A stretch of DNA of 64,000 bases from the NCBI GenBank assembly GCA_026398435.1, contig JAPLSW010000057.1, positions 17,715 through 81,714 of the forward strand, written 5' to 3'. The DNA is from Chlamydiota bacterium. GTDB taxonomy: Bacteria; Chlamydiota; Chlamydiia; Chlamydiales; Rhabdochlamydiaceae. The stretch's first letter is position 1. The number at the start of each line of letters is the position of its first letter. The position numbers and the translations under genes are program-made. Under the pieces are notes generated by a model. The model saw only the letters and a list, made by a program, of their open reading frames with translations. It was not told where the DNA came from and did not search any database. This document shows, piece after piece, positions 1 to 64,000 of this stretch.

Positions 1-194
1 ATCCTAGATTTTCCCCTCTTCAAAACCTCCAGATGTCCCCCCACTCCGATGGAACCAAAGTCTTATCTAGAACAAAAATTGACTATGATAACCACATATC
101 TTCGATTAAAATACAGATCGAGTCTTTACAAGGTAAAAACGGATTAAAGTCTTTAAAAGAAAGGATAAAAGCCTACTCCTTTAATGGTTTCTAA
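1..194 (+). CDS. 3' end of an unidentified CDS (partial, enters from the left edge)
   Basis: Reading frame is open from nt 3 to TAA at 192-194 (...KERIKAYSFNGF*). A hairpin follows at 215-249. No recognisable domain. Confidence 0.35.
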   Translation, partial: PRFSPLQNLQMSPHSDGTKVLSRTKIDYDNHISSIKIQIESLQGKNGLKSLKERIKAYSFNGF

Positions 195-214
195 AAAACT
201 CTAAATCCCAACGA

Positions 215-249
215 CTGCAAGGCCTGAGGAAAAATCCTTCGCCTTGCAG
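215..249. terminator. Hairpin between convergent genes
   Basis: CTGCAAGGC (215-223) pairs with GCCTTGCAG (241-249). It lies between the stop at 194 (+) and the stop at 264 (-). Confidence 0.45.
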
Positions 250-263
250 AGTCAAAACCTAGA

Positions 264-707
264 TTACCGATGATCTACATCATAGTTAACAGTTAAAATA
301 ACATAGGCAACATAAGCTGTGCATGGAAGCAATGAGAGCGATGCAAGAGCGAGTGTTCCAAGTGATGCAAAAGCCACTCCAGTGACAAGTGCCGCACCTC
401 CGCTCATTGCTAGTGGAATTGCTAGAGACCCAGCAAACGCTGGCAAAGCAAATTTATAGGCGCAATTTGTTTCGACAGTAAGGCGATAAAATAAAGATCC
501 AGCCAAACAAATAGCTATATTTGCCGGAAGGGAAAAGGGAAGAAGCATTGAAAATGCCATCATGGATACTGCTCGAAAAATATGATTCACAACGAGTGCA
601 ACCTTATAAAGCTCTGGACGAGTCGAGAAATATTCTTTGATTGTATCTGTCGGTCCTTTCAACACATTGTACTTTTCAATTGCATTATGCAAACAAACAC
701 TTGCCAT
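264..707 (-). CDS. Small polytopic membrane protein (hydrophobic lobes, Inc-like character)
   Basis: ORF 264-803. The likely true start is ATG at 707 (MASVCLHN...), preceded by AGGAGG with a 5-nt spacer. The C-terminal two thirds consist of long hydrophobic stretches (AFSMLLPF..., FAGSLAIPLAMSGGAALVTGVAFASLGTLALASL...). Confidence 0.5.
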   Translation of the reverse strand: MASVCLHNAIEKYNVLKGPTDTIKEYFSTRPELYKVALVVNHIFRAVSMMAFSMLLPFSLPANIAICLAGSLFYRLTVETNCAYKFALPAFAGSLAIPLAMSGGAALVTGVAFASLGTLALASLSLLPCTAYVAYVILTVNYDVDHR

Positions 708-925
708 AGCTTCCTCCTGAAGAAAATTTAGATTGTTAAAAACTTTTACTAATTTACACATTCTTAACAAAATGCTACACAAAAAAAAGTTGAAGAACCT
801 CAAGAATTCCCAGAAAACGGGTAATGTAAGACATACTCAGGATATTTTTTTTCAAACAGAGTGTTAAAAATACTAGTAAAATCAAAACATCTTTGCTAGA
901 TTCACCTGCTTAAACAAAAAGATTT

Positions 926-2185
926 ATGATGCATATACTCAGAAAATCACTCTTTATAAGCCTAGCTTTAGTAAGCACTGCTCTGCATGCAGAAGAAGCA
1001 AGCTACGGTATAAGCGGTAACCCAGCAGCTGTTAATATTATGACGGGAACCGGGGAGCTTGGCAGGCTCATGCAAATCCCAGAAAAGTCTGGTGTCAGAC
1101 TCGGTGGAGTGTGGCTTGGCGATTATAACGCTCTTGCCTGCGGAGCAGACGGCCGGCGCCTTACAGGAAATAGCTCTTTCATCCTCGATCTATTTATCGA
1201 TTTCCAAAAAGCGTTTGGATGGAAAGGCGCTTCCTTCGGATCGGAGTTTCTTCAATACAATGGACAGCCCACGAATAAAGATGCAGGCGCCGTTCAAGGG
1301 TATAACAGCTTACCTGGATCTCCCCCTCTACACAGATCGGAACTATACCAACTTTGGCTGCGTCAAGAATTTCTTGATAACAAGTTAAGTATTCGCGCTG
1401 GAAAAACCGTGCCCAGCTACCACTTTAACAACGTATCAAAGCCTGTACCTACGACAAATCCTGCGGTTTCCATTCCCTCAGTTACAGGTCTTATTTATAC
1501 ACCTATTTTCGTGAACCCAACGTTAGATGGAGTCCTCGGTGGATATTACAACTCGGTATATGGAGGAGTAGCTACCATTGCTCCTGTTAAACAGGCGTAT
1601 GTTAATTTAGGTTTTTTTGATGGAAGACTTGCCAAAGGAGTTCAGACCGGACTTACTGGTCCAAAATTTAATGGCTATTACTTCTCTATCATGGAAGGGG
1701 GCTATGGCTGGACAGCATCTAAACCTGGCATTGCAGCTATTGGTGGATGGTACCAAAGTGGGAAGCTTGAATCTGGATCGCAAAAACAAACGGGCACAGG
1801 CGGCGTCTATGGATTCGCCTCGCAAGCTCTGTGGATCAAAGATACAAAGCTACCAAACCAAGGCAATGTTTCTGGATTTTTCCAGCTGGGTTGGAACAAT
1901 TCTAAAACACTGCGCATGAATCTATCGGCCGGTGCCGGTCTAACGGCTTTCTCTTTATTTTCTAAGCGTCCGAACGACTCATTCGGAATAGGTACTTCAT
2001 GGGCTCGTCTTAATCGCCATACTTTTACAAGACACTCTGAAATTATGTTCCAAGGGTATTACCAAACACAGGTGTACTCATCGATCTACTTTCAACCAGT
2101 ACTCAGCTATATCCCCTATCCGGGAGCTCATCCTACGAAATATAACGTAGTGGCCTTCACTGCAAGATTTATCGCTCTATTCTAG
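926..2185 (+). CDS. Outer-membrane porin, OprB/carbohydrate-selective-porin-like
   Basis: Signal peptide (LALVSTALHA/EE). The sequence is Gly/aromatic-rich with an alternating, beta-barrel-like pattern and a C-terminal Phe (...FIALF). The N-terminal region resembles OprB-family porins by eye. Confidence 0.5.
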   Translation: MMHILRKSLFISLALVSTALHAEEASYGISGNPAAVNIMTGTGELGRLMQIPEKSGVRLGGVWLGDYNALACGADGRRLTGNSSFILDLFIDFQKAFGWKGASFGSEFLQYNGQPTNKDAGAVQGYNSLPGSPPLHRSELYQLWLRQEFLDNKLSIRAGKTVPSYHFNNVSKPVPTTNPAVSIPSVTGLIYTPIFVNPTLDGVLGGYYNSVYGGVATIAPVKQAYVNLGFFDGRLAKGVQTGLTGPKFNGYYFSIMEGGYGWTASKPGIAAIGGWYQSGKLESGSQKQTGTGGVYGFASQALWIKDTKLPNQGNVSGFFQLGWNNSKTLRMNLSAGAGLTAFSLFSKRPNDSFGIGTSWARLNRHTFTRHSEIMFQGYYQTQVYSSIYFQPVLSYIPYPGAHPTKYNVVAFTARFIALF

Positions 2186-2267
2186 AGCGATAAATCTCTC
2201 TAAAAAAATTTATTGCATTTCATTTTCGCAAGCCTTACACATAGCTTTTATTCACAAGGAAGCAAAA

Positions 2268-3473
2268 ATGCTGAAAAAATTGAAAGTTTTCTCATTAATT
2301 ATCGCTACTTTGCAAGCATCAACACTTATGGCAGATGCTTACAAAGTTCCGGCCTCATCTGACACAGTCACACTTGGGCTTTTTACCTTAAGTAAAACCC
2401 CTGTCGTAAAAGTAAAATCAGGAGACACAGTTACCCTAGAAACATGGAATAGCTGCCTTCAAGTGATGCAATTTAATAAAACAACGCCTGCAGATATCGC
2501 CAAGTTTTATACGGCCAATGACATCCAAAAAAGACGGGGCATGCATTCAGTCACGGGTCCTGTGTACGTTGAAGGGGCTGAGCCTGGCGATGTGTTAGAG
2601 ATTCGCATTCTCGATATTAAACTCACAGACTGGGGATATAATTTCTTAAGCCCAACACAAGGGATCTTAGACGATTTCACAAAACCGAGAATCAAGTATT
2701 TTAAATTCGACAAGGTAAACAACACAACTGAGTTCACAAAAGGGGTCTGCTTCCAGCTAAAGCCCTTTCCAGGAGTACTTGCAGTAGCCCCTCCCCTAGA
2801 CTGGCCTCAAGGCTGGCCTGTAAGCATTGAGCCCAATACAGCTGGACAGCCAGTAGCTGGCGAGTTCAATTCAGTGCCACCAGGGCCTTTTGGAGGCAAT
2901 CTAGACCAGCCAGAGCTGCAAGCAGGCTCTGTCATCTTCTTGCCTGTATTCCAGAAAGGAGCTCTTGTCTGGACAGGAGATTCTCATGCTATGCAAAGCA
3001 ACGGAGAAATCGACATAACAGCCTTAGAGACCGCCTATGAAGGGATCACAATGCAATTTATTGTAAGAAAGGATTTAAGAGCTGAAGGGGTGCTTGACAA
3101 AACAAAAAGAAAGGGTGGGAACGCCTTTAGCTGGCCCATCATCGAAAATGCTACCCATTGGATGATTGTAGGACTCAATACCGATCTTCTTGAAGCGATG
3201 AAACTCGCCTCAAGAAACGCTATCGACTTCCTCGTACGCACTCAAGGGCTAACAGCAGAAGAGAGCTACCAATTCCTAAGTATGGTCGGTGACTTCGAGA
3301 TAGCAGAAGCTGTCAACGTCATCAAAAACGTAACAGTGCATATCCCCAAGTCCGTATTTAAAGGGACGGGTAAGCCTCTATCACTTTGCTCAGGTGGCAT
3401 CTTCCCACTACAAGTTCCAGACGCAAAAGATGATGCACCCTGCGTCCCACAAGTCGGAACAACAGTTGAATAA
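2268..3473 (+). CDS. Acetamidase/formamidase-family amidohydrolase with N-terminal signal peptide
   Basis: Motif block HSVTGPVYVEGAEPGDVLEIRILDI plus ...GGNLD...GDSHAMQSNGE is typical of the FmdA/AmdA family. The N-terminus MLKKLKVFSLIIATLQASTLMA looks like a signal peptide. Confidence 0.75.
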   Translation: MLKKLKVFSLIIATLQASTLMADAYKVPASSDTVTLGLFTLSKTPVVKVKSGDTVTLETWNSCLQVMQFNKTTPADIAKFYTANDIQKRRGMHSVTGPVYVEGAEPGDVLEIRILDIKLTDWGYNFLSPTQGILDDFTKPRIKYFKFDKVNNTTEFTKGVCFQLKPFPGVLAVAPPLDWPQGWPVSIEPNTAGQPVAGEFNSVPPGPFGGNLDQPELQAGSVIFLPVFQKGALVWTGDSHAMQSNGEIDITALETAYEGITMQFIVRKDLRAEGVLDKTKRKGGNAFSWPIIENATHWMIVGLNTDLLEAMKLASRNAIDFLVRTQGLTAEESYQFLSMVGDFEIAEAVNVIKNVTVHIPKSVFKGTGKPLSLCSGGIFPLQVPDAKDDAPCVPQVGTTVE

Positions 3474-3487
3474 CCAAAGGTAATAAC

Positions 3488-3889
3488 ATGAAAAAGATCC
3501 TGTTTTTTCTCGCAATGCTCATCCTTTCAGCAACTGGCTTTGCAGACAATGTGGTGATTAACAACCAGACTTCCCATCCTAGTAAAAAACTACAATCTCG
3601 GATGGCAGTGCAGTGGGCATCAACCGCTCAAGCAGTTGACGATGCTAATAAAGCGATGATGTGTGGAAAGCCGCTAGATATGAGTCAGGTACAAACAATC
3701 GATAAGTCAGGGAAGATTACTTTAACAATCCCTAAAGATGCTGAGCACCTAAGGCTTTTAGTATGGACAAAAAGCTCAGTAGAGCCGGATCTTGTCACTA
3801 ACTGGGTCGACATTGTACCGAATAAAACGTACATGATAAAAACAGATCAACTAGTCCCTGTTGTTCTCATGCCGGGCTCTGGTTGTTAA
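3488..3889 (+). CDS. Small secreted protein, unknown function
   Basis: Signal peptide MKKILFFLAMLILSATGFA/DN. The gene starts 15 nt after the amidase stop on the same strand and ends with ...GSGC. Confidence 0.5.
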   Translation: MKKILFFLAMLILSATGFADNVVINNQTSHPSKKLQSRMAVQWASTAQAVDDANKAMMCGKPLDMSQVQTIDKSGKITLTIPKDAEHLRLLVWTKSSVEPDLVTNWVDIVPNKTYMIKTDQLVPVVLMPGSGC

Positions 3890-3894
3890 ATTCA

Positions 3895-3929
3895 CTAGAA
3901 GAGTGCCTTTAGAAAAGGCACTCTTCTAG
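3895..3929. terminator. Bidirectional hairpin terminator
   Basis: A 16-bp perfect stem: CTAGAAGAGTGCCTTT / AAAGGCACTCTTCTAG with a 3-nt loop. It lies exactly between the convergent stops at 3889 (+) and 3932 (-). Confidence 0.7.
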
Positions 3930-3931
3930 GC

Positions 3932-5014
3932 CTAAAAAGTCGGAGGAGAAGATCTTGGGGATCTAAACCCTGGTATCGGGCTTGCTCCAACCTCAGGAGA
4001 GCCTCGTGGAGAGGGCGAGGTCATGTGCTTGGAGGGGCTACTCATAGAACGAGACCTTGGAGATCCCAACGCGAAGAAGTCCTTAGCAGAAAGATGGCTC
4101 GTTATAGAGTCTTCCCCGTTTTCTTCTACACACACATGAGTAAGGTCAATTCCATTTTTTCCAAGGAAAGCTACAGCATCATGAAGTTGATCTGAGGTCG
4201 GTTTGTAATGCCCACTTTTGCTGGAGAGTTCTATGATAGTCCCCTCAGCATTTGTTTTAATTTCACCAGCTCCAATCACAGGTCTTCCCCCATTAAAGCA
4301 AGAATGCTGAAATTTACTTAGCAACTAGGGACCGACATACATGATTTCATCGGAGAGAATCACATAGATTGCCGCATGAGATCTCTTATCGGATTCGAAA
4401 GCATCGGTTACTAGAGGTCTACCACTTTGAAATACCCTACCACCCTCAAAGGTAACTGCATAGGCAGCCCTTTCCGCAGGAGTGAGGTATTTAAGAGAAG
4501 AAGGATGTAATCTCGCAGGTTTTTGCATGAACCAATCCTCAAATGAGAGGGTCGTACTGCGGCTACTCTTCCAGGCTTCAAAAAAATCTTCCAGCTCAGC
4601 GCCACTCGGATGTGTGGGAAGGAGTGCCTCTTGCCAATATCTTTTATCCATCATTTTTCCAGAGGGTGCCATAGCATTTAATCCTTCAGCAAGATAAGAA
4701 GCTTTTTCCCAAGTTCTTTGGAGTTTGGGCCTAAAAGATCCAGGACCCGGTATGCTTCTAGAAAAAAGGCGAAATTCATGATTTTCTAGCAGTTCATTGT
4801 CCTTGCCATTAACCTCGTTATTCGCGGCTAGGCGGACAAGTTCGATGAATTTGTCAGAGGCCACGCAATCTGTTTTAGCGTCAGCTATACTCGTAATCGA
4901 ATAAGTACGACCAGCTACGCCGGCCCCTGAAACCTCAAGAGCGAATTTTACAGGAAGCTCAGCGATTTTTGTTCCGAAGGCTTCTTTATTGGAAATAAAC
5001 GAAATTGTTGTCAT
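3932..5014 (-). pseudogene. Effector-like protein split by an in-frame TAG (229 + 130 codons)
   Basis: ORFs 4325-5014 and 3932-4324 share one frame. They are separated only by TAG (4325-4327): ...EIMYVGP*LLSKFQHSCFNGGRPVIGAGE...SGHYKPT. The C-terminus is Ser/Pro-rich. Confidence 0.55.
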
Positions 5015-5188
5015 AGCTTACAGTTTACTGGTTAATTGGTTGTCAAAAAGGGGGATAGTTTGCCAAAGATGGACATTGTTTTAAAGGAATAGAGAAGGTC
5101 TTCGATTATTTATTACAGGCTCTCTAGGATCTAGATAGTCTCCTATTCCTATAAATAGACAACTTGCTATACCCTATAGCTAACTGAA

Positions 5189-5731
5189 TTGATATTTAAG
5201 GGATCCCCTTTCGTGGACAAAAAAATAGTCATGATTGCAGGCCCAAATGGTGCCGGAAAAACTACTACTGCCCTACCAGTCCTTCGAGAGCTTAAGATAT
5301 TTGAGTTCTTAAATGCCGATGAAATTGCTAAGGGGCTTTCTCCTTTGAATCCTGAAAGCGTTCCTCTCGCTGCTAGTAAATTGTTAGTAAATAGATTCAG
5401 AGAACTTCTTAATAGCGATAAGAGCTTTGCTTTCGAAACAACAGCCGCTGGAAAAAACTATATTAAGCATCTAGAAGAAGCTCAAAAAAAAGGTTACGAG
5501 ATTCATCTAATATTCTTGTGGCTCCATAGCCCAGACCTAGCTATAAAACGAGTCGCTGAAAGGGTAAAGCAAGGAGGTCATAACATTCCTAAAGAAACAA
5601 TTAGAAATCGTTACTTTTCAGGATTGAAAAACCTTTTCGATCATTACTTAAAACTTGCTGATACTATACTTATATTTGATAACTCCATATTAAGGATGAC
5701 CTACAAGTCAAAGATAAAAGCGCATGGTTAA
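5189..5731 (+). CDS. Zeta-toxin/AAA_33-like P-loop kinase (COG4185-type)
   Basis: Walker A motif IAGPNGAGKTT. The downstream blocks FAFETT..., IHLIFLWL...LAIKRVAERVKQGGHNIP... and FDNS are typical of zeta-like ATPases. Confidence 0.6.
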   Translation: MIFKGSPFVDKKIVMIAGPNGAGKTTTALPVLRELKIFEFLNADEIAKGLSPLNPESVPLAASKLLVNRFRELLNSDKSFAFETTAAGKNYIKHLEEAQKKGYEIHLIFLWLHSPDLAIKRVAERVKQGGHNIPKETIRNRYFSGLKNLFDHYLKLADTILIFDNSILRMTYKSKIKAHG

Positions 5732-5749
5732 AAATGCAGGAGTTAGCAA

Positions 5750-5980
5750 ATGGCTAAATCAGACAAACCTGATATAAACGATATTCTACTTAAAGGGCAT
5801 AAACTTGGCATTCAGAAAGCCAAAGACATTGCTAGCCGTACAAACACATCTTTGATCGTTCAAAAAGGTGATAAGATCGTAGCTGTAAAGCCCAAATACA
5901 AATATGTCCGAGTCCCTGTAAAAACAGCTAAAAAGAAAAATAAGCTCAAGCCTAGAAGAAAAGCTCCAGCAAAGTCTTAA
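5750..5980 (+). CDS. Small basic protein, possible partner/antitoxin of the zeta-like ATPase
   Basis: 76 aa, starting 19 nt after the ATPase stop with AGGAG upstream. It has a Lys-rich tail. The ...TNTSLIVQKGDKIVAVKP block resembles small partners seen beside COG4185 genes (from memory). Confidence 0.35.
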   Translation: MAKSDKPDINDILLKGHKLGIQKAKDIASRTNTSLIVQKGDKIVAVKPKYKYVRVPVKTAKKKNKLKPRRKAPAKS

Positions 5981-6007
5981 TCGCTAACAAGTATATGTGG
6001 AATTCTC

Positions 6008-6033
6008 AATTGCGCAGCAGCTGCTGCGCAATT
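6008..6033. repeat. 26-bp perfect palindrome, copy 1
   Basis: AATTGCGCAGCAG|CTGCTGCGCAATT, 28 nt after the stop at 5980. Confidence 0.9.
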
Positions 6034-6217
6034 ATAACATCCTTAAAAATAGCAATATAGCTTAAGAGATCATTGCATCCGTTAGGTTCTTTTCTTCAAA
6101 GAAAGCTCTACAGGCTCGAGTTTTACAAACCCAAATCCAGGCACTGTCGATAGCACATCTTTTCTGGGAAAAGAGGTGGAATGACAAGAGCATCTTCATA
6201 GACCCGGCAACAATGCC

Positions 6218-6502
6218 ATGCATACACGCCTTCTTGCAGCCGCTCTTCTAAAACAAGCTCCTCTTTATACAGAGCTCATCGAGCAAGGGTTCAATGACGG
6301 GCTCTTTAAAACTAAACACCCTCTTGAATCTGTAGAATTCATGCTCTCTGGCGTTCAATTTCTCACAGATACCGGGATATACCCCTGGTCGCAAGAAGAT
6401 ATAGAGCGGCGTGTAAAAGCCTTTCCACAAATTATAGAACAGCTAATCCAAGCACCCACTGGATCTTTTAAATTTCTCGTGGCTCAGCTAGAAGAATCTT
6501 AA
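6218..6502 (+). pseudogene. Probable remnant of a TetR-family regulator (C-terminal domain only)
   Basis: The 94-aa ORF has no HTH region. By eye its helical content resembles a TetR C-terminal ligand domain. It sits in a decayed region. Confidence 0.3.
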
Positions 6503-6522
6503 GTTAATCCCATAGAGGTGGC

Positions 6523-6548
6523 AATTGTGCAACAGCTGTTGCACAATT
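6523..6548. repeat. 26-bp perfect palindrome, copy 2 (covarying with copy 1)
   Basis: AATTGTGCAACAG|CTGTTGCACAATT, 21 nt after the stop at 6502. It differs from copy 1 at two positions per arm, each with the matching change in the other arm. Confidence 0.9.
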
Positions 6549-7481
6549 ATCTTCTAGAGATCGCTTCACTGATTGTCGAGCTGATACAATATAGAGCTTA
6601 TTATTGAGTTTGCGAACCAATCCGTACCATTTCCCAAATCTTGATATTTTTTTCCATCGACTTCAGCTATTAATGATTCCTTAACAAATGAGACTGCCCT
6701 ATAAAACCACCATCACAAAGACTATAAGTGAAAAAAAGATCGGCAAGAAAGCTTGTCAATTCAACTTTGGGTTTTGTCTGTGAAGATTTAAGAAATACAT
6801 AAGCTCTAGGAATTAGTTGTTTTTATCAATCTTATGTCGATTTCAAGCCAGTTTAACCTGCACACTTCTGGCTTGAAATTGACATTTGCACATTTGAAGC
6901 CCAAAATAGCAATAAAAAAGATACAGAACGTGCATGAAGCCTTTCCTTAAATGATAGAATGTCTACTTCAGACTCCAGCCAGATCTTTTTAATTTATCAA
7001 AGCTCAGTTTGGAAATTGCTCCGTAACAACGCATTGATTATCTTTATCCCATTTAACCGCTCCATAAGGAGAAAGTCTTACTTTCATACGGGAAGAGTTA
7101 CGTCTTCTATTCCAGTAATTAAGATTCGATTGCTGTGAAAGTACTTGAGAAAATGTCAGCTTTTGAAAAGCTAAGCTAATTCTGAACCTTTGATTTTAGC
7201 GTACTTATTGCTTCCTTCTACATAATCCCAATGCAAGGAAAGAGCTATCTCCCTGCTATACTCAAGATGAGACCAATATAGAGCATTCGAAGCCCTCACC
7301 CAAGTATATATTATAAAGAAGGATTATCAGATTCGAAGGCAAGGACTATTTCTTCTAAAGAAATAGATTGTTGCTGCTTTCCACTATAATAGAGAAAATA
7401 AGGAGGATTAGGTTCATAAAGCATTTTATTTTATCAAAATTAATTCAGCTGAATCTGTAATGATTAATTAATAAAACGATA

Positions 7482-7566
7482 CGGAAGAGGTAGGATTCGA
7501 ACCCACGGTCGGTTGCCCGACAACTGTTTTCAAGACAGCCGCGATCGGCCACTCTGCCACTCTTCC
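7482..7566 (-). tRNA. tRNA-Ser (anticodon UGA), long variable arm
   Basis: Reverse complement is GGAAGAGTGGCAGAGTGGCCGATCGCGGCTGTCTTGAAAACAG...GGGTTCGAATCCTACCTCTTCCG. The 7-bp acceptor stem pairs, the anticodon loop is CTTGAAA, and the T-loop is GGTTCGAATCC. No CCA is encoded. Confidence 0.9.
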
Positions 7567-7614
7567 GTAAAAGATATAAGCGGCAAATTATACAATTTGC
7601 CGAAATAAAATCAA

Positions 7615-8634
7615 TTAAAACTGCGATAAAAAGCGAAGATCATTTTCAGCGAACTGCCGAATATCCTTCATACCATAGCGAAGCATAGCTAAACGCTCTA
7701 TCCCAAGGCCCCAGGCAAAGCCGGAATACTCCTCAGGATCGATCCCACCGTTCTTAAGAACTTCAGGATGCACCATGCCGGCACCAAGAATTTCAAGCCA
7801 CCCGGTTTGCTTGCAAAGCCGGCAGCCGGATCCATTACATGATGTACACTCAATGTCTACCTCAAGTCCTGGTTCAACAAATGGAAAATAGCTGGGGCGG
7901 AAACGAGTTTGCACCTTCTTTTTAAATAGCTTATTCAGGAACTCTTCCATGGTAGCCATTAGGTCTGCAAAAGACACTCCCTTATCGACATAGAGCCCTT
8001 CTATCTGGTGGAAAAAAACGTGAGATCTTGCACTGATGGTTTCATTGCGATACACAGTGCCTGGAGCTATGATCCGGATCGGAGGGGTGTGACTTTGCAT
8101 AACGCGAAGCTGGGTATTGGATGTATGGGAGCGTAAAAGCAGATCTTTTTCAATATAGAAAGTATCTTGCATGTCTCTTGCCGGATGATCAGGGGGGAAG
8201 TTCAATCCTTCATAGTTGTAATAGTCTGAGTCCATGTCTGGCCCGTATTGAACAGAGAAACCCATCTCAGAGAAAATCCCAATAAGCTCATCCCGAATAA
8301 GATTTAAAGGGTGCTTGCGCCCTAGAAATCTTTTGCGACCAGGAAGTGTCACATCGATTTTCTCTTCTTCGATTCTTTTAGCAAGCTCCGTTTGCATAAG
8401 AGCTTCAATCATCTGAGAGCAAAGAGCGGATATCTCTTCTTTTAATTCGTTGATAACTTTTCCAGCAAGGGGTCTTTCTTCTGGAGTGCAGTCCCTTAGG
8501 GACATCATTAGCTCTTGAACAGGACCTTTTTTTCCAAGATAGCGAACTTGCAAAAGATCAGCCTCTTTTGCCGTTTGGAGTTTTTCAAGTTCGTCTTTAA
8601 ATTGCTTGCGTAGGAGTGTAATTTTTTCTTTCAC
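7615..8634 (-). CDS. pheS: Phenylalanine--tRNA ligase alpha subunit
   Basis: Class II motifs are present (...FRPSYFPFVEPG..., GAGMVHP..., GFAWGLGIERLAM). GTG start. Lies downstream of rplT. Confidence 0.95.
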   Translation of the reverse strand: MKEKITLLRKQFKDELEKLQTAKEADLLQVRYLGKKGPVQELMMSLRDCTPEERPLAGKVINELKEEISALCSQMIEALMQTELAKRIEEEKIDVTLPGRKRFLGRKHPLNLIRDELIGIFSEMGFSVQYGPDMDSDYYNYEGLNFPPDHPARDMQDTFYIEKDLLLRSHTSNTQLRVMQSHTPPIRIIAPGTVYRNETISARSHVFFHQIEGLYVDKGVSFADLMATMEEFLNKLFKKKVQTRFRPSYFPFVEPGLEVDIECTSCNGSGCRLCKQTGWLEILGAGMVHPEVLKNGGIDPEEYSGFAWGLGIERLAMLRYGMKDIRQFAENDLRFLSQF

Positions 8635-8652
8635 AAATGCCTCTTTAGATAC

Positions 8653-8691
8653 AAAAAAAAAGCCTATGTCTTAGCAGTGCAAGACATAGGC
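8653..8691 (-). terminator. Hairpin plus T-run between rplT and pheS (terminator/attenuator)
   Basis: On the minus strand: GCCTATGTCTT-gcactgct-AAGACATAGGC followed by T9. Confidence 0.6.
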
Positions 8692-8711
8692 GAAATAAGG
8701 ATGTCAGAAAC

Positions 8712-9068
8712 TTAAGCTAAAGCTAGTTTTGCTGCGCCCGCTACTTCTGCAAAGCTATTTGGATCACGAATCGCCATTTCAGAGAGCATTTTGCGATTTA
8801 ACAAGCAACCTGCTAACTTAAGACCATTAATGAATTTGCTGTAGGAAATGCCGTTGATTTTTGCACCAACGCCGATTCTTACAGTCCAAAGTCTGCGAAA
8901 ATCTCTTTTCTTTTGTTTTCTGTGTACATAATTAAATGCCATTGCAGACATCACCGCGTCAGCTGTAAGACGTAGGTGGTTCTTACGATCGCCTACGAAG
9001 CCTTTAGCTTGTTTCAGCAATCTTTTTTTTCTGCGATGGGTAGCCACAGAATTCGTGACTCTTACCAT
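8712..9068 (-). CDS. rplT: 50S ribosomal protein L20
   Basis: MVRVTNSVATHRRKKRLLKQAKGF... is the canonical L20 N-terminus. Confidence 0.95.
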   Translation of the reverse strand: MVRVTNSVATHRRKKRLLKQAKGFVGDRKNHLRLTADAVMSAMAFNYVHRKQKKRDFRRLWTVRIGVGAKINGISYSKFINGLKLAGCLLNRKMLSEMAIRDPNSFAEVAGAAKLALA

Positions 9069-9090
9069 GGTAGTTCTCCAATTTTAAATT

Positions 9091-9288
9091 TTAAGCCACG
9101 CCCATGAGACGTGCGTACATTTTCGTTTGTCCATCATTAACAACGGATTGTTTTGACAAACGACGTTTACGATTTGATGACTTCTTAGTTAATTTATGCC
9201 TTCTTCCAGGATGAAACTGGAGAAGCTTGCCAGTACCAGTCACTTTAAACTTAGCTTTTACAGCCTTGCGTGTCTTCATTTTTGGCAT
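9091..9288 (-). CDS. rpmI: 50S ribosomal protein L35
   Basis: MPKMKTRKAVKAKFKVTGTGKL... is the canonical L35 sequence. Confidence 0.95.
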   Translation of the reverse strand: MPKMKTRKAVKAKFKVTGTGKLLQFHPGRRHKLTKKSSNRKRRLSKQSVVNDGQTKMYARLMGVA

Positions 9289-9313
9289 TGTTATTTCTCC
9301 CTACTTTAATTTC

Positions 9314-9835
9314 TTATTTTGGTGTTTCTGTCGCCGGCTTCTTCTTTCCACCTGGCGCTAGCACGGTTGACATGTTTCTACCCATCAGCCTTGCTTCGGA
9401 TTCGGGAGTTGCAATATCGGAAAGATCTTCACAAAATTTTTCCACCGCTTTTCTACCGATTTGAGGGTGCTGTAGCTCCCTTCCGCGAAAAACACACGTA
9501 ACTCTTACTTTATTACCCTTGATTATGAACTCACGGGCGTGCTTTGCCTTCACATGAACATCGTGTTCATCAGTTGTCGGCTTAATTTTAATTTCTTTAA
9601 CTTTTACCTGATGCTGAGACTTTTTGCTCTCTTTTTCTTTTTTAGTCACCTGGTAACGATACTTGCCGTAGTCAATAATCTTACATACGGGAGGCTCGGC
9701 ATTCGGTGCTATCTCAACTAAGTCCAGCCCAGACAGCTCAGCCTTACTAATTGCTTCAGGAGTAAGTAGAATACCTAACTGTTCTCCGTCTTTATCTATG
9801 ACTCGCACCTTAGCAGCGCGAATTTCTCTATTAAT
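9314..9835 (-). CDS. infC: Translation initiation factor IF-3 (non-canonical start)
   Basis: EPPVCKIIDYGKYRYQ and RGRELQHPQIG are IF3 motifs. The conserved INREIRAAK lies upstream of the GTG at 9808, in the same open frame. The only possible starts there are ATT (9835) or CTG (9847). Confidence 0.85.
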   Translation of the reverse strand: MNREIRAAKVRVIDKDGEQLGILLTPEAISKAELSGLDLVEIAPNAEPPVCKIIDYGKYRYQVTKKEKESKKSQHQVKVKEIKIKPTTDEHDVHVKAKHAREFIIKGNKVRVTCVFRGRELQHPQIGRKAVEKFCEDLSDIATPESEARLMGRNMSTVLAPGGKKKPATETPK

Positions 9836-9852
9836 TCTGCAGTTCAGAGGGA

Positions 9853-11448
9853 CTACTCCGGTTCTTTGTGTCTATTCAATCTCAGTATCAGTTCATCTAA
9901 AGTAAGAGTCTCTTCTTTCAATTGATTCAAGACCCGAACTCTTACTGTCGAACTACTTTCTTCTTTCTTATCTAAAATGAGGAGAAAGGGAATTTTTTCC
10001 AACAGTCTTTTATGAAAACTCTCTTTTTCTTTACTTTCAGAGATTTCCACTTTAACGCGAAAACCTTCCGATCTGATCTGCTTTTGCAGCTTTTCAGCAT
10101 AATCTTGCACATCTTTGCTAAGAGCTAAGATTCTCACTTGCTCTTCTGCTAGCAAAAAAGGAACACCTTCGTGCTTTTCCAGCAGTAAGGCAGCTATTCT
10201 TTCTCTCGAGCCGAGTGTCGATCTAATAATAACAGCTTCACTTCTGTTTGCTTCCGAGAAGGAAACTTGCATAAATCCTGTAGACCAATCACGCCCAAGT
10301 GAATCACCTACCCTAAAATCAACTTTCACACCCTTAAAAGAGCTATGAGTATGCTGAATACAGGTAATCCCCTCTTCTTGCAAAGCCCTTTTAAGGACAT
10401 CTGCGCTAATTTTTTCACCATTTGTAAGCGCAGAAGACTTTACTTTTCTGACACTTAAAATGATTTTATACTCAAAGCCCAGGATTTTAAGCATTTTGCT
10501 TATGAAATGCAAGGAAGAAATGCACTCCTCAAAAAGTTGCTTTTCAGTGCAAATAATATATTGAAGATCAACCACCGATCGGACCGTTTTTAATAGACCG
10601 CAAGAAAAATCTGTAAGCTCTTTATCCCAAAGGACACACTCTTCTGACACCCTATTCAAAGAAGCCTTTGAAACTAAAGAGGCTCTCTCTAAGAGAAGAT
10701 CATGATATAGCAAGTCATTTTCTTCATCTTCTGCACACTCGATTTCTTCTGGACTTGGCATTTTGATAAAAGAAAAACTTGCTTTTTCCAAATGATCTCT
10801 AAGACTTAAAGATAAGGCCTGAAGAAAACCCTCTCCCTTTGGATGCCAAAGCCAAAGGCTTCCTTCATTATTTACTCTGCTAAAAAGATTCCAATCTTTA
10901 CCAATGGATGGGTGGAGCCTCTTTACAAGACCCTCTTCTTCTTTCAAAAATTTCTTAAGGCTTTGCTTATCATAATCGGCAGCACCCCAGATCCTTACTA
11001 CATCTTTTTTTAGTCTTTTACCGATTTTTTCAAAAGTTTTAAGCTTTACCGCGCCTACATAACTAGTATCTGGACAAGCTAGCTCATCCTCTGAAAAATC
11101 TATATAAGATCCCATTTGGACAATTGAGAGTAAAGTATCAGAAGATGCAGCCGCATCTTCTGCGCGAAGAGACTCCTTATGAAAGGCAAGCATCTCTCCC
11201 GCACTAAAGGGGACCATTTCCTTTATAGAAAATTCTTGTTTTTCTTTGATAAAACGAGAAATTCCCTCTTCTAAAAGAACAAGGAAAGAAGATTGGAATT
11301 CAAAAGGAAAAACAAAGTCGTAATAGAAGCCAAGGGGCGTGATTCCACCACCCGCTAGTAGCGCATCAGGAAAGTTTCTTTTAGCAGAGGCTGCAAGAAG
11401 GATCCTGGCGGCTTTTCTTAAATCTGATAATTCTAATGATATATTCAT
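9853..11448 (-). CDS. Threonyl-tRNA-synthetase-like protein, apparently catalytically degenerate
   Basis: The ORF is collinear with the ThrRS editing, catalytic and anticodon-binding domains (GFYYDF; WLWHPKG; TLGSRERIAALLLE; anticodon-domain block RVKVEISESKE...IPFLLILDKKE). It has no TGS domain, and the HxxxH, HRNE and QDDAH motifs are not recognisable. Confidence 0.7.
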   Translation of the reverse strand: MNISLELSDLRKAARILLAASAKRNFPDALLAGGGITPLGFYYDFVFPFEFQSSFLVLLEEGISRFIKEKQEFSIKEMVPFSAGEMLAFHKESLRAEDAAASSDTLLSIVQMGSYIDFSEDELACPDTSYVGAVKLKTFEKIGKRLKKDVVRIWGAADYDKQSLKKFLKEEEGLVKRLHPSIGKDWNLFSRVNNEGSLWLWHPKGEGFLQALSLSLRDHLEKASFSFIKMPSPEEIECAEDEENDLLYHDLLLERASLVSKASLNRVSEECVLWDKELTDFSCGLLKTVRSVVDLQYIICTEKQLFEECISSLHFISKMLKILGFEYKIILSVRKVKSSALTNGEKISADVLKRALQEEGITCIQHTHSSFKGVKVDFRVGDSLGRDWSTGFMQVSFSEANRSEAVIIRSTLGSRERIAALLLEKHEGVPFLLAEEQVRILALSKDVQDYAEKLQKQIRSEGFRVKVEISESKEKESFHKRLLEKIPFLLILDKKEESSSTVRVRVLNQLKEETLTLDELILRLNRHKEPE

Positions 11449-11455
11449 AAAATCT

Positions 11456-11529
11456 TGGGATATAGCTGACTCGAACAGCTGACCTCCACGATGTCAACGT
11501 GGCGCTCTAACCAACTGAGCTAATATCCC
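11456..11529 (-). tRNA. tRNA-Val (anticodon GAC)
   Basis: Reverse complement is GGGATATTAGCTCAGTTGGTTAGAGCGCCACGTTGACATCGTGGAGGTCAGCTGTTCGAGTCAGCTATATCCCA. A cloverleaf can be drawn, and the anticodon loop is TTGACAT. Confidence 0.9.
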
Positions 11530-11669
11530 ATAGGTGGTTAAATTTCGACCCAAAGAATAGTAAGAACTTTCATTCTCGGCAAGGCAAATAGTTCCTAAAA
11601 TATTTTATAGCATGCAGGAAAAGACCCACCTAGTTATTCTCTCTGCTTAAACTTCACTCTAGGCTCTGT

Positions 11670-12260
11670 ATGAGAGATATCTTTCCTTTGTTCTCCTCCC
11701 CTATCCAACTGGCCCATATGCTGTGGGAAAAACTCCTTGGCAAAGATGACATGGTAATTGATGCGACGATGGGTAATGGAAAGGATACCCTTAAATTAGC
11801 GCAGATACTTTCTAACTGTGGCAGTGGCAGAGTTATAGCCCTAGACATCCAACCTAAAGCCTTAGAAAATACGTTAAGCCTCCTCAGAGAGAATATCCCT
11901 GAATTTCTACAGAATATTGAGCTACTACTCACCTCTCATGAAAATTTTCCAAGCCAGATTCTCCCCGGATCGGTAAAACTTATTGTTTATAACCTGGGGT
12001 ATCTTCCCGGTGCTGATAAAGAGCTCACGACCCAGACAGGAACGACTCTACTAAGTATAGAAAATGCTTTAAAGCTTATAGCCCCCGGAGGAGCCCTTAG
12101 CATCACCTGCTATCCCGGCCATGCAGAGGGACAAAAAGAACATGAAGCGATCAAGGCCTTTGTAAAAGACCGTGATCTAAGAGAGTATTGTGTTTCTGAG
12201 CACACCTGGCCAAGTAGAAATTTAAGCCCTATCTTGCTACTCATTCAAAAAAGTAATTAG
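11670..12260 (+). CDS. Class I SAM-dependent methyltransferase (YtqB-like putative RNA methylase)
   Basis: VIDATMGNGKDTLKLA motif and the later YNLGYLPGADK block match the PF06962-like putative rRNA methylase family (by eye). Confidence 0.65.
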   Translation: MRDIFPLFSSPIQLAHMLWEKLLGKDDMVIDATMGNGKDTLKLAQILSNCGSGRVIALDIQPKALENTLSLLRENIPEFLQNIELLLTSHENFPSQILPGSVKLIVYNLGYLPGADKELTTQTGTTLLSIENALKLIAPGGALSITCYPGHAEGQKEHEAIKAFVKDRDLREYCVSEHTWPSRNLSPILLLIQKSN

Positions 12261-12425
12261 CAATCTTAATTGCATATTTTTATCGTTAAAGCATGGATTA
12301 ATATCCTGCTATAAATCTAGAGATTCACGAAAGGAGGGTATCCCTCTATCAGGATTTTTTGATATGCAACAAGCTGCGAATATGAATCGGCACTGTACAT
12401 TCGAAACAGACCACATTTGTCTCTA

Positions 12426-13157
12426 TTAGATAACGTAAACGAGGGATTGTTCATATACTGCATTAAAATATCTAGAATCGACTAGTTTGCTAATCAATGA
12501 TTCCCAATCTATATCCCCTTTCTTATAAAGACCTCCGACTTCAAGATAATTCAGAAAGGCTTTCGCTGATTCACTCTTCTCTGATTTTTCAAATTTCTTA
12601 GCTATTTCGGAAAGATTCTTTTCAATATACCCAGCAAATTCATCCCGAGATGTCCCAGATTCAAATTGATCCATTATGATTTCAGCGAATATGCTTCCAG
12701 GATAAAATAGACTTTTTTCAGGATCCGGCATTCCATCTATATCCAAACCATCTAAAGAGGCAGCATATTTATAGAGACTTTCAGTACAACCGCTTAAACA
12801 AGGATCGCCACGAGAAAAGCATGAAAAAAAGCCTGATAAGTCCCTTGCTTCTTTAGCCCTTAGATACGTACTTACAAATATTTTAATTCTTGTACTTAAT
12901 AGATCCAAATTAGAGCTAAACCCATCTTCCGCTCCACTATGCGTTAATTTATTGATCTGGCTGTTTCGAAGACCATCTGTTTCGATACCGGAAATTTCCT
13001 GAAAATTTTCGCTAATGGCAAACATGCTCTTAATCACACTTAATGCCCTAGCCCCCTGCTCAGGCGATAATGCGGGAGCCTCAAGCCTAAACCCCCCCAA
13101 GACCTCCTCTTTCATCGCAATGCTCAAACCTACATTAGAAACATCAATAAAACTCAT
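12426..13157 (-). CDS. Hypothetical protein (orphan)
   Basis: 243-aa ORF with coding-like composition and a very AT-rich upstream region. No recognisable domain. Confidence 0.5.
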   Translation of the reverse strand: MSFIDVSNVGLSIAMKEEVLGGFRLEAPALSPEQGARALSVIKSMFAISENFQEISGIETDGLRNSQINKLTHSGAEDGFSSNLDLLSTRIKIFVSTYLRAKEARDLSGFFSCFSRGDPCLSGCTESLYKYAASLDGLDIDGMPDPEKSLFYPGSIFAEIIMDQFESGTSRDEFAGYIEKNLSEIAKKFEKSEKSESAKAFLNYLEVGGLYKKGDIDWESLISKLVDSRYFNAVYEQSLVYVI

Positions 13158-13826
13158 AAAAACGCCCTTTATTAAAAATAATAAATATTATTATATAACA
13201 ATAATAATTATTAATATATAGGCAATTACATTAACTTCTTGTTCAAGAGCTACTACTTCTACTCGTAACACAAGTTATTAATGATAAATCCAACAAATGA
13301 GCATCTTCTCATAGTGGGAGAGCTTAAAAAAATCGTGAACACAGAGGTTGTTGATAATAAACACTTTACAAAGAATATTTTTCGAGCCACTAATGACTTG
13401 TTGAAAGGCTTTGTTTTCAGGGACATGGCTTACTTCAAATTAAAGCTACTCCATGTCATAAACAGGGTACACATTTGCCTGATGAACCAATTTTTTTAGA
13501 GTGAATTCTCCTAGCAAAAACCCTAAACTCACAAAATGCAGCTATTGCAGAAAATAGACAATGAGAGTAGAAGCAAATCTCAAGGCGCCATTTAACGAAT
13601 AAATGCTCCCGGGGTTAATCGCTAAGAATTCAGCCTTAAACCCTGCAACCGGATTCTTAACGATAAATTATCATTTCCCAACTGATTCATTGTTAACAAC
13701 CTGAGCTTTAAAAATTATTCTACCAATTGATTAGTTAGTTAATCAGATATAAAATTAAGAGAGAATAGCTATCGAGAATTATATCTAATAATTAACAGTT
13801 AATAATAAGATAATAACAGGAATATC

Positions 13827-14684
13827 ATGACAAACAGCATTGATAGCCAGCCTCTTAGGATCTATACAGAGCTAGACAAGATCAGAAAATGTACAGAGGG
13901 ACCCGTAAGCCCTCGCACATGCGCCCGTTTATTTCATAAATTAGATGAGATATCCCACTCCTTGCAAGGATTGCAAGGGGAGTCTGCTAAAACTACAAGC
14001 ATTTTTGAGCAGTCCAAACAAGAACATTTGCAAGATCTCCAAGCGACAATCGTTTCCCTTTATGGAAGAGCGATCGACTGCAAAGTCAGCTTCCAAGTAG
14101 ATCAGATTGCGGGAGAAACCTCCCATTTGAAAGAAGCGCTTGATCACGCAACACCAAAGCAGATTACCAAAGAAAGCAAGCTCCTCCAAAAACACGTAAG
14201 CACCCTCCTTCACGATCACCGGATTGGAAAAGAGCAAATGCCTGTTGTTAGCCTAGCAAAACAGACCCTTTCTCACGCAGAGAAAAAGCTGAAAGGGGAA
14301 ACACCGGAACCTGTCCACCATTTTACTTGGATGGCAAGCCAGGCATCAGCTCAATACGCGCAGGACCTAGTTGATATACTCCCCGGTGAAATTGAAGAAC
14401 TCTTCGATATCGCAACACTTTTGCATACCGGCCTTAAAAAAGAAGCTCAGTCCAGATATAACCGCCTCCCTTCTGATATAAAAGGTTTAGTGGCCAAGCA
14501 CCTAGAGGCGCTAAAGGAAACATCCCTTTCTGAAAAAGCGCTCATAGCTACTGGGTTTGAACTGGCAGGCACTAAGGAAATGTACTTTTCTGAAGAGGAG
14601 TTGACCTCATTTTTTCAAGAAAGCATGGAATTTGGCAAACCAGAAAAACTAGAACCAATATTTAACATGCGCTCTATCGGCTAA
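13827..14684 (+). CDS. Hypothetical protein (orphan, helical)
   Basis: 285-aa ORF with an ATG behind an AT-rich upstream region. No recognisable domain. Confidence 0.5.
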   Translation: MTNSIDSQPLRIYTELDKIRKCTEGPVSPRTCARLFHKLDEISHSLQGLQGESAKTTSIFEQSKQEHLQDLQATIVSLYGRAIDCKVSFQVDQIAGETSHLKEALDHATPKQITKESKLLQKHVSTLLHDHRIGKEQMPVVSLAKQTLSHAEKKLKGETPEPVHHFTWMASQASAQYAQDLVDILPGEIEELFDIATLLHTGLKKEAQSRYNRLPSDIKGLVAKHLEALKETSLSEKALIATGFELAGTKEMYFSEEELTSFFQESMEFGKPEKLEPIFNMRSIG

Positions 14685-15840
14685 TAAGAAGGGAGGCTTT
14701 TGCCTCGTCCATTATATAAAAAGATCCACATACTACTGTCATCGCCTCTCCATATTCTGCGGCTTGAACGGCCGCAGATATAGATTCTGCTATCTCGTAG
14801 CTAGAATAAGATAGGATATCTAAAATGCGCGCCATATCGCCCGTTTTAGCAGATCTTATCCCTTGAGCCTGTACAAGAGTAATATGATCTACATAACGGG
14901 ACGCAATCTTAAGACAACTCTTTATATCCTTATCGGCTGATAGGCCGATCACAGAGCGGATAGAGCTACTCGGATATCTTTTCTTCACTTCAGAAAAAAG
15001 ACGGAGAAAAGCCTCCGGGTTATGAGCTACGTCAAAAATAACCGAGCCTATCACTTCAAAACGAGAAGAGGGAATTTCTAATAGCCCTCTTTCTATAAAA
15101 TCATCTGTAAGCAATGGAAATTTTCCTTTAAGAGCATTACATGCAAGCCTTGCAATGCTTTTATTTTCTAAGTCATAAAAGCCTTCTCGGAATTCAGCCA
15201 TTGCAATAGGACAATGAAGATTTTCAGCTATTTGTAATATAGAAGGAAGATTTGCTGTAGGACCAAGGATAAGAGGAATATCTCTTTTACAGATTCCCGC
15301 TTTTTCCCGGCCGATCTCATTTACGGTATCCCCAAGTAGATGAGTATGCTCTAAAGAAATCGATGTAATGATCGAAAGGATCGGGTTAACAACCCGTGTT
15401 GCATCAAGACGGCCGCCAAGCCCCGTCTCAATAACCGCAACATCTACCTCCCTATTTTTAAAGTGGAGAAGACAGAGAAGGGTCGTGAGTTCAAAAAATG
15501 TCGGATGCAGAGCTAACTGCTTTGCTAAAGAAAAAAGAAGGTCTAAACCCGATACCACCTCTCCTTCAGAGATCTCCTTTCCATCTACCTGGATTCTTTC
15601 CGTATAAGAGTGGATGTGGGGTGAGGTATAAAGACCTACTTTGTAGCCTGCAAGCTCTAAGGATTTAGCAATTTTTAGACAAACTGAGCCCTTCCCATTA
15701 CTTCCTGCTACGTGAATTGCTGGAAAAGCATTTTGAGGACATCCTAAATAAGAGGCTATTTTTTCTACTTGGGATAGGTCTGATTTTCCAGCTGCATGAT
15801 GAGAAAAAAGGGTATTTAAAGCTTCTGTATAATCATTCAT
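14674..15840 (-). CDS. folC: Dihydrofolate synthase/folylpolyglutamate synthase
   Basis: HVAGSNGKGS P-loop and Mur-ligase-like blocks. The preferred start is ATG 15840 (MNDYTEAL...), which overlaps the upstream stop by 8 nt. The ORF itself extends to 15891. Confidence 0.85.
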   Translation of the reverse strand: MNDYTEALNTLFSHHAAGKSDLSQVEKIASYLGCPQNAFPAIHVAGSNGKGSVCLKIAKSLELAGYKVGLYTSPHIHSYTERIQVDGKEISEGEVVSGLDLLFSLAKQLALHPTFFELTTLLCLLHFKNREVDVAVIETGLGGRLDATRVVNPILSIITSISLEHTHLLGDTVNEIGREKAGICKRDIPLILGPTANLPSILQIAENLHCPIAMAEFREGFYDLENKSIARLACNALKGKFPLLTDDFIERGLLEIPSSRFEVIGSVIFDVAHNPEAFLRLFSEVKKRYPSSSIRSVIGLSADKDIKSCLKIASRYVDHITLVQAQGIRSAKTGDMARILDILSYSSYEIAESISAAVQAAEYGEAMTVVCGSFYIMDEAKASLLISR

Positions 15841-16678
15841 AAGAAGGGAAAATCCTGACAAATTCCTCTTTGGGAGTCCATGAACATCCAAGAGGAAGAT
15901 AGGGTTTTATACTACCATGAAAATCAGATCCCCCACTTATGAGGAGTTTTTTAGTTTTTGCAATTTTTAGAAAGCGACGCTCTTTTTCTGTAGAGCATCT
16001 GCCGTAATAACATTCAAGACCATCAAAGGGATGGGTAAGGAGCTCACGAACAATACCTCCATCTTTAAATAGATGGGGGTGAGCTATAAGAGCCTTGCCG
16101 CTAGATTGTTTTATAACGTTAAGCGCCTCATCAATCGTTGCTGAAACCCCTTGAGCGTAGCAACACCTGCCATCTCCTAGATATAAAGAAAAAGCCTCTT
16201 GGATGGTCTTGACATATCCCTTATCAACCATGAGCTTTGCAATATGGGGCCGGCCAATTGTTCTATGGATCTTTTCTAAAGCCTCAAGCTCATTTTCTTC
16301 GATGGGAAAGCGAACCTTTTTAAGCTTAGCGAGTATTTCAAAATTCCTTCCCTTTCTCCTATCTCGCTGACTTGTGCAAAACTCTTTCAAAAAAGGATGC
16401 TCTGTATCAATCCCATACCCTAAAATATGCACGTTTTGCTTTTTATAGAGGGAAGAAAATTCAACACCTGAAACTAAGATAAGACCTTTGGATTTTGCAT
16501 AAGGAAAAGCCTCTGCATAAGCATCGACGGTATCATGGTCTGTAATTGAAAGAGCATTGAGACCCATTTCTACGGCATGATCGATAAGCTCATAGGGGGT
16601 AAAACTACCATCTGAATACATAGTATGAGTATGGAGATCCGCTCTAAACTCTCTTACTTCCGGCTGTAGGGGATGCAT
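15833..16678 (-). CDS. PHP-domain phosphoesterase (TrpH/YciV-like)
   Basis: ADLHTHTMYSDG...ALSITDHD...IAHP...GGSDFHG are the PHP metal-ligand motifs. Confidence 0.8.
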   Translation of the reverse strand: MHPLQPEVREFRADLHTHTMYSDGSFTPYELIDHAVEMGLNALSITDHDTVDAYAEAFPYAKSKGLILVSGVEFSSLYKKQNVHILGYGIDTEHPFLKEFCTSQRDRRKGRNFEILAKLKKVRFPIEENELEALEKIHRTIGRPHIAKLMVDKGYVKTIQEAFSLYLGDGRCCYAQGVSATIDEALNVIKQSSGKALIAHPHLFKDGGIVRELLTHPFDGLECYYGRCSTEKERRFLKIAKTKKLLISGGSDFHGSIKPYLPLGCSWTPKEEFVRIFPSYE

Positions 16679-17526
16679 CGTATTTCCATTTCCAAGTCAA
16701 CGCCGAGGCTCTGCTTCACTTTTTCTTGCACATGTTTTGCAAGAGAAAGGATATCTTCCGCTTTAGCATCTTCTTTATTTATAATAAAATTGGCATGCAG
16801 GGAGGAAACTTCCGCCCCACCCATAGACTGCCCCTTAAGGCCGCTTTTTTCGATGAGGGCTCCAGCCGATCCCTCTAAAGGATTTCTAAAAACACAGCCA
16901 GCAGATTTTTCTCCATAGGGTTGGGTTTTTGTCCGATACTCTATGATTGTCAGCTGCTTTTTCCTAGCCTCCGGACAGTCCTTTAGAGCAAAGGTGGCAG
17001 CAACTATTGCCCCTTTTCGCTTTTGAAAGGAAGATGTTCTATAAGAAAAGGAAAGTTGATCTCTTGAGAGAATTTCTACATCCCCTCTTTCATTTACAAA
17101 GGACACTTCTAAGAGATGGTCTTTAGTTTCTTGGCCATTTGCGCCTGCATTCATGTATACAGCGCCACCCACGGTTGCTGGTATCCCAGAGGCAAACTCC
17201 AGCCCAGAAAGGCCCTTTCTTGCCGTTTGAACCCCAAGCAAAGAAAAACTGTATCCAGACCCTACGTGCACTTGTTCTTTTTGAAATTTGCAAAAAGAGA
17301 TCTTATTGAGAATTACCACTCCATCAAAGCCCCTGTCATCAAATAGGCAATTGGATCCTTTTCCGATCACTAGGTAATCGAGATCTTCTTTTGCGCAAAA
17401 GGCGATGAGGCCTTGCATGTCTTCAATTGTAGAAATTTCAATGAAATATTTCGCCGGGCCCCCGATCCCAAAGGTGGAGAGCTGCTTTAGTAACTTATGT
17501 GGTAAGAGCCGGGAGTGATAACTCAT
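16654..17526 (-). CDS. murB: UDP-N-acetylenolpyruvoylglucosamine reductase
   Basis: Blocks TFGIGGPAKYF, GKGSNCLFDD, GIPATVGGAVYMNAGA and AGCVFRNP. The preferred start is ATG 17526 (MSYHSRLL...). Confidence 0.9.
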   Translation of the reverse strand: MSYHSRLLPHKLLKQLSTFGIGGPAKYFIEISTIEDMQGLIAFCAKEDLDYLVIGKGSNCLFDDRGFDGVVILNKISFCKFQKEQVHVGSGYSFSLLGVQTARKGLSGLEFASGIPATVGGAVYMNAGANGQETKDHLLEVSFVNERGDVEILSRDQLSFSYRTSSFQKRKGAIVAATFALKDCPEARKKQLTIIEYRTKTQPYGEKSAGCVFRNPLEGSAGALIEKSGLKGQSMGGAEVSSLHANFIINKEDAKAEDILSLAKHVQEKVKQSLGVDLEMEIRCIPYSRK

Positions 17527-17959
17527 CTTCTTGGCCTGCAGCTGCGGTTTCTTTAATCTCAGTCTGGTATATTGCATCAAGTACAGCATTGATAAAAGAG
17601 GCGCTCTCTGCTGTAGAATACTTACGCGTTAGCCTGATTGCTTCAGCAATCGAAACCTTAGGTGGCAAAGAGGAGAGATACAGCATTTCATAAACAGCAA
17701 GCCTCAGCACATTTAGCTCTACTTTCGGAATACGATGAAAATCGTATGACTTAGAAAAGCTGGTAATCTTCGCATCAATCTCTGGCAAATGCCCTTCGAT
17801 CTCTGTTTTCTGTGCTAAAATCTCTCTCACAGCCTTGCGCGTGATGAAAAATTCTTTCATCATAAATTCAGTAACCTCTTCATCATCCACGGCTGAAAAG
17901 TCGTGACTGAAAAGGATTTGAAAAAGAATTTCTCTACTTTTTTGCTGTGATAGTGCCAT
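17495..17959 (-). CDS. nusB: Transcription antitermination factor NusB
   Basis: ...SREILFQILFS...ELNVLRLAVYEMLY...VSIAEAIRLTRKY...FINAVLD is the NusB pattern. Confidence 0.85.
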   Translation of the reverse strand: MALSQQKSREILFQILFSHDFSAVDDEEVTEFMMKEFFITRKAVREILAQKTEIEGHLPEIDAKITSFSKSYDFHRIPKVELNVLRLAVYEMLYLSSLPPKVSIAEAIRLTRKYSTAESASFINAVLDAIYQTEIKETAAAGQEDELSLPALTT

Positions 17960-18040
17960 ATGAAACCCTATAAAAGAGTCAGGTTACCATATTTTTGGGT
18001 TTCTTTGCACTAACAACCGACTCCCCTCTTTAATTAAAAA

Positions 18041-18505
18041 CTAAATTTGACTTCTTAACATCCAAGCCTGCTTTTCATGCATATTCAGAATTCTTCCAAG
18101 AAGATCTGTGGTTGCTCCATCTTTTTCTTCTTCAGCAACTTGTGCTAAATTCCTAGCATTTCTAATAACAATTTCGTGGGATCTAACAAGCTCTTCTACC
18201 ATATCTTTTGAAGCTCTTAATTTAGCCTCATCACCGACAGCAGATAGATCTTTAAATGCTGCAAAGGAGGCATCTACGTAATGGCCTAGAGCCCGAATCC
18301 TTTCAGCCAGCTCATCGATACTTTCTGCAAGCTCGGTATACTGCTTTTCAAAAAGAATATGTAAGCTATAAAACTCATGCCCCGTTACATTCCAATGAAA
18401 GTTTTGCGTCTTTAGATAGACCCCATAAGTATCAGCTAAAAGAGTTGCTAAATCCTCTGCAACCCTTGAGCGACTCTTTTCTGACAAACCCGTTTGTATT
18501 TCCAT
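18041..18505 (-). CDS. dps: Dps-family DNA-protecting ferritin-like protein
   Basis: ...LADTYGVYLKTQNFHWNVTG..F..LH..FE.QY..L....DELAERI are Dps motifs. The start is moved to ATG 18505 behind GGGAG. Confidence 0.85.
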   Translation of the reverse strand: MEIQTGLSEKSRSRVAEDLATLLADTYGVYLKTQNFHWNVTGHEFYSLHILFEKQYTELAESIDELAERIRALGHYVDASFAAFKDLSAVGDEAKLRASKDMVEELVRSHEIVIRNARNLAQVAEEEKDGATTDLLGRILNMHEKQAWMLRSQI

Positions 18506-18627
18506 AAAAGCTCCCTTTTTCGGAGATATAGCACAAATACTGCCTGCTGAAAACAAAAATTTATTGAATATTCAGAGATTTCTTGCTAGCTTCCTATAAT
18601 TGATCAACTACTTGCGAGGACCCCTAA

Positions 18628-19230
18628 GTGCTGGGCATATTTTTAGACTCTGAAGCCAATGGACTCAATTACAAAAAACATAAGCTCATTGAAATCGCCT
18701 TTCGAATACTTGACGTAGAGACGGGAGAAGAAAAAGACCGTTTTGAATCGGTTATTTTCCAATCCTTTGATGATTGGCAACTAAGCGATCTTGACAGTCT
18801 CCAAGTCAATGGGTTTACCTGGGAAGATGTAAGCTATGGAAGATCCCCTGAAACAATTGCTGAAGAAATCAAAGCCATGTTTGAAAAGCATAAGATCAAA
18901 CGGGGCGAGGCAGTATTCATTTGTCAAAACCCGTCCTTTGACAGAGCTTTTTTCGCGCAACTAGTAGATCCTGATACACAAGAAAAACTCTTATGGCCTT
19001 ATCACTGGCTGGATCTTGCTTCTATGTATTGGGCTGAAAGCATCCGAAAAGGTAAAGAAGGCACTGGCCCTTACCCATGGCTTACGGGGTATTCTAAAGA
19101 CAAAATCTCCAAGATTTATGAGATCGGACCAGAAGACAAACCCCATAAAGCTATGAATGGGGTTCATCATCTAATACTTTGCTACCAGGCAGTTGTCGGA
19201 TTTCCGAAGAAGGCCCTTAATAACTCGTAG
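18628..19230 (+). CDS. DEDDh-type 3'-5' exonuclease (DnaQ/Orn-like)
   Basis: FLDSEANGL (DxE), NPSFDRAFF and HKAMNGVHH blocks. Confidence 0.6.
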   Translation: MLGIFLDSEANGLNYKKHKLIEIAFRILDVETGEEKDRFESVIFQSFDDWQLSDLDSLQVNGFTWEDVSYGRSPETIAEEIKAMFEKHKIKRGEAVFICQNPSFDRAFFAQLVDPDTQEKLLWPYHWLDLASMYWAESIRKGKEGTGPYPWLTGYSKDKISKIYEIGPEDKPHKAMNGVHHLILCYQAVVGFPKKALNNS

Positions 19231-20242
19231 AGCCTATCTTCACCTTCCCTCTAAAGACCCTGTAGATGCAGACTCCATAAGCCAGCACGAGCGGCACTCC
19301 GATAAGCACTATTATAAGCAGAGCGGTGAGCGTTAGCTTGGAGGAGCTTGTGTTAAAAATCGTCAGGCTATTTGCTGGATCAATAGAGGAGATGATAAGA
19401 TACGGATAAGTACCAATACCAAATAGAAGGACAAGGAGTCCGATCACTGAGCAAGATGATAAAAAGGCTCTTCCATCATTACCCTTACTAAATTCTCTTG
19501 GTATATTTGCAAAGCTGAGCATCGCAAGGGCCGCGATCACAACAAGCCATGGCATATCCCGAAATCTCTCTGCCATAAAGGGCATATAGATGAGGGTAGC
19601 TACGGTTAAAAAGAAATACATAATCGCAAAAAATATCATCGTGCGATTTGCCCACTCTCGAAGACGATCGTGTAGGGTTCCTTCCGTTTTCATAACAAGG
19701 TAGATGGCCCCATGCATCATAAAGAGGGATACACTTGCCACACCAAGAAGTAAAGGATAGGGCCTAAAAAACAGAGCTATAGTCCCAACGAACTCTTTAT
19801 GTTCATTGATAGGAAGGCCTTGTACAAGATTTCCTAAAACAACGCCGATTCCAAAGGCTATGATAAGACTTGCAAAGGAGAATACACAGTCCCAAGCAAA
19901 TCTCCATCTCTTACCCGGCTGTTTACTGCGGAACTCGATAGCTACCGCCCTGAAGATAAGAGCGGCAATTAAAAGCATGACCAGATTATAAAATCCGGAA
20001 CAAAGGGCCGCATATACAGGCGGAAATCCTGCAAGAAGGGCACCTCCAACTATCACAAGCCACACTTCATTTCCATCCCATACAGGACCGATAGCATTAA
20101 GGAAAATTCTCCTATCATTATCTTTCCTGGTAAAAAAATGAAGAATACCAACACCGAGATCGAACCCATCGAGTACAGTATAGGCAATAACACTGAATCC
20201 TAAAACTGCATACCACATAATTGTTAAAATTGTTTCATCCAT
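19217..20242 (-). CDS. cydB: Cytochrome bd ubiquinol oxidase subunit II
   Basis: LDGFDLGVGIL...GPVWDGNEVWL motifs. Lies immediately downstream of cydA. Confidence 0.9.
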   Translation of the reverse strand: MDETILTIMWYAVLGFSVIAYTVLDGFDLGVGILHFFTRKDNDRRIFLNAIGPVWDGNEVWLVIVGGALLAGFPPVYAALCSGFYNLVMLLIAALIFRAVAIEFRSKQPGKRWRFAWDCVFSFASLIIAFGIGVVLGNLVQGLPINEHKEFVGTIALFFRPYPLLLGVASVSLFMMHGAIYLVMKTEGTLHDRLREWANRTMIFFAIMYFFLTVATLIYMPFMAERFRDMPWLVVIAALAMLSFANIPREFSKGNDGRAFLSSCSVIGLLVLLFGIGTYPYLIISSIDPANSLTIFNTSSSKLTLTALLIIVLIGVPLVLAYGVCIYRVFRGKVKIGSTSY

Positions 20243-20244
20243 CT

Positions 20245-21624
20245 TTAATTGCCTCTATAAGATTCTTCAAAGGGGTCGCTATAAACAGCAGCTTTCTCAT
20301 TTGTAGGCTCTGAACCAGGCCCTTCCTTAATTTTATGATCGAGCAGGTACATAAACAGGAAAAACAAAAGAGAGTAGATCACGATAAACATGATAATGGA
20401 GCCCATCACCTGATGCGCTGCAATGTTAGTTGAAACCCCATCCACTGTGCGGAGAAGCTTCCAGACTATCCAAGGCTGTCTTCCCGCCTCCGCAGTAAAC
20501 CAGCCTGATTGGTTGGCTATCTGAGGAAAGGCAACTGATGCTACAAGAACTCTAAGTAGCCATTTAGAATTCTCAAGTTTTTTCTTTCTAAATAGATAGA
20601 TTGCAATAGCTGTAGATAGAGCCATAAGCCCCCACATCGCAATCATCAAATGGTAAGCTTGAAAGACACCCTGGACATTGGGCCACTCATCTCTTGGAAT
20701 CTGATCGAGTCCCATGACAGGCTTTTCAAAATCTCTATAGGTAAGAAAGCTAAGCCCTCCCGGTATTTGCAGCCCATTGACCTTTTGCTCTTTTGTATCG
20801 ACCCATCCAAAAGCTGTAATCGGCGTGTAAGGAATTGTCTTATAGACCCCTTCCATAGCCGCGAACTTTGCAGGTTGATTAACAGCTACACCTTGAGCTG
20901 TGCTATCTGCAGAAATCAGCTGAAGAGCAAGTACAATAGCGGCCGCACCAAGCCCTATTTTCATACAAGTTCGTGCAAAGGGCATAAATTTTTTCTTAAG
21001 ATAATAGTAGGCGCTTATGCTAACAACTAAGAAAATACCGGCAAGCCAGCAACCTAAAATAACATGGATTAGCCTATCTGCTGAAGAAGGGTTGAATACC
21101 ATCTGCCAGAAGTCTGTGACAACAGCCTTACTCTCAATCCCATCATCTATGATTTTAAAGCCTTGAGGGGTTTGCATCCAGGAATTGGCAACTACAATCC
21201 ATACGGAGCTAAAATGAGCGCCAAGACACACCAGGATGCTAGATATATAGTGAACCCTCTTAGAAACCTTTTCCCAGCCGAACATCATAATTCCGAGAAA
21301 TCCAGCTTCTAGAAAAAAGGCAAACACCCCTTCGGCACCTAGCGCGCTTCCAAACACATCACCTATGAACCTAGAATACCTCGACCAGTTGGTTCCAAAG
21401 CCAAAGATCTGCACAAGACCTGTAGCCACACCTAGAGCAAATGTCAGACCAAATATCTTCGTCCAAAATTTAGCGAGCTCTTTGTAATGGGTTTTTCTGG
21501 TTTTTAGATACATTCCCTCTATGATTACAATCATCAGGCCAAGGCCGATGCTTAAGGGAGGGTAGATATAATGAAACATGCTCGTCAGAGCAAATTGTAT
21601 ACGGGAAAGAGTGACGACATCCAT
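20245..21624 (-). CDS. cydA: Cytochrome bd ubiquinol oxidase subunit I
   Basis: LSRIQFALTSMFHYIYPPLSIGL..., ...GWFTAEAGRQPWIV. Confidence 0.9.
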   Translation of the reverse strand: MDVVTLSRIQFALTSMFHYIYPPLSIGLGLMIVIIEGMYLKTRKTHYKELAKFWTKIFGLTFALGVATGLVQIFGFGTNWSRYSRFIGDVFGSALGAEGVFAFFLEAGFLGIMMFGWEKVSKRVHYISSILVCLGAHFSSVWIVVANSWMQTPQGFKIIDDGIESKAVVTDFWQMVFNPSSADRLIHVILGCWLAGIFLVVSISAYYYLKKKFMPFARTCMKIGLGAAAIVLALQLISADSTAQGVAVNQPAKFAAMEGVYKTIPYTPITAFGWVDTKEQKVNGLQIPGGLSFLTYRDFEKPVMGLDQIPRDEWPNVQGVFQAYHLMIAMWGLMALSTAIAIYLFRKKKLENSKWLLRVLVASVAFPQIANQSGWFTAEAGRQPWIVWKLLRTVDGVSTNIAAHQVMGSIIMFIVIYSLLFFLFMYLLDHKIKEGPGSEPTNEKAAVYSDPFEESYRGN

Positions 21625-21749
21625 ACGATGAGCCTTGCAGTTTTTTTAAAAAGCTCATCGTACACAATAATTCTTTTAAGTCAAAGGGACACTACATTGC
21701 CGATCTTCAGGACAGCTGATGGAGTACAGTTATTTTAGAGGTTATTTTT

Positions 21750-22916
21750 TTATAAACAAACCCAATCATCGGGAATGGATTTCAACCTTACTTCTTCAAT
21801 TTTCTTTTCGACTAATGCATCAAGCGCCTTTGGATCCGCTTCCATGCGATTCCACTTTTTATAAGCCTCATGGAAATCATCTTCAGAAATACGGCCCTTA
21901 TAAACCTGAAAACAGTCCCGTATAATCCTTGCGATGATGATATCTCCCTGATACTTTTGTTCAAAACTTTCCCCCTCAAGTCCCTTAGGTTTTAAGGGGA
22001 AATTTTCCGTATACTTAAAATCAACACAGCTTCCTGCCGCATCCGTTATAAATTCAGATTCGCTTTTTTCTATAGAAGGACGTGCTAAAATTGAAATGGG
22101 AATCAAATTAAAAATTCTTTCCCTAACAGCTGCGATCTTCCTGTGTACTACACTTACAATAGCGCTTTGACATTTTGTAAAAAGACCCACCTTTTGCTCA
22201 TACCCTTCAGGAAGACCAGATTTTAAATTAGCAAGAAAGACCCTCGCAAACGCTGGCATCTCAACCTCTTTAACATCTACTAATTGTTTTGCCAAAAAGA
22301 TCTTCCAACTCGAGGTTCCTTGTAGCTCTGTTGGTGAAAAAAGCCCCATAAATTTTTTCTGACATTTTTCAACAAGACGAGTGGCCTTAGAATCTACATA
22401 GCGTTGAATAACAAGCTGAAAATCCCTCCAATCATGTCGAAGAGGTGATTGCTCGATAAATTGTACTAAATCTTCATTTCCAATGATTGAAAATATTTCT
22501 TTAATATCCACCTTAGCAAATAGGTCATTCAGACTTCCCGACTTAACATTAAATTTTTTATTTACAGAGGCAAGAGTTTCTTCCCCCTTTTCAATTTTTT
22601 GTTGAAAGTAAAGAATGGCTCCATTTTTAACTAATGTAGTAAATTTTTTATTAGATAAATAAAGAAAAAGTCCCGCATTCACATTTTTGAAGGCAATATT
22701 AAATTTAGTCGATGAATCAAAGGTAAAATCATTGATTCTCTTAGAATAAATCTCGAGTTGCCTCTCATCAGATGTCATAGTGAAAATTTGAGAAATCCTT
22801 GCAAAAGCATAGGTAGCTGCAGAGGTAATGCCCGCTACACTAGAAGTTTTGCATACGCTCGGAAATGAATTAAAAAACGCCACAGAAGAATCTTTATTAT
22901 TAATTACTGAGTTCAT
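21750..22916 (-). CDS. Hypothetical protein (orphan, candidate secreted effector)
   Basis: 388-aa ORF with no signal peptide and no recognisable domain. Upstream region is TTAATTAA-rich. Confidence 0.5.
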   Translation of the reverse strand: MNSVINNKDSSVAFFNSFPSVCKTSSVAGITSAATYAFARISQIFTMTSDERQLEIYSKRINDFTFDSSTKFNIAFKNVNAGLFLYLSNKKFTTLVKNGAILYFQQKIEKGEETLASVNKKFNVKSGSLNDLFAKVDIKEIFSIIGNEDLVQFIEQSPLRHDWRDFQLVIQRYVDSKATRLVEKCQKKFMGLFSPTELQGTSSWKIFLAKQLVDVKEVEMPAFARVFLANLKSGLPEGYEQKVGLFTKCQSAIVSVVHRKIAAVRERIFNLIPISILARPSIEKSESEFITDAAGSCVDFKYTENFPLKPKGLEGESFEQKYQGDIIIARIIRDCFQVYKGRISEDDFHEAYKKWNRMEADPKALDALVEKKIEEVRLKSIPDDWVCL

Positions 22917-23213
22917 AATACTATCCTTTATTAACTTGTCGCATTTATTATAATTAATAACTAAATAAATTACACTTCATTATTAATTTTAATTAACTAT
23001 TAACCAACCGTACTGCAACTTTAATTAAAGAAAAAGGTTGATTTCAACTAGGAAAATTCCTAGAATCTACCTCGCGACAGGAAATTTTTATTTAAAATAG
23101 TCGATTGTTTTTGACTTTTACTGCCTATCTAGCAGAATAGGCATCTACAAGCCAAGTAAAGAGGCTACCGCTTTACTCTTGTTGCAACTAACTCTTACCG
23201 CAAAGGAAAAAAA

Positions 23214-24011
23214 ATGACTTTTTTCCACTCTCTTACTCCCCTAGTTGAAATCGCCGTAATAACGGTTATGATCAACTATTTGCTAACGTTTTTCTGGAAT
23301 ACAAGGTCGATGGACCTGGTTCTTGGACTCATGGCGTTTCTTATCATTTTTGGAGCAACAGAGTGGCTTAACCTTACGATACTCCATACGATCATGCTCC
23401 TGGTATCAAATACTGCAGTTATTGCCATCCTGATTATATTTCAGCCAGAACTTCGTGTGGCTCTTTCCAAACTCAGTCTAAAAGGCAAGCGCTTTAAGGA
23501 AATGACCGAGTTTGATAAATTCTTAGACCAACTAGCCACATCTACTTATCGACTCTCAGAAAAAAGGGTAGGAGCGCTCATTGTACTTGAAAATGAGGAT
23601 ATATTAGACGAATACGCCAATAAAGCAGTCCGTTTAGATGCTGACTTTTCTTCCGAGCTCCTCGAGTCTATCTTTGCTGTATCGACCCCCCTTCACGATG
23701 GTGCTGTTATCCTAAGGGATAAAAAAATTATTGCAGCGGCTGTTATCTTACCTCTTGCCGAAGACAGCTCTCAACTTACAAGATCTATGGGAACGCGGCA
23801 TAGAGCAGGCCTTGGAATATGCCAAGCAACGGATGCCTTAGTGATTGTCGTTTCAGAAGAGACAGGAAAAGTATCTATTGCAAGAGAGGGAATTATAACA
23901 AAAGGGATCAAAGCGGAAAAATTCAGAGGTGTCATCCGCAGTATCTTTACTCCCCCACCGGCTAAAGATTTTAAAAGTCATTTTAACGTAAAGGATTGGC
24001 TCTCCCAATGA
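23214..24011 (+). CDS. cdaA: Diadenylate cyclase (c-di-AMP synthase), membrane-anchored
   Basis: Three N-terminal TM helices, then a DAC domain with TPLHDGAVIL and GTRHRAGLG motifs. Confidence 0.9.
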   Translation: MTFFHSLTPLVEIAVITVMINYLLTFFWNTRSMDLVLGLMAFLIIFGATEWLNLTILHTIMLLVSNTAVIAILIIFQPELRVALSKLSLKGKRFKEMTEFDKFLDQLATSTYRLSEKRVGALIVLENEDILDEYANKAVRLDADFSSELLESIFAVSTPLHDGAVILRDKKIIAAAVILPLAEDSSQLTRSMGTRHRAGLGICQATDALVIVVSEETGKVSIAREGIITKGIKAEKFRGVIRSIFTPPPAKDFKSHFNVKDWLSQ

Positions 24012-25285
24012 AGACACTTTTAAGCGCAATCTTCTTTAACCACTGGCAGCGCAAAGCAGTTTCCTTGATACTTGCTATCATCATTTGGCTTGTAGTTAAC
24101 CATTCCCTTACATCTACAAAAACGATAGCGAACGTCCCTGTGCGTATCATAAGCGTTCCATCTGGCAAAACCATAGAAGGGATGCAAGCCTCTGGAAGGC
24201 TTAATAAACGACTTACCCTATCACTTGTAGGAAATAAGACTCTCCTTGAAGAGCTCAACTCCAATGATCTAGAAGTCGTGATAGATGCCTCCAATAAATC
24301 AGATGAATGGATTGCGACGATTTCCAAAAAGAACCTCATCTCGTTAAATCCAGAGATCGACATTTCTAAGGGAATCAGCCGTGTATATCACCCCAACTTT
24401 ATAATAAGGCTCACAAAGCTTGTCACAGAAAAGATCCCTATTATTATTACCCAACCCATTGGCGAAGCTCCGAGAGGTTATCAATTTCTTGATGTATGGC
24501 CCTACCGACTAACCCTTTCTGTTAGCGGTCCGGAAGAGGTAATTAAACGTCTAGCTCTGAAAGAGCAGAGATTAACGTTCAATCTCAATGACATCTCCAA
24601 AGGACAGCTAGATGCTATAGCTTCTGGACAAACTAATAATCAAAATGATGTCGTAAGCTACTTCGTGCCAGACCAATGGAAACAAATTAATATCCCCCTA
24701 CTTTCCGATGCACCCTTAGAAATTGATGATGTCCAAGCAAAAGCGCTGAGAATAGACTTTGTTAGATGCAATCTTTTAGCCTTAGATTCCCCCGTTCTTG
24801 TCGCTACGTTCTTTCCTCCTGAATTCAGTGACACCATCAATCCTGACAACTACAAAATTGAGCCAAATCTCCTTGTGCAAAGTAAAAATGGGATTTACAT
24901 GATAAATACCCCCCTCTTTGCTAAAGGAGTAGATAGGCTGTTTATCGAAGTAGTTAAAAACATGATACAAATCGTAGTCATTGCAGAGCCTCCCACAAAA
25001 AAACTACTGCTAGACTGGAGTGTACAATTTGTAAATACAAGGCTCTTGGAAGATGCCTATGTAGCAAGACTGATCTCTGACACCTCTGATGAAGATCTTC
25101 GAATGATGAAGCCGAACTTAAGAGAAGAGTATTTGCGCAACCGATTTAGAAGTTATATGAATAGATTCCAGTTATTTACTGAGGATGATGAGAAATTTTC
25201 TCTTGAAGCAAGTCTTGAAAATAATAAGATCCTAATAACCCAAGAGGCCTCACAAGAGAAAAGCCCTACTCCTCCTAAAAAATAA
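24008..25285 (+). CDS. cdaR: YbbR/CdaR-like regulator of diadenylate cyclase
   Basis: N-terminal TM helix followed by repeated YbbR-like beta modules. ATG 24008 overlaps the cdaA TGA (ATGA). Confidence 0.7.
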   Translation: MKTLLSAIFFNHWQRKAVSLILAIIIWLVVNHSLTSTKTIANVPVRIISVPSGKTIEGMQASGRLNKRLTLSLVGNKTLLEELNSNDLEVVIDASNKSDEWIATISKKNLISLNPEIDISKGISRVYHPNFIIRLTKLVTEKIPIIITQPIGEAPRGYQFLDVWPYRLTLSVSGPEEVIKRLALKEQRLTFNLNDISKGQLDAIASGQTNNQNDVVSYFVPDQWKQINIPLLSDAPLEIDDVQAKALRIDFVRCNLLALDSPVLVATFFPPEFSDTINPDNYKIEPNLLVQSKNGIYMINTPLFAKGVDRLFIEVVKNMIQIVVIAEPPTKKLLLDWSVQFVNTRLLEDAYVARLISDTSDEDLRMMKPNLREEYLRNRFRSYMNRFQLFTEDDEKFSLEASLENNKILITQEASQEKSPTPPKK

Positions 25286-26427
25286 TGGCAGCTATCACCC
25301 TGTTAAAAAGTGGAATATCTCACCTCGGCGGTCTTGAAAAATATACCTTGAGACTAGCAGGCGCTTTCGCTAGAAAGGGATGCGATGTGACCCTACTGAC
25401 AACTGGCGATACAAAGGCGATCGATCCCTCAAGTCCCATTAAAGCTATTTCCCATACCTACCAGCATAAACTCAGCGTTTTAAAAGTTAGTGAATTTGAC
25501 AAGTTCTGTAGATCATCTCTTAAAAAAAGCCCCACATCTATAATCTTTGGGCTAGATAGAAATAGACACCAAACCCACATTCGCGCCGGAAACGGAGCAC
25601 ATGCGGCCTACCTATTTCATCGAAAAAGAAGTGAAGGTTTTTTTAAGAAAGTAAGCTTTAGCTTAAACCCTCTACATAGACTACTTCTTGCTATAGAAAA
25701 GGAGTCCTTTGAAAGTCCTGATCTTAGAACACTTTTTACTAATTCCCACATGGTAAAAAATGAGATCCTTTCCTACTACAATGTAGAACCCTCTAAGCTT
25801 GAGGTGATCCATAACGGAGTGGAGTGGGAAGAAATGCAAGGATCATTTGACGAGTCTTTTACGACTAAAAAATTACATGAAAATGAGCTAGGTCTTCCTT
25901 CAGATGTATTTCATTTTCTTTTTATTGGTCACAATTTTGAAAGGAAAGGACTTGGAGAGCTTCTAGAGGCTCTATCGCTTATGAAAGACAAAGACTTCCA
26001 CCTTTCTGTGATAGGTTCTGACAAAAACAGCCTACAATACAAACAAAACGCAGCAGAACTTGGTCTATCTTCTAGGGTTACATTTTTTGGAGAGAGGAAA
26101 GATGTCCTTAAGTTTTATCAAATGGCCGATTGCCTTGTCATCCCCTCCCATTACGATCCCTTCGCAAATGTCACCATTGAAGCTCTTGCCATGGGGCTTA
26201 CTGTAATTTCATCTAAGTACAATGGAGCCTCTGAAATTCTCACCAAAGAGTCGGGGCATATCATTGAAGAGCTCTTTGATCCTTACTCTATTCTAAGCTG
26301 CTTAGAAAATGCCTTAATAACACCAAAAGGACATCTTTCAGCGGGGATAATAAGACAGAGTATAAGGAATCTTGACTTCCCCAATCAACTTGGCAAAATG
26401 GTCGACAAGACCCTAGAAACAGCCTAA
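25285..26427 (+). CDS. Glycosyltransferase, GT4 (group 1) family
   Basis: C-terminal block FFGERKDV...ADCLVIPSHYDPFANVTIEALAMGLTVISS is the typical GT4 EX7E region. The ATG overlaps the ybbR TAA by 1 nt. Confidence 0.8.
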   Translation: MAAITLLKSGISHLGGLEKYTLRLAGAFARKGCDVTLLTTGDTKAIDPSSPIKAISHTYQHKLSVLKVSEFDKFCRSSLKKSPTSIIFGLDRNRHQTHIRAGNGAHAAYLFHRKRSEGFFKKVSFSLNPLHRLLLAIEKESFESPDLRTLFTNSHMVKNEILSYYNVEPSKLEVIHNGVEWEEMQGSFDESFTTKKLHENELGLPSDVFHFLFIGHNFERKGLGELLEALSLMKDKDFHLSVIGSDKNSLQYKQNAAELGLSSRVTFFGERKDVLKFYQMADCLVIPSHYDPFANVTIEALAMGLTVISSKYNGASEILTKESGHIIEELFDPYSILSCLENALITPKGHLSAGIIRQSIRNLDFPNQLGKMVDKTLETA

Positions 26428-26555
26428 AAATCTAAGTCACACCTAAAATCCCCCTCAGATAAAATTTTTTCTATAACGAATTTGAACCTTTTGTTTACTA
26501 CCAGATTTATTGGGGATATGGTATAAAGTAAGGGATTAATATTAGCCCTGGCCTT

Positions 26556-27818
26556 ATGAATAAAGAAAAAATAAGATACTACATTCTCCGCTGCATGACC
26601 TATCCCTTAGGATTTTTACCCTACAGGGTAATTCATGCTATAGGAAGAGGTATGGGACTATGTGCTTATTATCTTCTAAGTAACTTTAGGAAAAGAACCC
26701 TTAGCAATCTAGCGCTCGCCTCAGGTCTCCATTTAAAGAATGAGGAAATCCCCTCTATTGCCAAGAAGAGTTTTCAAAATCTTATGATCACCTGCCTAGA
26801 ATATGCCAAATTTGCCAGAGAAAAAAACATCCAAAATATCGCTCATTGTGAGAATCCGGAAAAAGCTATTGAGCTTTTGAAAGATGATAAAGGTGTTATT
26901 TTCTTTTGTGGACACCAGGCCAACTGGGAAATCCTCTTTTTGGAAGGAACCAGTCGTATGCCGGGCGTTGCTATCGGCAAGCCCGTAAAAAACCCCTACC
27001 TTTATGATTGGGTCTTATCCATTAGGCAGAAGTTTGGAGGGGTCATTATCACTCCAAAAAATGCTATCAAAGAAGGCCTTCGCACTTTACGCTATGGAAA
27101 ATTCCTAGGTATCGTGGGAGATCAAGGAATGCCAGATAGCGGCTATGAGAGCCTCTTCCTCGGTCGCATGGCCTGGTCCTCACCGATTCCTGCTATGCTT
27201 GCTTACCGCAGCGGAAGACCGATCATTGTCGCTACTACAACAAGAAAAACTAGCAAGTACATCATCCACTATTCCGATCCTATCTGGCCTAATTCTGAAA
27301 AATCTATGGAAGAAGAGATCCCACGACTCATGCAAACAGCTCTTGGGCTCTTAGAAGAAAGTATTAAAAAAAATCCCGATCAGTGGCTTTGGCAACATAA
27401 TCGTTGGAAGCAGCAACTTCCTGGAAGTATCCCTAAAAAATTCCGTCATGATAGTCTTTGCGTCATACTACCAATGAACCGATCCCACTTTAAAAAAGTA
27501 AAAGGAGCCCTTTCCCGGTTCAGAGACCTATATCCCACAGAATACATCTTATTTTTAGCCCCTAGTATCTATAAGGAAGAGCTCTCTGATCTAAAAGAAG
27601 AGATCATGTGGTATGAAGAAGAAAGCGAGTGCTTAATCGATGATTATCGATTTAAGTTTGTTTTTAACTTCACGGGCCAAAAAAAGATCAAAAAACATTT
27701 CCTCCAAAGATCAGCCTTTGCAGTACTCGATTACAAGGACCTAGTAAAACTTGCTAATAAGCCCTCAGATGCGCCTTTAGAAGATCTCCTAACGAAGGCT
27801 TTAAGCTATGCCAGATGA
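26556..27818 (+). CDS. lpxL: Lipid A late acyltransferase (LpxL/HtrB family) with ~130-aa C-terminal extension
   Basis: HQANWE (HX4E-type) motif, GIVGDQG, and the family end-block PDQWLWQHNRWK at about aa 280-290, followed by 130 more residues. Confidence 0.75.
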   Translation: MNKEKIRYYILRCMTYPLGFLPYRVIHAIGRGMGLCAYYLLSNFRKRTLSNLALASGLHLKNEEIPSIAKKSFQNLMITCLEYAKFAREKNIQNIAHCENPEKAIELLKDDKGVIFFCGHQANWEILFLEGTSRMPGVAIGKPVKNPYLYDWVLSIRQKFGGVIITPKNAIKEGLRTLRYGKFLGIVGDQGMPDSGYESLFLGRMAWSSPIPAMLAYRSGRPIIVATTTRKTSKYIIHYSDPIWPNSEKSMEEEIPRLMQTALGLLEESIKKNPDQWLWQHNRWKQQLPGSIPKKFRHDSLCVILPMNRSHFKKVKGALSRFRDLYPTEYILFLAPSIYKEELSDLKEEIMWYEEESECLIDDYRFKFVFNFTGQKKIKKHFLQRSAFAVLDYKDLVKLANKPSDAPLEDLLTKALSYAR

Positions 27819-28536
27819 TCGTTTCTTTATCTCAGAAAGGCTAACAGAAGGTGGGTCTAGCCTTATTACAGAGCAAGAGCTCCATCATCTGCAATATGTC
27901 ATGAGAGTAGGGGTCGGAGAAACAGTAGAGCTCGTTAATGGCAGAGGGCAGCTTGCAAAAGCCTCCTTAGAAAGATTTACCAAGAAAGGGGCTGAGCTTT
28001 GCGTGCAAAGTATCAGAGAAGAGCCTGAAACCTCATCTTCTCTGATACTCGCTCAAGCTCTACCCAGGATCCCTCGCCTTGAATATATCATAGAAAAAGC
28101 CACCGAACTTGGGGTCACAGATTTTTGGCTCTTTCCGGCCGAACATAGTGAAAGGAAAGAATTAAGCCCGAGCCAGCTACAAAGACTCCAGCAAATCCTC
28201 ATATCTTCCATTAAGCAATGTGGAAGGCTCTACCTACCGAGGATCACCCTAAAACCCTCCCTTTTTTCCTGGAAATCTGAGAGTATCTCCGCTTTCTATG
28301 GAGATACGAAAGAAGGGGCGAAGCCCCTTGCTCAAGCTCTGCAAGAGCGCTCTATAGACTCCTCCATCTTTATCGTAGGACCTGAAAAAGGTTTTACCTC
28401 TAAAGAAGAAGACTTCCTATCTGGCCCTTATGGGGCTACGGGAGTCAGTCTTCATAAAAATATACTGAGAGTTGATACTGCAGCTATTACTGGCATATCC
28501 ATAATATCTGCTCTACACTGTCCAAGACGCCGCTAG
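27808..28536 (+). CDS. rsmE: 16S rRNA (uracil1498-N3)-methyltransferase
   Basis: ...ELHHLQYVMRVGVGETVELVNGRG..., ...IVGPEKGFT..E......L...ILR.DTA is the RsmE pattern. Confidence 0.85.
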   Translation: MPDDRFFISERLTEGGSSLITEQELHHLQYVMRVGVGETVELVNGRGQLAKASLERFTKKGAELCVQSIREEPETSSSLILAQALPRIPRLEYIIEKATELGVTDFWLFPAEHSERKELSPSQLQRLQQILISSIKQCGRLYLPRITLKPSLFSWKSESISAFYGDTKEGAKPLAQALQERSIDSSIFIVGPEKGFTSKEEDFLSGPYGATGVSLHKNILRVDTAAITGISIISALHCPRRR

Positions 28537-28627
28537 TTACAATCTTCGATTATTGTGAAGAGACGAAGGCACCCTAAGGTGTCTTTAGGACATATAACAT
28601 AGATTGCCTTGCCTGAATGGAATTTCT

Positions 28628-28948
28628 TTACGATACTTTAGATCGCTTGTGAGATTTTTTCTTAACAGGGCGGGGTAGAGGTTTTTTCTTGGATGAATTG
28701 GGAGCTGGAGCACCTCGTAATAATCCTTCGACGCTCAAGTCTTCATCAAGATCAGGCCAGTGGATTCCGTAGCCGCCTCCGCAGACTTCCCAATGCGACT
28801 TCTGTTTTAAGGTAGCTTTTAGCAACTTTGGATACCATGCCAAAGGAGCTGAGATTGTCCGACCATCTCTGAGGTCTACAACTATAGAATCCCTTGTGAA
28901 ATAAACTGCTTCAACACGTTCATCAGTCTTTACAGCTAAAATACCCAT
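28628..28948 (-). CDS. DUF2442-family protein
   Basis: ...DGRTISAPLAWYPKL...W......GGGYGIHWPDLDEDLSVEGLL matches the DUF2442 pattern. It has a basic tail. Confidence 0.7.
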   Translation of the reverse strand: MGILAVKTDERVEAVYFTRDSIVVDLRDGRTISAPLAWYPKLLKATLKQKSHWEVCGGGYGIHWPDLDEDLSVEGLLRGAPAPNSSKKKPLPRPVKKKSHKRSKVS

Positions 28949-29174
28949 ACCATTTATCCAAAAATAATTTTTGATGTTCTTCTACTAGTTTATGTAACGC
29001 ATTCAGTTCTTTTTTTGCAAAACCGATATTTTCTGCTATAGAGACTTTTTTTAACCAAAATTTTGCAGATAAGTCATCTTTGTCTATGTGAATATGAGGA
29101 GGTTCGTTCGGTTCATTGCTATAAAAATAAAAACGATACGGTCCAATTCTTAAGACTGTTGGCATAAATTCCAT
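28923..29174 (-). CDS. DUF4160-family protein
   Basis: GPYRFYFYSNEPNEPPHIHI...AKFWL matches the DUF4160 pattern. It overlaps the downstream DUF2442 gene by 26 nt. Confidence 0.7.
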   Translation of the reverse strand: MEFMPTVLRIGPYRFYFYSNEPNEPPHIHIDKDDLSAKFWLKKVSIAENIGFAKKELNALHKLVEEHQKLFLDKWYGYFSCKD

Positions 29175-29420
29175 AAAGTAATTTCAAAAAAGATGGTATC
29201 ATCTTAAAGGATATTAAGGAAGATTTCGAAACGAACATTTTCTAGCATTGGGCCCTAAATTTCAGGAAGATCTGTTTTGGGCAATTTCCAGCATATCCAT
29301 ACTCTCTGCTCTAACTCTCTAATTATCATTAATATCTAAATTATTAAATAATTAATTTGAATTTTATCAAAAAGTAATTAATAATGAAGTAAAGAAGATA
29401 ATTACCCTAAGGAGTCCGTT

Positions 29421-29759
29421 ATGGCCACAGCCCGCCCACATCATAAAGAAGATGCAAGCCCCTCTCATAGAGAGATCCTCTCCTTAAGAGACGCTCTTTC
29501 TGCAATTCACGAAAAAATGAAAACACAGGGAAGTTATTGCCCAACTGTGCAAGAGCTTGATCTACATGCTAAAAAAATCATTCATTTTATCGACAAGTTC
29601 CATAAAGAGATCGATAAAACTAAAGCGCACCTGAAAAATGCTATCATTGATCTTACTGAGATCCCCCTCATGCACCCTCAGATGCAACGAGTAGCGATCC
29701 AAACAGCAATTAAGGTCGCCTGCGATAACATCGATAAGTTTTGTAGCAAAACTTACTAG
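29421..29759 (+). CDS. Hypothetical small helical protein (orphan)
   Basis: 112-aa ORF with AAGGAG 7 nt upstream of the ATG and an AT-rich upstream region. Confidence 0.45.
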   Translation: MATARPHHKEDASPSHREILSLRDALSAIHEKMKTQGSYCPTVQELDLHAKKIIHFIDKFHKEIDKTKAHLKNAIIDLTEIPLMHPQMQRVAIQTAIKVACDNIDKFCSKTY

Positions 29760-31549
29760 GAATACTTTTCTTGGTCTGTTGATAAAGACCCTTTATAAAC
29801 AAGGCCTCGCTCAGGATCTAAAGTAACTAATTGCCCTTCTTTCAGTAGAGTTAAAGCCCCTTGCGCACGCGTAATGATAGGAATTCCTAGATTTTTTGCG
29901 ATGTCAAGGGCGCTTTTTTCTGACTTAAGATCATCAGAACGGTTTTGTAGGACAATTCCTATCACATGCTTTAATGCCGGTAGATAATTATCCGCGCATT
30001 TAGAAAGGATTACGATCGAATCTCTCATCCGATCGATAGCTCCCTCTTCAGGATTTAAAAGAATACCGACTTTTCCGTGGATCCTATTACCAAAACCGGG
30101 CTTGCCTCGTACAAGCACATCTCCAATGCTCTCAACCATCATCATATTAGTGGTTCCACTTATACCAAAGGGAGCTCCCGCTGTGATAACAACTAGATCT
30201 CCATAACGGACATATCCCCTATCCATAGCGAATTGACTCACCTTAGCAAAGGCCTCTTTGATATTTTTGCATGGCTCTGGGTCAACAGGAGTGACTCCCC
30301 AATATAGAGCCATTTGATTATAAGTCTTCTCACTGGGCGTCAAAGCCACAACTGGCATTTCTGGGCGGTATTTGGAGATAAGATTTGCGGTAAATCCACT
30401 ATTGGTAAAGGCGAAAATTGCCTTGGCATAAGAGCTATAAGCGGTTTTCACAGAAGCAAAAGAAACCGCCGAGGAGACGTCATTTACCTCTGTCGAAGTT
30501 TCCTTAGAAAGATACTCTTTATAATTAAAATGGAGCTCAGCTTCTTTTATGATGCTTTTCATGATTCTTACCGTCTCTACGGGATAAAGGCCAACAGCTG
30601 TCTCTCCGGAGAGCATCACAGCGGAGGTACTATCATAAATGGCATTGGCGACATCTGAGACCTCAGCCCTTGTTGGACGGGGATTTTTAATCATCGATTC
30701 GAGCATCTGTGTCGCTGTGACCACAGGCTTTGCGCTGTGGTAGCATTTTCTGATCATCATTTTTTGCAGGCTTGGAACTTCTTCTAAGGGAAGCTCTACC
30801 CCTAAATCCCCACGTGCCACCATTATCCCGTCAGCCACAAGAACAATGCTATCAAAGTTATTGATTCCTTGAGGGTTTTCAATCGTGGCAATCACTAGGA
30901 TATCAGGGCGCCCCTCTTTAACAAGAAGTCTTTTAATTTCAATGACATGATCGGCCGAGCGGATAAAGGAAGCGGCAATGATATCGACATCTTGAGTGCA
31001 ACCAAAAGTTATGTCACTAATATCTTGGGCTGTCATGGCGGGAAGATCAATTGCTGCATTAGGGATGTTTACCCCCTTATTGCTCTTAATAAGTCCTGCA
31101 TTTTGGATTTCGATAAGGAGCCCCTTATCCGTTTTTTCAACGACTGTAGAAATAATATACCCATCGTCAATGAGTATATCGGTGCCGACCTCGATATTAG
31201 TAAATACCTGGTGAGGGGTCATCTGAACCCTATGCTCATCACCCTCGACTACTTCTTTTACAAGAAGTAGTCTATGTCCAGGAGTGACCGTAATACCCTC
31301 TGGCTTTACTTTCCCTATACGAATTTCCGGGCCCTTGGTATCTAGCATGATGGCAAGAGGGACTTTTTTATCGGTTCTTGCTTTTTTAAGGCTATTCATC
31401 GTTTTTAGCTGCTCCTCGTGGTAGCCGTGGCTAAAATTAAGTCTTGCGACGTTCATTCCAGCATCTATTAGTTCAACAATCTTTTCGTAAGTATTGACAG
31501 CTGGTCCCATTGTGCAAATGATCTTAGTACGCGTATCCATAGTCTCCAT
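29756..31549 (-). CDS. pyk: Pyruvate kinase with extra C-terminal PEP-utilizer-like domain
   Basis: TKIICTMGPA, NVARLNFSHG, MVARGDLGVE and TQMLESM motifs. The C-terminal ~115 aa resemble the mobile domain seen in Bacillus-type pyruvate kinases. Confidence 0.9.
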   Translation of the reverse strand: METMDTRTKIICTMGPAVNTYEKIVELIDAGMNVARLNFSHGYHEEQLKTMNSLKKARTDKKVPLAIMLDTKGPEIRIGKVKPEGITVTPGHRLLLVKEVVEGDEHRVQMTPHQVFTNIEVGTDILIDDGYIISTVVEKTDKGLLIEIQNAGLIKSNKGVNIPNAAIDLPAMTAQDISDITFGCTQDVDIIAASFIRSADHVIEIKRLLVKEGRPDILVIATIENPQGINNFDSIVLVADGIMVARGDLGVELPLEEVPSLQKMMIRKCYHSAKPVVTATQMLESMIKNPRPTRAEVSDVANAIYDSTSAVMLSGETAVGLYPVETVRIMKSIIKEAELHFNYKEYLSKETSTEVNDVSSAVSFASVKTAYSSYAKAIFAFTNSGFTANLISKYRPEMPVVALTPSEKTYNQMALYWGVTPVDPEPCKNIKEAFAKVSQFAMDRGYVRYGDLVVITAGAPFGISGTTNMMMVESIGDVLVRGKPGFGNRIHGKVGILLNPEEGAIDRMRDSIVILSKCADNYLPALKHVIGIVLQNRSDDLKSEKSALDIAKNLGIPIITRAQGALTLLKEGQLVTLDPERGLVYKGSLSTDQEKYS

Positions 31550-31679
31550 TGAAAAGGCTAAATTTTAAAAAAAATCAGTCTAGCTTCTTCTTGCATATTC
31601 TACAAGATGCGAGCCTTGGATTTTAAAAGCGGCTGCATTAGAATACAGGAGCTAGCAATGCACCTTAAGAAAAGGCTCT

Positions 31680-34600
31680 ATGGAAAAAGATCAGATCGTT
31701 TTAAAAAAAGTACGCGTTCATAACATAAAAAATGAAAGCCTGACCCTCGATAAAAACCAACTGATCGTATTTACCGGAGTCTCTGGCTCGGGCAAATCTT
31801 CCCTTGCCTTCGACACAATCTATGTAGAGGGTCAAAGAAGATACATAGAATCCCTTTCCACCTACGCAAGAAGGCATATGGGAGATCTTCCCAAACCCGA
31901 TGCCGACCTCATTGAGGGGATCTCTCCGACAATTGCCATCGAGCAAAAAACCACAGGAAAAAACCCCCGAAGTACCGTTGGGACGATGACAGGGCTCTAC
32001 GACTTCTTAAGAGTTCTTTTCGCAAGGGTGGGCATTGCCCACTGTCCCGTAAGCGGAGATCCAGTAAAGCCCCAAAGTACAAAACAAATCGCTGAGAAAA
32101 TATTCTCCCTTGCTCAGAGCGATAGGATCATCCTTTTAAGCCCCTTTGCTGAAGGAAAAAAAGGGGAGTTTAAAGAGGATTTTGCAGATCTTATCCGTAA
32201 GGGATATACAAGAGTAAGACTGGATGGCAAGATCATCGACCTTACAGAGGAAATTGCCCTCGATGGGAAAGTGGCTCACGACATCGATGTCGTAATCGAT
32301 AGAATAACGGCCGATGAAGAAAATAAATCTCGTCTTACCGAAGGGATCACAGCTGCCCTTGAGTTTGGTAAAGGTATTGTGAAGGTGCTGCATGTAGAAT
32401 CTAAGGAAGAAACCCTCTACTCTCAGCATGCCTTTTGCAAGGCCTCAGGACTATCGTATGGTCCCTTAGAGCCCTCTGATTTTTCTTTTAACCACCCTCT
32501 CGGAATGTGTCCTGCCTGTCAGGGCCTTGGAATCACCCAAGAGTTCGATGTAGAAAGAGTAATAAATCCTCTTCTTAGCATCTCTGAAGATTGCTGCCAG
32601 GTAGCAAGCTCCTATAAGACGGTACGCTATGGAAACATCTATGACAACTTAGCAAAGATCTATAATTTCAGTGTTACAACACCCTGGAATGAGCTTCCTG
32701 AAAAAGGAAAAAATGCGTTTCTTTACGGTATTGATAGCAAATGGACAAAGATGCTCTTTGTCCATCCCATCAAAAAAACAAGGTGGCATGACTATATCCA
32801 CTGGAAAGGTGTTCTCAATGAAGCTAAAGACAGATTCCAATCAGCACAAAGTGATCTCTATAGAAATAAAATGAAAGAGCTCATGCATGAGGCTCTATGC
32901 CCTGCATGCAAGGGAGCGAAAATCCGTCCCTATCCAGCCGCGACAACCATCGGTGGCAAAAGGATCTATGAGCTCACAAATCTACCGATTGGTGAGCTTT
33001 TAGCATTTGTTGAGTCTCTGTCTTTTGATCCCCTAGAAAAACTTATCGCTGATGAAGTGGTTAAAGAAATTAGAGAAAGGCTTTATTTCTTAAACCAAGT
33101 AGGCCTAAGCTACCTTTCCTTAGAGAGGACAGCACCTACCCTCTCTGGTGGAGAAGGGCAAAGGGTCCGCCTTGCCTCACAGATTGGCTCGGGCCTTGTC
33201 GGCTCTACCTATATCCTCGATGAACCCTCGATAGGTTTGCACCCAAGAGACAACCAGAAGCTTTTACTTACCCTCAAAAATCTTCGAGACAAAGGCAATA
33301 CTGTCATCGTCGTCGAACATGATGAAGAAACTATTGAATGTGCCGATACTGTTGTCGATGTCGGTCCCCTTGCCGGACAGCTGGGAGGAAAAATCATTAT
33401 ACAAGGGACAGTAAAAGAGTTGATGGAGTGTCCCGATTCTTTGACAGGTGGCTACCTATCAGGCAGACTCTCTATACCTATCCCTAAAAAAAGAAAAAAA
33501 CCCTCAAAGAAAAAGATCAAGATCCTAGGTGCGAATCACCACAACTTAAAAAATATCGATGTATCATTTCCTCTGGGTGTTTTTACAGCGGTTACTGGTG
33601 TTTCAGGATCGGGAAAATCATCGCTCGTAATAGACATCCTCTATCCTGCTTTAACCAATCACCTGCACCATGGGAAGATGTCTGTTGGCGCCCATAAAAA
33701 AATAGAGGGCCTTAGTAGTGTCGATAAAATCATTGCTATCGATCAATCTCCCATTGGTCGCACTCCGAGATCTAATCCCGCCACCTACATAAAGCTGTTC
33801 GATGAAATTCGCGATCTATTCTGCCAGCTTCCTGAAAGCAAAGCCTCCGGCTTTGATGCCGGACGGTTCAGCTTTAATGTCAAAGAGGGATCGTGTCCAT
33901 TCTGTGGCGGTATGGGGATGTGCAAGATCGACATGGACTTTATGGAAGATGAGTGGGTAAGTTGCGAGCACTGCCACGGGCAAAGATTCGATTGCAAAAC
34001 TCTCTCTATTCTGTTTAAAGGAAAAAACATTCACGATGTTTTAGAGCTTACCATTGCAGAAGCGGCCTCCTTTTTTTCCTCTATCCCTAAGATCACTGCA
34101 AAACTGGACCTGCTTTTAAAAGTTGGCCTTGACTACCTAAAGCTCGGCCAACCATCACCCACCCTATCGGGAGGTGAGGCCCAAAGAATTAAACTGGCCA
34201 AAGAGCTCTCTCGACCCTCCACCGGAGACACCTTTTACATACTCGATGAACCGACAACTGGCCTTCACTTCCATGACTGTAAAAAGCTCATCGAAGTGCT
34301 CCACTCTCTTGTTGAAAAAGGGAACACTGTGCTCGTCATCGAGCACAATATGGACCTTATTAAAACAGCAGACTGGATAATCGATATAGGCCCGGAAGCG
34401 GGGATGTACGGAGGGACTATTGTCTCTGAAGGAACACCCGAGAAAATTGCTGAAGAAGACTCTCCTACAGGAAGATCCCTAAAGACTGTGTTACATAAAC
34501 GAACATTTCATCCCTCACCGCAAAAAAACTCCTATCCAAAAGTTGAATTTATCGATGTGAAAGGGGCCTGCCAAAACAACCTTAAAAATCTCGATGTGAA

Positions 34601-37340
34601 AATTCCAAGAGATAAGATCACTGTATGTACGGGACCTTCTGGATCCGGTAAAAGCTCATTTGCCTTTGAGACGATCTATGCAGAAGGGCAACGCAGATAC
34701 ATAGAGTCACTTTCTCACTACGCCCGGCAATTTGTAAAGCAGATGCCCAAACCTAAAGTAGAAAGCATAGAGGGGCTGTCTGCCGCTATTGCTATCGAAC
34801 AAAAAAGCCACGCCGGCAACCCCCGAAGCACCATCGGCACGATGACAGAGACGTATGACTACCTGAGAGTGCTCTTTGCCCATCTAGGCACTGCCTACTG
34901 CCCAGAAACAGGGGAACTTATACAAGCCATCAGCAAAGAGTATGTAGTCAATAGACTGCTAGAGCTTCCTGAAAAAACTAAGCTCCATATCATGACTCCC
35001 TATACCCTTGGTAAACAAGAGACCTTTGAGCTAGCTAAAGAAAAACTGCTCCAGCAAGGTTTTTTACGCATACGGCTTAATGGCACTTTTTATGAGCTCG
35101 ATGAAGAAATCTCCTTCGATAAAAAAAGAAGCCAGGAGCTCTTACTTGTGATCGATAGGCTCATCGTATCACAAGATATCCGCAAAAGGCTCTTTGAAGC
35201 CCTCGAGCTTGCAGATAAAATCTCAAAAGGAACCATCATCGTAGCGGCAGATGGTAGCGACATGCTCTTCAACCTCTCCTTTGCAGTAGAGAGCACAGGT
35301 AAATCCTACCCCCCGATTACTCCCCACACCTTTTCTTTTAATACAGAGCAAGGGATGTGTTTAGACTGTTTAGGTTTGGGCTTCCAATATGGGGCGAATT
35401 TTGGAAGTAGCAAAGAGTTAATGGAGCTATCGCCCCTTGATCTTATCTCTTATCTTTGGAAAGAACATGCGACTAAAGAGTCCCTTCAGCTTTTCTTAAA
35501 AATTTTACAAGAGGAAGAGATTGACCCGGATGCCCCCATAGAATCTATGAATGCCTCCCAATTGCAATTTTTCTTCCATGGCGATACCAAAGAAAATTCT
35601 CCGAAGAAAAAAAAGGTCTATTTCCGTTGGAAAGGGATTAATAACACCCTCATCAACTACACAAAATCCCCTCATGGGCAGCTAAGGCCTATCCTTACTT
35701 CGATGATGGAGCAAACTACCTGCCTATCCTGCCAGGGAGCGCGACTCAATCCCCTTGCAAGAAACGTCAAAATCGGGAAAACAACCCTTCCCGATCTTTG
35801 CAAAATGTCTATTGAAAAATCCTCTGTTTTTGTAGACGCGCTAAAGATCTCCTCCCATCTCTTTTTACAAGAGACCCTAGACCAACTTAAAAATCGCCTC
35901 CGTTTCTTACTAGCTATTGGCCTTGGGTATTTAAGCCTTGAAAGAACAGCCCCAACACTCAGTGGTGGAGAAACTCAAAGAATTAGATTAAGCAGGCAGC
36001 TAGGCAGTGGACTTACCGGATGCATTTACGTGCTCGATGAGCCAACAATTGGACTCCATCCCCACAACAATGACCTGCTTAATAAGGCGCTAAAATCCCT
36101 TTGTGATCTGGGCAATACCCTGATCCTTGTAGAACACGATCCCCTAACGATTAAAATTGCCGATCATATCATCGACTTCGGTCCCGAAGCTGGGGTCCAC
36201 GGTGGGATGATCACAGCAGAGGGAAGCCTGCAGCAAATACTAAAAGACCCAAACTCCCTTACCGGAGCGTATCTTAGTGGAAGAAAAAAGATTCCCCTTC
36301 CAAGTTCTAGAAGAAGCTCTGATACCTACTTAACGGTCTTTAATGCCTCAATTCATAACCTGAAAGGATTCGATGTCGATATCCCCTGCCACGCAATCAC
36401 CTGCATCACGGGAGTGTCAGGGGCCGGCAAGTCGACCCTTCTGCTCGACATCATCTGTCCAGCGGTTGTTAAGACCCTTTTATCCAGAAGCAAAGAAGAT
36501 AAGATGCAAATCGGTGCAAGCATCGTAAAAGGGATTTCCAACTTCGACAAGTGTCTAGTTCTCGATCAAAACCCGATCGGTCAGACAAGTAGAGCCGATG
36601 TAAGCACCTATGTAGATGTTCTTACCCCCTTGCGCTACCTCTATGCCTCAGTGCCAGAAGCCAAAACAAGAGGGCTCCAACCGAAACATTTTAGCTTTAA
36701 CCACCGAAAAGGGATGTGTACCGGATGTTTTGGTCTTGGGACCAAAAACATCAGCTTGCAATTCCTCCCTCCCGTAAAGGTTCCTTGCGAGTCCTGCAAA
36801 GGATACCGCCTAAATCCTTTGAGCCTGCAGGTGTATTTTAAAGGCAAGCACCTAGGAGAGGTACTGCAAATGACAGTAGAAGAGGCCCTCTACTTTTTCG
36901 ATGCGATTCCTAAAATCCGAAGGATATTAGACACCCTGGTCTCTGTTGGTCTTGGCTATGTAAAGCTCGGCCAAGAGATATCCACACTTTCTGGTGGTGA
37001 AACGCAAAGGATACGCCTAAGTAGAGAACTTGCAAAACGATCAACCGGTAGAACGCTCTACCTTCTTGATGAGCCCTCCATCGGGCTCCATAGTGAAGAC
37101 ATCGCAAAGCTTGCCAAGATCTTCCAAGAGCTTGCTGACAAGGGCAACACCCTTATCATGGTAGAGCATAATCTCGATCTAATGGCAGCCTCCGATAAGG
37201 TGATCGACATAGGCCAGGATGCAGGAGAAAAAGGAGGAGAGCTTATAGCCCAAGGAACACCGGAAGAGGTGGCACTAAATAAGCGCTCTTATACAGCCAA
37301 ATACCTCAAGGAGCATCTGGAGATGTATAAGTTAAGCTAA
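31680..37340 (+). CDS. uvrA: Excinuclease ABC subunit A, tandem double-length fusion (two complete UvrA modules)
   Basis: Four Walker A sites (GVSGSGKSS x2, GPSGSGKSS, GVSGAGKST) and four LSGGE.QR signatures. Both halves carry the Zn-finger Cys pairs. The second module starts near nt 34540. Confidence 0.95.
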   Translation: MEKDQIVLKKVRVHNIKNESLTLDKNQLIVFTGVSGSGKSSLAFDTIYVEGQRRYIESLSTYARRHMGDLPKPDADLIEGISPTIAIEQKTTGKNPRSTVGTMTGLYDFLRVLFARVGIAHCPVSGDPVKPQSTKQIAEKIFSLAQSDRIILLSPFAEGKKGEFKEDFADLIRKGYTRVRLDGKIIDLTEEIALDGKVAHDIDVVIDRITADEENKSRLTEGITAALEFGKGIVKVLHVESKEETLYSQHAFCKASGLSYGPLEPSDFSFNHPLGMCPACQGLGITQEFDVERVINPLLSISEDCCQVASSYKTVRYGNIYDNLAKIYNFSVTTPWNELPEKGKNAFLYGIDSKWTKMLFVHPIKKTRWHDYIHWKGVLNEAKDRFQSAQSDLYRNKMKELMHEALCPACKGAKIRPYPAATTIGGKRIYELTNLPIGELLAFVESLSFDPLEKLIADEVVKEIRERLYFLNQVGLSYLSLERTAPTLSGGEGQRVRLASQIGSGLVGSTYILDEPSIGLHPRDNQKLLLTLKNLRDKGNTVIVVEHDEETIECADTVVDVGPLAGQLGGKIIIQGTVKELMECPDSLTGGYLSGRLSIPIPKKRKKPSKKKIKILGANHHNLKNIDVSFPLGVFTAVTGVSGSGKSSLVIDILYPALTNHLHHGKMSVGAHKKIEGLSSVDKIIAIDQSPIGRTPRSNPATYIKLFDEIRDLFCQLPESKASGFDAGRFSFNVKEGSCPFCGGMGMCKIDMDFMEDEWVSCEHCHGQRFDCKTLSILFKGKNIHDVLELTIAEAASFFSSIPKITAKLDLLLKVGLDYLKLGQPSPTLSGGEAQRIKLAKELSRPSTGDTFYILDEPTTGLHFHDCKKLIEVLHSLVEKGNTVLVIEHNMDLIKTADWIIDIGPEAGMYGGTIVSEGTPEKIAEEDSPTGRSLKTVLHKRTFHPSPQKNSYPKVEFIDVKGACQNNLKNLDVKIPRDKITVCTGPSGSGKSSFAFETIYAEGQRRYIESLSHYARQFVKQMPKPKVESIEGLSAAIAIEQKSHAGNPRSTIGTMTETYDYLRVLFAHLGTAYCPETGELIQAISKEYVVNRLLELPEKTKLHIMTPYTLGKQETFELAKEKLLQQGFLRIRLNGTFYELDEEISFDKKRSQELLLVIDRLIVSQDIRKRLFEALELADKISKGTIIVAADGSDMLFNLSFAVESTGKSYPPITPHTFSFNTEQGMCLDCLGLGFQYGANFGSSKELMELSPLDLISYLWKEHATKESLQLFLKILQEEEIDPDAPIESMNASQLQFFFHGDTKENSPKKKKVYFRWKGINNTLINYTKSPHGQLRPILTSMMEQTTCLSCQGARLNPLARNVKIGKTTLPDLCKMSIEKSSVFVDALKISSHLFLQETLDQLKNRLRFLLAIGLGYLSLERTAPTLSGGETQRIRLSRQLGSGLTGCIYVLDEPTIGLHPHNNDLLNKALKSLCDLGNTLILVEHDPLTIKIADHIIDFGPEAGVHGGMITAEGSLQQILKDPNSLTGAYLSGRKKIPLPSSRRSSDTYLTVFNASIHNLKGFDVDIPCHAITCITGVSGAGKSTLLLDIICPAVVKTLLSRSKEDKMQIGASIVKGISNFDKCLVLDQNPIGQTSRADVSTYVDVLTPLRYLYASVPEAKTRGLQPKHFSFNHRKGMCTGCFGLGTKNISLQFLPPVKVPCESCKGYRLNPLSLQVYFKGKHLGEVLQMTVEEALYFFDAIPKIRRILDTLVSVGLGYVKLGQEISTLSGGETQRIRLSRELAKRSTGRTLYLLDEPSIGLHSEDIAKLAKIFQELADKGNTLIMVEHNLDLMAASDKVIDIGQDAGEKGGELIAQGTPEEVALNKRSYTAKYLKEHLEMYKLS

Positions 37341-37415
37341 GATGGAAAAATCCAGATTTCACCACTTATAATTCCTACCAAGCTTATTCTTAGAATTTTA
37401 ACATCAAAACCCTAA

Positions 37416-37503
37416 TCACCTAAAACAGATATATGACTATTTTAGGTGAAAATCGAGTTGCCATAAAATCTCCTAAAACGATCATATGTCTATTTTGGGA
37501 GAT
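37416..37503. repeat. Two tandem related hairpins (~52-bp unit) between convergent uvrA and the ATPase gene
   Basis: TCACCTAAAA-n14-TTTTAGGTGA (37416-37449) and ATCTCCTAAAA-n14-TTTTGGGAGAT (37468-37503). The loops are similar (cagatatatgacta / cgatcatatgtcta). Confidence 0.75.
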
Positions 37504-37539
37504 TAGAGGGGGCCTTTTTCTAGGAAAGATGTTTTTCAG

Positions 37540-38868
37540 TTATTCTGTAACATTTAAACGAAAGCGAGGAAAAAGACTGACTGCGTACAAAGGATAATTA
37601 ACAAGTTTTCCATCTAGAGTAAAATTTCTTAAGGAGGCCCTAGACAATACTAAAGGAGCATTTTCTTCTTTTGAAAATTTCCCATCATATACAGTAAGAC
37701 TTTTCTTCTTTTTAGAGAAACCAGCCTTTACCTCAAGAGGGAAAATATGATGTTCTGTGGAAATTACAAAATCCACTTCAGCAATCCCCTCACTTGTCCA
37801 ATAATAGAGTTCATTAAAATGCGTATCATGAAGTTCTATAGCTACAAAATTTTCAGCTAATGCCCCCTTGAATTCCTGAAAAAGTTGATCCCCTTCTAAT
37901 ATAATTCTGGGATCCAACTTGCTCATTGCCCCAAGCAATCCTACATCCAGTAAAAACACCTTAAATGCTTGCTTATCCGCATAAGCATCTAAGGGGAGTT
38001 TAGGAGTCGAAATAAGATTTGCCATAATGATAAGTCCGGCACTCTTTAGCCACTGCAAAGATGTTTCAAATTCCCTAGCCCTAGCGCTTTTGCGAATGGC
38101 TGAAAAAACGAACTTTTTATTCTCTTTAGCCAATTGACTGGGGACCGAGTCCCAGATAGCCATAATTTTCATTACTTCATCTTTTGGTGCATGTTTTGCA
38201 AAGTCTAATATGTAAGCATCGAGAATTTCTTTTTGTACCACTCTAACTTGGCTTAGATCGTCTGTTTTTAAATAGGCAGCAACAGCTTCAGGCATACCCC
38301 CTATAATGAAGTAATATTTAAGAAGGGAGGTTAATTTGTTATGAAAAATTTCCGAGATTGGTTTTGGATGATCGATCTCTTCGAGCATCATAACTAACTC
38401 TTGCTCGCCGATGGCCGTCAAAAATTCGAAAAAATTGAGTGGGGCAAGATCTAGGAAATTCACTTTGCCAACAGGAAATCCTTTCGTTAACTTTACACCT
38501 AGTAAAGAACCGGCTGTAGCCAAATGATACTCATTCTTCTTTTCACAAAAATATTTCAAGGAAGCTAAAGCCTCAGGACACTCTTGAATTTCGTCTAATA
38601 CAATGAGTGTAGAACCGGGCTGGATCTTTTTTTTGAAATAGATGCCCAGTTCTTTAATAATTCTGTCAGGATTTAAATCTTCCTTAAAAATACTTGCTAA
38701 ATGAGGGGTTTCATCAAAATTGATATAAACATAATCCTCATACTCACGCCTGGCAAATTCGGTCAAAATATAGGTTTTACCTACTTGACGTGCACCCCTT
38801 AATACCAAGGGCTTACGCAAATTTGAGCTTTTCCACTGAAGTAAGTTTTTATAAAATTCTCTTTCCAT
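37540..38868 (-). CDS. AAA+ ATPase with DUF4143 domain (COG1373-like)
   Basis: LRGARQVGKTY Walker A, LIVLDEIQ Walker B, and a C-terminal ...EVDFVI....I.PLEVKAG restriction-endonuclease-like block. Confidence 0.8.
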   Translation of the reverse strand: MEREFYKNLLQWKSSNLRKPLVLRGARQVGKTYILTEFARREYEDYVYINFDETPHLASIFKEDLNPDRIIKELGIYFKKKIQPGSTLIVLDEIQECPEALASLKYFCEKKNEYHLATAGSLLGVKLTKGFPVGKVNFLDLAPLNFFEFLTAIGEQELVMMLEEIDHPKPISEIFHNKLTSLLKYYFIIGGMPEAVAAYLKTDDLSQVRVVQKEILDAYILDFAKHAPKDEVMKIMAIWDSVPSQLAKENKKFVFSAIRKSARAREFETSLQWLKSAGLIIMANLISTPKLPLDAYADKQAFKVFLLDVGLLGAMSKLDPRIILEGDQLFQEFKGALAENFVAIELHDTHFNELYYWTSEGIAEVDFVISTEHHIFPLEVKAGFSKKKKSLTVYDGKFSKEENAPLVLSRASLRNFTLDGKLVNYPLYAVSLFPRFRLNVTE

Positions 38869-39160
38869 AAGCTTATGTTACCGCTTTTATCCATTATTAT
38901 TCCACGATATGTTAGGAAAACGTGATTTTTTCACAAAAATACGTCGATTTTTTTGTCATTTTTCACGAAAAACTAACGAATCGACAGGAGAGCTAGTAAA
39001 ACATCGATGTTTAATAGGTTAAGCTCGATCAAAAATCTCTAATCACCTGGAAAATTCTCACCTAACGCTTCATGATTGGGACTAAAGAGCGATGCACTAT
39101 CAAAGCCCCCTTGCTCAAAAGGCCCCCTTTCTTTATGGTCAGGAAAAAAGGAGATATCTC

Positions 39161-39532
39161 ATGGTCATGCCTATCGTATCTAAAAAACGTGCTAAAGCAA
39201 TATGCTCAGCCCTCTTTCTCGTGGGACTTGGTATTGTAGGATTTACGGGTAACTGGTGGCCAGGGATCATGCTAGCCATAGGTATACCTCTAGCTTTGAG
39301 ACAGTATCTTCTTAGAAAACCGTACGACGTCTTTGTGACTCTACTGATTTTTGTAGGTGTTTTTGTGACAGCGCAATTCAATAACTCTTGGAACATCATC
39401 ATGCCGGTAATGTTTACCGTTGGTGGTATCTATGTATTCTTTAGAGACTATATTGAAAGTAAGCTCTCCCCAGAACCCGAGACGGAAGAAAACATCAACG
39501 AAGAGATCGAAGAAGAGCAGCATCCGAGATAA
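39161..39532 (+). CDS. Small membrane protein with acidic tail
   Basis: ATG 39161 lies 7 nt after AAGGAG. The protein has three to four hydrophobic helices and a C-terminal EPETEENINEEIEEEQ tail. Confidence 0.5.
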   Translation: MVMPIVSKKRAKAICSALFLVGLGIVGFTGNWWPGIMLAIGIPLALRQYLLRKPYDVFVTLLIFVGVFVTAQFNNSWNIIMPVMFTVGGIYVFFRDYIESKLSPEPETEENINEEIEEEQHPR

Positions 39533-39534
39533 TT

Positions 39535-40557
<1,023 letters not shown>

Positions 40558-40652
40558 TCAGCATTACTTAAGAAATAACTATTTTATCCATCCCATTGTT
40601 GTTGTATAGCGATATCTTTGGGGAGCCATTTGACTACCGGTGCCCTGAGCGG

Positions 40653-40663
40653 CCCCCCCCCCC
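40653..40663. repeat. C11 homopolymer in the divergent trpS / HECT-gene intergenic region
   Basis: ...gagcggCCCCCCCCCCCagagg... counted directly. The surrounding intergenic sequence is AT-rich. Confidence 0.95.
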
Positions 40664-40823
40664 AGAGGAGCAATAATCCAACTAAACCTTACTTCAAGAA
40701 TAAAAATCACATTTCAAACGAATAGCGACGAAATTTTAATTAAATAATTAAAGAACAATTAAATGTATAAATAAATATAAATTATAATGCTTTTCTTGTT
40801 ATTATAAAAAAAAGAAGGTCGTC

Positions 40824-43100
40824 ATGTCTAGCATAAGCCCTACCCCCCCTGATAGACGGCCTGTCAATACCGATCTTCATGAAATAAATCAGATTCTCGG
40901 AAATTATAAAAATACCCCAGAGAATAACAGAAAGATACAAAGGCTTTGTGAAAATACTATCAAAAACGTTAGCGCTTCCCCTTCAGAAGGCATTGATATC
41001 AATAGGATTACTCTATTTAAGAGTTGCCTGTCAACCCTAAAAACAAAGGGGGTTTTTCATAGAATATTTACGACAAGCAAAACTGAAACCGCACTAACCA
41101 AATTACAGGGTACGTTACAAAATTTCGAAACAAGGAGATCAAATGTTCTTAATGCTGTTAAATCTGGTGAATTAAGAATTCAGAATGTTGCCGAAGAGTT
41201 CCAAAACGACCGAGAAATAGTTCTTGCGGCTGTGACTCAATGTGGCTATCAACTTTGTCATGTTCCCGAAAAATTCCGAGACGACCCTGCTATAGTTCTT
41301 GCGGCTGTGACTCAAGGTGACGAAGCACTTGAGTTTGCTAGCCAAAGACTCCGAGACGACCCTGATATAGTTCTTGCGGCTGTTGGTCACTATCGACATG
41401 GACTTAGCTATGCTAGCGAAAGACTCAAAGACGACCCTGCTATAGTTCTTAGGGCTGCTTCTCACGATCTCAATGCACTTCTCCTTGCGAGCAAAAGACT
41501 TCAAAACGACCAAGCACTAATTATTGTGACTCTGCAGTCTCACTTATCTAAAGAGGAGCTTACTCAGACAGATATAAATTGCTTCGGTTTGGAAGCCGCT
41601 AAAAATGGTCATATAGAGGTTCTGCAGTTTCTCTTATCTGAAGGAAGAACTTTATCACCATATAATCTAGGTATAACCCTTGAATACGCAGCTAGAAAGG
41701 GCAATCTAAACGTCTTAAATGTTCTCTTACCTCAAGGAAGATCGATATATCAATCAGATCTAGGAACCGCAGTAAGCGTTGCTGCTGCAAATGGTCATTT
41801 AGAAGTTATTCGTTTTCTCTTATCTGACGGAAGAGCTCTAAGTATTGAACAGAGAGAGAGCCTTATCCTATCGATGTCAATTGCAGGCAATATAGGAGTT
41901 TTAGAGCTTTTACTGCAGCAAGGAGCGATCCACAGAGCTGCAATAGATTCCTCATACTCGAATGCAGGAAGACATCTTCCCCCTGGGGAAGAACAAGTCA
42001 TTCTTATCGGCCGGATTAGAGATATGCTCCGCTCGGCTCCTTTGCTCCCAGAGGATACTCAAGGGACGAACCGAGCGCCGGCCAGAGAGGAAGATGCTTT
42101 ATATACGACATTTGCTGAAGTGAAAGAAAACCCAACGAGATATCTAGAACTTGTAACAACACAATTTCCAAGAAGGGTTGTATTATTAGATTCCCCAGGG
42201 ACCATCGACCTCGGAGGAGTTACAAAAGAGTTTATCTCAACACTTATGAAATCCTTGCTAGAAAAAACCGCCTTTCCAATTACAGAAACAGGATTCCCCA
42301 AGCAGATACCCAGAATAAATCCGGAAACAAGCAAGCCTGAAGTAAATGAAGAAAGCCGGGCAATCTATCAAAGGCTCGGTAAGTTTTACTCTCTTCTTGA
42401 TCAGAAAAATACAGATAGAACGGATAAATTTGTGACAGGAACTGTGTTTCATCCGGGCTTTTTTCAGATTGTAAAAAAGGTCGGAGCAGGCGCTACTCCC
42501 GCGGATCTAAGAAAAGAGGCTGCACAACAGATCATAGCCGCTGAGAGCGAAAAGCCCTCCTGGGCCGCTGTGATTTTGGATCCGGAAAATCGAGTAGAAT
42601 TAGAGGCTTATGCGGCGGCGTTGGGATGCACTCCCGCCGAAGCCCAAGAATATTTAGCATCGACAGAGGCTCTTATAGATCAGGTTGTGGCTGCAGCTAG
42701 ATCTTTTTACGAAGGAGTTACACCTGCCTTCCGAATAAAAATACAATGCACTGATCCATTGGTTCTTGCCCACATGGTTCAAGGAGAGCCCATTTCAAAA
42801 GTGAGTCTCCTTGCAGCTCTTAGCAGAAGACCTGAACTTTCCGAAGAGCGCTATAGCTGGGTACTAGACAAAATCGAGACATCAGATGAAGCATGGAGAA
42901 AGAAATTCGTTAAAGCAATTACCGGTAATGAAGTGCTTTCTCCGGGTATGAAAATCTCTATAGGTGCGTGCTGGCGAGGGGGCGGGAGATTTGAAATACA
43001 CACCTGTTTCAACTCCCTTGACATTCCAACCGATGTGGAAAATGCAGATCTTCTAGCAGCACTAGATAGCGTTCTAGATGAAGGATATAACACCGCTTAG
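40824..43100 (+). CDS. DUF4116-repeat / ankyrin-repeat / HECT-domain protein (putative E3 ubiquitin ligase effector)
   Basis: Four 24-25-aa repeats (D[PR].IVLAAV...A(S)..L[RK]D), four ANK-like repeats (AAKNGHIEVLQFLLSEG etc.), then HECT blocks DLGGVTKEF..., FVKAITGNEVLSPGM and FEIHTCFNSLDIP. Confidence 0.8.
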   Translation: MSSISPTPPDRRPVNTDLHEINQILGNYKNTPENNRKIQRLCENTIKNVSASPSEGIDINRITLFKSCLSTLKTKGVFHRIFTTSKTETALTKLQGTLQNFETRRSNVLNAVKSGELRIQNVAEEFQNDREIVLAAVTQCGYQLCHVPEKFRDDPAIVLAAVTQGDEALEFASQRLRDDPDIVLAAVGHYRHGLSYASERLKDDPAIVLRAASHDLNALLLASKRLQNDQALIIVTLQSHLSKEELTQTDINCFGLEAAKNGHIEVLQFLLSEGRTLSPYNLGITLEYAARKGNLNVLNVLLPQGRSIYQSDLGTAVSVAAANGHLEVIRFLLSDGRALSIEQRESLILSMSIAGNIGVLELLLQQGAIHRAAIDSSYSNAGRHLPPGEEQVILIGRIRDMLRSAPLLPEDTQGTNRAPAREEDALYTTFAEVKENPTRYLELVTTQFPRRVVLLDSPGTIDLGGVTKEFISTLMKSLLEKTAFPITETGFPKQIPRINPETSKPEVNEESRAIYQRLGKFYSLLDQKNTDRTDKFVTGTVFHPGFFQIVKKVGAGATPADLRKEAAQQIIAAESEKPSWAAVILDPENRVELEAYAAALGCTPAEAQEYLASTEALIDQVVAAARSFYEGVTPAFRIKIQCTDPLVLAHMVQGEPISKVSLLAALSRRPELSEERYSWVLDKIETSDEAWRKKFVKAITGNEVLSPGMKISIGACWRGGGRFEIHTCFNSLDIPTDVENADLLAALDSVLDEGYNTA

Positions 43101-43280
43101 GGACTCTTGAGATCTTAAAAATTTATCACATTACAAGCTATGTGACTTCTTATTGGGAAGAATTTCTCACTGCCAGCAATGTTTTTTTTCTAAGAAATAC
43201 ATTCCTACTTGATTAATTATTTCAGCTGTGCAATGAAAGAGCTCATCCCCTAATAACTTAAGTCAATTTATAGAGCAATT

Positions 43281-43418
43281 ATGTCAACAGAAGAGACTCC
43301 CCCAACTCACATTGGACCCTATAAGGTCGTAGAGAAAATTGCAACCGGCGGTATGGGAGAGATCTATCTTGTTTACGACGCTTGCTCAGATCGAAACACT
43401 CAAATACCCCACCCTTAA
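43281..43418 (+). pseudogene. pknD: Detached N-terminal fragment of pknD (glycine-rich loop), out of frame with the main ORF
   Basis: MSTEETPPTHIGPYKVVEKIATGGMGEIYLVYDACSDR..., then TAA at 43416. The main ORF is in the +1 frame. Confidence 0.65.
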
Positions 43419-46035
43419 AGAAAGATTTTTAAGAGAAGCTAAGATCGCGGCCAAAATGGCCCACCCCTCTATCATCCCCATCTACTCAATTCATAGCGAT
43501 AGCGATGAAATCTACTATACCATGCCCTACGTTGAGGGGGAAACCTTAAAGCAGATCATAAGAACCTGTCTTGAAGAAGAAAAAGCGGGAAAAGTCGTTC
43601 ATCCTATCGGAAAATCGATTCCAGCTTTAATGAGGATTTTTTTAAATATATGCCAGGCTATTGCCTACTGCCATAGCAGAGGTGTGCTCCATCGAGATGT
43701 AAAACCGGAAAATGTGATCGTAGGAAAGTTTGGAGAGACCTTTATCTTAGATTGGGGCCTGGCCGATTTTGTGGATAGCCCAACGCATGATTCTAAGGAG
43801 AAGTTCCCCACGGTAGAATGTGTAGATCTTACAAGACCTGGCAAAATCCCCGGGACACTTGCCTACATCCCTCCGGAGAGGATCCTTGGGAAGCCCTCCT
43901 CTTTTGCAACCGATATCTACGCTCTTGGAGTGATCCTTTATCAGCTCCTAACCCTAAGGCTACCTTTCCATAGAATCTCTAATAAAAAACTTAAAAAGCA
44001 GATCGAAAAAGAAGAATTCATCGATCCTCTTGATAGAGCCCCTTACCGAGATATCCCCCTTGAACTTGCTCATATCGCAAAGATTTGCCTTTCCCCAAAT
44101 CCCGAAGCCCGCTACCGCAGGGTTGAGGATTTGCTACTCGACATAGAAAGTTACATCGCAGGAAGAGGGCAGTGGTCCTTTTTAGAGCCACTGGATGTTG
44201 CGAATAAATCGGATTGGGAATTCCAAGAAAACATCTTAGTAGCAAAACATACAGCGCTTACCCGCAGCGCAGACCTCATGGAATGGGTCACTATCATGCT
44301 CTCTAAAAAAGGGTTCTCCGGTAATTTTAAGATAGAAACGTCCGTAGAGCTTGGGAGCCAAAGCCAGGGAATAGGCTTTTTGTTAAATGTCCCGGAGAGT
44401 AGCGAAAGAAAAGGACTTTTAGAAGATAGCCACAGCCTGTGGATCGGCACAAAAAACAGTCCGGGGTGTACTCTCTTTCGCTCCAATGTGCAGATCTTAT
44501 CGGCACCTGATAGTTATTTGGAAGAAAACGTCTGTCATAAAATACGGATTGAGCGGGTAGATAGCCACATGCGTGTGATCCTTGATGACAAGCTCGTCCT
44601 CGACTATCTGACACATATCCCTTTTACCGGTCCCCACTTTGGTCTTTTACTGAAAGATGCAGATCTTAAAATCGATCCCATTAAAGTGTATGTGACAAGT
44701 CCTAACATCATGATCAACTGCTTAAAAGTGCCCGACACATTTTTATCGACGAAAAATTTCAGTAAAGCCCTTGGTGAGTACCGAAAGATCAGCGCCTCCT
44801 TTCCTGGAAGAACAGAAGGAAGAGAAGCATTATTTCGCGCAGGGATCACCTTAGTAGAAGAAGCCTCTGAATCCAAATCCTCTTCTAAAAAAAATCAACT
44901 CTTGCAGCAAGCTTTAGAGGAGTTTGGGAAACTAAGAAACACTCCCGGAGCCCCCTTAGAATATTTAGGGAAATCCCTTGTCTATAAAGCAAGTGGAGAG
45001 ATCGAAGAAGAGAGCAAATGCCTAGAGCTATGTCTTAGAAAATATACAAAACACCCCTTAAGATATTTAATCGAAGAAGAGCTCATCTTTCGCCTCCATG
45101 AAGCGGCCACACAAAATAGAGAAGCCGCGTATCATTTTGCTCTTCTGTCACTGCGCCATATGCCCCATATTTTTGGCCAGGCACAGAATAAAGTTCTCCT
45201 GGATAGCCTCCAAAGTCACTGGGAGCCTCTTTCCTTCATAGAGCCCCTAACTTCTTCTACAATTGATGAGCAGTATATCCAGCTCAGCATCCATTTAGCC
45301 TTTTGGCTTGCAAAACCCATCACCCTTGTCGAGATCATCGAGTCTGCAACAAACCCCCTATTACTTAGTAATGCCCTATTTTGTTTATTGCAGCTGGGTT
45401 GCGTAAGTTTTGCAGAAGAAAACCTCCACTTCTTAAAAGATGACCCGGAAAGGCTCTCTTCCCTATCTCTACTTATTAAGCTTTGTAAAAAGCAGATACC
45501 ACTCGCAGAGGCATTAGCATCTCTTGAAAAAAAGGTAGACTTTTCCTCAAAAAGAGCTCTTATGCATATCTTAGAAAAAGAGCTCCTCCCCGGCAAAAAT
45601 AAAATCCCGGTCGAGCTATTACAAAAGCTATCAAACAAAGACCATGATTTTACAGGGTATTACATCCGCTCCCTGATACTTGCTGGAGAGTACTCAGAAG
45701 CTAGCACTGCTTTAGGGCATGCTAAAGGACTTTCTGAAGAAGAAGAAAACTACCTTACCGGATGCCTGCTGGCTCACGATGAGGGAAAAGAGTCCTCTCT
45801 TAACTATCTCATGGAATATGCACCCTCCTTTGAGTTTAGTTCCTACTTTGTGATGGAAAATGGAACATTTTCCTTAAAAAATGCCAGGGATCTTTTCTTC
45901 TGGGAAAAACTCCAACTGCTGCGCCAAATGATCCTGTTTAGCTACTGCGCTAACATGCAAAAAGAAACGAAAAGCTGGCTCAAACTTTACCAAGGACAAC
46001 TGTCTTATGTTACTGCCACATATTGTCCTACCTGA
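43339..46035 (+). CDS. pknD: PknD-type Ser/Thr protein kinase with large C-terminal domain (N-terminus disrupted in this sequence)
   Basis: RFLREAKIAAKMAHPSIIPIY, HRDVKPENV, DWGLA and GTLAYIPPE motifs. The first ~14 codons of the listed ORF are an out-of-frame reading of the G-loop. Confidence 0.8.
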   Translation: MQPAVWERSILFTTLAQIETLKYPTLKERFLREAKIAAKMAHPSIIPIYSIHSDSDEIYYTMPYVEGETLKQIIRTCLEEEKAGKVVHPIGKSIPALMRIFLNICQAIAYCHSRGVLHRDVKPENVIVGKFGETFILDWGLADFVDSPTHDSKEKFPTVECVDLTRPGKIPGTLAYIPPERILGKPSSFATDIYALGVILYQLLTLRLPFHRISNKKLKKQIEKEEFIDPLDRAPYRDIPLELAHIAKICLSPNPEARYRRVEDLLLDIESYIAGRGQWSFLEPLDVANKSDWEFQENILVAKHTALTRSADLMEWVTIMLSKKGFSGNFKIETSVELGSQSQGIGFLLNVPESSERKGLLEDSHSLWIGTKNSPGCTLFRSNVQILSAPDSYLEENVCHKIRIERVDSHMRVILDDKLVLDYLTHIPFTGPHFGLLLKDADLKIDPIKVYVTSPNIMINCLKVPDTFLSTKNFSKALGEYRKISASFPGRTEGREALFRAGITLVEEASESKSSSKKNQLLQQALEEFGKLRNTPGAPLEYLGKSLVYKASGEIEEESKCLELCLRKYTKHPLRYLIEEELIFRLHEAATQNREAAYHFALLSLRHMPHIFGQAQNKVLLDSLQSHWEPLSFIEPLTSSTIDEQYIQLSIHLAFWLAKPITLVEIIESATNPLLLSNALFCLLQLGCVSFAEENLHFLKDDPERLSSLSLLIKLCKKQIPLAEALASLEKKVDFSSKRALMHILEKELLPGKNKIPVELLQKLSNKDHDFTGYYIRSLILAGEYSEASTALGHAKGLSEEEENYLTGCLLAHDEGKESSLNYLMEYAPSFEFSSYFVMENGTFSLKNARDLFFWEKLQLLRQMILFSYCANMQKETKSWLKLYQGQLSYVTATYCPT

Positions 46036-46555
46036 AGTTAAAAAAAGTGAAATTGCCCATAAGGGCTATTTTACTCTGCGTATAGACTCTCTAGAGCTCC
46101 CCCATGGAATACGAAGGCCCTATACTGTTTTAGAAACAGGATGCCATGCAGCAGCGGTCATTGCTGAGACAACCGATGGAAAAATCCTTGTTCTTAAAGA
46201 ATATAGACATCCTACAGGCAAGTGGATCTATGGCTGCGCCGGCGGCAGGATCGACACGGGAGAATCTCCCATAGAAGCTGCCAAAAGAGAGCTTCTAGAA
46301 GAAACAGGCTATACAGCGGAAGAATTTATTACATTGGGAGCCGCTTTTCCCTTTCCATCGGTTGCTGACCAAAACATCCATTTTGTTTTGGCAAGAGGCG
46401 CCAAATACCTTCAAGCGCCCACACCGGAACCGTTCGAGCTCATCACTCCTTGCCTGCTCACGCTAGAAGATCTTGAAAAAGCCGTGCAATCAGGAGACCC
46501 TGTAGACGGGATCCTTTGCACAGCTCTTTACTTTAGATCTATTTTAAAAAAATAA
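46007..46555 (+). CDS. Nudix hydrolase (ADP-ribose pyrophosphatase-like)
   Basis: Nudix box GGRIDTGESPIEAAKRELLEETG. Confidence 0.75.
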   Translation: MLLPHIVLPEVKKSEIAHKGYFTLRIDSLELPHGIRRPYTVLETGCHAAAVIAETTDGKILVLKEYRHPTGKWIYGCAGGRIDTGESPIEAAKRELLEETGYTAEEFITLGAAFPFPSVADQNIHFVLARGAKYLQAPTPEPFELITPCLLTLEDLEKAVQSGDPVDGILCTALYFRSILKK

Positions 46556-46648
46556 GATATTATTTTTCCCTGTAGTAGGCTTTGACTTATCCCTGGGAAA
46601 TATGATAACCTACCCCCTAAATTATCATTTAAATAAGCAGAAACACCT

Positions 46649-49480
46649 ATGCCAGAACTTGCCAAAGCCTTTGAAGCTAAACTCGTAGAAGACAAGTGGT
46701 ATTCCTTTTGGGAATCCAGAAACTATTTCCAAGCCGATCCCCTTTCTAAAAAACCAGCTTTTAGCCTGGTTATGCCCCCACCGAACGTAACGGGTGTCTT
46801 GCATATGGGACATGCTCTTGTCAATACCTTGCAAGATGTTCTTACTAGATGGAAAAGGATGTCGGGCTTTGAGGTTCTTTGGGTGCCGGGAACAGACCAT
46901 GCAGGTATTGCTACACAAACAGTTGTCGAAAGGAACCTGATTGCACAAACTGGCAAGAGAAGAAAAGACTTTCCAAGAGAAGAGTTTTTAGGTCATGTGT
47001 GGGACTGGAAAGAAAAAAGCCAAGATACCATCTTGCACCAGCTGAAAAAACTCGGCTGCTCGTGCGACTGGTCAAGACTTTGCTTTACCATGGATGATAA
47101 ACGCAATGTAGCTGTTCAAACAGCCTTTAAAAAATTCTATGATGATGGCCTTATTTACCGTGGTGATTATCTAGTCAATTGGGATCCAGTGACACAAACG
47201 GCCTTGGCCGATGATGAAGTAGAACATGAAGAAAAAGACTCATTTTTATGGCACCTACGCTATCCCTTAAAAGATGATCCTAAAAAATATATCGTTGTAG
47301 CAACAACACGTCCAGAAACCATGCTTGGTGATGTGGCAGTCGCTGTTAACCCCTCCGATGAAAGATATAAGGATCTTCTTGGCAAGACACTAATCCTACC
47401 GATCACCAACAGAGAAATCCCTGTTATTGCAGATCATTTTGTAGAGGCAGGCTTTGGAACGGGCGCAGTAAAAATCACACCAGCTCATGACCCGAATGAC
47501 TATGAAATGGGACAAAGACATAATCTCCCTATGATCAACATCATGACACCCGATGGGAAGATCAATGAAACTGGAGGCTCTTTTGCAGGTCTTACCATGC
47601 AAGAGGCTCGTGTTGCAATTGTACAGAAAATGCAGGAGCTGGGACTTGTAGATAAGATCGAGCCCCATAAACTACGTATTGGCCTTTCCTACCGATCAAA
47701 GGCTATCATTGAGCCCTACCTATCCAAACAGTGGTTTGTGAAGATGACAGGCTTTAAAAGCACACTCCGAAGCCTAGTAGAAAAAAAACAAGTAAAGCTC
47801 GTTCCAGAAAGCTGGGAAAACACCTATTTCCACTGGATCGATAATTTACGAGACTGGTGTATCTCTCGCCAGCTGTGGTGGGGCCATAGAATCCCGATCT
47901 GGTACAACATCGAAGATCCTGAAAAAATGATCTGTCATGCAGGCGAGGGCCTCCCTCCAGAGGTAGCTAAAAATCCAGAGGCATGGCGCCAGGATGAAGA
48001 TGTGCTCGACACATGGTTCTCTTCAGCTCTTTGGCCCTTTAGCACAATGGGCTGGCCAGAAAAAACACCTGAGCTTAAGAAATTCTATCCGACATCAACA
48101 CTTATCACCGGCCATGACATCCTCTTTTTCTGGGTAGCTAGAATGGTCCTTATGGGATCTTATGTAATGGACACTCCCCCCTTTGCTGAAACCTTCCTCC
48201 ACGGCCTTATCTACGGAAAGTCGTATTGGAAAACAGGTAAGGACGGAGCTAACTCTTACATTACAGGAGATGATAGGCTCTCCTATGAACTCGGAAAGCC
48301 TTTGCCACCTGGTGTCCAGTTCAAATGGGAAAAAATGTCCAAATCTAAAGGCAATGTCATCGACCCCCTAGAAATCCTCGATTCCTTTGGGACAGATGCA
48401 ATGCGCATGGCTCTATGTGCAAGCGCGACCCAAGCGCGCCAGATAGATTTAGATCGGCGCAAGTTCGAAGAATTTAAAAACTTTGCCAACAAGTTATGGA
48501 ACGGCGCTCGCTTTGTCTTTATGAATATCGACAGTCTAACAGTCGATAGTTTTTCTTCAGGGCTCGATGAGTCGCTCCTAGCTTTGGAAGACAAATGGAT
48601 CCTGTCTCTTCTTAACAAGACGATTAAAGAAGTGAACCTCCATTTAGGAGAGTACTCCTTTGATAAAGCAGCTCTTACTGCCTATGACTTTTTCTGGAAG
48701 GAGCTTTGCGCTTACTATCTAGAGCTCTCCAAGCCCGTCCTCTCCGGAAAATCGGGATCTCCAGAGCAAAGAGAGAATAAGCAAAAGATCTTAAGCATCA
48801 TCTTATGTGCAACGCTCAGACTTCTCCATCCGATGACACCGTTCATCACCGAAGAGCTCTTTGCGTTTATGAAAGAGAAGTTTGGACCCGCCGTCATAAG
48901 TGATAAAGCAGATCCCTACACGAAAGAGGCAATCCTAGCTCTACATGCCAGCTGCTGTATGAACGCTCCCTATCCGGTAGTTATCAAAGAAGCTGACATC
49001 AACCCAGAGATAGAGAAGACTTTTTCCTTTATGGACTCTCTTGTCCATGCAGTAAGAAATATACGAGCTGAGATGCAGCTGCCACCATCTGCAGGAACTG
49101 ATGTATTTATCATTGGAGAGAAAGCAGACCCTAACTGGCTGTGCGCTCTTGAAAGCCGCTCTATCTTAGAGGGCCTCGTAAAAATACAGACCCTTACGAT
49201 CACGGATAAGGCCCCTTCGATGTCTTTTTCTGCGGAAGCAATAGTTGATAGCCTAAAAATTATCGTGCCACTACCTCAGGAAATGAAAGACAAAGAAAAG
49301 CAAAGGCTCGCTAAAGAAAAAGAGAAACTCCTTATCCAAAGTGTCTCTCTTAAGGAAAAGCTTGCGAACCCTGAATTTACCGAGAAAGCACCTGCTGAAG
49401 TTGTAAAGAAACTTTCCTCTCAGCTAGAGCTTCTCGATAAGCAGCTCCAAGAAATAGAAACAAAGTCGGCTATGCTTTAA
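46649..49480 (+). CDS. valS: Valine--tRNA ligase
   Basis: PPPNVTGVLHMGHAL (HIGH), KMSKSKGN and a C-terminal coiled coil. Confidence 0.95.
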   Translation: MPELAKAFEAKLVEDKWYSFWESRNYFQADPLSKKPAFSLVMPPPNVTGVLHMGHALVNTLQDVLTRWKRMSGFEVLWVPGTDHAGIATQTVVERNLIAQTGKRRKDFPREEFLGHVWDWKEKSQDTILHQLKKLGCSCDWSRLCFTMDDKRNVAVQTAFKKFYDDGLIYRGDYLVNWDPVTQTALADDEVEHEEKDSFLWHLRYPLKDDPKKYIVVATTRPETMLGDVAVAVNPSDERYKDLLGKTLILPITNREIPVIADHFVEAGFGTGAVKITPAHDPNDYEMGQRHNLPMINIMTPDGKINETGGSFAGLTMQEARVAIVQKMQELGLVDKIEPHKLRIGLSYRSKAIIEPYLSKQWFVKMTGFKSTLRSLVEKKQVKLVPESWENTYFHWIDNLRDWCISRQLWWGHRIPIWYNIEDPEKMICHAGEGLPPEVAKNPEAWRQDEDVLDTWFSSALWPFSTMGWPEKTPELKKFYPTSTLITGHDILFFWVARMVLMGSYVMDTPPFAETFLHGLIYGKSYWKTGKDGANSYITGDDRLSYELGKPLPPGVQFKWEKMSKSKGNVIDPLEILDSFGTDAMRMALCASATQARQIDLDRRKFEEFKNFANKLWNGARFVFMNIDSLTVDSFSSGLDESLLALEDKWILSLLNKTIKEVNLHLGEYSFDKAALTAYDFFWKELCAYYLELSKPVLSGKSGSPEQRENKQKILSIILCATLRLLHPMTPFITEELFAFMKEKFGPAVISDKADPYTKEAILALHASCCMNAPYPVVIKEADINPEIEKTFSFMDSLVHAVRNIRAEMQLPPSAGTDVFIIGEKADPNWLCALESRSILEGLVKIQTLTITDKAPSMSFSAEAIVDSLKIIVPLPQEMKDKEKQRLAKEKEKLLIQSVSLKEKLANPEFTEKAPAEVVKKLSSQLELLDKQLQEIETKSAML

Positions 49481-49487
49481 AAGGACC

Positions 49488-49534
49488 AAACCTCTAGGAA
49501 TCGCGAAAACGCAATTCCTAGAGGTTTGCTTTTC
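49488..49534 (+). terminator. Rho-independent terminator of valS
   Basis: A 14-bp stem, AAACCTCTAGGAAT / ATTCCTAGAGGTTT, with a 12-nt loop, followed by GCTTTTC. Confidence 0.8.
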
Positions 49535-49595
49535 AACTCAATGGTAGTCATTAATACATATGAGACTTTCCTCCCCCTAGAGATCGGTTTGCCAG

Positions 49596-49694
49596 CCGGT
49601 GCTGATACATGTGAATGTAATAAGAGAAGTCTTAGTAGAAACGCAATATTTCGCTCACACAGTAAATATGAGCGATTTCTTAAGCCCTGAATCT
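49596..49694 (+). repeat. ~100-bp direct repeat, left copy (R1)
   Basis: ccggtgctgatacatgtgaatgtaataag...atatttcgctcacacagtaaatatgagcgatttcttaagcc... aligns with 52495-52594 with about 13 mismatches. Confidence 0.85.
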
Positions 49695-49699
49695 ACTCT

Positions 49700-49960
49700 A
49701 TAGCTGTTGATAGCCTAAAAAATATCGCGCTATTACCACAGGAAGTGAAGCAAGTCGAATTATGCCTTAACAATAGACATAGAATAGCACTTTGCTATCA
49801 ATTACTCCGGCCTAAATGCTCAGCTTTTCACATGCGTACAAGTCACCGTGCACTAGAAGTTATTTAAAGAAATTCGTTTATTCTTCCTGCGCATTTCGCA
49901 GTTTAAAGAGCGAATTATGAAAACGCAATCCCTTGATTTTTAGTACTTTTCTCAACTATA
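49700..49960 (+). pseudogene. Decayed duplicate of the valS 3' end and its terminator
   Basis: 49700-49755 aligns with valS 49241-49296 (ATAG..TTGATAGCCTAAAAA.TATCG.GC.A.TACC.CAGGAA.TGAA). 49913-49960 aligns with the terminator and trailer at 49497-49543. Confidence 0.5.
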
Positions 49961-50001
49961 AAACAACCTTTATAATAAAGTATTTTTTATTCTCGCTCAA
50001 T

Positions 50002-50017
50002 TACTACGATTGTAGTA
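50002..50017. promoter_or_regulatory. Operator-like palindrome O1 upstream of the blaI-like gene
   Basis: TACTACGATTGTAGTA, 29 nt upstream of ATG 50046. It contains a TACGnnTGTA core (cop-box / BlaI-box-like). Confidence 0.6.
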
Positions 50018-50045
50018 TTATAGCTATAAATTAGGAGAAACACCC

Positions 50046-50423
50046 ATGTCAAAAAGAGCTTTCGGCGAACTAGAACTTGCCATATTACAGATCTTAAAAA
50101 GTGGAGAACGGAAGTCTGTTTCCGACGTACATAAAGCCCTCGGAGGAGAAGACAAATACACCTCGATTTTAACCGTGCTAAATAGGCTGGTTTTAAAAAA
50201 GCAGCTTCATTCAGAACGTGAAGGGATGAAAAACAGCTACTGGATCCAAGAGTCTAAAACCCAGATCCCCTCTTTTTTAGACCAGTTTAAAAAGAAGATA
50301 TTTGGCGTAAAAACAACATCTCTTGTTAGTTACTTGATTAATTCAGCGGAAGATCTCTCCGATGAAGATTTAAACGAGATGCAAACGATGATAGAAACAG
50401 CTAAAGCCCAAAGAAAAAAATAA
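50046..50423 (+). CDS. BlaI/MecI/CopY-family winged-helix repressor
   Basis: ELELAILQILKSGE.SV.DVHKAL......YTSILTVLNRLVLKKQL.SEREG....Y is the family pattern. There is no C-terminal Cys metal-binding motif. Confidence 0.8.
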   Translation: MSKRAFGELELAILQILKSGERKSVSDVHKALGGEDKYTSILTVLNRLVLKKQLHSEREGMKNSYWIQESKTQIPSFLDQFKKKIFGVKTTSLVSYLINSAEDLSDEDLNEMQTMIETAKAQRKK

Positions 50424-51454
50424 TGACAGAAAGTTTACTACTCATACAAACTTTGCAATTCATTCTGAGCAGCCTTGTGGTCTTTGTCTCAACGGCTTTG
50501 CTCGTAGAGATAAGCATTTTTCTTTTTAAAATTAAAAATAACAGAATACGCACTCTTTTTAGATACGTCCCAATAGTAAAACTCCCTTTTGACCTTATTC
50601 TTTATATATTATCTGCCTGCGCTCACTTTACAAATTTCAATCCATTAAGCTGTCAATCTTATGTAGAAAACATGATTGTGCGTATTTTTCATCTCGATGT
50701 ACAAGTAACCGGGTCGATCTACACAACGCACCCCTTTGCAGAATATCTCTCCAAACACCTTCCAATGCTAGGGCTGCAGATTACAGCTGTGGCAATCGGC
50801 TCGGTGTTGCTTGGCATGATCATCCATAAATTTATTGTCGTGATTAAGTCTTTTACCAAATTGCAAAGCATCTGCGTAGCATCCATTCCCTCTATAAGAA
50901 GAGTAACTAATGAAAGACTTAAGGATCGGCTTTTTAAAAAAAAAGTCACAGTATGTATTTCTAACGAGGTAGTAGTTCCAACTGCTGCGCTTAAGAATTA
51001 TATCTTATTTCCTCAAGAGCAGTATGACACCCTTTCACAAAAAGAATTCGAAGCAATCATAGCTCACGAACTTGAGCATTTATGCTGGCATGATCCTATT
51101 CTTAAGTTTACCTCATCACTAATAGGATCTTTCTTTTGGTGGCTGCCAACGAAGCGCTGGATAAATAAAATTGAAGAAGAACAAGAATATTCAAGCGATG
51201 CAAGCATCTCTCAATATGGACTTGAAAATCACGATCTGGCCTCTGCTGTACTGAAAATCTCTCAAACTATTCACAATAAAAAACAAATGAGCGGACCTCT
51301 TTGTTATCTCACCCATAGCAAACCATTTACTGTACGAAGACTTGAGGAGTTGTTAAATATAAAGCCTGCTCCTCCTCTTAAATTTTATGTAAAACGCAGC
51401 ATTATAGCTGCAACTCTTAGCATAATCCTGCTGATTATATTTAGGATTTGCTGA
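50423..51454 (+). CDS. BlaR1-like M56 membrane metalloprotease without a C-terminal sensor domain
   Basis: Multiple TM helices and the zinc motif AHELEHLCWHD. At 343 aa there is no penicillin-binding-type domain. The start overlaps the blaI-like stop. Confidence 0.75.
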   Translation: MTESLLLIQTLQFILSSLVVFVSTALLVEISIFLFKIKNNRIRTLFRYVPIVKLPFDLILYILSACAHFTNFNPLSCQSYVENMIVRIFHLDVQVTGSIYTTHPFAEYLSKHLPMLGLQITAVAIGSVLLGMIIHKFIVVIKSFTKLQSICVASIPSIRRVTNERLKDRLFKKKVTVCISNEVVVPTAALKNYILFPQEQYDTLSQKEFEAIIAHELEHLCWHDPILKFTSSLIGSFFWWLPTKRWINKIEEEQEYSSDASISQYGLENHDLASAVLKISQTIHNKKQMSGPLCYLTHSKPFTVRRLEELLNIKPAPPLKFYVKRSIIAATLSIILLIIFRIC

Positions 51455-51479
51455 TGAGCTAACCCCTTTTTTATAACAA

Positions 51480-51499
51480 GCTACTACGATCGTAGTAGC
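51480..51499. promoter_or_regulatory. Operator-like palindrome O2 (20-bp perfect)
   Basis: GCTACTACGATCGTAGTAGC, 26 nt after the blaR-like stop. Confidence 0.6.
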
Positions 51500-51561
51500 A
51501 AATAAACCCTCTCTTAATAGCTGTCTTACAGATAGCTAAAGAGAACCCTTACGCCCAAAAA

Positions 51562-51577
51562 TACTACAATTGTAGTA
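51562..51577. promoter_or_regulatory. Operator-like palindrome O3 upstream of the orphan 286-aa gene
   Basis: TACTACAATTGTAGTA contains a perfect TACAnnTGTA core. It lies 19 nt upstream of ATG 51596, with AGGAG in between. Confidence 0.6.
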
Positions 51578-51595
51578 ATAACTACAGGAGATACT

Positions 51596-52456
51596 ATGTC
51601 AGTAGCAAGCACAATAAGAACGTCGGGTTCCGCAGCTGGAATGCCTGAGGCCCACTACACTTCTGATTTAAGTGCAGCCACAAGCATGCTGCCAACTCTT
51701 ACAGAAGCCGTTGTAAAAAGCCTGCTTAATGTAAATCGAGGAGAACCTGGAGCTAACATGACAACAATTGGCCTTGTAATGGCTGTGACAAATAAAGAAG
51801 CCTATATACTCAAAGGTGGTAAATTAGATGCTACAGAAGGTAGAACTACATTCTCCATAGATCTTGAGACAAAGGCTAGTGATCTCTCTAGAATAATAGA
51901 GAGTCCTCCATATTTAGAAATTGAAGCTACATGGGATGATAAAACACTTAGCTCTGGCTCTGGCAGTAATATCCTAGGCGATAACGGCAGATTGATTTTA
52001 GAACATTCTTTGATAGAAATCCCCGCAGTTGAAGCTACAGATGCCCTGCTTGGCTATTATGGAGCGACCTTAATCGAAGAGGGTGACCTCATTGAGTTTC
52101 CAGATAATGAATTCCCTCTTTTTTTTATGGAAGTAGGAGAACGGTATGTTGAAGATACTCTTATGACAGATGCTGGAGGAGGATTTTATTTAGAATACCA
52201 TCATGACAAGCCTCACTTCCATCTTCCCTTAGCAGGAAGTGGACATTATCGCATACCTGATGGGAAAGCTGTTTATACTAAAAAAGGAGCTATCCATTGC
52301 GATGCAGGATTAAAAGGAAAACTTCTCGTAGGCTACACCCTGGCCGAAGATTGTTCTACCGTATTGCTGCAAAATAAAACCAGTAAAAGAGTTGAGGTGA
52401 GGTTTATAGAACCTGCAAAAGCGGCAGGATTCCCTCTCGGGGCTGTTAAAGCATAA
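51596..52456 (+). CDS. Hypothetical 286-aa protein, likely target of the BlaI-like repressor
   Basis: Good RBS (AGGAG 5 nt upstream) and coding-like composition. No signal peptide or TM segment. His-rich patch YHHDKPHFHLPLAGSGHY. Confidence 0.6.
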   Translation: MSVASTIRTSGSAAGMPEAHYTSDLSAATSMLPTLTEAVVKSLLNVNRGEPGANMTTIGLVMAVTNKEAYILKGGKLDATEGRTTFSIDLETKASDLSRIIESPPYLEIEATWDDKTLSSGSGSNILGDNGRLILEHSLIEIPAVEATDALLGYYGATLIEEGDLIEFPDNEFPLFFMEVGERYVEDTLMTDAGGGFYLEYHHDKPHFHLPLAGSGHYRIPDGKAVYTKKGAIHCDAGLKGKLLVGYTLAEDCSTVLLQNKTSKRVEVRFIEPAKAAGFPLGAVKA

Positions 52457-52494
52457 GTAAGAGTTTTTAAATTCCAAAGAACTTTTATTATAGA

Positions 52495-52594
52495 CCGGTG
52501 CTAATCCATGTGAATGTACTAAGTGAAGCTTTAGAAGAAACTCAATATTTCGCTCATACCATAAATATGAGCGATTTCTTGAGCCAAGAATCCT
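52495..52594 (+). repeat. ~100-bp direct repeat, right copy (R2)
   Basis: Aligns with 49596-49694. It shares the internal hairpin TCGCTCA-n11-TGAGCGA, with a different loop. Confidence 0.85.
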
Positions 52595-52598
52595 GAAC

Positions 52599-53252
52599 CT
52601 AAGAATGCCCAGCACAGCGAATTAGCATCCCCTCTAATTCGCTATAAGCTGCAGGAGTTAGAACTGGCTTTGCTTTTTTGAGAAAATCAAAAGCCCGATT
52701 AAGAGAGCTCCAAGCAATATCCTCATATTCTTTAAATTTTGCTGAGTCCTTAGGATAACTTTCTGATAAACGAAGTACTTGCTCGAAAATTTCACATTCA
52801 ACTGCAATTCTCACACTTGGAATGCTTATTATACTAACCTTAACCAGAGCCGCAATAACTCTTCCTTCTGCTAAATCAGCACTTACCTGACGAGAATAAT
52901 TTAACGCATGAAGCTCTTCATGCTCAGAAGAACTACCATCCAAACGATCTTCTTCTGCAATATATTGTAATAACACAGGAGAGGGAGATCTTGGAACGGG
53001 ACATGAAGAGAATTCTACAGCAGAATCTCTATGTCTTGATGGAGATACTGATATAAATCTATCTGTTAAAGCAACCAGGGAACTGGAACTATCACTCGAG
53101 GCACCGTGTAACATACTGGTTGCCGCCCCCTTAAAAGGGGGAATTTCTCGTAAGAAGGACATAGGATCCTTTGTGGATGGAGCCGTATTTTTTTGTACTG
53201 CCTCTACCGGAATTAAACTGCCGCCCTTTTTTGAAATCACAGAAAAGCTCAT
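52599..53252 (-). CDS. Hypothetical protein (orphan, candidate effector)
   Basis: 217-aa ORF with an AT-rich upstream region, a Ser-rich N-terminal half and a helical C-terminal half. Confidence 0.5.
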   Translation of the reverse strand: MSFSVISKKGGSLIPVEAVQKNTAPSTKDPMSFLREIPPFKGAATSMLHGASSDSSSSLVALTDRFISVSPSRHRDSAVEFSSCPVPRSPSPVLLQYIAEEDRLDGSSSEHEELHALNYSRQVSADLAEGRVIAALVKVSIISIPSVRIAVECEIFEQVLRLSESYPKDSAKFKEYEDIAWSSLNRAFDFLKKAKPVLTPAAYSELEGMLIRCAGHS

Positions 53253-53326
53253 ATTCCCTCATTAATAAAATAATTTGAGAAACATTGTATTAAAATACAG
53301 ATATTAGCATCAATAATTAAAATAAA

Positions 53327-54733
53327 TCACATAACACTTTTAACTTTAGATGCTCTTTTAAAAGCCTTTTCCCTTTCAACTAAAGCAAAAAACTCTTTAG
53401 ATTCACGTACAACAAGGGAAGAAAGAGCAAATAGAGCTATGAGGTTAGGAAGGGCCATTAGGCCATTCATAATATCTGCTAGTGGCCAAACTATATCAAA
53501 GCTCATCACTGCACCAAAAAAAACGACAGCGCAGAAGACAAGGCGATACAAAAGCAGCACCCTACCACCGGCAATAAACTCGATACATTTTTCTCCATAG
53601 TAGGCCCAGCCGACAATCGTTGAATATCCAAAGAGAATAATCCCTATAGCGACAATTGCATCCCCTTGGGGAATCACACTTTTAAAAGCATGCATCACAA
53701 GAGTTGATCCATTTAACGGTATGTCAGTAAGTCCTGTAGCTCCCATGACTCCTGTAACACCGATTACAAGGGCTGTGATCGAACAAACCACAAGGCTTGA
53801 TAAGAACACCCCTGTCATCGAGATGAGGGCTTGCCTGCCTGGCACATCGGTTTTTGCAGCGGCAGCGGCTATCGGCGCGCTACCAAGACCCGCTTCATTA
53901 GATGATACTCCCCTTGCAACTCCCATCTGGATAGCTGCCATGACTCCAGCGCCAAGAAAGCCGCCGACAGCGGCTTGCCCTGTAAAAGCGCAGGCTACGA
54001 TCTGGTACAGGCAAGAAGGAATTAAAGAGGCTTTTAGCGTAAGGATAATAAGTCCGCCCACTACATAGAGTATAGCCATAACAGGAACAAGATAAGAACT
54101 GACCTTGCCGATACTTTTAATGCCTCCAAGAACAATGGAGGCTGTGAGGATTGCGAAAAACAAACCCGACCAAGCAGTAGATAGACCTGTAAGGTCTTTA
54201 AGGGCTAAAGCAATCGAATTGGCTTGGATGATATTGCCACCTGCAAAGCTGGAAAGAGCTCCAAATATAGCAAAGGCAATGGCGAGAGACTTCCATTTAA
54301 GACCGGCATTTATATAGTACATCGGTCCGCCACACATCCGCCCTTTGTCATCTACCTTTCTAAATTTAACAGCGAGTATCGCCTCTGCATATTTTGTAGC
54401 CATTCCAATGAGTGCTATCACCCACATCCAAAAAATAGCCCCAAAGCCGCCCGACATGATGGCAGTGGCAACTCCTGCAATACTTCCAATTCCAATTGTT
54501 GCAGAAAGGGATGTCATGAGCGATTGAAACTGGCTGATATCCCCTTCTGCATCATCATCACTTCTGGTAAAAGCCAGATGCAAAGAATAAGCAAGGTAGC
54601 GGAATTGCATCCCTTTAAGGCGGATGGTAAGAAGCAGTCCTACAAAAACCAAGAAAAAAGCGAGGAAGTTCCCCCATAGCAAGCTATCAATTCGGTTAAG
54701 CCAAAAAACGATTCTATCGAGTGTGAGTTCCAT
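53327..54733 (-). CDS. Alanine/glycine:cation (Na+) symporter, AGCS family
   Basis: About 11 TM helices and the blocks ...QFQSLMTSLSATIGIGSIAGVATAI..GG.GA.FWMW....GMATKYAE..L..KFR. Confidence 0.85.
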   Translation of the reverse strand: MELTLDRIVFWLNRIDSLLWGNFLAFFLVFVGLLLTIRLKGMQFRYLAYSLHLAFTRSDDDAEGDISQFQSLMTSLSATIGIGSIAGVATAIMSGGFGAIFWMWVIALIGMATKYAEAILAVKFRKVDDKGRMCGGPMYYINAGLKWKSLAIAFAIFGALSSFAGGNIIQANSIALALKDLTGLSTAWSGLFFAILTASIVLGGIKSIGKVSSYLVPVMAILYVVGGLIILTLKASLIPSCLYQIVACAFTGQAAVGGFLGAGVMAAIQMGVARGVSSNEAGLGSAPIAAAAAKTDVPGRQALISMTGVFLSSLVVCSITALVIGVTGVMGATGLTDIPLNGSTLVMHAFKSVIPQGDAIVAIGIILFGYSTIVGWAYYGEKCIEFIAGGRVLLLYRLVFCAVVFFGAVMSFDIVWPLADIMNGLMALPNLIALFALSSLVVRESKEFFALVEREKAFKRASKVKSVM

Positions 54734-54850
54734 AAAAAGTGAGTCCGCAGTGAAAATGAAGGTCCCAGTTTATGCGGATAGACTTCCTGTATCAAGCTAT
54801 TTCTACTCTTAATAAATAGTAAGCACGGAAAGTTATTTTAGGAAAATGTC

Positions 54851-55543
54851 CTATTCAGAGGTATCTGTATCAGTGGAATCTTCACTATCAGAGCTCGATC
54901 CATCATCAGATGCAGGAGTTTCCTCTTTTTGAGAATCCTCAGAATAGGGTCCGTCTTCTTCTACTAAGGGAACAGCCCAGGTAGTCTCTTCGGGATCCCC
55001 ACTATCCTCATCTTCAGTCTCCTCCCCTTTTTGGGAATCATCAGAATAAGGCCCATCTTCTTCTACTAAGGGAACAGAGGCTTCTGTTTGAGGGTCATCA
55101 TTAAGGGAGATCAAATTTGCCCATAGCTGATGCTTCCAGCTCTTATAAAGAGTCCCATCATCTAGGCGAATGTCCGCGCTATAGGTGATGATCCCCTTGG
55201 TGAGGGCAAATTCATCATTGAGGTCCTTATAGGTGACATATCCCATTTTTTTTCGTATCGGATACTGAAAAGACTTTTCCGTATAGTTACCATAGACCAC
55301 ATGGAGGTCAATCACTGGATTTTTGGCTAAAAGCTCTTTAGGGATTCTCCAGTCCATGACGATCATCTCCCCAAAGGGGGGATTCTGCTGCCTTTTATCC
55401 GGGGTAGCAGCCGTAATACTTGCTAGGTAATTTACGTTTATGTCTTGCTCTGTAAGTGACAAATAATATTTTTCGCAGCCAGGTAGGAGCGTTAAAGCTA
55501 AAAAGCAAAGGACAGAAATGGTTTTTTTTCTAGGTGTTCTCAT
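54851..55543 (-). CDS. Lipoprotein with acidic repeat tail
   Basis: Start moved to ATG 55543 (MRTPRKKTISVLCFLALTLLPGC, lipobox LLPGC). The C-terminus has two copies of VPLVEEDGPYS[DE]DSQK. Confidence 0.6.
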   Translation of the reverse strand: MRTPRKKTISVLCFLALTLLPGCEKYYLSLTEQDINVNYLASITAATPDKRQQNPPFGEMIVMDWRIPKELLAKNPVIDLHVVYGNYTEKSFQYPIRKKMGYVTYKDLNDEFALTKGIITYSADIRLDDGTLYKSWKHQLWANLISLNDDPQTEASVPLVEEDGPYSDDSQKGEETEDEDSGDPEETTWAVPLVEEDGPYSEDSQKEETPASDDGSSSDSEDSTDTDTSE

Positions 55544-55617
55544 GATAAATAGATTATACTTTAGAGCCAATTTTGACGCTAAAAATTTCACTTTGCCAAA
55601 GAAAAAAAAGGGTATTT

Positions 55618-56130
55618 ATGTCCTCTTTAAAGCCTGCAGTCTATGGAATTATCTTTAGTAAAGACCGGGAAACCGTCCTTCTTATAAAGCGAAGGGACGT
55701 TCCCGTTTGGGTTCTTCCCGGTGGAGGGATAGATCCTGGAGAAACCCCAGAAATTGCTGTAGTCAGGGAAATGAAAGAGGAAACGGGATATACGGTGAGG
55801 ATCGTTCGGCAGATAGCAGAGTACCTACCCGTCAACAAACTCACTCAAGTGTCATTTTTTTACGAATGTGCAATACTTGCTGGAGAGAAAAAAACTGGCG
55901 AAGAAACAAAAGACATCCGCTTTTTCCCTGTAGAGAAATTACCTAAAGAGATGCCTCCACCGTTTGGAGATTGGATAGAAGATGCCCTCTTGGGTCAAAT
56001 GGAGATCATCCGAAAAGAAATTCGGGGTGTTACCTACTGGGTGCTAATTAAGCTCCTTTTGCAGCATCCCCTTCTTGTTGGAAGGTTTCTTCTTACAAAA
56101 ATTGGGATCACAATCAATTCGAAGGACTAA
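55618..56130 (+). CDS. Nudix hydrolase
   Basis: Nudix box [24 protein letters not shown]. Start moved to ATG 55618 ([10 protein letters not shown]...). Confidence 0.75.
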
Positions 56131-57526
56131 TCATCTTCGATGGATCGATAGATGCATCGAACTGCTCTGCTGTTAAAACACCCATATCAACTGCCGCTTG
56201 CTTTAAGGTCTTATTTTCCTTAAAGGCCTTCTGCACGACTTTGGTAGCTTTATCATATCCTATCACAGGATTTAAAGCGGTTGCGAGCATTAGAGAGTTA
56301 TCGAGCAGCTCTTTTATTCTCGCGGTGTTCGCCTCAATACCAATAAGACACTTGTCATGGAAGTTTCTAGCGACATCTGCAAGTAGGGTGATCGACTGAA
56401 GAAGGTTATAGATCATAAGAGGCTTAAATACGTTAAGCTCAAAATTACCTTGAGACCCTGCAATGCCAATCACTGTGTCATTACCAATCACTTGGACCGC
56501 AACCATCGTCATAGCTTCACTTTGAGTGGGGTTAACTTTACCTGGCATAATAGATGAGCCCGGCTCATTATCGGGAATGAAGATCTCTCCAAGGCCGCAT
56601 CTAGGGCCGGAAGAGAGCCAGCGGATGTCATTGGCGATCTTCATAAAAGCGCAGGCCACTCTTTTTAAAGAGCCACTGACCTCAACTATGGCGTCATTAC
56701 AAGCAAGCGCTTCAAACTTATTTCTGGCTGTTACAAAGGGAAACTCAGTGATTGCACTAATCTCTGCAGCGACCATCTTGGCATAGTCGGGATGGGTATT
56801 GAGCCCTGTTCCGACAGCAGTTCCACCAAGAGCGAGCTCCGATAGAGGCCTCATCACCTTCTCAATTGCCTCTATTCCATGCTCTATCTGGGCTGCGTAG
56901 CCAGAGAACTCTTGGCCGAGCGTTAAAGGTGTTGCATCCATAAGGTGAGTTCTTCCGACTTTAATGATCTTCTCAAACTGCTTTACTTTTTTCTGGAAAC
57001 CGCTCAGCAAAAGCTTAAGACTTGGTAGGAGCTGATCTCTTAAAGCGAGCGCTGCAGCGATATGCATAGCGGTTGGGAATACGTCATTAGAAGATTGAGA
57101 CTTATTTACATCATCATTGGGGTGGATGGGCTTTTTGGAGCCCATCTCTCCCCCTAGAATTTCAATAGCTCTATTGCTGATTACTTCGTTAACATTCATG
57201 TTTGTCTGAGTACCAGAGCCCGTCTGCCAAACAACTAGATCGAAGTGATCGTTTAGTTTGCCCTCTAAAATCTCCTCACAAACTGCCGTAATAATGTCCC
57301 GTTTCTCTTTAGGAAGAAGTCCCAGCTGGCAATTGACCCGAGCCGCGGCTTTTTTTACAATGGCCAGAGCATAAATGATGGCAAGAGGCATTTTCTCCTG
57401 GCCAATGAGAAAGTTGTCTAAAGAACGCTGCGTTTGAGCCCCGTAGTATTTGTTTGAGGGAACAAACACCTCACCTAAACTATCAGTCTCTTTCCTCATC
57501 TGTATTTTAATGGCAGGCTCTTTCAT
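56114..57526 (-). CDS. fumC: Fumarate hydratase, class II
   Basis: DSLGEV.VP...[22 protein letters not shown](S)EA signature. The start may be the internal Met (MRKETDSLG). Confidence 0.9.
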
Positions 57527-57600
57527 GAAAACTCCCCTTTTAGCCTCATTCTAAGACTATAGCCATTTTCGTCACTAATTTTGATGAAAAATGCAACGGC

Positions 57601-58899
57601 TTAGGCCCTAAGTATTTCAATGAACTCTTCGTAAACCTGATGAATTGTTATTCGATGAGCGTCTTTTGGAACAAGCATCCGCTGTATAAGTCTTTGCATT
57701 TCCGGGGGCTCTGTCGGCGGAACATCGACAAGTGGCACCTGCCCACCTGGCAAAGGTTTAAAAGTGATTTGATCCATATATTTTAAAATAGATAAGGCTG
57801 AGGTTGAATCTTCAGCATTCTCAATCCAAGGAGGGAGCTCTCCAGAAAATAGCTGATAAAAAATGACCCCGAGTGACCAAACATCTAAAGGATGGTCATT
57901 AGCCCTCTCTTGTTTTTCCTCGTAAATCGATTGGGACCTTAAAAAATCAGCATCTGCTCTAGCCAAGTGCTTATGATGAACAGGTATTCCCCTAGATATT
58001 TTATCTTTTAAATAATCCACTTCCGCCATAGCTGATGTAAAATCTTCCATAGCATCAAGGGCGACTAAATAATCTGGAGAACAATACCAGACGGTTGTGT
58101 TGTGGTTACGTCTCCAACTCGCGTCTGATAAGTGTGCATAAGAACCGTAATCTCCAATAACTAAGTTAAGCTTTCCTTCTATATCTACTTCCAAATAAAT
58201 ATTTTCAGGTTTTAAGTCGCCATGAATCGCAACATGAGCATGGATCGTCATAAGCCCCCTAATCATTTGGAGAGCGGCGCTACAACGCCTTGTATCTAAA
58301 GAGGAAAATCTCATCGCCTTAGATAAACTACCGGCATTATACAAAGGGCTTAGAACTAAAGTATTTACCATACCCTTACTATCAGGAATACGGTAGGAAA
58401 TAGTTCTCTCTAAGGACAAAAGATTCTTCATACCTCGATGAGATTCCAGAACAGCGATTTCCCTATATGGCTCATAATCTGACTGTAATGGTAAAGGACC
58501 AAAGATCCTCTGAAAGCTGTAGCCTGTCAATATTTTCCCTGCAACAAGATCTATAACCGGAAAAACTGTTTTAAAAGAGCCTTTACCAATAGGGACTCTT
58601 GAAAGAACGATAATATCGTTCTTTGGAAAAACAAAATAAACAGAAGATCTATACACATCTTCCCAGATAAAAGGGCTAGTTGAAGTTTCGAAATGATGCA
58701 TGATCTGCTCTTGTCGAACCTGAAAGATCACCTTGATTCGCTCGATTTCTCTTTGATGCCATCCGAATTCTGTTAAAGAGATCTCACCTGCAGGACTTAT
58801 AACAAATTGTGAGGTTGCAGCAGAAGACACAGGAGTCGGCGCTTCTTCTCTTAGATCACAGAAAGTATGGATAAGAGGAAATGTTGGACTAGTTACCAT
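57601..58899 (-). CDS. Eukaryotic-like Ser/Thr protein kinase (divergent)
   Basis: IGKGSFKTVF G-loop, HGDLKPENIYL catalytic loop, IGDYGS (DFG variant) and DVWSLGVIFYQLFSG. Confidence 0.7.
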   Translation of the reverse strand: MVTSPTFPLIHTFCDLREEAPTPVSSAATSQFVISPAGEISLTEFGWHQREIERIKVIFQVRQEQIMHHFETSTSPFIWEDVYRSSVYFVFPKNDIIVLSRVPIGKGSFKTVFPVIDLVAGKILTGYSFQRIFGPLPLQSDYEPYREIAVLESHRGMKNLLSLERTISYRIPDSKGMVNTLVLSPLYNAGSLSKAMRFSSLDTRRCSAALQMIRGLMTIHAHVAIHGDLKPENIYLEVDIEGKLNLVIGDYGSYAHLSDASWRRNHNTTVWYCSPDYLVALDAMEDFTSAMAEVDYLKDKISRGIPVHHKHLARADADFLRSQSIYEEKQERANDHPLDVWSLGVIFYQLFSGELPPWIENAEDSTSALSILKYMDQITFKPLPGGQVPLVDVPPTEPPEMQRLIQRMLVPKDAHRITIHQVYEEFIEILRA

Positions 58900-59026
58900 G
58901 GAGGCTCTTTAGAGTTAAAAAAGGCAATAAATTTACGATAGAAAATGGTTTTTTTCACTATAAATCGCATAGAAAATAAGAATATTCAAGAGGGGAAATA
59001 AGGGCGGGGAAACCCGCCCTTAAAAA

Positions 59027-60568
59027 TTAATTTTGAGCTGTTTCTAATACAGGCTTGCCAAAGTTTGGTTTGACAGTTTCTTTGCCACTGACCTTTTTAA
59101 AGAGGCCTCCGACTTTAACGACAGAGGTGATCCAAGAAATCAGAACAACGAATAAGATAATCGCAATATACGGAGTAGAAAGGGCTACACTTCCAAGCAT
59201 TATAATAAGACCTTGGTAGGCAAGAGATGACCCGGATTTTCCAATGCCTGAGCCAAGTCCGTCAATTGCCGCTTTTCCCTTGGTCTTAGCATCAGAATCA
59301 AGAGGTAAAAATGCAAGTTCTTTAGAGGCATCAAACAGGGAATATTTACCCGCCTTGCTAAGACAATTCTGCATGGAGCCAAAATACACTGTTAATACAA
59401 AGGGGGAAGCCCCGAATAAAGTCATGGCAAAGGCGGTAAGGCCATTTCCACAGAATAAGAAGGTAAAGAAGCCAACGGCCATTATAGCCATAATAGCAGG
59501 GGTTAAAATCGCAGTAAATGTCCAGCCTAGACGATTAACCATCATGGAAAAAAGGAGCCCACCAACTGTTGCAACGATTCCAATACCGACAGTAATAGAG
59601 TTCATATGAACGAGCATCTCATTTGGGTCAGTAAAATATCTTTTAAGCTGCTCTTTCCAAAGGATGTCGGTGATATTAATCGAGATGTTATACCCTAGAA
59701 CGATAATAGCTAGGCAAGTGAGGTATCTTGATTTAGAAATATATTTTATACTATCGCGAATGGAAAGTCTGATCTTTTCTTTAGGGACATAGGTTGTATC
59801 TAATGCTTTTTCTTTATCAATCACATTTCTATTGATCCAATAGAAAAGGATCATGGCGCTAATGCCAAGGACCGTTAGCATGATAACAATGTTTACCAAG
59901 GTTTGTCTCCAAGCATCCCCTGAGGCTGAAGCTGGTGATAAAGAGAGAAACTTACCACAAATAATCCCTATAGCCCCCCCAAGAATGGGAGCGACATTAG
60001 ATCCAATATTTAAAATACCGTAGGTCCTCTTAGCTTGAGAGACATTGGTTACATCGTTGGCAAATCCCCAAAAAAGGATCGAAAGAACAACAGCTGCCCA
60101 AAGCTCTGAAATCACATAAAATGTAGTAAAGGACCAGTTGCGTATCATCGCTATAAGACCTTTAAATCCCGCTGGAAGATTCGCTGTTAACCAGTCGCCT
60201 AAACGATCTAGATGAAGCGTGTCACTGTTAGGATGAATAACGAACGCAAAGAGGATAAAATAGGCTAGAAACGAGGAGATAATAATATAAAATACTGTTT
60301 CTCTGTTAAAAACTCGATATAACCTAGTATATATCCAGGTGGCTGCGAAAGCTGCCGGTAGCATCCCCCATACTTTAAGAAAAGGGATGACCTCAGCCCC
60401 AGAATGTTTGGCAGTAAGAACGATCGTGTCCTTAAGATTTCGTAATACACTGTAGCATATACAAAGTAAAAAAAGAAGAATGAGCATAGATACTACTTTT
60501 TTGAGCTCTGATCGATGTACTGGCCATAGAAGAGAACGGAGAAATCCAAATTTTTTTTCCGAAGACAT
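59027..60568 (-). CDS. ntt: NTT-family nucleotide (ATP/ADP) translocase
   Basis: N-terminus KKFGFLRSLLWPVHRSELKKV...LRNLKDTIV and 12 TM helices are typical of chlamydial/rickettsial Npt/Tlc. Start moved to ATG 60568. Confidence 0.9.
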   Translation of the reverse strand: MSSEKKFGFLRSLLWPVHRSELKKVVSMLILLFLLCICYSVLRNLKDTIVLTAKHSGAEVIPFLKVWGMLPAAFAATWIYTRLYRVFNRETVFYIIISSFLAYFILFAFVIHPNSDTLHLDRLGDWLTANLPAGFKGLIAMIRNWSFTTFYVISELWAAVVLSILFWGFANDVTNVSQAKRTYGILNIGSNVAPILGGAIGIICGKFLSLSPASASGDAWRQTLVNIVIMLTVLGISAMILFYWINRNVIDKEKALDTTYVPKEKIRLSIRDSIKYISKSRYLTCLAIIVLGYNISINITDILWKEQLKRYFTDPNEMLVHMNSITVGIGIVATVGGLLFSMMVNRLGWTFTAILTPAIMAIMAVGFFTFLFCGNGLTAFAMTLFGASPFVLTVYFGSMQNCLSKAGKYSLFDASKELAFLPLDSDAKTKGKAAIDGLGSGIGKSGSSLAYQGLIIMLGSVALSTPYIAIILFVVLISWITSVVKVGGLFKKVSGKETVKPNFGKPVLETAQN

Positions 60569-60643
60569 GCTTTGCCACTGGGTTGAGGTTTGCTTAAACC
60601 CTTCCACAATACAAAATTTCCTTTTTATATTCAAAGAAAAAAA

Positions 60644-60677
60644 TTCAAAAAAAGAGACCGCTTTTACCGGTCTCTTT
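60644..60677 (-). terminator. Rho-independent terminator of the 362-aa gene
   Basis: On the minus strand: AAAGAGACCG-gtaaaag-CGGTCTCTTT followed by a T-run. Confidence 0.75.
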
Positions 60678-60719
60678 AAATTCAATTTTTATTTAATGGT
60701 AAATAGTTTTTTTAAATCT

Positions 60720-61808
60720 TCAGAGGCTACTTCTTCGCAGCTGATGGCCTGGATGTTCTATTCCTGGCAGATCGCTTACAGACCGCAAATCACCACAACT
60801 TTGCACTTTCAGTAAACCATCTGTAACAACTTCACCTCCAGCTTCTATCTCAAGCTCCGCAGGAGCTGCTTCGATAGCTTCTGAAGCCACGCCCTCCACT
60901 CCACTTCCACTAAGGCGAAAGGAACTGCGCAATTGCTCTAGCAAGGAAAAACCAACTAAAGCTCTCTCTTCATCTGATCCTAGCCCAGGACTCTCAGCCA
61001 CCTCTAAAGGCAGTCTTTCTGGTTCAGGACCTACGCGCCCCACACAGCTCCCACTAAGTCCAAAGGAACGGTGCAATTGCTGCAGCAAGAATGAATCAGC
61101 CTTGCCCAATGCAGGACCCCTAACACCTTCTAAGGCCACATCTACAGGTGGCCTAGCAGACCGCATGACAAAGGCTCCTGCATCAGCTGAGAATCTCGAT
61201 GGTGGTGGAGCCACAAATACTGGGGCAGCCGCTGAGAATCTCGATGGTGGTTCCGTAATAACCGGAGTTCTAGGATCCAAGCCAAGCACCCACCTGCTAA
61301 ATAGACTTTCTATTCGTACTATAATTTCTCGATCACCAGATATTTGACTTTCCAACGCTCCGTTTAGATCCACAATCCCACTATCTGTTATTTGCGGCAT
61401 CCCTCCACTTAGAGAAGGGGTCACTAACTTTAAAGAGTATGTGAGTCTTGCTGAATCATGAAAAAGGGACATGGCATCCCTGCACCCTGCCAAAGTCGAT
61501 AAAAGTGCAGATACCCTCCAAACTTCCCCCGTTTGCAGCGCAGCTGTAACCACGGCAAGACACTCTTCCTCAGCGGGATGATTATGGTGAAGCTCTAATG
61601 ATTCAGAAACAGGAACATCCAAAGAACCTGAATATACAGAGCTCCAAAGGCGGGTTATAGACTTGCCAGGCATAGTCGGAATAAAGCCATCCCCAACATC
61701 CGGCTTAAGTAAATTAGCAACAACCGGTGGTTGCCCCCCTGCCCCACCTACACTATGGTAATAAACAACTACATCGTGAGAGACTGCCGCCTTAGCACTA
61801 ATTGACAT
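60720..61808 (-). CDS. Hypothetical protein with internal tandem repeats; paralogue of the next gene
   Basis: 362 aa. The N-terminal domain shares SESL...H.HP and C.D....FH.D.....Y.L blocks with 61869-62426. Internal repeats are PPSRFSA.A..FV x2 and LL.QL..SF.LSGS.V x2. Confidence 0.6.
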   Translation of the reverse strand: MSISAKAAVSHDVVVYYHSVGGAGGQPPVVANLLKPDVGDGFIPTMPGKSITRLWSSVYSGSLDVPVSESLELHHNHPAEEECLAVVTAALQTGEVWRVSALLSTLAGCRDAMSLFHDSARLTYSLKLVTPSLSGGMPQITDSGIVDLNGALESQISGDREIIVRIESLFSRWVLGLDPRTPVITEPPSRFSAAAPVFVAPPPSRFSADAGAFVMRSARPPVDVALEGVRGPALGKADSFLLQQLHRSFGLSGSCVGRVGPEPERLPLEVAESPGLGSDEERALVGFSLLEQLRSSFRLSGSGVEGVASEAIEAAPAELEIEAGGEVVTDGLLKVQSCGDLRSVSDLPGIEHPGHQLRRSSL

Positions 61809-61868
61809 ATCGCAACCTTTTATTAGTATGTTTTATAAAAATTCCGTAAAACTATAAACAAATCGCAA

Positions 61869-62426
61869 TTATAAATTAAATGCCATTACGGGAGCTCTAC
61901 ACATCCCTTGTCTTTCTAAAGCTTGCATGTATATGTTTTGTAAAACAGGAAGAAGAGCATCATGTTCGATACAATTGCTTTCTACAACCCCTCTGACACT
62001 TATAGTCCTTTCGCTTACAGAAGAAGAATGGACAGGACGTGATCTTAAAGTATATGAGCAAGAATGATTATCAAGATGAAATTGATGCTTATCTTTACAA
62101 GCTTGTACACGTGATATTAGGTCGGAAATCGTCGCTAAATCCCCTCGAGTTGAAGCTTCCGCAGCGATCAATAGAGCATTAGTAAAAGAGGGATGGACGT
62201 GAGTAATAGTTAATGATTCAGATTCCACTGAAGCAATAGCAGATCTGCCTCGAGCATCAAATAAGGTAACAACCATACCTGATTCAGCTCCAGTAAATAA
62301 ACGCCCAGCTTCGTGTAATACACCTTGAACAACAACTGGCGTTGCATCCAAGTGATAACAACCATATCTAACTGTTAAATCTGAGCTAACTTCTCTTTGT
62401 GAATTTGCGTTAACTGGACTCGCCAT
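61869..62426 (-). CDS. Hypothetical protein, paralogue of the N-terminal domain of 60720-61808
   Basis: 185 aa, with the shared motif blocks listed for the neighbouring gene. Confidence 0.55.
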   Translation of the reverse strand: MASPVNANSQREVSSDLTVRYGCYHLDATPVVVQGVLHEAGRLFTGAESGMVVTLFDARGRSAIASVESESLTITHVHPSFTNALLIAAEASTRGDLATISDLISRVQACKDKHQFHLDNHSCSYTLRSRPVHSSSVSERTISVRGVVESNCIEHDALLPVLQNIYMQALERQGMCRAPVMAFNL

Positions 62427-63011
62427 GATGCAACCTTAAATTAAAATTTAATGAAAATAAATGAATTTGCTAATCCAAAGCAAATTTAAATTTCACGTAA
62501 TATCACATAAATAATACATTGAAATCAATTTCAAATAAATTATTTACAAGAAGCCGTAATGACCGATTTAGAAATTTTAAAATTAAATTTAATAATCAAT
62601 AATTCCAATAAACGAGCTAATTTTAAATTGTTCAATAAAAATCAACTAGAACCTACAAAATTAAAATCAGGCTCTTAAAAAACTAACTGCTATAAAGTTG
62701 AGTAAAATTCGCAATCGCTTTGTTTACAATACTTTACAAAATAGCGCAATCGCAAAAAAAGGTTAACTCTAGGCGTTTCTTGCCCGATTTAGCATGACTT
62801 TTCGCGTTACAGAAAACTACTGCGCTTTTAAAAGATTTATTTTATTTTATCAACGGAGAATTAAAAAATACCACTATAAATATTTTAAATAACTTGATAA
62901 TATTTCACACGACTATCTATAATTAGTAGAAATATATACTAATACAATATTCTTAATGCAGGTTCTGCATTATATTGTCGAATCTAAACAAATAAATTTA
63001 TTGAGGTTTAA

Positions 63012-64000
63012 ATGAGTTCTTTTGGACGCAGCACTGGCTTATCTGGGTACCATCCTAGAGTATCTCACCTTCCCCCAATACCAGAAGAACTAGATGAAGA
63101 CCCTACGGACATTCCAGCCGCTGCAGATTCTTTAGCCTCGCCCTCTGCTGCTTCAGCCGCTGCGGCTCATTCTTTACCTAGACAACCTGCTGGTTCAGCC
63201 TGGGCTTCTTCTCCTTTACCCTCTGTTGCTCTTGCTTCAGTGTTGGATGCTCAACTACACCGTAATACACATCATGGTCAAAGAGAGGAAGCAGAACACG
63301 CAGCTGCTATAGCACTCCAAGCAGCTAGAGCTACAGACCGTGACGCAAATGCGGCACTGGAAGTCGCTATAGGTGCAGTTAAAGCTGCATGGCCTGATCA
63401 ATTTAATCAATATTTAGCCTCCGTTCCTACTGCTTCAGTCTTGACTACTCCTTCTCTAGCTGCTTCACCTGCTGGTTCAGCTTGGACTACTTCTTCTTTA
63501 GCCTCGCCCTCTGCTGCTTCAGCCGCTGCGGCTCATTCTTTACCTAGACAACCTGCTGGTTCAGCCTGGACTTCTTCCTCCTTACCCTCGGTTGCTCTAG
63601 CATCAGTCTCCTCAGCTTCTTCTTTACACTCGGTTCCTACTTCTTTAGCTAGATCACCTGCTGGTTCAGCTTGGACTTCTTCTTTAGCCTCGCCCTCTGC
63701 TGCTTCAGCCGCTGCGGCTCATTCTTTACCCAGATCACCTGCTAGTTCAGCCTGGGCTTCTTCCTGTTTACCCTTGGTTGCTTCAGCTTCCTCAGCTTCT
63801 TCTTTAACCTCGCCCCCTACTGGTTCAGCCTCGGCTGCTCCACAAGACTCTGCAACACGTTTTTATAAAAGGATAGAGAGTGAACAGAATGAATCAATAG
63901 AATTATCACGGAAAGAAACAGCTAAATGCTTAAGAGAACTTTCTATTCCACCTCAAGATTATGATATAAATAATTTCTTCGAGTATCTGCAAAATGCCAC
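63012..64000 (+). CDS. Ser/Ala/Pro-rich repeat protein (partial, runs off the right edge)
   Basis: ATG 63012 opens a frame with no stop to nt 64000. This ORF is absent from the supplied track, probably because it is open-ended. It has three near-identical ~75-nt repeats encoding SLASPSAASAAAAHSLPR.PAGSAW. Confidence 0.65.
   Translation, partial: MSSFGRSTGLSGYHPRVSHLPPIPEELDEDPTDIPAAADSLASPSAASAAAAHSLPRQPAGSAWASSPLPSVALASVLDAQLHRNTHHGQREEAEHAAAIALQAARATDRDANAALEVAIGAVKAAWPDQFNQYLASVPTASVLTTPSLAASPAGSAWTTSSLASPSAASAAAAHSLPRQPAGSAWTSSSLPSVALASVSSASSLHSVPTSLARSPAGSAWTSSLASPSAASAAAAHSLPRSPASSAWASSCLPLVASASSASSLTSPPTGSASAAPQDSATRFYKRIESEQNESIELSRKETAKCLRELSIPPQDYDINNFFEYLQNA

Follow-up and report, generated by a model that had tools for sequence, protein, structure and literature searches.

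In E. coli, threonyl-tRNA synthetase (ThrRS) represses the translation of its own mRNA, whose operator mimics the anticodon arm of tRNA-Thr (PDB 1KOG), and the binding of this repressor to RNA needs the anticodon-binding domain, not catalysis. Transfer RNAs can also lie within messages: tRNA punctuation gives rise to leaderless mRNAs in mitochondria, and the tRNA-tufB transcript of E. coli is a co-transcript of a tRNA and an mRNA. Among inactive relatives of enzymes, those of kinases have received much study, whereas those of bacterial aminoacyl-tRNA synthetases (aaRSs) are few and little documented. The ThrRS paralogs T2 and ThrRS-L are active enzymes, and a 2022 review lists no inactive bacterial ThrRS paralog (PMC9437257).

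The window (the whole 64-kb stretch of chlamydial DNA analyzed here) contains a gene that appears to encode such a protein, which we call pseudo-ThrRS. It is found on the minus strand, in a block made of the following features, given in the direction of the genes:

11554..11582, minus strand: promoter-like sequence TTGCCG-17 nt-TATTCT, a consensus match, ending 24 nt upstream of tRNA-Val
11456..11529, minus strand: tRNA-Val (anticodon GAC), no encoded CCA, Rfam RF00005 68.6 bits (11455..11530 according to ARAGORN)
11449..11455, minus strand: 7-nt spacer AGATTTT from the discriminator base (11456) to the ATG, no Shine-Dalgarno (SD) sequence
9853..11448, minus strand: pseudo-ThrRS coding sequence, 531 aa plus stop, ATG start, predicted ThrRS fold without the catalytic residues
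10894..11448, minus strand: N2 (editing-type) domain, residues 1–185, with a degenerate editing site, aligning to E. coli ThrRS from about 62–68 to 250
10165..10893, minus strand: class II core, residues 186–428, without zinc site, motif-2 Arg and His309, GSRER kept, with a family-specific helix at 300–326
9856..10164, minus strand: anticodon-binding domain, residues 429–531, Pfam HGTP_anticodon, 55.8 bits
9314..9847, minus strand: infC (IF3), inferred start CUG at 9847..9845, GGAG at 9859..9856 within the last pseudo-ThrRS codons
9091..9288, minus strand: rpmI, order conserved in all loci, Pfam label from relatives
8712..9068, minus strand: rplT, order conserved in all loci, Pfam label from relatives
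8662..8691, minus strand: terminator-like hairpin and T run in the rplT/pheS gap (12-bp stem with 5 G-C pairs, T9), a consensus match
7615..8634, minus strand: pheS, conserved in related loci
7482..7566, minus strand: tRNA-Ser(TGA), which closes the conserved block, conserved in related loci

The order tRNA-Val(GAC)/pseudo-ThrRS/infC/rpmI/rplT/pheS/tRNA-Ser was observed at about 45 chlamydial loci. From pseudo-ThrRS to pheS it is the order of E. coli thrS-infC-rpmI-rplT-pheS, so that the proposal of the first-pass annotation, which placed the gene in the ancestral thrS slot, is borne out. At the downstream border of pseudo-ThrRS, the conserved N-terminus of IF3, LNCRINREIR, lies upstream of the listed GTG of infC, and nearly all loci carry CTG or TTG at the start position with GGAG 8–9 nt upstream. 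The infC start is thus probably the CUG at 9847..9845, and the pseudo-ThrRS stop codon lies 5 nt before it.

By using a combination of profile, sequence, and structure comparisons, we found that the ORF is related to ThrRS along its whole length. ThrRS sequences from the PDB match it far above chance (E-value about 1e−30), while its TIGR00418 score (164.3 bits against a cut-off of 383.65) is below the ThrRS family threshold; among Pfam domains, HGTP_anticodon alone is above cut-off, tRNA-synt_2b reaching 14.4 bits against 29.3. The AlphaFold model (pLDDT 90.8, pTM 0.87) retrieves only ThrRS structures as top Foldseek matches (6vu9, 1qf6, 1nyq; TMq 0.57–0.75), and a ThrRS fold with N2, class II core, and anticodon-binding domains is therefore predicted with confidence. 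The motifs quoted in the first-pass annotation were all located (GFYYDF at residues 40–45, WLWHPKG at 199–205, TLGSRERIAALLLE at 411–424, and KAARI in place of HxxxH). Together with the PDB matches and the predicted fold, they confirm that the ORF is collinear with ThrRS from the editing to the anticodon-binding domain. The reported lack of a TGS domain is likewise confirmed by the single Pfam match above cut-off. Two parts of the core depart from ThrRS: residues 231–250 stand for E. coli positions ~297–345 and are modeled with a pLDDT of about 66, and the helix at 300–326, with the pattern C..E.ISSL.FI..I.KILGFE, is conserved solely within the pseudo-ThrRS family.

The residues that make ThrRS an enzyme were examined in a MAFFT alignment with E. 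coli ThrRS, whose numbering is used below. In the editing site of the window protein, H73 is replaced by K, H77 by I, K156 by R, C182 by S, and H186 by A/L, in agreement with the earlier reading that the HxxxH motif had given way to KAARI; GFYYDF and R217 of the N2 domain are retained. Across the family, His73, His77, Lys156, and His186 are kept in 0–8% of members and C182 in 51%. None of the zinc ligands remains in the window protein (C334 to L, H385 to Y, H511 to I), and among 63 family members Cys334 and His511 are never found, whereas His385 is present in 33%. Arg363 of motif 2 is replaced by Asp, His309 is deleted, QDDAH reads VDLQY, and the Thr/ATP pocket carries Y462K, Q479S, and T482F; the positions compared here were Arg363 and Glu365 of motif 2, His309, and Q381, D383, Y462, K465, Q479, and T482 of the pocket. 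The first-pass annotation was thus right about the loss of the zinc ligands, of the motif-2 Arg, and of QDDAH, but not about the zinc-binding cysteine, which is Cys334, located in a segment that is largely deleted, and not the Cys of CHRNE. A further correction concerns motif 3, which, unlike motif 2, is intact: Ser517 and Arg520 are part of GSRER at residues 413–417, and 86% of the family keep this motif.

This pattern is not peculiar to the window protein. When 27 residues were checked, canonical ThrRS matches kept 27/27, whereas every member of the pseudo-ThrRS family had lost nearly all of them, and canonical ThrRS has 119 columns with an invariance of 97% or more, 70 of which are retained in less than 50% of the family. 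Other positions are strongly conserved, namely D472, R476, W478, E357, and E527 (95–100% of the family) and, in the motif-1 region, W..P.G (90–100%) and Pro296 (84%). At pocket positions 363, 365, 383, 385, 462, 465, 479, 482, 484, and 511, on the other hand, at least three residues are common within the family, a variability not expected of a new conserved ligand site. The alignments support the view that pseudo-ThrRS derives from ThrRS and has lost the residues needed for catalysis, zinc binding, and editing, motif 3 excepted.

The family is large. It comprises at least 150 clusters at 50% identity, whose 150 best representatives are all of the inactive type, and the 137 representatives new to the wider search keep only 0–3 of 10 catalytic or editing residues. 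It is monophyletic in a neighbor-joining tree, which indicates a single origin, and it is widespread in environmental Chlamydiota. Pseudo-ThrRS is also under purifying selection. Pairwise dN/dS is 0.13–0.26 in 10 independent pairs and 0.18–0.20 in four further pairs, three of which involve versions without the anticodon-binding domain; it is 0.14 between the window gene and a 90%-identical relative (L043), and 0.13 in each of the N2 and class II core domains, to be compared with 0.06 for IF3 and 0.02 for PheS. In about 35 independent genomes, spanning 24–90% identity, the reading frames are intact. The idea of the first-pass annotation that an intact frame had been kept, as opposed to simple decay, therefore agrees with the dN/dS values of 14 pairwise comparisons (0.13–0.26) and with the existence of a large, uniformly inactive family. 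Between loci, pseudo-ThrRS is 24–56% identical against 57–93% for the neighboring genes, and three loci (L030, L034, L041) carry frameshifted or shortened ORFs. Two of the three frameshifted loci are in assemblies in which neighboring essential genes are broken too.

No canonical thrS was found within the 64-kb window. Canonical ThrRS genes do occur in chlamydiae: using as a query a Chlamydia ThrRS sequence that is 91% identical to C. crocodili/psittaci entries, we observed that many canonical ThrRS clusters group with named chlamydial ThrRS. In the single genomic context that was read (L047), the canonical thrS is flanked by genes for an epimerase and a ParA-like protein and is not next to infC. 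Among the retrieved sequences, no contig or assembly shared by a canonical thrS and a pseudo-thrS was found. We infer that a canonical thrS exists elsewhere in the source genome. A recent duplication of the chlamydial thrS was considered as the source of pseudo-ThrRS but is not supported, because the profile comparison gives chlamydial canonical ThrRS a median of 311 bits, the same as E. coli ThrRS, and because the two groups are not sisters in a crude neighbor-joining tree with long branches and no support values.

The anticodon-binding domain shows a different kind of conservation. In the window protein, Glu496 (E. coli E600) and Arg505 (R609) are kept while K581, R583, and R611 are changed. 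Of 63 members, 100% have E600 and 94% have R609; for the representatives of the wider set that have the domain, the figures are 131/132 and 123/132, respectively. These residues correspond to Glu425 and Arg434 of yeast MST1, which read G35 and U36, bases that the E. coli enzyme coordinates "in a similar manner" (PMC4756836). The median pI of the domain is 8.0, compared with 6.2–6.8 in canonical enzymes. The retained readers suggest that the RNA recognized is of tRNA-Thr type (G35-U36), and their conservation fits a tRNA-binding or regulatory role, though the residues could also be structural. The adjacent tRNA-Val was considered as a ligand and rejected: it is unlikely because tRNA-Val(GAC) presents A35-C36 to readers of G35-U36, and lineages without the domain keep the junction with the tRNA. 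The domain has been lost outright in eight loci (L027, L029, L032, L035, L037, L039, L040, L042) and, judging by protein length, is missing from P0006/7/9/10/55/67/79, whereas no lineage has lost the N2 and core domains. Because the short versions are still selected, anticodon reading is not a universal core function of the family. A search for operator-like hairpins, which ran from 300 nt ahead of the ORF to 700 nt beyond its stop codon, gave no YUNGUR loop on a stem of at least 4 bp, nor did we find a hairpin like the tRNA-Thr anticodon arm upstream of the canonical thrS in L047.

At the other end of the gene, the first-pass annotation had pointed out that only 7 nt separate tRNA-Val from the ATG and that no SD sequence is present. 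This stands, and the arrangement is conserved across the family. A tRNA-Val gene is directly upstream of pseudo-ThrRS in 39/39 genome loci with upstream DNA, as well as in L042, L043, L044, and L046. In about 40 loci, the spacer between tRNA and ATG is 0–19 nt long (median 7), apart from one locus with 29 nt, from which it follows that a strictly 5′-terminal AUG is not conserved. Neither a promoter nor an SD sequence is found in the 7-nt gap of the window, and GGAG/GAGG-type sites precede rpmI, rplT, pheS, and infC. A promoter scan inside the ORF gave matches at chance level only, and an Rfam scan of the window detected no RNA besides two tRNAs. The promoter-like site upstream of tRNA-Val was identified by reading the sequence, as it matches 8/12 positions and falls below the scan threshold; a similar arrangement (TTGccg, 17–18 nt, TATxxT ending 23–28 nt upstream of the tRNA) is found in about 21 of 41 related loci. 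A promoter upstream of tRNA-Val probably drives the whole unit, and pseudo-ThrRS is probably made from a tRNA-mRNA co-transcript. The tRNA genes here have no encoded CCA, and precursors of this type are those that RNase Z takes as substrates. As the tRNA abuts the ORF and leaves no space for a promoter or an SD sequence, the mRNA would begin where the excised tRNA ended.

Our preferred reading, to which we give about an even chance, is that pseudo-ThrRS is a non-catalytic RNA-binding or regulatory protein, encoded by the first cistron of a translation-factor operon led by tRNA-Val. Such a protein would be unable to activate threonine, to charge tRNA, or to edit, but would keep the shape of ThrRS; its Glu600 and Arg609 would, in most lineages, recognize an anticodon loop of the tRNA-Thr type (G35-U36), and dimerization and the main functional surface would be provided by the N2 and core domains, which are always kept. 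The promoter upstream of tRNA-Val would drive an operon made of pseudo-thrS, infC, rpmI, and rplT. Excision of tRNA-Val would then leave a leaderless or near-leaderless pseudo-ThrRS mRNA translated independently of an SD sequence and, given the 0–19 nt without SD between tRNA and AUG, this message would probably be translatable only once the tRNA has been removed. E. coli IF3 discriminates against SD-less, near-leaderless starts. A bolder extension, which we regard as doubtful, is that the first two cistrons make up a circuit, peculiar to Chlamydiota, that responds to IF3 and to tRNA: tRNA punctuation would release a leaderless or near-leaderless message for a binder of tRNA-Thr-type RNA, and the translation of this message, with a start disfavored by IF3, would feed directly into a CUG-initiated and IF3-sensitive infC.

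Other readings give less weight to RNA. Pseudo-ThrRS may act as a protein partner that dimerizes via its class II core, with canonical ThrRS or with itself, and modulates activity, stability, or tRNA-Thr channeling, with RNA reading being secondary. The universal retention of N2 and core, where ThrRS dimerizes, the dispensability of the anticodon-binding domain in several lineages, and the conservation of motif-1 elements (W..P.G and Pro296) are in line with this possibility, as is the family-only helix 300–326, which could be a new protein interface; moreover, animal ThrRS-L has been proposed to recycle tRNA-Thr for ThrRS (PMC9437257). We nevertheless consider it rather unlikely, since the strong conservation of E600 and R609 would be left unexplained and since the family is not specifically close to canonical chlamydial ThrRS, which scores the same as E. 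coli ThrRS and is not its sister in the tree, so that the interfaces have been diverging for a long time. Slightly less probable still is a role bound to the operon itself, in which the protein or merely its translation would serve the expression or assembly of IF3, L35, and L20, either by coupling into the CUG of infC or by binding to IF3 or the ribosome. The constant linkage to infC-rpmI-rplT, the overlap of the last codons with the infC GGAG, the stop codon 5 nt ahead of the probable CUG, and a start of the type that IF3 discriminates against would all be accounted for in this way. However, translational coupling alone requires neither a conserved three-dimensional fold nor a dN/dS of 0.13–0.2 over 430–590 codons, and the genes may be linked just because they descend from an ancestral thrS-infC operon.

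The two remaining explanations are less likely still. Reuse of the old active site for another substrate and a new reaction, in the manner of AsnA, EpmA/PoxA, or amino acid:carrier-protein ligases, would explain why Ser517/Arg520 persist in 86% of the family and D472, R476, W478, E357, and E527 in nearly all members, and aaRS cores have often been co-opted (PMC9437257); this is improbable, though, considering that the residues lining the pocket differ between members, that the region of the motif-2 loop is shortened and modeled with low confidence, and that, in the alignment, most family-specific invariants are located in helix 300–326 and in the anticodon-binding domain and not in the pocket. 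Decay of the ancestral thrS, with a remnant whose frame in the window seems intact by appearance alone, would agree with the loss of catalytic residues, with an evolution faster than that of the neighboring genes, and with the frameshifted or shortened ORFs of L030, L034, and L041. It is very improbable in view of the dN/dS of 0.13–0.26 in every pair tested, of the intact frames in about 35 independent genomes, of the size of the family (at least 150 clusters at 50% identity), of the confident predicted fold, and of the broken assemblies in which two of the three frameshifted loci are found.

In the literature searched, we found no description of a chlamydial ThrRS paralog and nothing relevant to a bacterial leaderless mRNA generated beside a tRNA, and a search for the family in the supplement of a Protochlamydia proteomics study gave no matches. 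An orthologous relationship with CT832 of C. trachomatis, considered as a Chlamydiaceae candidate, received no support, as a 2026 paper names CT_832 nusB. A non-catalytic RNA-binding or regulatory protein of this kind would be of interest in several respects. A whole bacterial lineage that has kept a full-length dead ThrRS throughout its radiation, in the ancestral thrS slot and at the head of the IF3/L35/L20 operon, would be a clean system in which to study what the scaffold does after catalysis is lost: it may sense tRNA, regulate the active enzyme, or control how translation factors are made. Because the junction of tRNA and start codon is conserved, one can also ask directly, in bacteria, whether tRNA processing sets where an mRNA begins. 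A more practical concern is annotation: some family proteins are called "threonyl-tRNA synthetase" by automatic pipelines, and such labels can mislead both metabolic reconstruction and marker-gene phylogeny when chlamydial genomes are assembled from metagenomes.

Compared with known systems, pseudo-ThrRS shares with E. coli ThrS (PDB 1QF6; TIGR00418) the predicted fold, the domain order, the genomic slot, the motif 3 Arg, and Glu600/Arg609, but it lacks the TGS domain, the zinc ligands, Arg363, His309, the Thr/ATP pocket, and the editing residues. It also differs from bacterial ThrRS at large by a score of less than half the family cut-off and by an evolution 2–3 times faster. The locus recalls thrS autoregulation in E. 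coli in that a tRNA-shaped RNA lies beside the start codon of the gene in the thrS slot and that the anticodon readers are kept; here, however, this RNA is a real tRNA-Val (A35, C36), no operator-like hairpin was found, and there is no leader or SD sequence to compete for. The tRNA gene abuts the ORF without room for a promoter or SD sequence, as in tRNA punctuation, but, in contrast to the mitochondrial case, this is a single conserved bacterial junction rather than a genome-wide arrangement, with a spacer of 0–19 nt that is not strictly zero; the tRNA-tufB co-transcript of E. coli differs by a spacer of about 100 nt with an SD sequence. Finally, pseudo-ThrRS resembles HisZ, SLIMP, ThrRS-L/TARSL2, and Anabaena ThrRS T2, synthetase paralogs, duplicated or displaced, that are kept for roles beyond standard aminoacylation (PMC9437257). 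Of these, the HisRS-like regulatory subunit HisZ and the SerRS-like SLIMP are inactive for aminoacylation; HisZ has no anticodon-binding domain and has HisG as its partner. With a predicted aaRS fold, the loss of the catalytic residues, and purifying selection across many lineages, pseudo-ThrRS probably belongs with the inactive aaRS-derived paralogs.

The pseudo-thrS product of the window, a 531-aa protein derived from threonyl-tRNA synthetase (ThrRS), has the shape of a ThrRS and, judged by its residues, cannot be one. Alignment of the family with E. coli ThrRS from NC_000913, whose numbering we use, revealed substitutions in the window protein in the editing site (H73K, H77I, C182S, H186A/L), the zinc site (C334L, H385Y, H511I), motif 2 (R363D, with His309 deleted) and the pocket (Y462K, Q479S, T482F), and QDDAH has become VDLQY; S517 and R520 of motif 3 are retained. 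Canonical ThrRS matches retain 27/27 of the functional residues checked. The loss of catalytic, zinc and editing residues proposed in the first-pass annotation was thus borne out. Moreover, a comparison of 187 canonical sequences with 63 from the pseudo family covered 119 columns that are >=97% invariant in canonical ThrRS; 70 of these are retained by less than half of the pseudo family. In Pfam only the anticodon-binding domain, at 55.8 bits, scores above cut-off; the score is 14.4 bits for the class II core (cut-off 29.3) and 164 bits for NCBIfam thrS TIGR00418 (cut-off 383.65). PDB ThrRS sequences match in two stretches (E ~1e-30), residues 232-284 being skipped. An AlphaFold model based on the family alignment of 63 sequences has high confidence (pLDDT 90.8, pTM 0.87), with low spots at residues 231-250 and 471-480; the PDB structures closest to it are all ThrRS (TMq <=0.75), and it comprises the editing-type N2 domain, the core and the anticodon-binding domain, with TGS absent. 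Model and PDB matches agree with the earlier description of a ThrRS-like protein running from the editing to the anticodon-binding domain without TGS. Pseudo-ThrRS resembles ThrRS in its fold, motif 3 and anticodon readers, whereas it fails the cut-off score and all other catalytic features.

There is no canonical thrS within the 64-kb window. As bait we used a Chlamydia ThrRS sequence (91% identical to database entries), which recovered dozens of clusters of canonical ThrRS that share ~58-61% identity with Chlamydia ThrRS. Their motifs are complete in every case, and almost every one also has TGS; they group with named chlamydial enzymes, and the names that a few of them bear are Chlamydiales or Chlamydiae bacterium. 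The canonical thrS of contig L047 (2001..3935, ~58% identical to Chlamydia ThrRS) is flanked by a GDP-mannose dehydratase/epimerase-type gene and a ParA/CbiA-type ATPase gene, infC not being adjacent, and a quick look at the 100 nt upstream showed no obvious operator or T-box-like feature. No assembly carrying both copies was found among the contigs and assemblies compared; because pseudo-ThrRS is predicted to be unable to charge tRNA-Thr and canonical ThrRS is ubiquitous in the group, we infer that the two coexist in one genome.

Sequence searches identified >60 pseudo-ThrRS clusters of 490-590 aa, named 'hypothetical protein' or, by automatic pipelines, 'threonyl-tRNA synthetase'; a Candidatus Protochlamydia cluster is named 'His/Gly/Thr/Pro-type tRNA ligase C-terminal domain-containing protein'. 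In a profile search of 1.84 billion representatives, the best 150 matches were all of the inactive type (150/150), and 137 newly found representatives keep 0-3 of 10 catalytic/editing residues, QDDAH occurring in none. Across ten independent pseudo-thrS pairs dN/dS is 0.13-0.26, and between the window and its 90%-identical relative L043 it is 0.13 for N2, 0.13 for the core and 0.20 for the anticodon-binding domain, the values for IF3 and PheS being 0.06 and 0.02. By these sequence measures pseudo-ThrRS is a large, old family under selection and not a decaying gene, in keeping with the earlier claim that it is retained as an intact frame. A crude neighbour-joining tree places the pseudo family in a monophyletic group with long branches and canonical chlamydial ThrRS in a separate monophyletic group that is not its sister, and the pseudo-family profile scores a median of 311 bits on chlamydial canonical ThrRS, the same as on E. 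coli ThrRS. The split between the two is therefore old, and either copy could be ancestral.

The features of the window are as follows; the coordinates and motifs first given for the ORF and tRNA-Val proved right by ORF listing, ARAGORN, Rfam and the sequence itself.

11582..11554, minus strand: promoter-like TTGCCG-17-TATTCT (consensus-type match)
11530..11455 (ARAGORN) or 11529..11456 (Rfam), minus strand: tRNA-Val(GAC)
From discriminator base 11456 to the ATG, minus strand: 7-base spacer AGATTTT (read from sequence)
11448..9853, minus strand: pseudo-ThrRS ORF, 531 aa, ATG start (ORF listing)
GTG 9808, minus strand: infC start according to the ORF tool (ORF listing)
9288..9091, minus strand: rpmI (ORF listing)
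9068..8712, minus strand: rplT (ORF listing)
8662..8691, minus strand: strong terminator-like hairpin, 12-bp stem then T9, between rplT and pheS
8634..7615, minus strand: pheS (ORF listing)
7567..7481 (ARAGORN) or 7566..7482 (Rfam), minus strand: tRNA-Ser(TGA)
31680..37340, plus strand: UvrA, 1886 aa, with duplicated UvrA modules
40824..43100, plus strand: DUF4116 and ankyrin-repeat protein, 758 aa, which looks like an effector
46649..49480, plus strand: valS (ValRS), ~35 kb from the tRNA-Val gene

The chlamydial content of the window includes a TLC ATP/ADP transporter, a Pkn-type kinase, the double-length UvrA and ValRS. Scanning a single genome for each species gave 40 loci with pseudo-thrS, every one with the order pseudo-thrS, infC, rpmI, rplT, pheS; tRNA-Ser(TGA) follows pheS in the scanned loci, and tRNA-Val(GAC) lies immediately 5' of pseudo-thrS in 39/39 loci that include upstream DNA. 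Identity to the window is 57-93% for the neighbour genes and 24-56% for pseudo-ThrRS. The tRNA-Val junction and downstream order also hold in additional contigs, among them one from a Candidatus Protochlamydia genome; tRNA-Ser is present in L042 and L043 and was not found in the Protochlamydia locus L046. Most scanned loci are labelled Chlamydiota. Some MAGs are labelled Verrucomicrobia, Verrucomicrobiae or Acidobacteriota/Acidobacteria (L006, L008, L011, L013-L017, L024, L025, L029, L030, L036, L041), yet have the chlamydial gene order, and L003, recorded as 'Chlamydia trachomatis', is actually from a lake metagenome (a MAG); such labels appear mistaken. In 90%-identical relatives of the window organism (L044 64..1705, L043 4435..7821), an IS200/IS605-type pair (Y1 transposase and OrfB/TnpB) lies just 5' of tRNA-Val, and a block with NUDIX, zeta-toxin-like and Bro-N genes lies 3' of tRNA-Ser; insertions thus seem to favour either end of the conserved block as a hot spot.

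In the loci compared, the gap from discriminator base to start codon is 0-19 nt (median 7), with a single outlier of 29 nt in a locus whose start codon is uncertain. No purine-rich ribosome-binding site occurs in this gap, and the reported 7-nt distance lacking a Shine-Dalgarno sequence therefore stands; rpmI, rplT, pheS and infC of the window all have GGAG/GAGG-type sites. Because the conserved N-terminal helix starts ~8 residues past the ATG and the frame upstream is tRNA sequence only, there is no alternative start codon. L022 has ATA in place of the usual ATG. At the score threshold used, about half of the loci have a promoter-like motif (TTGccg, 17-18 nt, TATxxT) whose end lies 23-28 nt 5' of the tRNA. 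Gene order, junction, this motif and the hairpin after rplT suggest, as the simplest transcription unit, promoter, tRNA-Val, pseudo-thrS, infC, rpmI and rplT; given the hairpin, pheS may be transcribed separately or with attenuation, as it is in E. coli.

The infC start candidate is CUG 9847..9845 and not GTG 9808 (window region 9859..9830, minus strand). That GTG lies downstream of the codons for the conserved IF3 N-terminus LNCRINREIR, a stretch in which the window offers no ATG, GTG or TTG. Across ~45 loci (L002-L052) this position holds CTG or TTG, or in one case CTA, and GGAG stands 8-9 nt 5' of it; four loci instead have TTG two codons ahead of Ile. The GGAG is made from the final pseudo-thrS codons, and the stop codon of pseudo-thrS lies 5 nt 5' of the CUG. 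Translation of infC thus seems to start at CUG, which recalls the AUU start that the E. coli IF3 gene uses for autoregulation.

Within the anticodon-binding domain, Glu600 is kept in 100% and Arg609 in 94% of 63 pseudo-family members (131/132 and 123/132 of the wider representatives having the domain), whereas the canonical invariants K581, R583 (to His/Tyr) and R611 are changed. By spacing, the two match Glu425/Arg434 of yeast mitochondrial ThrRS, the readers of G35 and U36 (PMC4756836), and the domain is more basic than in canonical enzymes (median pI 8.0 vs 6.2-6.8). These observations indicate that recognition of a tRNA-Thr-type anticodon loop is retained; the neighbouring tRNA-Val, with A35 and C36, is no match for such readers. 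The whole domain is gone in several lineages, repeatedly, with infC ~20-230 nt downstream and no remnant (loci L027, L029, L032, L035, L037, L039, L040, L042; proteins P0006, P0007, P0009, P0010, P0055, P0067, P0079). These 420-455 aa versions end just past motif 3, and the L042/L003 pair, with dN/dS 0.19, is still constrained. In three loci the domain is out of frame with the rest; for two of these, the assemblies also have broken essential genes next to it. The indispensable part would therefore be N2 plus core, which includes a helix conserved only in the pseudo family (residues 300-326, C..E.ISSL.FI..I.KILGFE).

Most likely, pseudo-ThrRS works without catalysis, binding RNA or acting as a regulator, and in most lineages would still read tRNA-Thr-like anticodon loops; its gene would be the leading cistron of the IF3/L35/L20 operon, expressed from a co-transcript with tRNA-Val. 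The main rival, a pseudoenzyme partner of active ThrRS, fits the fact that the anticodon-binding domain has disappeared repeatedly. Pseudo-ThrRS may also have a function linked to the expression of infC. E. coli-type operator hairpins were absent around pseudo-thrS and upstream of canonical thrS in L047. The former pocket positions vary between members, which disfavours a new conserved small-molecule site and makes a new enzymatic activity unlikely, as the constraint on the gene and the size of the family do for simple decay.

Translation of pseudo-thrS probably requires prior tRNA excision, as a folded tRNA 0-19 nt upstream would occupy space needed by the 30S subunit; cutting out tRNA-Val first would yield a message with no leader or almost none. 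The tRNA genes in the window have no encoded CCA, and such tRNAs are the RNase Z substrate type. CCA is likewise missing from tRNA-Val in most loci (window 11456..11449; L017/L023/L038) and is encoded in some relatives, e.g. L022, L028 and L032 (…CCCACCA…), so the 3'-processing route, and hence the downstream mRNA 5' end, may differ between lineages.

Both the family and its junction are well established by these data and, as far as we found, undescribed: the literature searched held no description of the pseudo-ThrRS family, and a 2022 review covers active ThrRS paralogues only, Anabaena T2 and animal ThrRS-L (PMC9437257). The function of pseudo-ThrRS is directly testable. In kind, pseudo-ThrRS is like HisZ or SLIMP, which are inactive synthetase paralogues, and the tRNA-Val junction is like mitochondrial tRNA punctuation, although here it concerns a single conserved bacterial site.

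Follow-up and report, generated by a model that had tools for sequence, protein, structure and literature searches.

A chlamydial protein with a eukaryote-type HECT domain behind DUF4116 and ankyrin repeats, most likely a secreted E3 ligase effector

The HECT fold is regarded as a eukaryotic invention without a prokaryotic antecedent (PMC4327156). The locus studied here raises the question whether a chlamydial gene encodes a true member of this fold and, if so, whether its product could act as a ubiquitin ligase. The gene lies in a stretch of 64,000 nucleotides from a Chlamydiota bacterium, here called the window, and all coordinates are counted from its first letter. A preliminary description made from the DNA had read it as a bacterial fusion of a eukaryote-type HECT domain with DUF4116 and ankyrin repeats, and our analysis supports this core reading. 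The C-terminal domain is almost certainly a genuine homologue of the HECT fold in which the catalytic Cys is conserved. The protein is most likely a secreted E3 ligase effector, for which we infer both secretion and ligase activity, and we consider it probable that the whole chain holds, that is, that an obligate intracellular chlamydia exports this protein as a modular E3 ubiquitin ligase that acts on the host.

The gene, its surroundings and its repeat modules

The locus comprises the following features, with the type of evidence in brackets:

40543..40823, plus strand: AT-rich intergenic region of 281 bp that separates the HECT gene from the divergent trpS (read directly)
40824..43100, plus strand: complete coding sequence of 758 aa with ATG start (ORF list; NCBI and two Logan assemblies contain the exact protein)
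40824..41184, plus strand: N-terminal region, aa 1 to about 120, candidate type III secretion signal region (AF2, hydropathy)
41185..41534, plus strand: DUF4116 repeats, 4-5 units of 25 aa (75 nt), aa ~121-237 (Pfam, tandem DNA repeat)
41565..42032, plus strand: ankyrin module, 4-5 repeats of ~31 aa, aa ~248-403 (Pfam, PDB matches, DNA repeat, AF2)
42090..42773, plus strand: HECT N-lobe, aa 423 to about 650 (Foldseek, column conservation, weak HMMER placement)
42774..43097, plus strand: HECT C-lobe, aa ~651-758 (family profile against HUWE1; Pfam HECT profile positions 135-282)
43005..43007, plus strand: TGT codon of Cys728, the predicted catalytic (ubiquitin thioester) Cys in the HTCFN motif (read directly)
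43086..43088, plus strand: codon of Tyr755, the aromatic residue at -4 from the C-terminus in the GYNTA tail (family alignment)

The open reading frame that had been proposed at 40824-43100 on the plus strand was reproduced exactly in start, end and length. Its product is deposited in GenBank as MCX6990747.1, "DUF4116 domain-containing protein [Chlamydiae bacterium]", with the HECT domain unmentioned, and the members of the family described below are labelled 'hypothetical', 'ankyrin repeat' or 'DUF4116' proteins by annotation pipelines. The gene is intron-less and belongs to a chlamydial contig of 85 kb, on which trpS and pknD flank it. Direct reading shows a Shine-Dalgarno-like GAAGG upstream of it at 40814-40818. 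The intergenic sequence towards trpS recurs in an independent Logan contig; it contains an 11-C homopolymer at 40653-40663. An orphan-type AT-rich promoter had been proposed here and finds no support, since a consensus scan for sigma-70-like promoters upstream of the gene gave no site on the plus strand and what is present is the AT-rich spacer and the GAAGG. Chlamydial promoters are poorly caught by consensus sigma-70 scans.

HECT, ankyrin and DUF4116 domains are mostly associated with eukaryotes, and the GC3 of the gene (0.335) is somewhat below that of its neighbours (0.40-0.46). Both observations would fit host (eukaryotic) DNA that ended up in a chlamydial MAG by a binning or assembly error, or a gene that was taken over from a host very recently. 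The probability of this explanation is close to negligible. The intron-less frame with its SD-like site stands between trpS and pknD, and an orthologue occupies the trpS|pknD locus of a related genome; in addition, the overall GC of the gene equals that of the genome, the related clusters number in the hundreds with the named ones being exclusively chlamydial, and no eukaryotic HECT structure shares more than 18% identity with the protein. The gene is also no assembly chimera, because two independently assembled read sets show the identical gene with pknD and NUDIX as neighbours, and the GC of the gene is 0.433 compared to 0.417 for the window. Synteny, independent assemblies and composition thus reject contamination or a chimera. 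Judging from the gene content, the source bacterium would be a host-dependent, intracellular one, since the window also encodes a TLC ATP/ADP translocase, a double-length UvrA and a pknD-valS arrangement. A second HECT copy was not found within the 64-kb window, and its annotated ORFs include neither type III secretion genes nor a chaperone.

The protein starts with an N-terminal helical region, which is followed by 4-5 DUF4116 repeats, 4-5 ankyrin repeats and the C-terminal HECT domain of 336 aa. In the AF2 model, as judged from pLDDT and secondary structure, a Ser/Pro/Thr-rich stretch of ~12 residues at the very start is disordered and then gives way to helices; the opening residues MSSI(S/G)P are common to the window protein and the L006 orthologue. 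Hydropathy shows neither a signal peptide nor a TM segment, which agrees with the earlier statement that a signal peptide is absent. In the DUF4116 region, Pfam detects PF13475 in four stretches (95.3 bits against a gathering cut-off of 24.9, E=1.5e-27), and the underlying DNA consists of 4-5 direct/tandem copies of a 75-nt unit. The DUF4116 assignment of the preliminary description thus stands, but its description of the DNA as near-identical does not, since the copies share 61-82% identity. AF2 models this region as helix pairs (alpha-solenoid) with lower confidence (pLDDT ~50-64). The ankyrin-like repeats, also part of the first description, are borne out by Ank_2 (PF12796, 44.3 bits against a cut-off of 27.3, E=2.7e-11) and Ank (PF00023, 37.1 bits against 21.1), by DARPin/ankyrin PDB matches to aa ~241-372 down to E=4e-33 and by a 93-nt DNA repeat in three copies (41595-41840); in the AF2 model the module forms helix pairs with a pLDDT of 91-97.

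Sequence, fold and catalytic residues of the HECT domain

Three motif blocks had been quoted as HECT-like, and all three are present in the translation: LDSPGTIDLGGVTKEFISTLMKSL (aa 455-478), FVKAITGNEVLSPGM (aa 695-709) and FEIHTCFNSLDIP (aa 723-735). Searched alone, the window protein matches the Pfam HECT profile (PF00632) with 15.3 bits (E=0.016), below the gathering score of 23.9 bits, which is an operational cut-off and no biological feature. The match spans only aa 603-736, corresponding to profile positions 135-282, and a single-sequence phmmer search against the PDB gave a HECT match at E~0.7. The single sequence therefore comes close to having no significant HECT HMM hit, and the family-level evidence reverses this outcome. 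Relatives that are 35-39% identical pass the PF00632 cut-off (P0004 with 32.2 bits, P0005 with 35.2 bits and an L004 paralogue with 39.8 bits), and 24 of 65 sampled family members match the profile at E<=1e-3. A profile built from 24 family sequences retrieved 56 PDB sequences at E<=10, 54 of which are eukaryotic HECT ligases; HERC5 and HERC6 are among the matches, and the HUWE1 C-lobe is matched with E=4.4e-7. Neither SopA, NleL nor any other bHECT was found among the 56. Since the Pfam match of the single sequence is weak, the significance of the HECT assignment comes from family-level and structural evidence.

Sequence-level similarity had been claimed for the whole C-terminal part. For the C-lobe the claim holds with its motifs and the HUWE1 match, but the N-lobe block is sub-significant: it contains the positions D462-x-G464-G465, K468 and F470, which are invariant across the family, and HMMER places its DLGGVTKEF sequence on E6AP 560-583 and on Rsp5 below significance. 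HECT profiles did not match the sequence of the first half of the N-lobe at a significant level. The similarity of the N-lobe to HECT domains would thus be mainly structural, with its first half assigned from the predicted structure.

AlphaFold models the HECT domain alone with a pLDDT of 88.9 and a pTM of 0.87, and the full-length protein with 84.9 and 0.70, the HECT part reaching a pLDDT of about 95-98. The model shows the bilobed arrangement of N-lobe and C-lobe. In each of two Foldseek searches all of the best 50 matches (100/100) were eukaryotic HECT domains, with E~2e-6, prob 1.00 and 340-400 aligned columns. The structure prediction proposed in the preliminary description thus gave a predicted domain that matches eukaryotic HECT folds over its full length. 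The highest TM-scores (0.62-0.63) were obtained with HUWE1~Ub and Ufd4; whole-domain TM-scores were 0.35-0.63 and identities to solved HECTs 13-18%. For a modelled structure, such moderate scores fit the mobility of the HECT lobes, yet they also reflect divergence. SopA, NleL and other bHECTs were missing from the best 50 fold matches of either search.

The latter result bears on the possibility that the protein belongs to the bHECT family (SopA, NleL and VsHECT kin) and is a mimic rather than a descendant of eukaryotic HECTs. A C-terminal bilobed ligase domain, a spacing of ~30 residues between Cys and C-terminus and the bacterial effector context speak in its favour (criteria of 10.1101/2023.06.05.543783). 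It is nevertheless extremely unlikely given that the sequence and fold matches are made up of eukaryotic HECTs as described and hold no bHECT, that HTCFN, FxxxxTG and DxGG are eukaryotic HECT motifs, and that the N-terminal part consists of all-helical repeats and lacks a beta-helix. The initial view that this is no SopA/NleL-type mimic is therefore supported.

Returning to the true HECT homologue as the preferred reading, the putative catalytic Cys had been placed at residue 728, 30 residues from the C-terminus, and both position and spacing are correct. In the alignment with HUWE1, HTC728FNSLDIP stands opposite HTCFNQLDLP, with Cys728 on the known catalytic Cys. This column contains Cys in 112 of 113 aligned family members and a His at -2 in 93 of 113; in most members the Cys is located 30-36 residues before the C-terminus. 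At -4 from the C-terminus 72 of the 113 have Tyr and 27 Phe, giving an aromatic residue in 99. In eukaryotic HECTs, a Phe at this position has a role. Kept among members that share as little as ~20-25% identity, the Cys, its HxC context, the aromatic residue at -4 and the fixed distance between Cys and C-terminus are what selection on catalysis, and not on the fold alone, would leave, and as a conservation pattern they indicate such selection. This has to be weighed against a catalytically inert or non-ligase HECT fold, which might act as a scaffold, or as a decoy that captures host E2~Ub or ubiquitin, and leave the actual function to the ankyrin and DUF4116 repeats. The low identity to canonical HECTs and the sub-threshold Pfam score would agree with an inert domain; the near-invariant Cys with its HxC context, the -4 aromatic residue and the constant spacing argue against it, and we regard it as unlikely.

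A chlamydial HECT family and its proposed role

An exhaustive profile search of a library of 1.84 billion proteins yielded 646 family cluster representatives (50% identity) at E<=1e-3, 281 at 1e-10 and 124 at 1e-30. Word-indexed homologue searches, which found only 6-8 relatives, badly under-represent the family, and a scan of a genome collection with the single strict peptide pattern FEI[HQ]TC[FA]N, giving three loci, is no measure of prevalence. Every named family member belongs to Chlamydiota, and the members, which cover several chlamydial lineages, diverge to ~20-25% identity. If the best score of a eukaryotic PDB sequence is converted to the size of this library, it would come to lie near or beyond E~1e-3, and the family would in this sense be discrete. 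Environmental chlamydiae thus carry a large and diversified eukaryote-type HECT family of hundreds of 50%-identity clusters, in which the HECT domains are fused to swappable targeting modules (ankyrin, LRR, DUF4116 and Inc-like membrane anchors). Ankyrin repeats were present in 41 of 65 sampled members and LRRs in three of 65. Inc-like bilobed hydrophobic N-termini, in which ~40-60 residues close to the protein start form a two-lobed hydrophobic domain, were found in the paralogues P0003, P0027, P0105, P0112 and P0120; P0003 may stem from the same MAG as the window, as adjacent GenBank accession blocks suggest. The window protein itself has no Inc-type bilobed segment, its maximum 19-mer hydropathy being 1.79, within the ankyrin region. 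The orthologue at the trpS|pknD locus has a HECT domain that is 77-80% identical and a different N-terminal targeting region.

The acquisition of the HECT domain is old and not a one-off recent transfer, the window protein being a member of a large, diversified chlamydial family with a GC content like that of the genome. By sequence comparison, no donor clade appears to be nameable, identity to every solved HECT being at most 18%. An alternative view would be that the family is an ancient lineage dating from early Chlamydiota, either as the nearest surviving prokaryotic relative of the HECT fold or through a transfer from stem or early eukaryotes. The depth of ~20% identity, the spread over several chlamydial lineages, the ameliorated composition and the wide gap to eukaryotic HECTs are compatible with it. 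We consider such an origin decidedly improbable; if it were true, a rooted phylogeny of the several hundred clusters could bear on the origin of HECT ligases.

For the acquired eukaryote-type ligase that we favour, the following course of events can be proposed. The protein would reach the host cytosol by export, probably through its unstructured N-terminus and the type III system of the bacterium, and the DUF4116 solenoid and the ankyrin repeats would bind one or more host proteins as substrates. The N-lobe would then take a ubiquitin-charged host E2, and ubiquitin would be transferred to Cys728 as a thioester. From there, aided by the C-terminal tail (Tyr755, at -4), it might be passed on to a lysine, either in the bound substrate or in ubiquitin. 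Hints at the status of a type III effector come from the predicted disordered, Ser/Pro/Thr-rich N-terminus, the lack of a Sec signal and the Inc-like paralogues. The differing targeting region of the trpS|pknD orthologue, tandem paralogues at L004 and a decayed copy at L005 were noted as additional hints of this kind.

Ubiquitin, rather than another Ubl, is the modifier that we infer. The HECT domain might instead conjugate a different Ubl (NEDD8, an ISG15-like or a protist-specific one) or act inside the bacterium on bacterial targets. The ISG15 ligases HERC5 and HERC6 are among the PDB matches as mentioned, and nothing in the protein's sequence determines which modifier is used. However, the best matches are to ubiquitin-specific HECTs (HUWE1, the NEDD4 family, E6AP and Ufd4), and a cascade within the bacterium is unlikely because there are no ubiquitin, E1 or E2 genes among the ORFs of the window. 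Taken together, another modifier or an intrabacterial role is quite unlikely.

If the chlamydial HECT domains are active, they would offer small (336 aa), bacterially expressible HECT domains for mechanistic studies of chain specificity as well as a data set on how and when HECT domains moved among eukaryotes, giant viruses and intracellular bacteria.

Comparison with known systems

The window protein shares several features with eukaryotic HECT E3 ligases such as HUWE1, the NEDD4 family/Rsp5, E6AP, Ufd4/TRIP12 and UBR5. The bilobed fold is alike across the whole 336-aa domain in the predicted structure, the C-lobe motifs FxxxxTG and HTCFNxLDxP with the aligned catalytic Cys are present, and the domain closes the protein, with ~30 residues behind the Cys and an aromatic residue at -4. 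In the N-lobe, the DxGGxxKEF block resembles the DEGGVSKEFF region of E6AP. In contrast to these ligases, the protein is bacterial, only 13-18% identical to solved HECTs and below the Pfam threshold; its domain is slightly compact, and the tail of its family reads G-Y-N-[IT]-A, with Tyr in place of Phe at -4.

HACE1 has ankyrin repeats followed by a C-terminal HECT domain, a layout it has in common with the 41 ankyrin-containing members of the chlamydial sample. The N-terminal ankyrin repeats of HACE1 serve substrate binding. Yet HACE1 (8pwl) ranked only 33rd and 20th in the two fold searches, behind HUWE1, NEDD4, UBR5 and E6AP, and it lacks the DUF4116 repeats of the window protein. A HACE1-like origin of the layout is therefore unsupported, and because HACE1 shows no specific affinity the combination of ankyrin repeats and HECT domain looks independently assembled.

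SopA and NleL, like the rest of the expanded bHECT set, are viewed as mimics that lack motif-level similarity to eukaryotic HECTs, and to our knowledge HTCFN-type motifs are absent from bHECTs. They typically possess an N-terminal beta-helix, whereas the window protein has all-alpha repeats in its N-terminal part. bHECTs (SopA, NleL, PvHECT, VsHECT, EaHECT, PsHECT) are bacterial, host-delivered, bilobed and Cys-dependent ligases whose Cys precedes the C-terminus by ~30 residues (10.1101/2023.06.05.543783), and they have the C-terminal bilobed domain and the Cys spacing in common with the window protein. A C-lobe Cys at position 728 of 758 agrees with the feature by which bHECTs were selected (a C-lobe Cys ~30 aa before the C-terminus, combined with an inter-lobe linker), but this is also true of eukaryotic HECTs and hence does not discriminate. 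bHECTs show no detectable sequence relation to the HECT domain of the window protein and do not appear among its best 50 fold matches.

HECT-like proteins of giant viruses (Mimivirus R349, Megavirus, Hokovirus, Tupanvirus, Fadolivirus and pithovirus-like) are likewise non-eukaryotic and amoeba-associated and have a full HECT fold. Mimivirus R349 matches the modelled domain with E=2.4e-6 and a TM-score of 0.52 (Foldseek), similar to the scores of other HECTs. At 8-14% identity, however, the viral proteins are no nearer than cellular HECTs, and their N-terminal architectures are unlike that of the window protein.

In Chlamydiae and Legionella, eukaryote-derived domains of the ubiquitin pathway are fused to Ank, LRR and other repeats; the reported chlamydial ubiquitin effectors are of the RING (e.g. 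SneRING), U-box, F-box and DUB types, and Legionella MavJ is a HECT-type candidate (PMC12591485, PMC7542358, PMC1781473). The literature searched, in which subscription journals are thinly covered, held no earlier description of a HECT-type ligase of Chlamydiae. The window protein follows the same strategy as these effectors of amoeba-associated intracellular bacteria and, if it is active, a third E3 class would join the chlamydial effector repertoire.

HECT assignment and predicted fold

The open reading frame at 40824..43100 (+ strand) begins with ATG and encodes 758 aa, as the preliminary description had it; all peptide blocks quoted there were found in the translation, and the TGT codon of Cys728 (43005-43007) lies 30 residues before the C-terminus. 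That this C-terminus is a HECT domain has to be concluded from family-level evidence, since single-sequence matches are insufficient. Pfam HECT matches the protein alone with 15.3 bits (E=0.016, aa 603-736), below the cut-off of 23.9, and a phmmer search of PDB with the C-terminal 376 aa reached only E~0.7 at best. Every match in that search was HUWE1, with the Cys of HTCFN aligned to its catalytic Cys, as had been proposed. Relatives 35-39% identical over the domain exceed the Pfam gathering score (P0004 with 32.2, P0005 with 35.2 and a paralogue at locus L004 with 39.8 bits), and 24 of 65 sampled family members match PF00632 at E<=1e-3. For HECT, the suggested HMM check failed with the single protein and succeeded with its relatives and the family profile.

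A profile of seven family sequences found the HUWE1 C-lobe in PDB at E=3e-4, and one of 24 sequences reached E=4.4e-7 (HUWE1). With the latter, 54 of the 56 PDB matches at E<=10 were eukaryotic HECT ligases (HUWE1, Pub2, E6AP, ITCH, WWP1/2, Rsp5, SMURF1/2, NEDD4/4L, AREL1, TOM1, HERC5/6, HECTD3 and HECW2), and SopA, NleL or other bacterial HECT-like ligases (bHECT) were not among the 56. Similarity is significant over profile positions ~173-320, which cover the final helices of the N-lobe and the C-lobe. The DLGGVTKEF block of the N-lobe aligned with E6AP 560-583 and is where the alignment with Rsp5 begins, neither placement being significant alone.

AlphaFold2 modelled aa 423-758 from seven sequences with a mean pLDDT of 88.9 and a pTM of 0.87, and the HECT part had a pLDDT of ~95-98 when the full-length protein was modelled with 113 sequences. 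The proposed structural comparison with eukaryotic HECT domains bore out the assignment for the predicted model: the best 50 Foldseek matches in PDB were all eukaryotic HECT domains, including Ufd4, UBR5, NEDD4, HUWE1, WWP2, SMURF1, TRIP12, Rsp5 and HACE1, and contained no bHECT structure (E ~2e-6, probability 1.00, alignments of 340-400 columns covering both lobes). TM-scores ranged from 0.35 to 0.63, with Ufd4 (0.63) and HUWE1~Ub (0.62) at the top; variation of this kind is to be expected of HECT domains, whose two lobes move against one another. The domain is almost certainly a genuine HECT-fold homologue that has kept the catalytic Cys.

Among viral models (BFVD), the best matches were HECT-like proteins from giant viruses that infect amoebae (Mimivirus R349, E=2.4e-6); with similar scores, they are no closer to the chlamydial model than cellular HECTs are. 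Giant-virus proteins with the full HECT fold are mostly uncharacterised (Mimivirus R349/R349b, Megavirus courdo11, Hokovirus), but a few of the matches are annotated as HECT (Tupanvirus, Fadolivirus, pithovirus-like).

Family, conservation and origin

A word-indexed homologue search returned six relatives only; when 1.84 billion cluster representatives were searched exhaustively with a profile, 646 reached E<=1e-3, 281 reached E<=1e-10 and 124 reached E<=1e-30. Conservation was counted over 113 aligned members, whose identity to the window protein is 20-77%. The catalytic Cys, D462 and G465 are each kept in 112/113, the Thr directly preceding the Cys in 103 and the His two residues N-terminal of it in 93; most members have the Cys 30-36 residues ahead of the C-terminus. 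An aromatic residue occupies position -4 from the C-terminus in 99/113 (72 Tyr, 27 Phe), and Phe at -4 has an established role in eukaryotic HECTs. This pattern is as would be expected of active HECT ligases.

All organism-named members are Chlamydiota (Chlamydiae bacterium, Chlamydiales, Chlamydiia, Simkaniaceae). Their annotations, 'hypothetical protein' or 'ankyrin repeat domain-containing protein' ('DUF4116 domain-containing protein' for the window protein, MCX6990747.1), name no HECT, so standard annotation misses the domain; members above the Pfam threshold are probably flagged in domain databases. A distant member of 919 aa (P0124) lies on an 85-kb bacterial-type contig (JACCDV010984982.1) of GCA_013565675.1, an assembly of nearly a million contigs, and this contig probably comes from a chlamydial symbiont whose DNA was sequenced along with that of its eukaryotic host.

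The HECT gene has a GC content of 0.433, close to that of the window (0.417), and a somewhat low GC3 (0.335 versus 0.40-0.46 in neighbours). Of the horizontal acquisition proposed earlier, the eukaryote-type domain stands; an isolated transfer does not, the gene belonging to a large chlamydial family. Taken together, the comparisons show an old family that has diversified within Chlamydiota and does not stem from a single recent transfer. As no solved HECT is more than 18% identical, the donor clade cannot be named.

The locus and exchange of modules

By its gene content the window is chlamydial DNA: it contains trpS, a pknD-like kinase followed by NUDIX and valS, pyruvate kinase, cytochrome bd, murB and the following features.

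5189-5731, + strand: zeta-toxin-like ORF
31680-37340, + strand: UvrA of two fused units, 1886 aa, conserved in related genome L006
37540-38868, - strand: DUF4143/AAA_14 ATPase gene of low GC (0.369), between uvrA and trpS
41185-41534, + strand: DUF4116 DNA repeat, 75-nt tandem repeat, 4-5 copies
43339-46035, + strand: large pknD-like kinase immediately 3' of the HECT gene, 927 aa (Logan call) versus 898 aa (first TTG start, ORF list)
57601-58899 and 59027-60685, - strand: second eukaryote-like Ser/Thr protein kinase (431 aa) adjoining the TLC ATP/ADP translocase

Double-length UvrA is typical of Chlamydiae, and the TLC translocase is a hallmark of energy-parasitic intracellular bacteria. The ATPase gene has just a 197-aa DUF4143 fragment as its counterpart in L006 and is therefore probably accessory or a mobile insertion. 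The HECT gene sits between trpS (-) and pknD (+), and two independent read-set assemblies contain it in identical form, followed by the same neighbours.

The 281 bp 5' of the HECT gene are intergenic and AT-rich, with a GAAGG Shine-Dalgarno-like site 5 nt ahead of the ATG. The orphan-type promoter described earlier found no support, as a promoter scan of this region gave no + strand site. An 11-C homopolymer (40653-40663) in the trpS/HECT intergenic region could be slippage-prone; the independent contig L001 has an identical tract (positions ~85-95), no variation in length being seen. The orthologous region of L006 carries a ~43-bp tandem duplication instead (~3668-3755).

Pfam finds the four DUF4116 stretches reported earlier (95.3 bits, E=1.5e-27) as well as the ankyrin repeats (Ank_2, E=2.7e-11; strong DARPin/ankyrin PDB matches, aa ~241-372). 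The DUF4116 DNA copies, described as near-identical, are just 61-82% identical; the ankyrin region contains a 93-nt DNA repeat in three copies. N-terminal modules differ among the 65 sampled members: 41 have ankyrin repeats, three have LRRs, and DUF4116 occurs in the window protein only.

L006 has a HECT orthologue at the same trpS|pknD locus (3900-7131, interrupted by a gap in the scaffold). The HECT domains of the two proteins are 77-80% identical and the orthologue starts similarly (MSSIGP versus MSSISP), whereas its middle is unrelated, with ~350 aa of unknown sequence, ~9 ankyrin repeats and no DUF4116. The catalytic module is thus conserved and the targeting module exchanged, a pattern suggestive of module swapping while the locus stays fixed. 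Two tandem Ank-HECT paralogues of 801 and 1042 aa in a Chlamydiia MAG (L004, 3339-9086) and a frameshifted C-lobe remnant on a 1.8-Mb contig of an 'uncultured Chlamydiaceae' MAG (L005, 7917-8408) point to birth-and-death dynamics. By its adjacent accession block, P0003 (MCX6991416.1; 55% identical) is probably a second copy in the MAG of the window. In P0003, P0027, P0105, P0112 and P0120 a bilobed hydrophobic domain (residues ~25-90), the defining feature of chlamydial Inc proteins, replaces the ankyrin/DUF4116 region, a layout suggesting HECT ligases tethered to the inclusion membrane.

Proposed function and comparison with known systems

Hydropathy revealed neither a signal peptide, in agreement with the preliminary description, nor a TM segment, and the first ~12 residues are disordered in the full-length AlphaFold2 run. 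These features fit type III export but are not evidence for it. Beside architecture, homology, fold, conservation and genomic context, which are grounded in the analysis, we propose a chain of events that we consider rather probable as a whole. The protein would be exported into the host cytosol, where the DUF4116 solenoid and ankyrin repeats may recruit a host protein as substrate. The N-lobe would bind a charged host E2, and ubiquitin, the presumed modifier, would pass via Cys728 to a lysine, with the GYNTA tail assisting.

These proteins form a divergent HECT subfamily, named so far only from Chlamydiota and lacking HECT annotation. The fusions are new: DUF4116 with ankyrin repeats in the window protein, Inc-like anchors and LRRs in other members. 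No description of HECT-type ligases in Chlamydiae was found in the literature searched, which left most subscription journals outside its scope. The family would represent HECT domains of genuine eukaryotic type in bacteria and add a predicted E3 class that is new for the phylum; it also offers a convenient way into HECT mechanism and the evolutionary history of the fold.

Membership in the SopA/NleL bHECT group of eukaryotic HECT mimics (10.1101/2023.06.05.543783) was rejected, as neither the profile matches in PDB nor the best 50 fold matches include a bHECT. The earlier reading of a genuine eukaryote-type HECT agrees with the PDB profile matches, 54 of 56 being eukaryotic HECT ligases, and the domain is predicted to be of this type by mechanism and descent. 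Eukaryotic HACE1 has a parallel Ank+HECT layout, but fold searches gave no specific relationship to the chlamydial protein. The family is conceptually unsurprising for Chlamydiae, and its strategy is familiar from amoeba-associated bacteria with eukaryote-like ubiquitin-pathway domains, such as the F-box and U-box proteins of Protochlamydia (PMC1781473), SneRING of Simkania (PMC12591485) and the HECT-type candidate MavJ of Legionella (PMC7542358).

Follow-up and report, generated by a model that had tools for sequence, protein, structure and literature searches.

Conserved operator-like dyads mark a probable sensor-less BlaI/BlaR-family switch in a member of the Chlamydiota

The locus described here is probably an autoregulated switch of the BlaI/BlaR family, of the minimal, sensor-less type, in which a BlaI-like repressor gene and the gene of an M56 membrane protease are followed by an unannotated gene, and in which three copies of the dyad TACTAC-N4-GTAGTA (O1 to O3) serve as predicted operators. 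Within the window (i.e., the whole 64-kb stretch of DNA that was analysed), exact matches to this dyad occur three times, at precisely the positions given in the original prediction, versus none in 100 dinucleotide-preserving shuffles, and allowing up to two mismatches yields two extra matches, both dissimilar. As had also been proposed, the dyads front two transcription units, O1 standing before blaI and O2 and O3 before the downstream gene. The features of the locus are:

50002–50017: O1, TACTACGATTGTAGTA, an exact dyad and the predicted operator of the blaI promoter
50016–50021, plus strand: predicted −10 hexamer TATTAT, which shares its first two bases with the end of O1
50046–50423, plus strand: blaI-like repressor gene (125 aa; winged helix and C-terminal helical domain)
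50423–51454, plus strand: gene of an M56 (BlaR1-type) membrane zinc protease (343 aa)
51480–51499: perfect 20-bp palindrome with the O2 core, TACTACGATCGTAGTA, at 51482–51497; predicted distal operator of the downstream gene
51510–51544, plus strand: additional stem-loop between O2 and O3 (RNA fold of 51440–51600, z = −5.1)
51562–51577: O3, TACTACAATTGTAGTA, predicted proximal operator of the downstream gene
51596–52456, plus strand: downstream gene (286 aa; unannotated family of ~290-aa proteins), putatively controlled

O1 lies 29 nt from the blaI start codon (ATG at 50046), and O3 is followed by AGGAG and, after 18 nt, by the ATG at 51596. The claim that the dyad cores fit the TACAnnTGTA box stood for O3, which matches it perfectly, and for the consensus of the family, but not strictly for O1 and O2, which depart from it by one and two mismatches, respectively.

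The evidence that carries the operator assignment comes from a comparison set of ~90 related blaI-containing loci (494.5 kb), which are chlamydial wherever the source is named. Sites with at most one mismatch number 149 in these 494.5 kb, and their distribution is position-specific: 81 fall within 130 bp upstream of blaI and 63 within 400 bp after the module, leaving five elsewhere, four of which are tandem pairs fronting operons just upstream of blaI. Where enough upstream sequence was available, the blaI-upstream site was present in 78 of 84 loci; a site directly past the M56 stop codon recurs as well, and the proximal site lies between a few and ~70 nt from the downstream start codon, mostly at 9–23 nt. 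The 131 unique sites give the consensus TACTACAnnTGTAGTA, with A at position 7 in 77% and T at position 10 in 87%, and because of this consensus the link to TACAnnTGTA holds family-wide. Positions 4–6 and 11–13 are invariant in all 131, the spacer and flanks vary, and in one lineage (L009/L035) the arms shift in concert to TATTAC/GTAATA at every site of the locus. The dyads had been proposed to link the module together, and the recurrence of the same dyad at the same two positions in ~90 diverged loci bears this out; this phylogenetic footprinting is strong support for reading the dyads as operators. A dispersed repeat of the REP or MITE kind was rejected, the dyad being confined to two gene-relative positions, and no tandem second modules were found in the loci retrieved.

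That O2, and perhaps every dyad, is instead an RNA hairpin, with O2 serving as a terminator or attenuator that ends the blaI-M56 transcript, is very unlikely. The 20-bp palindrome does begin 26 nt past the M56 stop codon, is predicted to fold, as RNA, into an 8-bp stem and is marked as terminator-like, on the minus strand, by a simple scan; however, the plus strand has no T-run after O2, a minus-strand terminator would have no gene to end, and the identical sequence also stands in the promoter of blaI, a place where termination would be senseless. Moreover, the arms are kept as sequence, beyond what pairing demands (invariant TAC/GTA), while the 4-nt spacer is free to vary, and the hairpin at 51510–51544, itself without a T-run, is the better candidate for a transcript end, possibly that of the blaI-M56 transcript. 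Intrinsic termination was thus rejected as the main role of O2, given a coding strand that lacks a T-run and a sequence that also occurs in promoters, although O2 may combine the role of operator with that of a roadblock or hairpin. Among known RNA families, two tRNAs alone reached the gathering score in the whole window, neither of them close to the locus.

Reading the dyads as operators also fits their placement relative to the predicted blaI promoter. Among 75 distinct blaI-upstream sites, a T is found 4 nt past the operator in 71 and a TTG 9–10 nt ahead of it in 62, such that the operator occupies the spacer of a predicted TTGnnn-17/18 nt-TAnnnT promoter, a geometry compatible with repression. 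In the window itself the −35 position of this promoter is weak (CTCGCT), and a better promoter match, TTCTCA-16-TATAAT, lies at 49949–49976, from which O1 would be downstream of the start site and would act as a roadblock. The sites of the downstream gene do not share the blaI-type −10 register (T at +4 in just 9 of 56); no consistent −10 element was found for them, and a subset of loci has a T-run or a TTGAAA-like element 5–6 nt before the operator.

The 125-aa product of the first gene is a member of Penicillinase_R (PF03965; 6.6e-17, 62.4 bits versus a cut-off of 22.6), with residues 7–117 aligned to profile positions 2–114 of 115. A search of the PDB with the single sequence gave no match, and a profile of the chlamydial orthologues reached M. 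tuberculosis BlaI (2g9w, 6e-6), the nearest solved relative, and full-length MecI (0.03). All repressor relatives with a named source in the homologue search belong to Chlamydiae or Parachlamydiaceae. The best NCBIfam match is the CopY/TcrY model (6.4e-9), though its 36 bits are far under the cut-off of 122, and CopY/CopR copper repressors belong to the same winged-helix family as the chlamydial protein and share its operator class: O3 agrees with the extended CopY consensus RNYKACANNYGTMRNY at 14 of 16 positions (consensus from PMC7253601; comparison made here). In addition, operators stand before an MbnB/TglH/ChrH peptide-modification cluster in one related locus. These similarities would suit a repressor of the CopY type that senses copper or zinc directly, with the M56 protein doing an unrelated job, but such a reading is scarcely credible and was rejected, since the repressor has no cysteine at all. 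It therefore lacks the CxC cluster of CopY, as originally predicted, and with it the CxCxxxxCxC metal site of that subtype; its chlamydial orthologues have no conserved Cys either, and whereas CopY/CopR repressors have a C-terminal CxC site and no partner protease, translational coupling to an M56 protease is found here in almost every locus.

The second gene begins within the end of the first, the M56 start codon overlapping the blaI stop codon at 50423, which implies co-translation, and the blaI-M56 pairing is seen in most of the ~90 related loci. Its product is a Peptidase_M56 protein (PF05569; 6.7e-13, 48.9 bits versus a cut-off of 31) with HELEH at residues 215–219, and its homologues are 300–357 aa long. 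An alignment of 22 diverged homologues showed H215, E216, H219, E255 and D259 to be invariant, which argues for an active protease. In the AlphaFold model (pLDDT 80.6), helices span residues 2–34, 40–66, 115–153 and 319–342, membrane helices embrace a cytoplasmic protease domain as in BlaR1, and the chain stops at residue 343, right after the fourth membrane helix; beyond one poorly modelled loop of ~45 residues, the protein has no extracytoplasmic domain. The best fold match in the PDB is S. aureus BlaR1 (8exp; Foldseek E 5.6e-5, probability 1.0), and the top matches (8exp, 8exq, 8exs and 8exr) have TM values of about 0.4–0.5. The penicillin-binding (transpeptidase) sensor domain is absent, and the NCBIfam BlaR1 model (585 positions) is matched at 104–303 alone, with 30.5 bits versus a cut-off of 400; the HELEH motif, the length of 343 aa and the missing sensor thus all agree with what had been claimed. 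Searches of the PDB by sequence did not reach BlaR1 (no match with the single sequence; minigluzincins and HtpX alone with a small profile), and the link to BlaR1 is drawn from Pfam, NCBIfam and the comparison of folds.

From the gene families, catalytic motifs, fold, synteny and position-specific conservation of the dyad, all of which are observed, we infer DNA binding, repression, cleavage of the repressor and a signal that triggers it. The 125-aa winged-helix repressor would bind the 16-bp TACTAC-N4-GTAGTA dyad as a dimer. At O1, which would occupy the spacer of the promoter ahead of blaI-M56 and reach two bases into the −10 element, the bound repressor would exclude RNA polymerase, so that the operon would repress itself, and O2 and O3 would hold the next gene off in the same state. 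The M56 protein would span the membrane with four helices and act as a zinc protease whose active site (HELEH and ExxxD) faces the cytoplasm, perceiving its cue through the membrane helices or the ~45-residue extracytoplasmic loop; once activated, it would cut within the C-terminal dimerisation region of the repressor and derepress both units, the output in this lineage being the ~290-aa protein.

The cleavage step is the one on which a further alternative bears. Around the MecI cleavage site, LVLNFVEKEDLSQDEI of the repressor aligns with LVSYLINSAEDLSDEDL of MecI, but the scissile Asn-Phe bond is not kept (LVLN/FVEK in MecI versus LVSY/LINS here), and with Ser-Tyr/Leu-Ile at this position, cleavage at that very spot is not assured. 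The repressor might thus bind the dyads while the M56 protein leaves it uncut or processes another substrate, derepression coming about through membrane sequestration, dilution or a protease encoded elsewhere. We consider this unlikely, despite the missing canonical site, the lack of a sensor domain in the M56 protein and one lineage (L007) that has no M56 gene adjacent to its blaI yet retains operators and target gene: the catalytic residues are invariant across the diverged homologues, coupling of blaI to M56 is near-universal in the clade, a BlaI-like gene is found close to 96% of M56 genes at large (PMC13492132), and MecI and the repressor otherwise agree well in the region flanking the cleavage site.

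The gene that the switch would control had been described as something other than a beta-lactamase, and its 286-aa product indeed belongs to an unannotated family without a match in Pfam or NCBIfam searches. This protein has 88 close homologues, its family comprises at least 551 clusters at 50% identity and carries the motifs YLEYHHDxPHFH and GAIHCD, and family members follow blaI-M56 and operators in 10 chlamydial loci. In the L001 variant, the full-length form has 303 aa. Its model is confident (pLDDT 88); Foldseek searches of PDB and BFVD gave no significant match (best E-value 0.06), and the weak top matches were MPnS, cupins and TET, which have cupin or double-stranded beta-helix folds. 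Similarly, a weak Cupin_2 match was obtained for three of 41 homologues (best 0.045) and none for the window protein. The conserved H-x-D ... H residues would suit a double-stranded beta-helix fold without proving it, and the product is possibly a metal-dependent enzyme of that fold. A profile searched against PDB sequences produced nothing but a spurious His-tag match. The neighbours of the non-chlamydial homologues (in Kistimonas, Endozoicomonas, Legionellales and Entotheonella) proved to be unrelated housekeeping genes. Elsewhere, the domain occurs fused to cyclic-nucleotide-binding, ankyrin, PH and NhaC-transporter modules.

The gene at the output position varies between related loci. Besides the ~290-aa family, this position is taken by ~150-aa proteins with signal peptides, by membrane proteins with paired hydrophobic segments that are reminiscent of inclusion-membrane proteins, and by a 2OG oxygenase, a rhodanese, a thioredoxin-reductase-like protein and the peptide-modification cluster; one lineage (L006) has an operator-bearing target gene with neither regulator beside it, which, like the missing protease of L007, counts against the proposed switch. 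A more far-reaching and rather doubtful reading is that the module is a portable cassette of environmental Chlamydiota whose outputs are swapped, with the M56 protein sensing an envelope or developmental-stage cue and the target founding a new enzyme domain; repeats of 98 nt that flank the cassette may mark an insertion. The cue may then be, for example, the redox or metal state of the periplasm, perceived via the loop in which the N-P-x-x-C motif is conserved, and the system may set when, in the chlamydial cycle, host-interaction or envelope proteins are made.

The circuit had been called uncharacterised, which holds for Chlamydiae (we found nothing on a chlamydial BlaI or M56 protein in the literature searched) but not for the type of circuit, sensor-less proteins being the commonest M56 architecture. 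Sensor-less BlaI/BlaR pairs are not unusual: in a 2026 survey, the penicillin-binding domain was present in no more than about 6% of M56 proteins. Several such pairs have already been studied, namely CenIR, the BlaIR pairs of M. tuberculosis and M. abscessus, and PvmSR of P. aeruginosa (PMC13492132; bioRxiv 10.64898/2026.08.03.742534). With an M56 protein that lacks a transpeptidase domain, linkage to BlaI and a predicted target other than a beta-lactamase, the chlamydial locus falls within the non-canonical BlaIR category (PMC13492132). CenIR of Clostridioides difficile (Kurtz et al., J Bacteriol 2026; PMC13492132) likewise consists of a BlaI-like repressor and an M56 protease without transpeptidase domain, its inducing signal is unknown, and its most strongly induced gene, cdr_0474 (~500-fold; function unknown), is numbered right after cenR, cdr_0473. 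However, CenR has a C-terminal extracellular tail of ~125 residues past the fourth helix, where the chlamydial protein ends, and CenIR, which comes from a Gram-positive organism, is essential and governs ~12 genes, with target proteins unrelated to the chlamydial one; a term search of PMC13492132 found no CenI binding motif.

The classical BlaI/BlaR1 and MecI/MecR1 systems of S. aureus and B. licheniformis have the repressor fold and the M56 domain (HExxH, ExxxD) in common with the chlamydial pair, and similarly autoregulate via TACA/TGTA dyads, each regulated region having at least two operators. What sets the chlamydial locus apart is that the extracellular penicillin-binding sensor is missing, that the predicted target is neither a beta-lactamase nor PBP2a, that the Asn-Phe site is not conserved, and that its genes are co-directional with the target instead of divergent. 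In the mycobacterial pairs (Rv1846c/Rv1845c, and that of M. abscessus), BlaR is minimal and its sensor domain absent, as here, but the regulon (blaC and ATP-synthase-linked genes), organism and operator details differ. PvmSR also pairs a BlaI-like protein with a sensor-less M56 protein in a Gram-negative bacterium and has non-beta-lactam functions; unlike in the chlamydial locus, its protease gene comes first, it resides on a genomic island, its regulon covers virulence and metabolism, and its operator is undefined (bioRxiv 10.64898/2026.08.03.742534).

Measured against these systems, the chlamydial module is a new example of a common and described type of switch and introduces no new regulatory principle. 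In environmental chlamydiae, few transcription factor-operator pairs are defined and genetic manipulation is hard. Here, sequence by itself is enough to name, in ~90 loci, the repressor, its predicted 16-bp operator and the genes that it would control directly; this yields a testable regulon, and so compact a repressor/operator pair could become a genetic tool. The locus also flags an unannotated protein domain family as a putative regulated output. The finding also widens the recent view of BlaI/BlaR systems as general envelope-linked switches, as opposed to beta-lactam sensors. To these it adds, from a phylum that is Gram-negative and host-associated, a form pared down to the extreme, in which an extracytoplasmic domain is lacking altogether.

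Downstream of valS, which ends at 49480, three ORFs run in one direction, with three dyads of the form TACTAC-N4-GTAGTA around them:

50002-50017, O1, TACTACGATTGTAGTA, exact dyad match
50046-50423, blaI-like repressor ORF, 125 aa (Pfam Penicillinase_R PF03965, 6.6e-17, above the curated cut-off)
50423-51454, M56 protease ORF, 343 aa (Pfam Peptidase_M56 PF05569, 6.7e-13, above cut-off), its ATG overlapping the blaI stop codon
51482-51497, O2, TACTACGATCGTAGTA, the core within a perfect 20-bp palindrome at 51480-51499
51562-51577, O3, TACTACAATTGTAGTA, exact dyad match
51596-52456, target ORF, 286 aa, same direction as blaI and M56

The palindromes lie exactly where the original prediction had placed them, and they are the only exact matches to the dyad in the 64-kb window (three, versus none in 100 dinucleotide-preserving shuffles of it); allowing up to two mismatches gained just two further matches, both unrelated.

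To compare loci, we retrieved 21 from genomes via the downstream gene family and 80 from metagenomes via the repressor family. Chlamydial genomes with proteins sharing just 42-57% identity with the window's retain the order blaI-M56-downstream gene, with a single dyad before blaI and one to three in front of the downstream gene; the genes flanking the cassette vary between loci while the dyad positions recur. Across all blaI-containing loci (494.5 kb, at most one mismatch), 149 sites were counted: 81 within 130 bp upstream of blaI, 63 within 400 bp after the module, and five elsewhere, four of which are tandem pairs before operons just upstream of blaI (loci L028 and L044). In all, 144 of 149 sites lie at these two positions, and a site precedes blaI in 78 of the 84 loci with enough upstream sequence. 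Among 131 unique sites (consensus TACTACAnnTGTAGTA, which includes the classical BlaI/MecI/CopY box TACAnnTGTA), positions 4-6 (TAC) and 11-13 (GTA) show no variation, A occupies position 7 in 77% and T position 10 in 87%, and the two central bases are free. In one lineage (L009/L035), every site of the locus carries the arms TATTAC/GTAATA, a concerted change that would be the expected outcome of regulator-site co-evolution.

Sites upstream of blaI have TTG 9-10 nt before them (62/75) and a T 4 nt after them (71/75), and would thus fill the 17-18-nt spacer of a TTGnnn...TAnnnT promoter, contributing the TA of its -10 hexamer. Because of the position-specific counts, invariant arms, promoter fit and concerted change together, predicted protein-binding operators are by far the best reading of the dyads. 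At O1 itself, the inferred -10, TATTAT (50016-50021), is paired with a weak -35 position. TTCTCA-16-TATAAT at 49949-49976 is a better promoter match; should transcription start from there, O1 would lie shortly after the start site and work as a roadblock. No promoter for the downstream gene was definable in the window or related loci: the -10 register of the blaI sites was not found at the downstream-gene sites, where the proximal operator lies between a few and about 70 nt upstream of the start codon, in most cases 9-23 nt, with GGAG following it within 25 nt in 28 of 56 cases; ahead of it stands a T-run or, at a subset of sites, an element resembling TTGAAA.

Several hairpins surround these sites. 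O2 is predicted to form one in RNA, without a T-run, and a 35-nt stem-loop between O2 and O3 (51510-51544; z = -5.1 for the RNA fold of 51440-51600), also without a T-run, may be where the blaI-M56 transcript ends. Directly after the valS stop, an inverted repeat at 49487-49528 (19-nt arms, 95% complementary, 4-nt loop) probably terminates valS transcription.

The repressor lacks not just the CopY C-terminal Cys cluster, as had been predicted, but any cysteine, and therefore cannot be a CopY-type metal sensor. With a profile of chlamydial orthologues, its nearest solved relative is M. tuberculosis BlaI (2g9w, 6e-6), and MecI is aligned over its full length. The MecI scissile-bond region, LVLN/FVEKEDLSQDEI, pairs with LVSY/LINSAEDLSDEDL; around the bond, the helix is kept in the chlamydial repressor but the Asn-Phe pair is not.

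The protease likewise bears out the predicted HExxH motif and missing sensor domain: H215, E216 and H219 (HELEH, 215-219), together with E255/D259 (ExxxD), are invariant across 22 M56 homologues at 26-83% identity. Foldseek ranked the S. aureus BlaR1 cryo-EM structures 8exp, 8exq, 8exs and 8exr first (E 5.6e-5, probability 1.0; moderate TM-scores of about 0.4-0.5), followed by ZMPSTE24. In the AlphaFold model (pLDDT 80.6; long helices 2-34, 40-66, 115-153 and 319-342), the chain stops at residue 343 with nothing past the fourth membrane helix, and because homologues measure 300-357 aa, this short form is the rule in the clade. Residues 67-114 (about 50621-50764) form a predicted, poorly modelled extracytoplasmic loop in which Asn73 never varies and a Pro-x-x-Cys (NPLSC) is mostly conserved, followed in many homologues by a second Cys three residues later; this loop is the sole candidate sensing surface outside the membrane.

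The 286-aa target protein has no match in Pfam or NCBIfam. Its 88 close homologues are mostly chlamydial, the others coming from Entotheonella, Endozoicomonadaceae, Kistimonas, Legionellales and a Dehalococcoidia MAG, where both regulators and dyad are absent beside the gene; exhaustive profile searching extended the family, which has no Pfam entry, to at least 551 clusters at 50% identity. Residues that never vary include E200, D204, H207, H209, H234 and D236, within the motifs YLEYHHDxPHFH and GAIHCD. Neither PDB nor BFVD yielded a significant match to the confident model (pLDDT 88, pTM 0.85), whose weak best fold matches were cupins and other double-stranded beta-helix enzymes; our guess is a metal-dependent enzyme. 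In other organisms, relatives P0195, P0206, P0211, P0263, P0293, P0259, P0274 and P0328 fuse the domain to tandem cyclic-nucleotide-binding domains, an NhaC-type Na+/H+ antiporter, ankyrin repeats or a PH domain. The window's copy carries an in-frame 51-bp deletion (~52249) relative to the otherwise 100% identical locus L001 (4396-4446), removing 17 residues conserved across the family (LLAKWNIDNTKLQITAF); this may reflect strain variation, a disabled gene copy or an artefact of assembly.

At most metagenome loci a different gene follows the post-M56 operator, so the conserved unit appears to be operator-blaI-M56-operator, with an exchangeable output.

Output genes after the post-M56 operator
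~150-aa proteins with signal peptides: eight loci
~348-aa membrane proteins: four loci
~212-aa membrane proteins: three loci
Single cases: SBP_bac_3, Pyr_redox_2, UDP-glucose dehydrogenase, 2OG-Fe(II) oxygenase, rhodanese, HbpS-like, EamA, FolB and WD40 proteins

Upstream of blaI at L044 (1091-3225) lies a 696-aa ORF that has no Pfam match and is preceded by two operator copies; a regulated gene can therefore stand before or after the two regulator genes. At L028 (909-3958), two operator copies are followed by a 51-aa ORF ending in GGCGCC, an MbnB/TglH/ChrH peptide-modification enzyme (PF05114, 1e-87), a DUF2063 protein, an FAD-binding oxidase and then blaI-M56, an arrangement that resembles a ribosomal-peptide cluster with BlaI-type regulation. 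Some lineages show a decayed or variant cassette: L007 (5249-6789) has blaI, operators and target without an M56 gene, L006 (1823-2806) has operators and target with no regulators within 1.9 kb, L004 (4388-5766) has frameshifted blaI and M56 (possibly sequencing errors), and L023 (5341-6159) is a truncated remnant. In the window, imperfect direct repeats of 98 nt (86% identity; 49596-49693 and 52495-52592) bracket the whole cassette and are the only two copies in the 64 kb; a terminator-like hairpin is flagged in the right copy (52550-52574), with homologous sequence in the left; the repeats and the differing cassette neighbours in other genomes may mark an insertion or duplication event. Beyond it, a 217-aa serine-rich ORF (52599-53252, minus strand) without a Pfam or NCBIfam match converges on the target gene.

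Dyads conserved at two gene-relative positions, a Cys-free repressor and a sensor-less M56 protein together support the original prediction of a sensor-less BlaI/BlaR1 module. We found no paper on a chlamydial BlaI or M56 protein in the literature searched. The novelty claimed for the circuit was overstated, as sensor-less BlaR proteins are the majority: in a 2026 survey of about 15,000 M56 proteins, only about 6% had a transpeptidase domain, the most frequent architecture lacked an identifiable C-terminal domain, and a BlaI-like gene lay near 96% of M56 genes (PMC13492132). C. difficile CenIR pairs the repressor cenI (cdr_0472) with the sensor-less M56 protease cenR (cdr_0473) (PMC13492132), and further such pairs are BlaIR of M. 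tuberculosis and M. abscessus and PvmSR of P. aeruginosa (bioRxiv 10.64898/2026.08.03.742534). The chlamydial system fits this sensor-less BlaIR category, although it differs in host phylum and its M56 protein has no extracytoplasmic tail at all. With an uncharacterised output protein and an unusually clean, comparatively validated operator, the chlamydial locus is a well-delimited addition to an already known type of switch.
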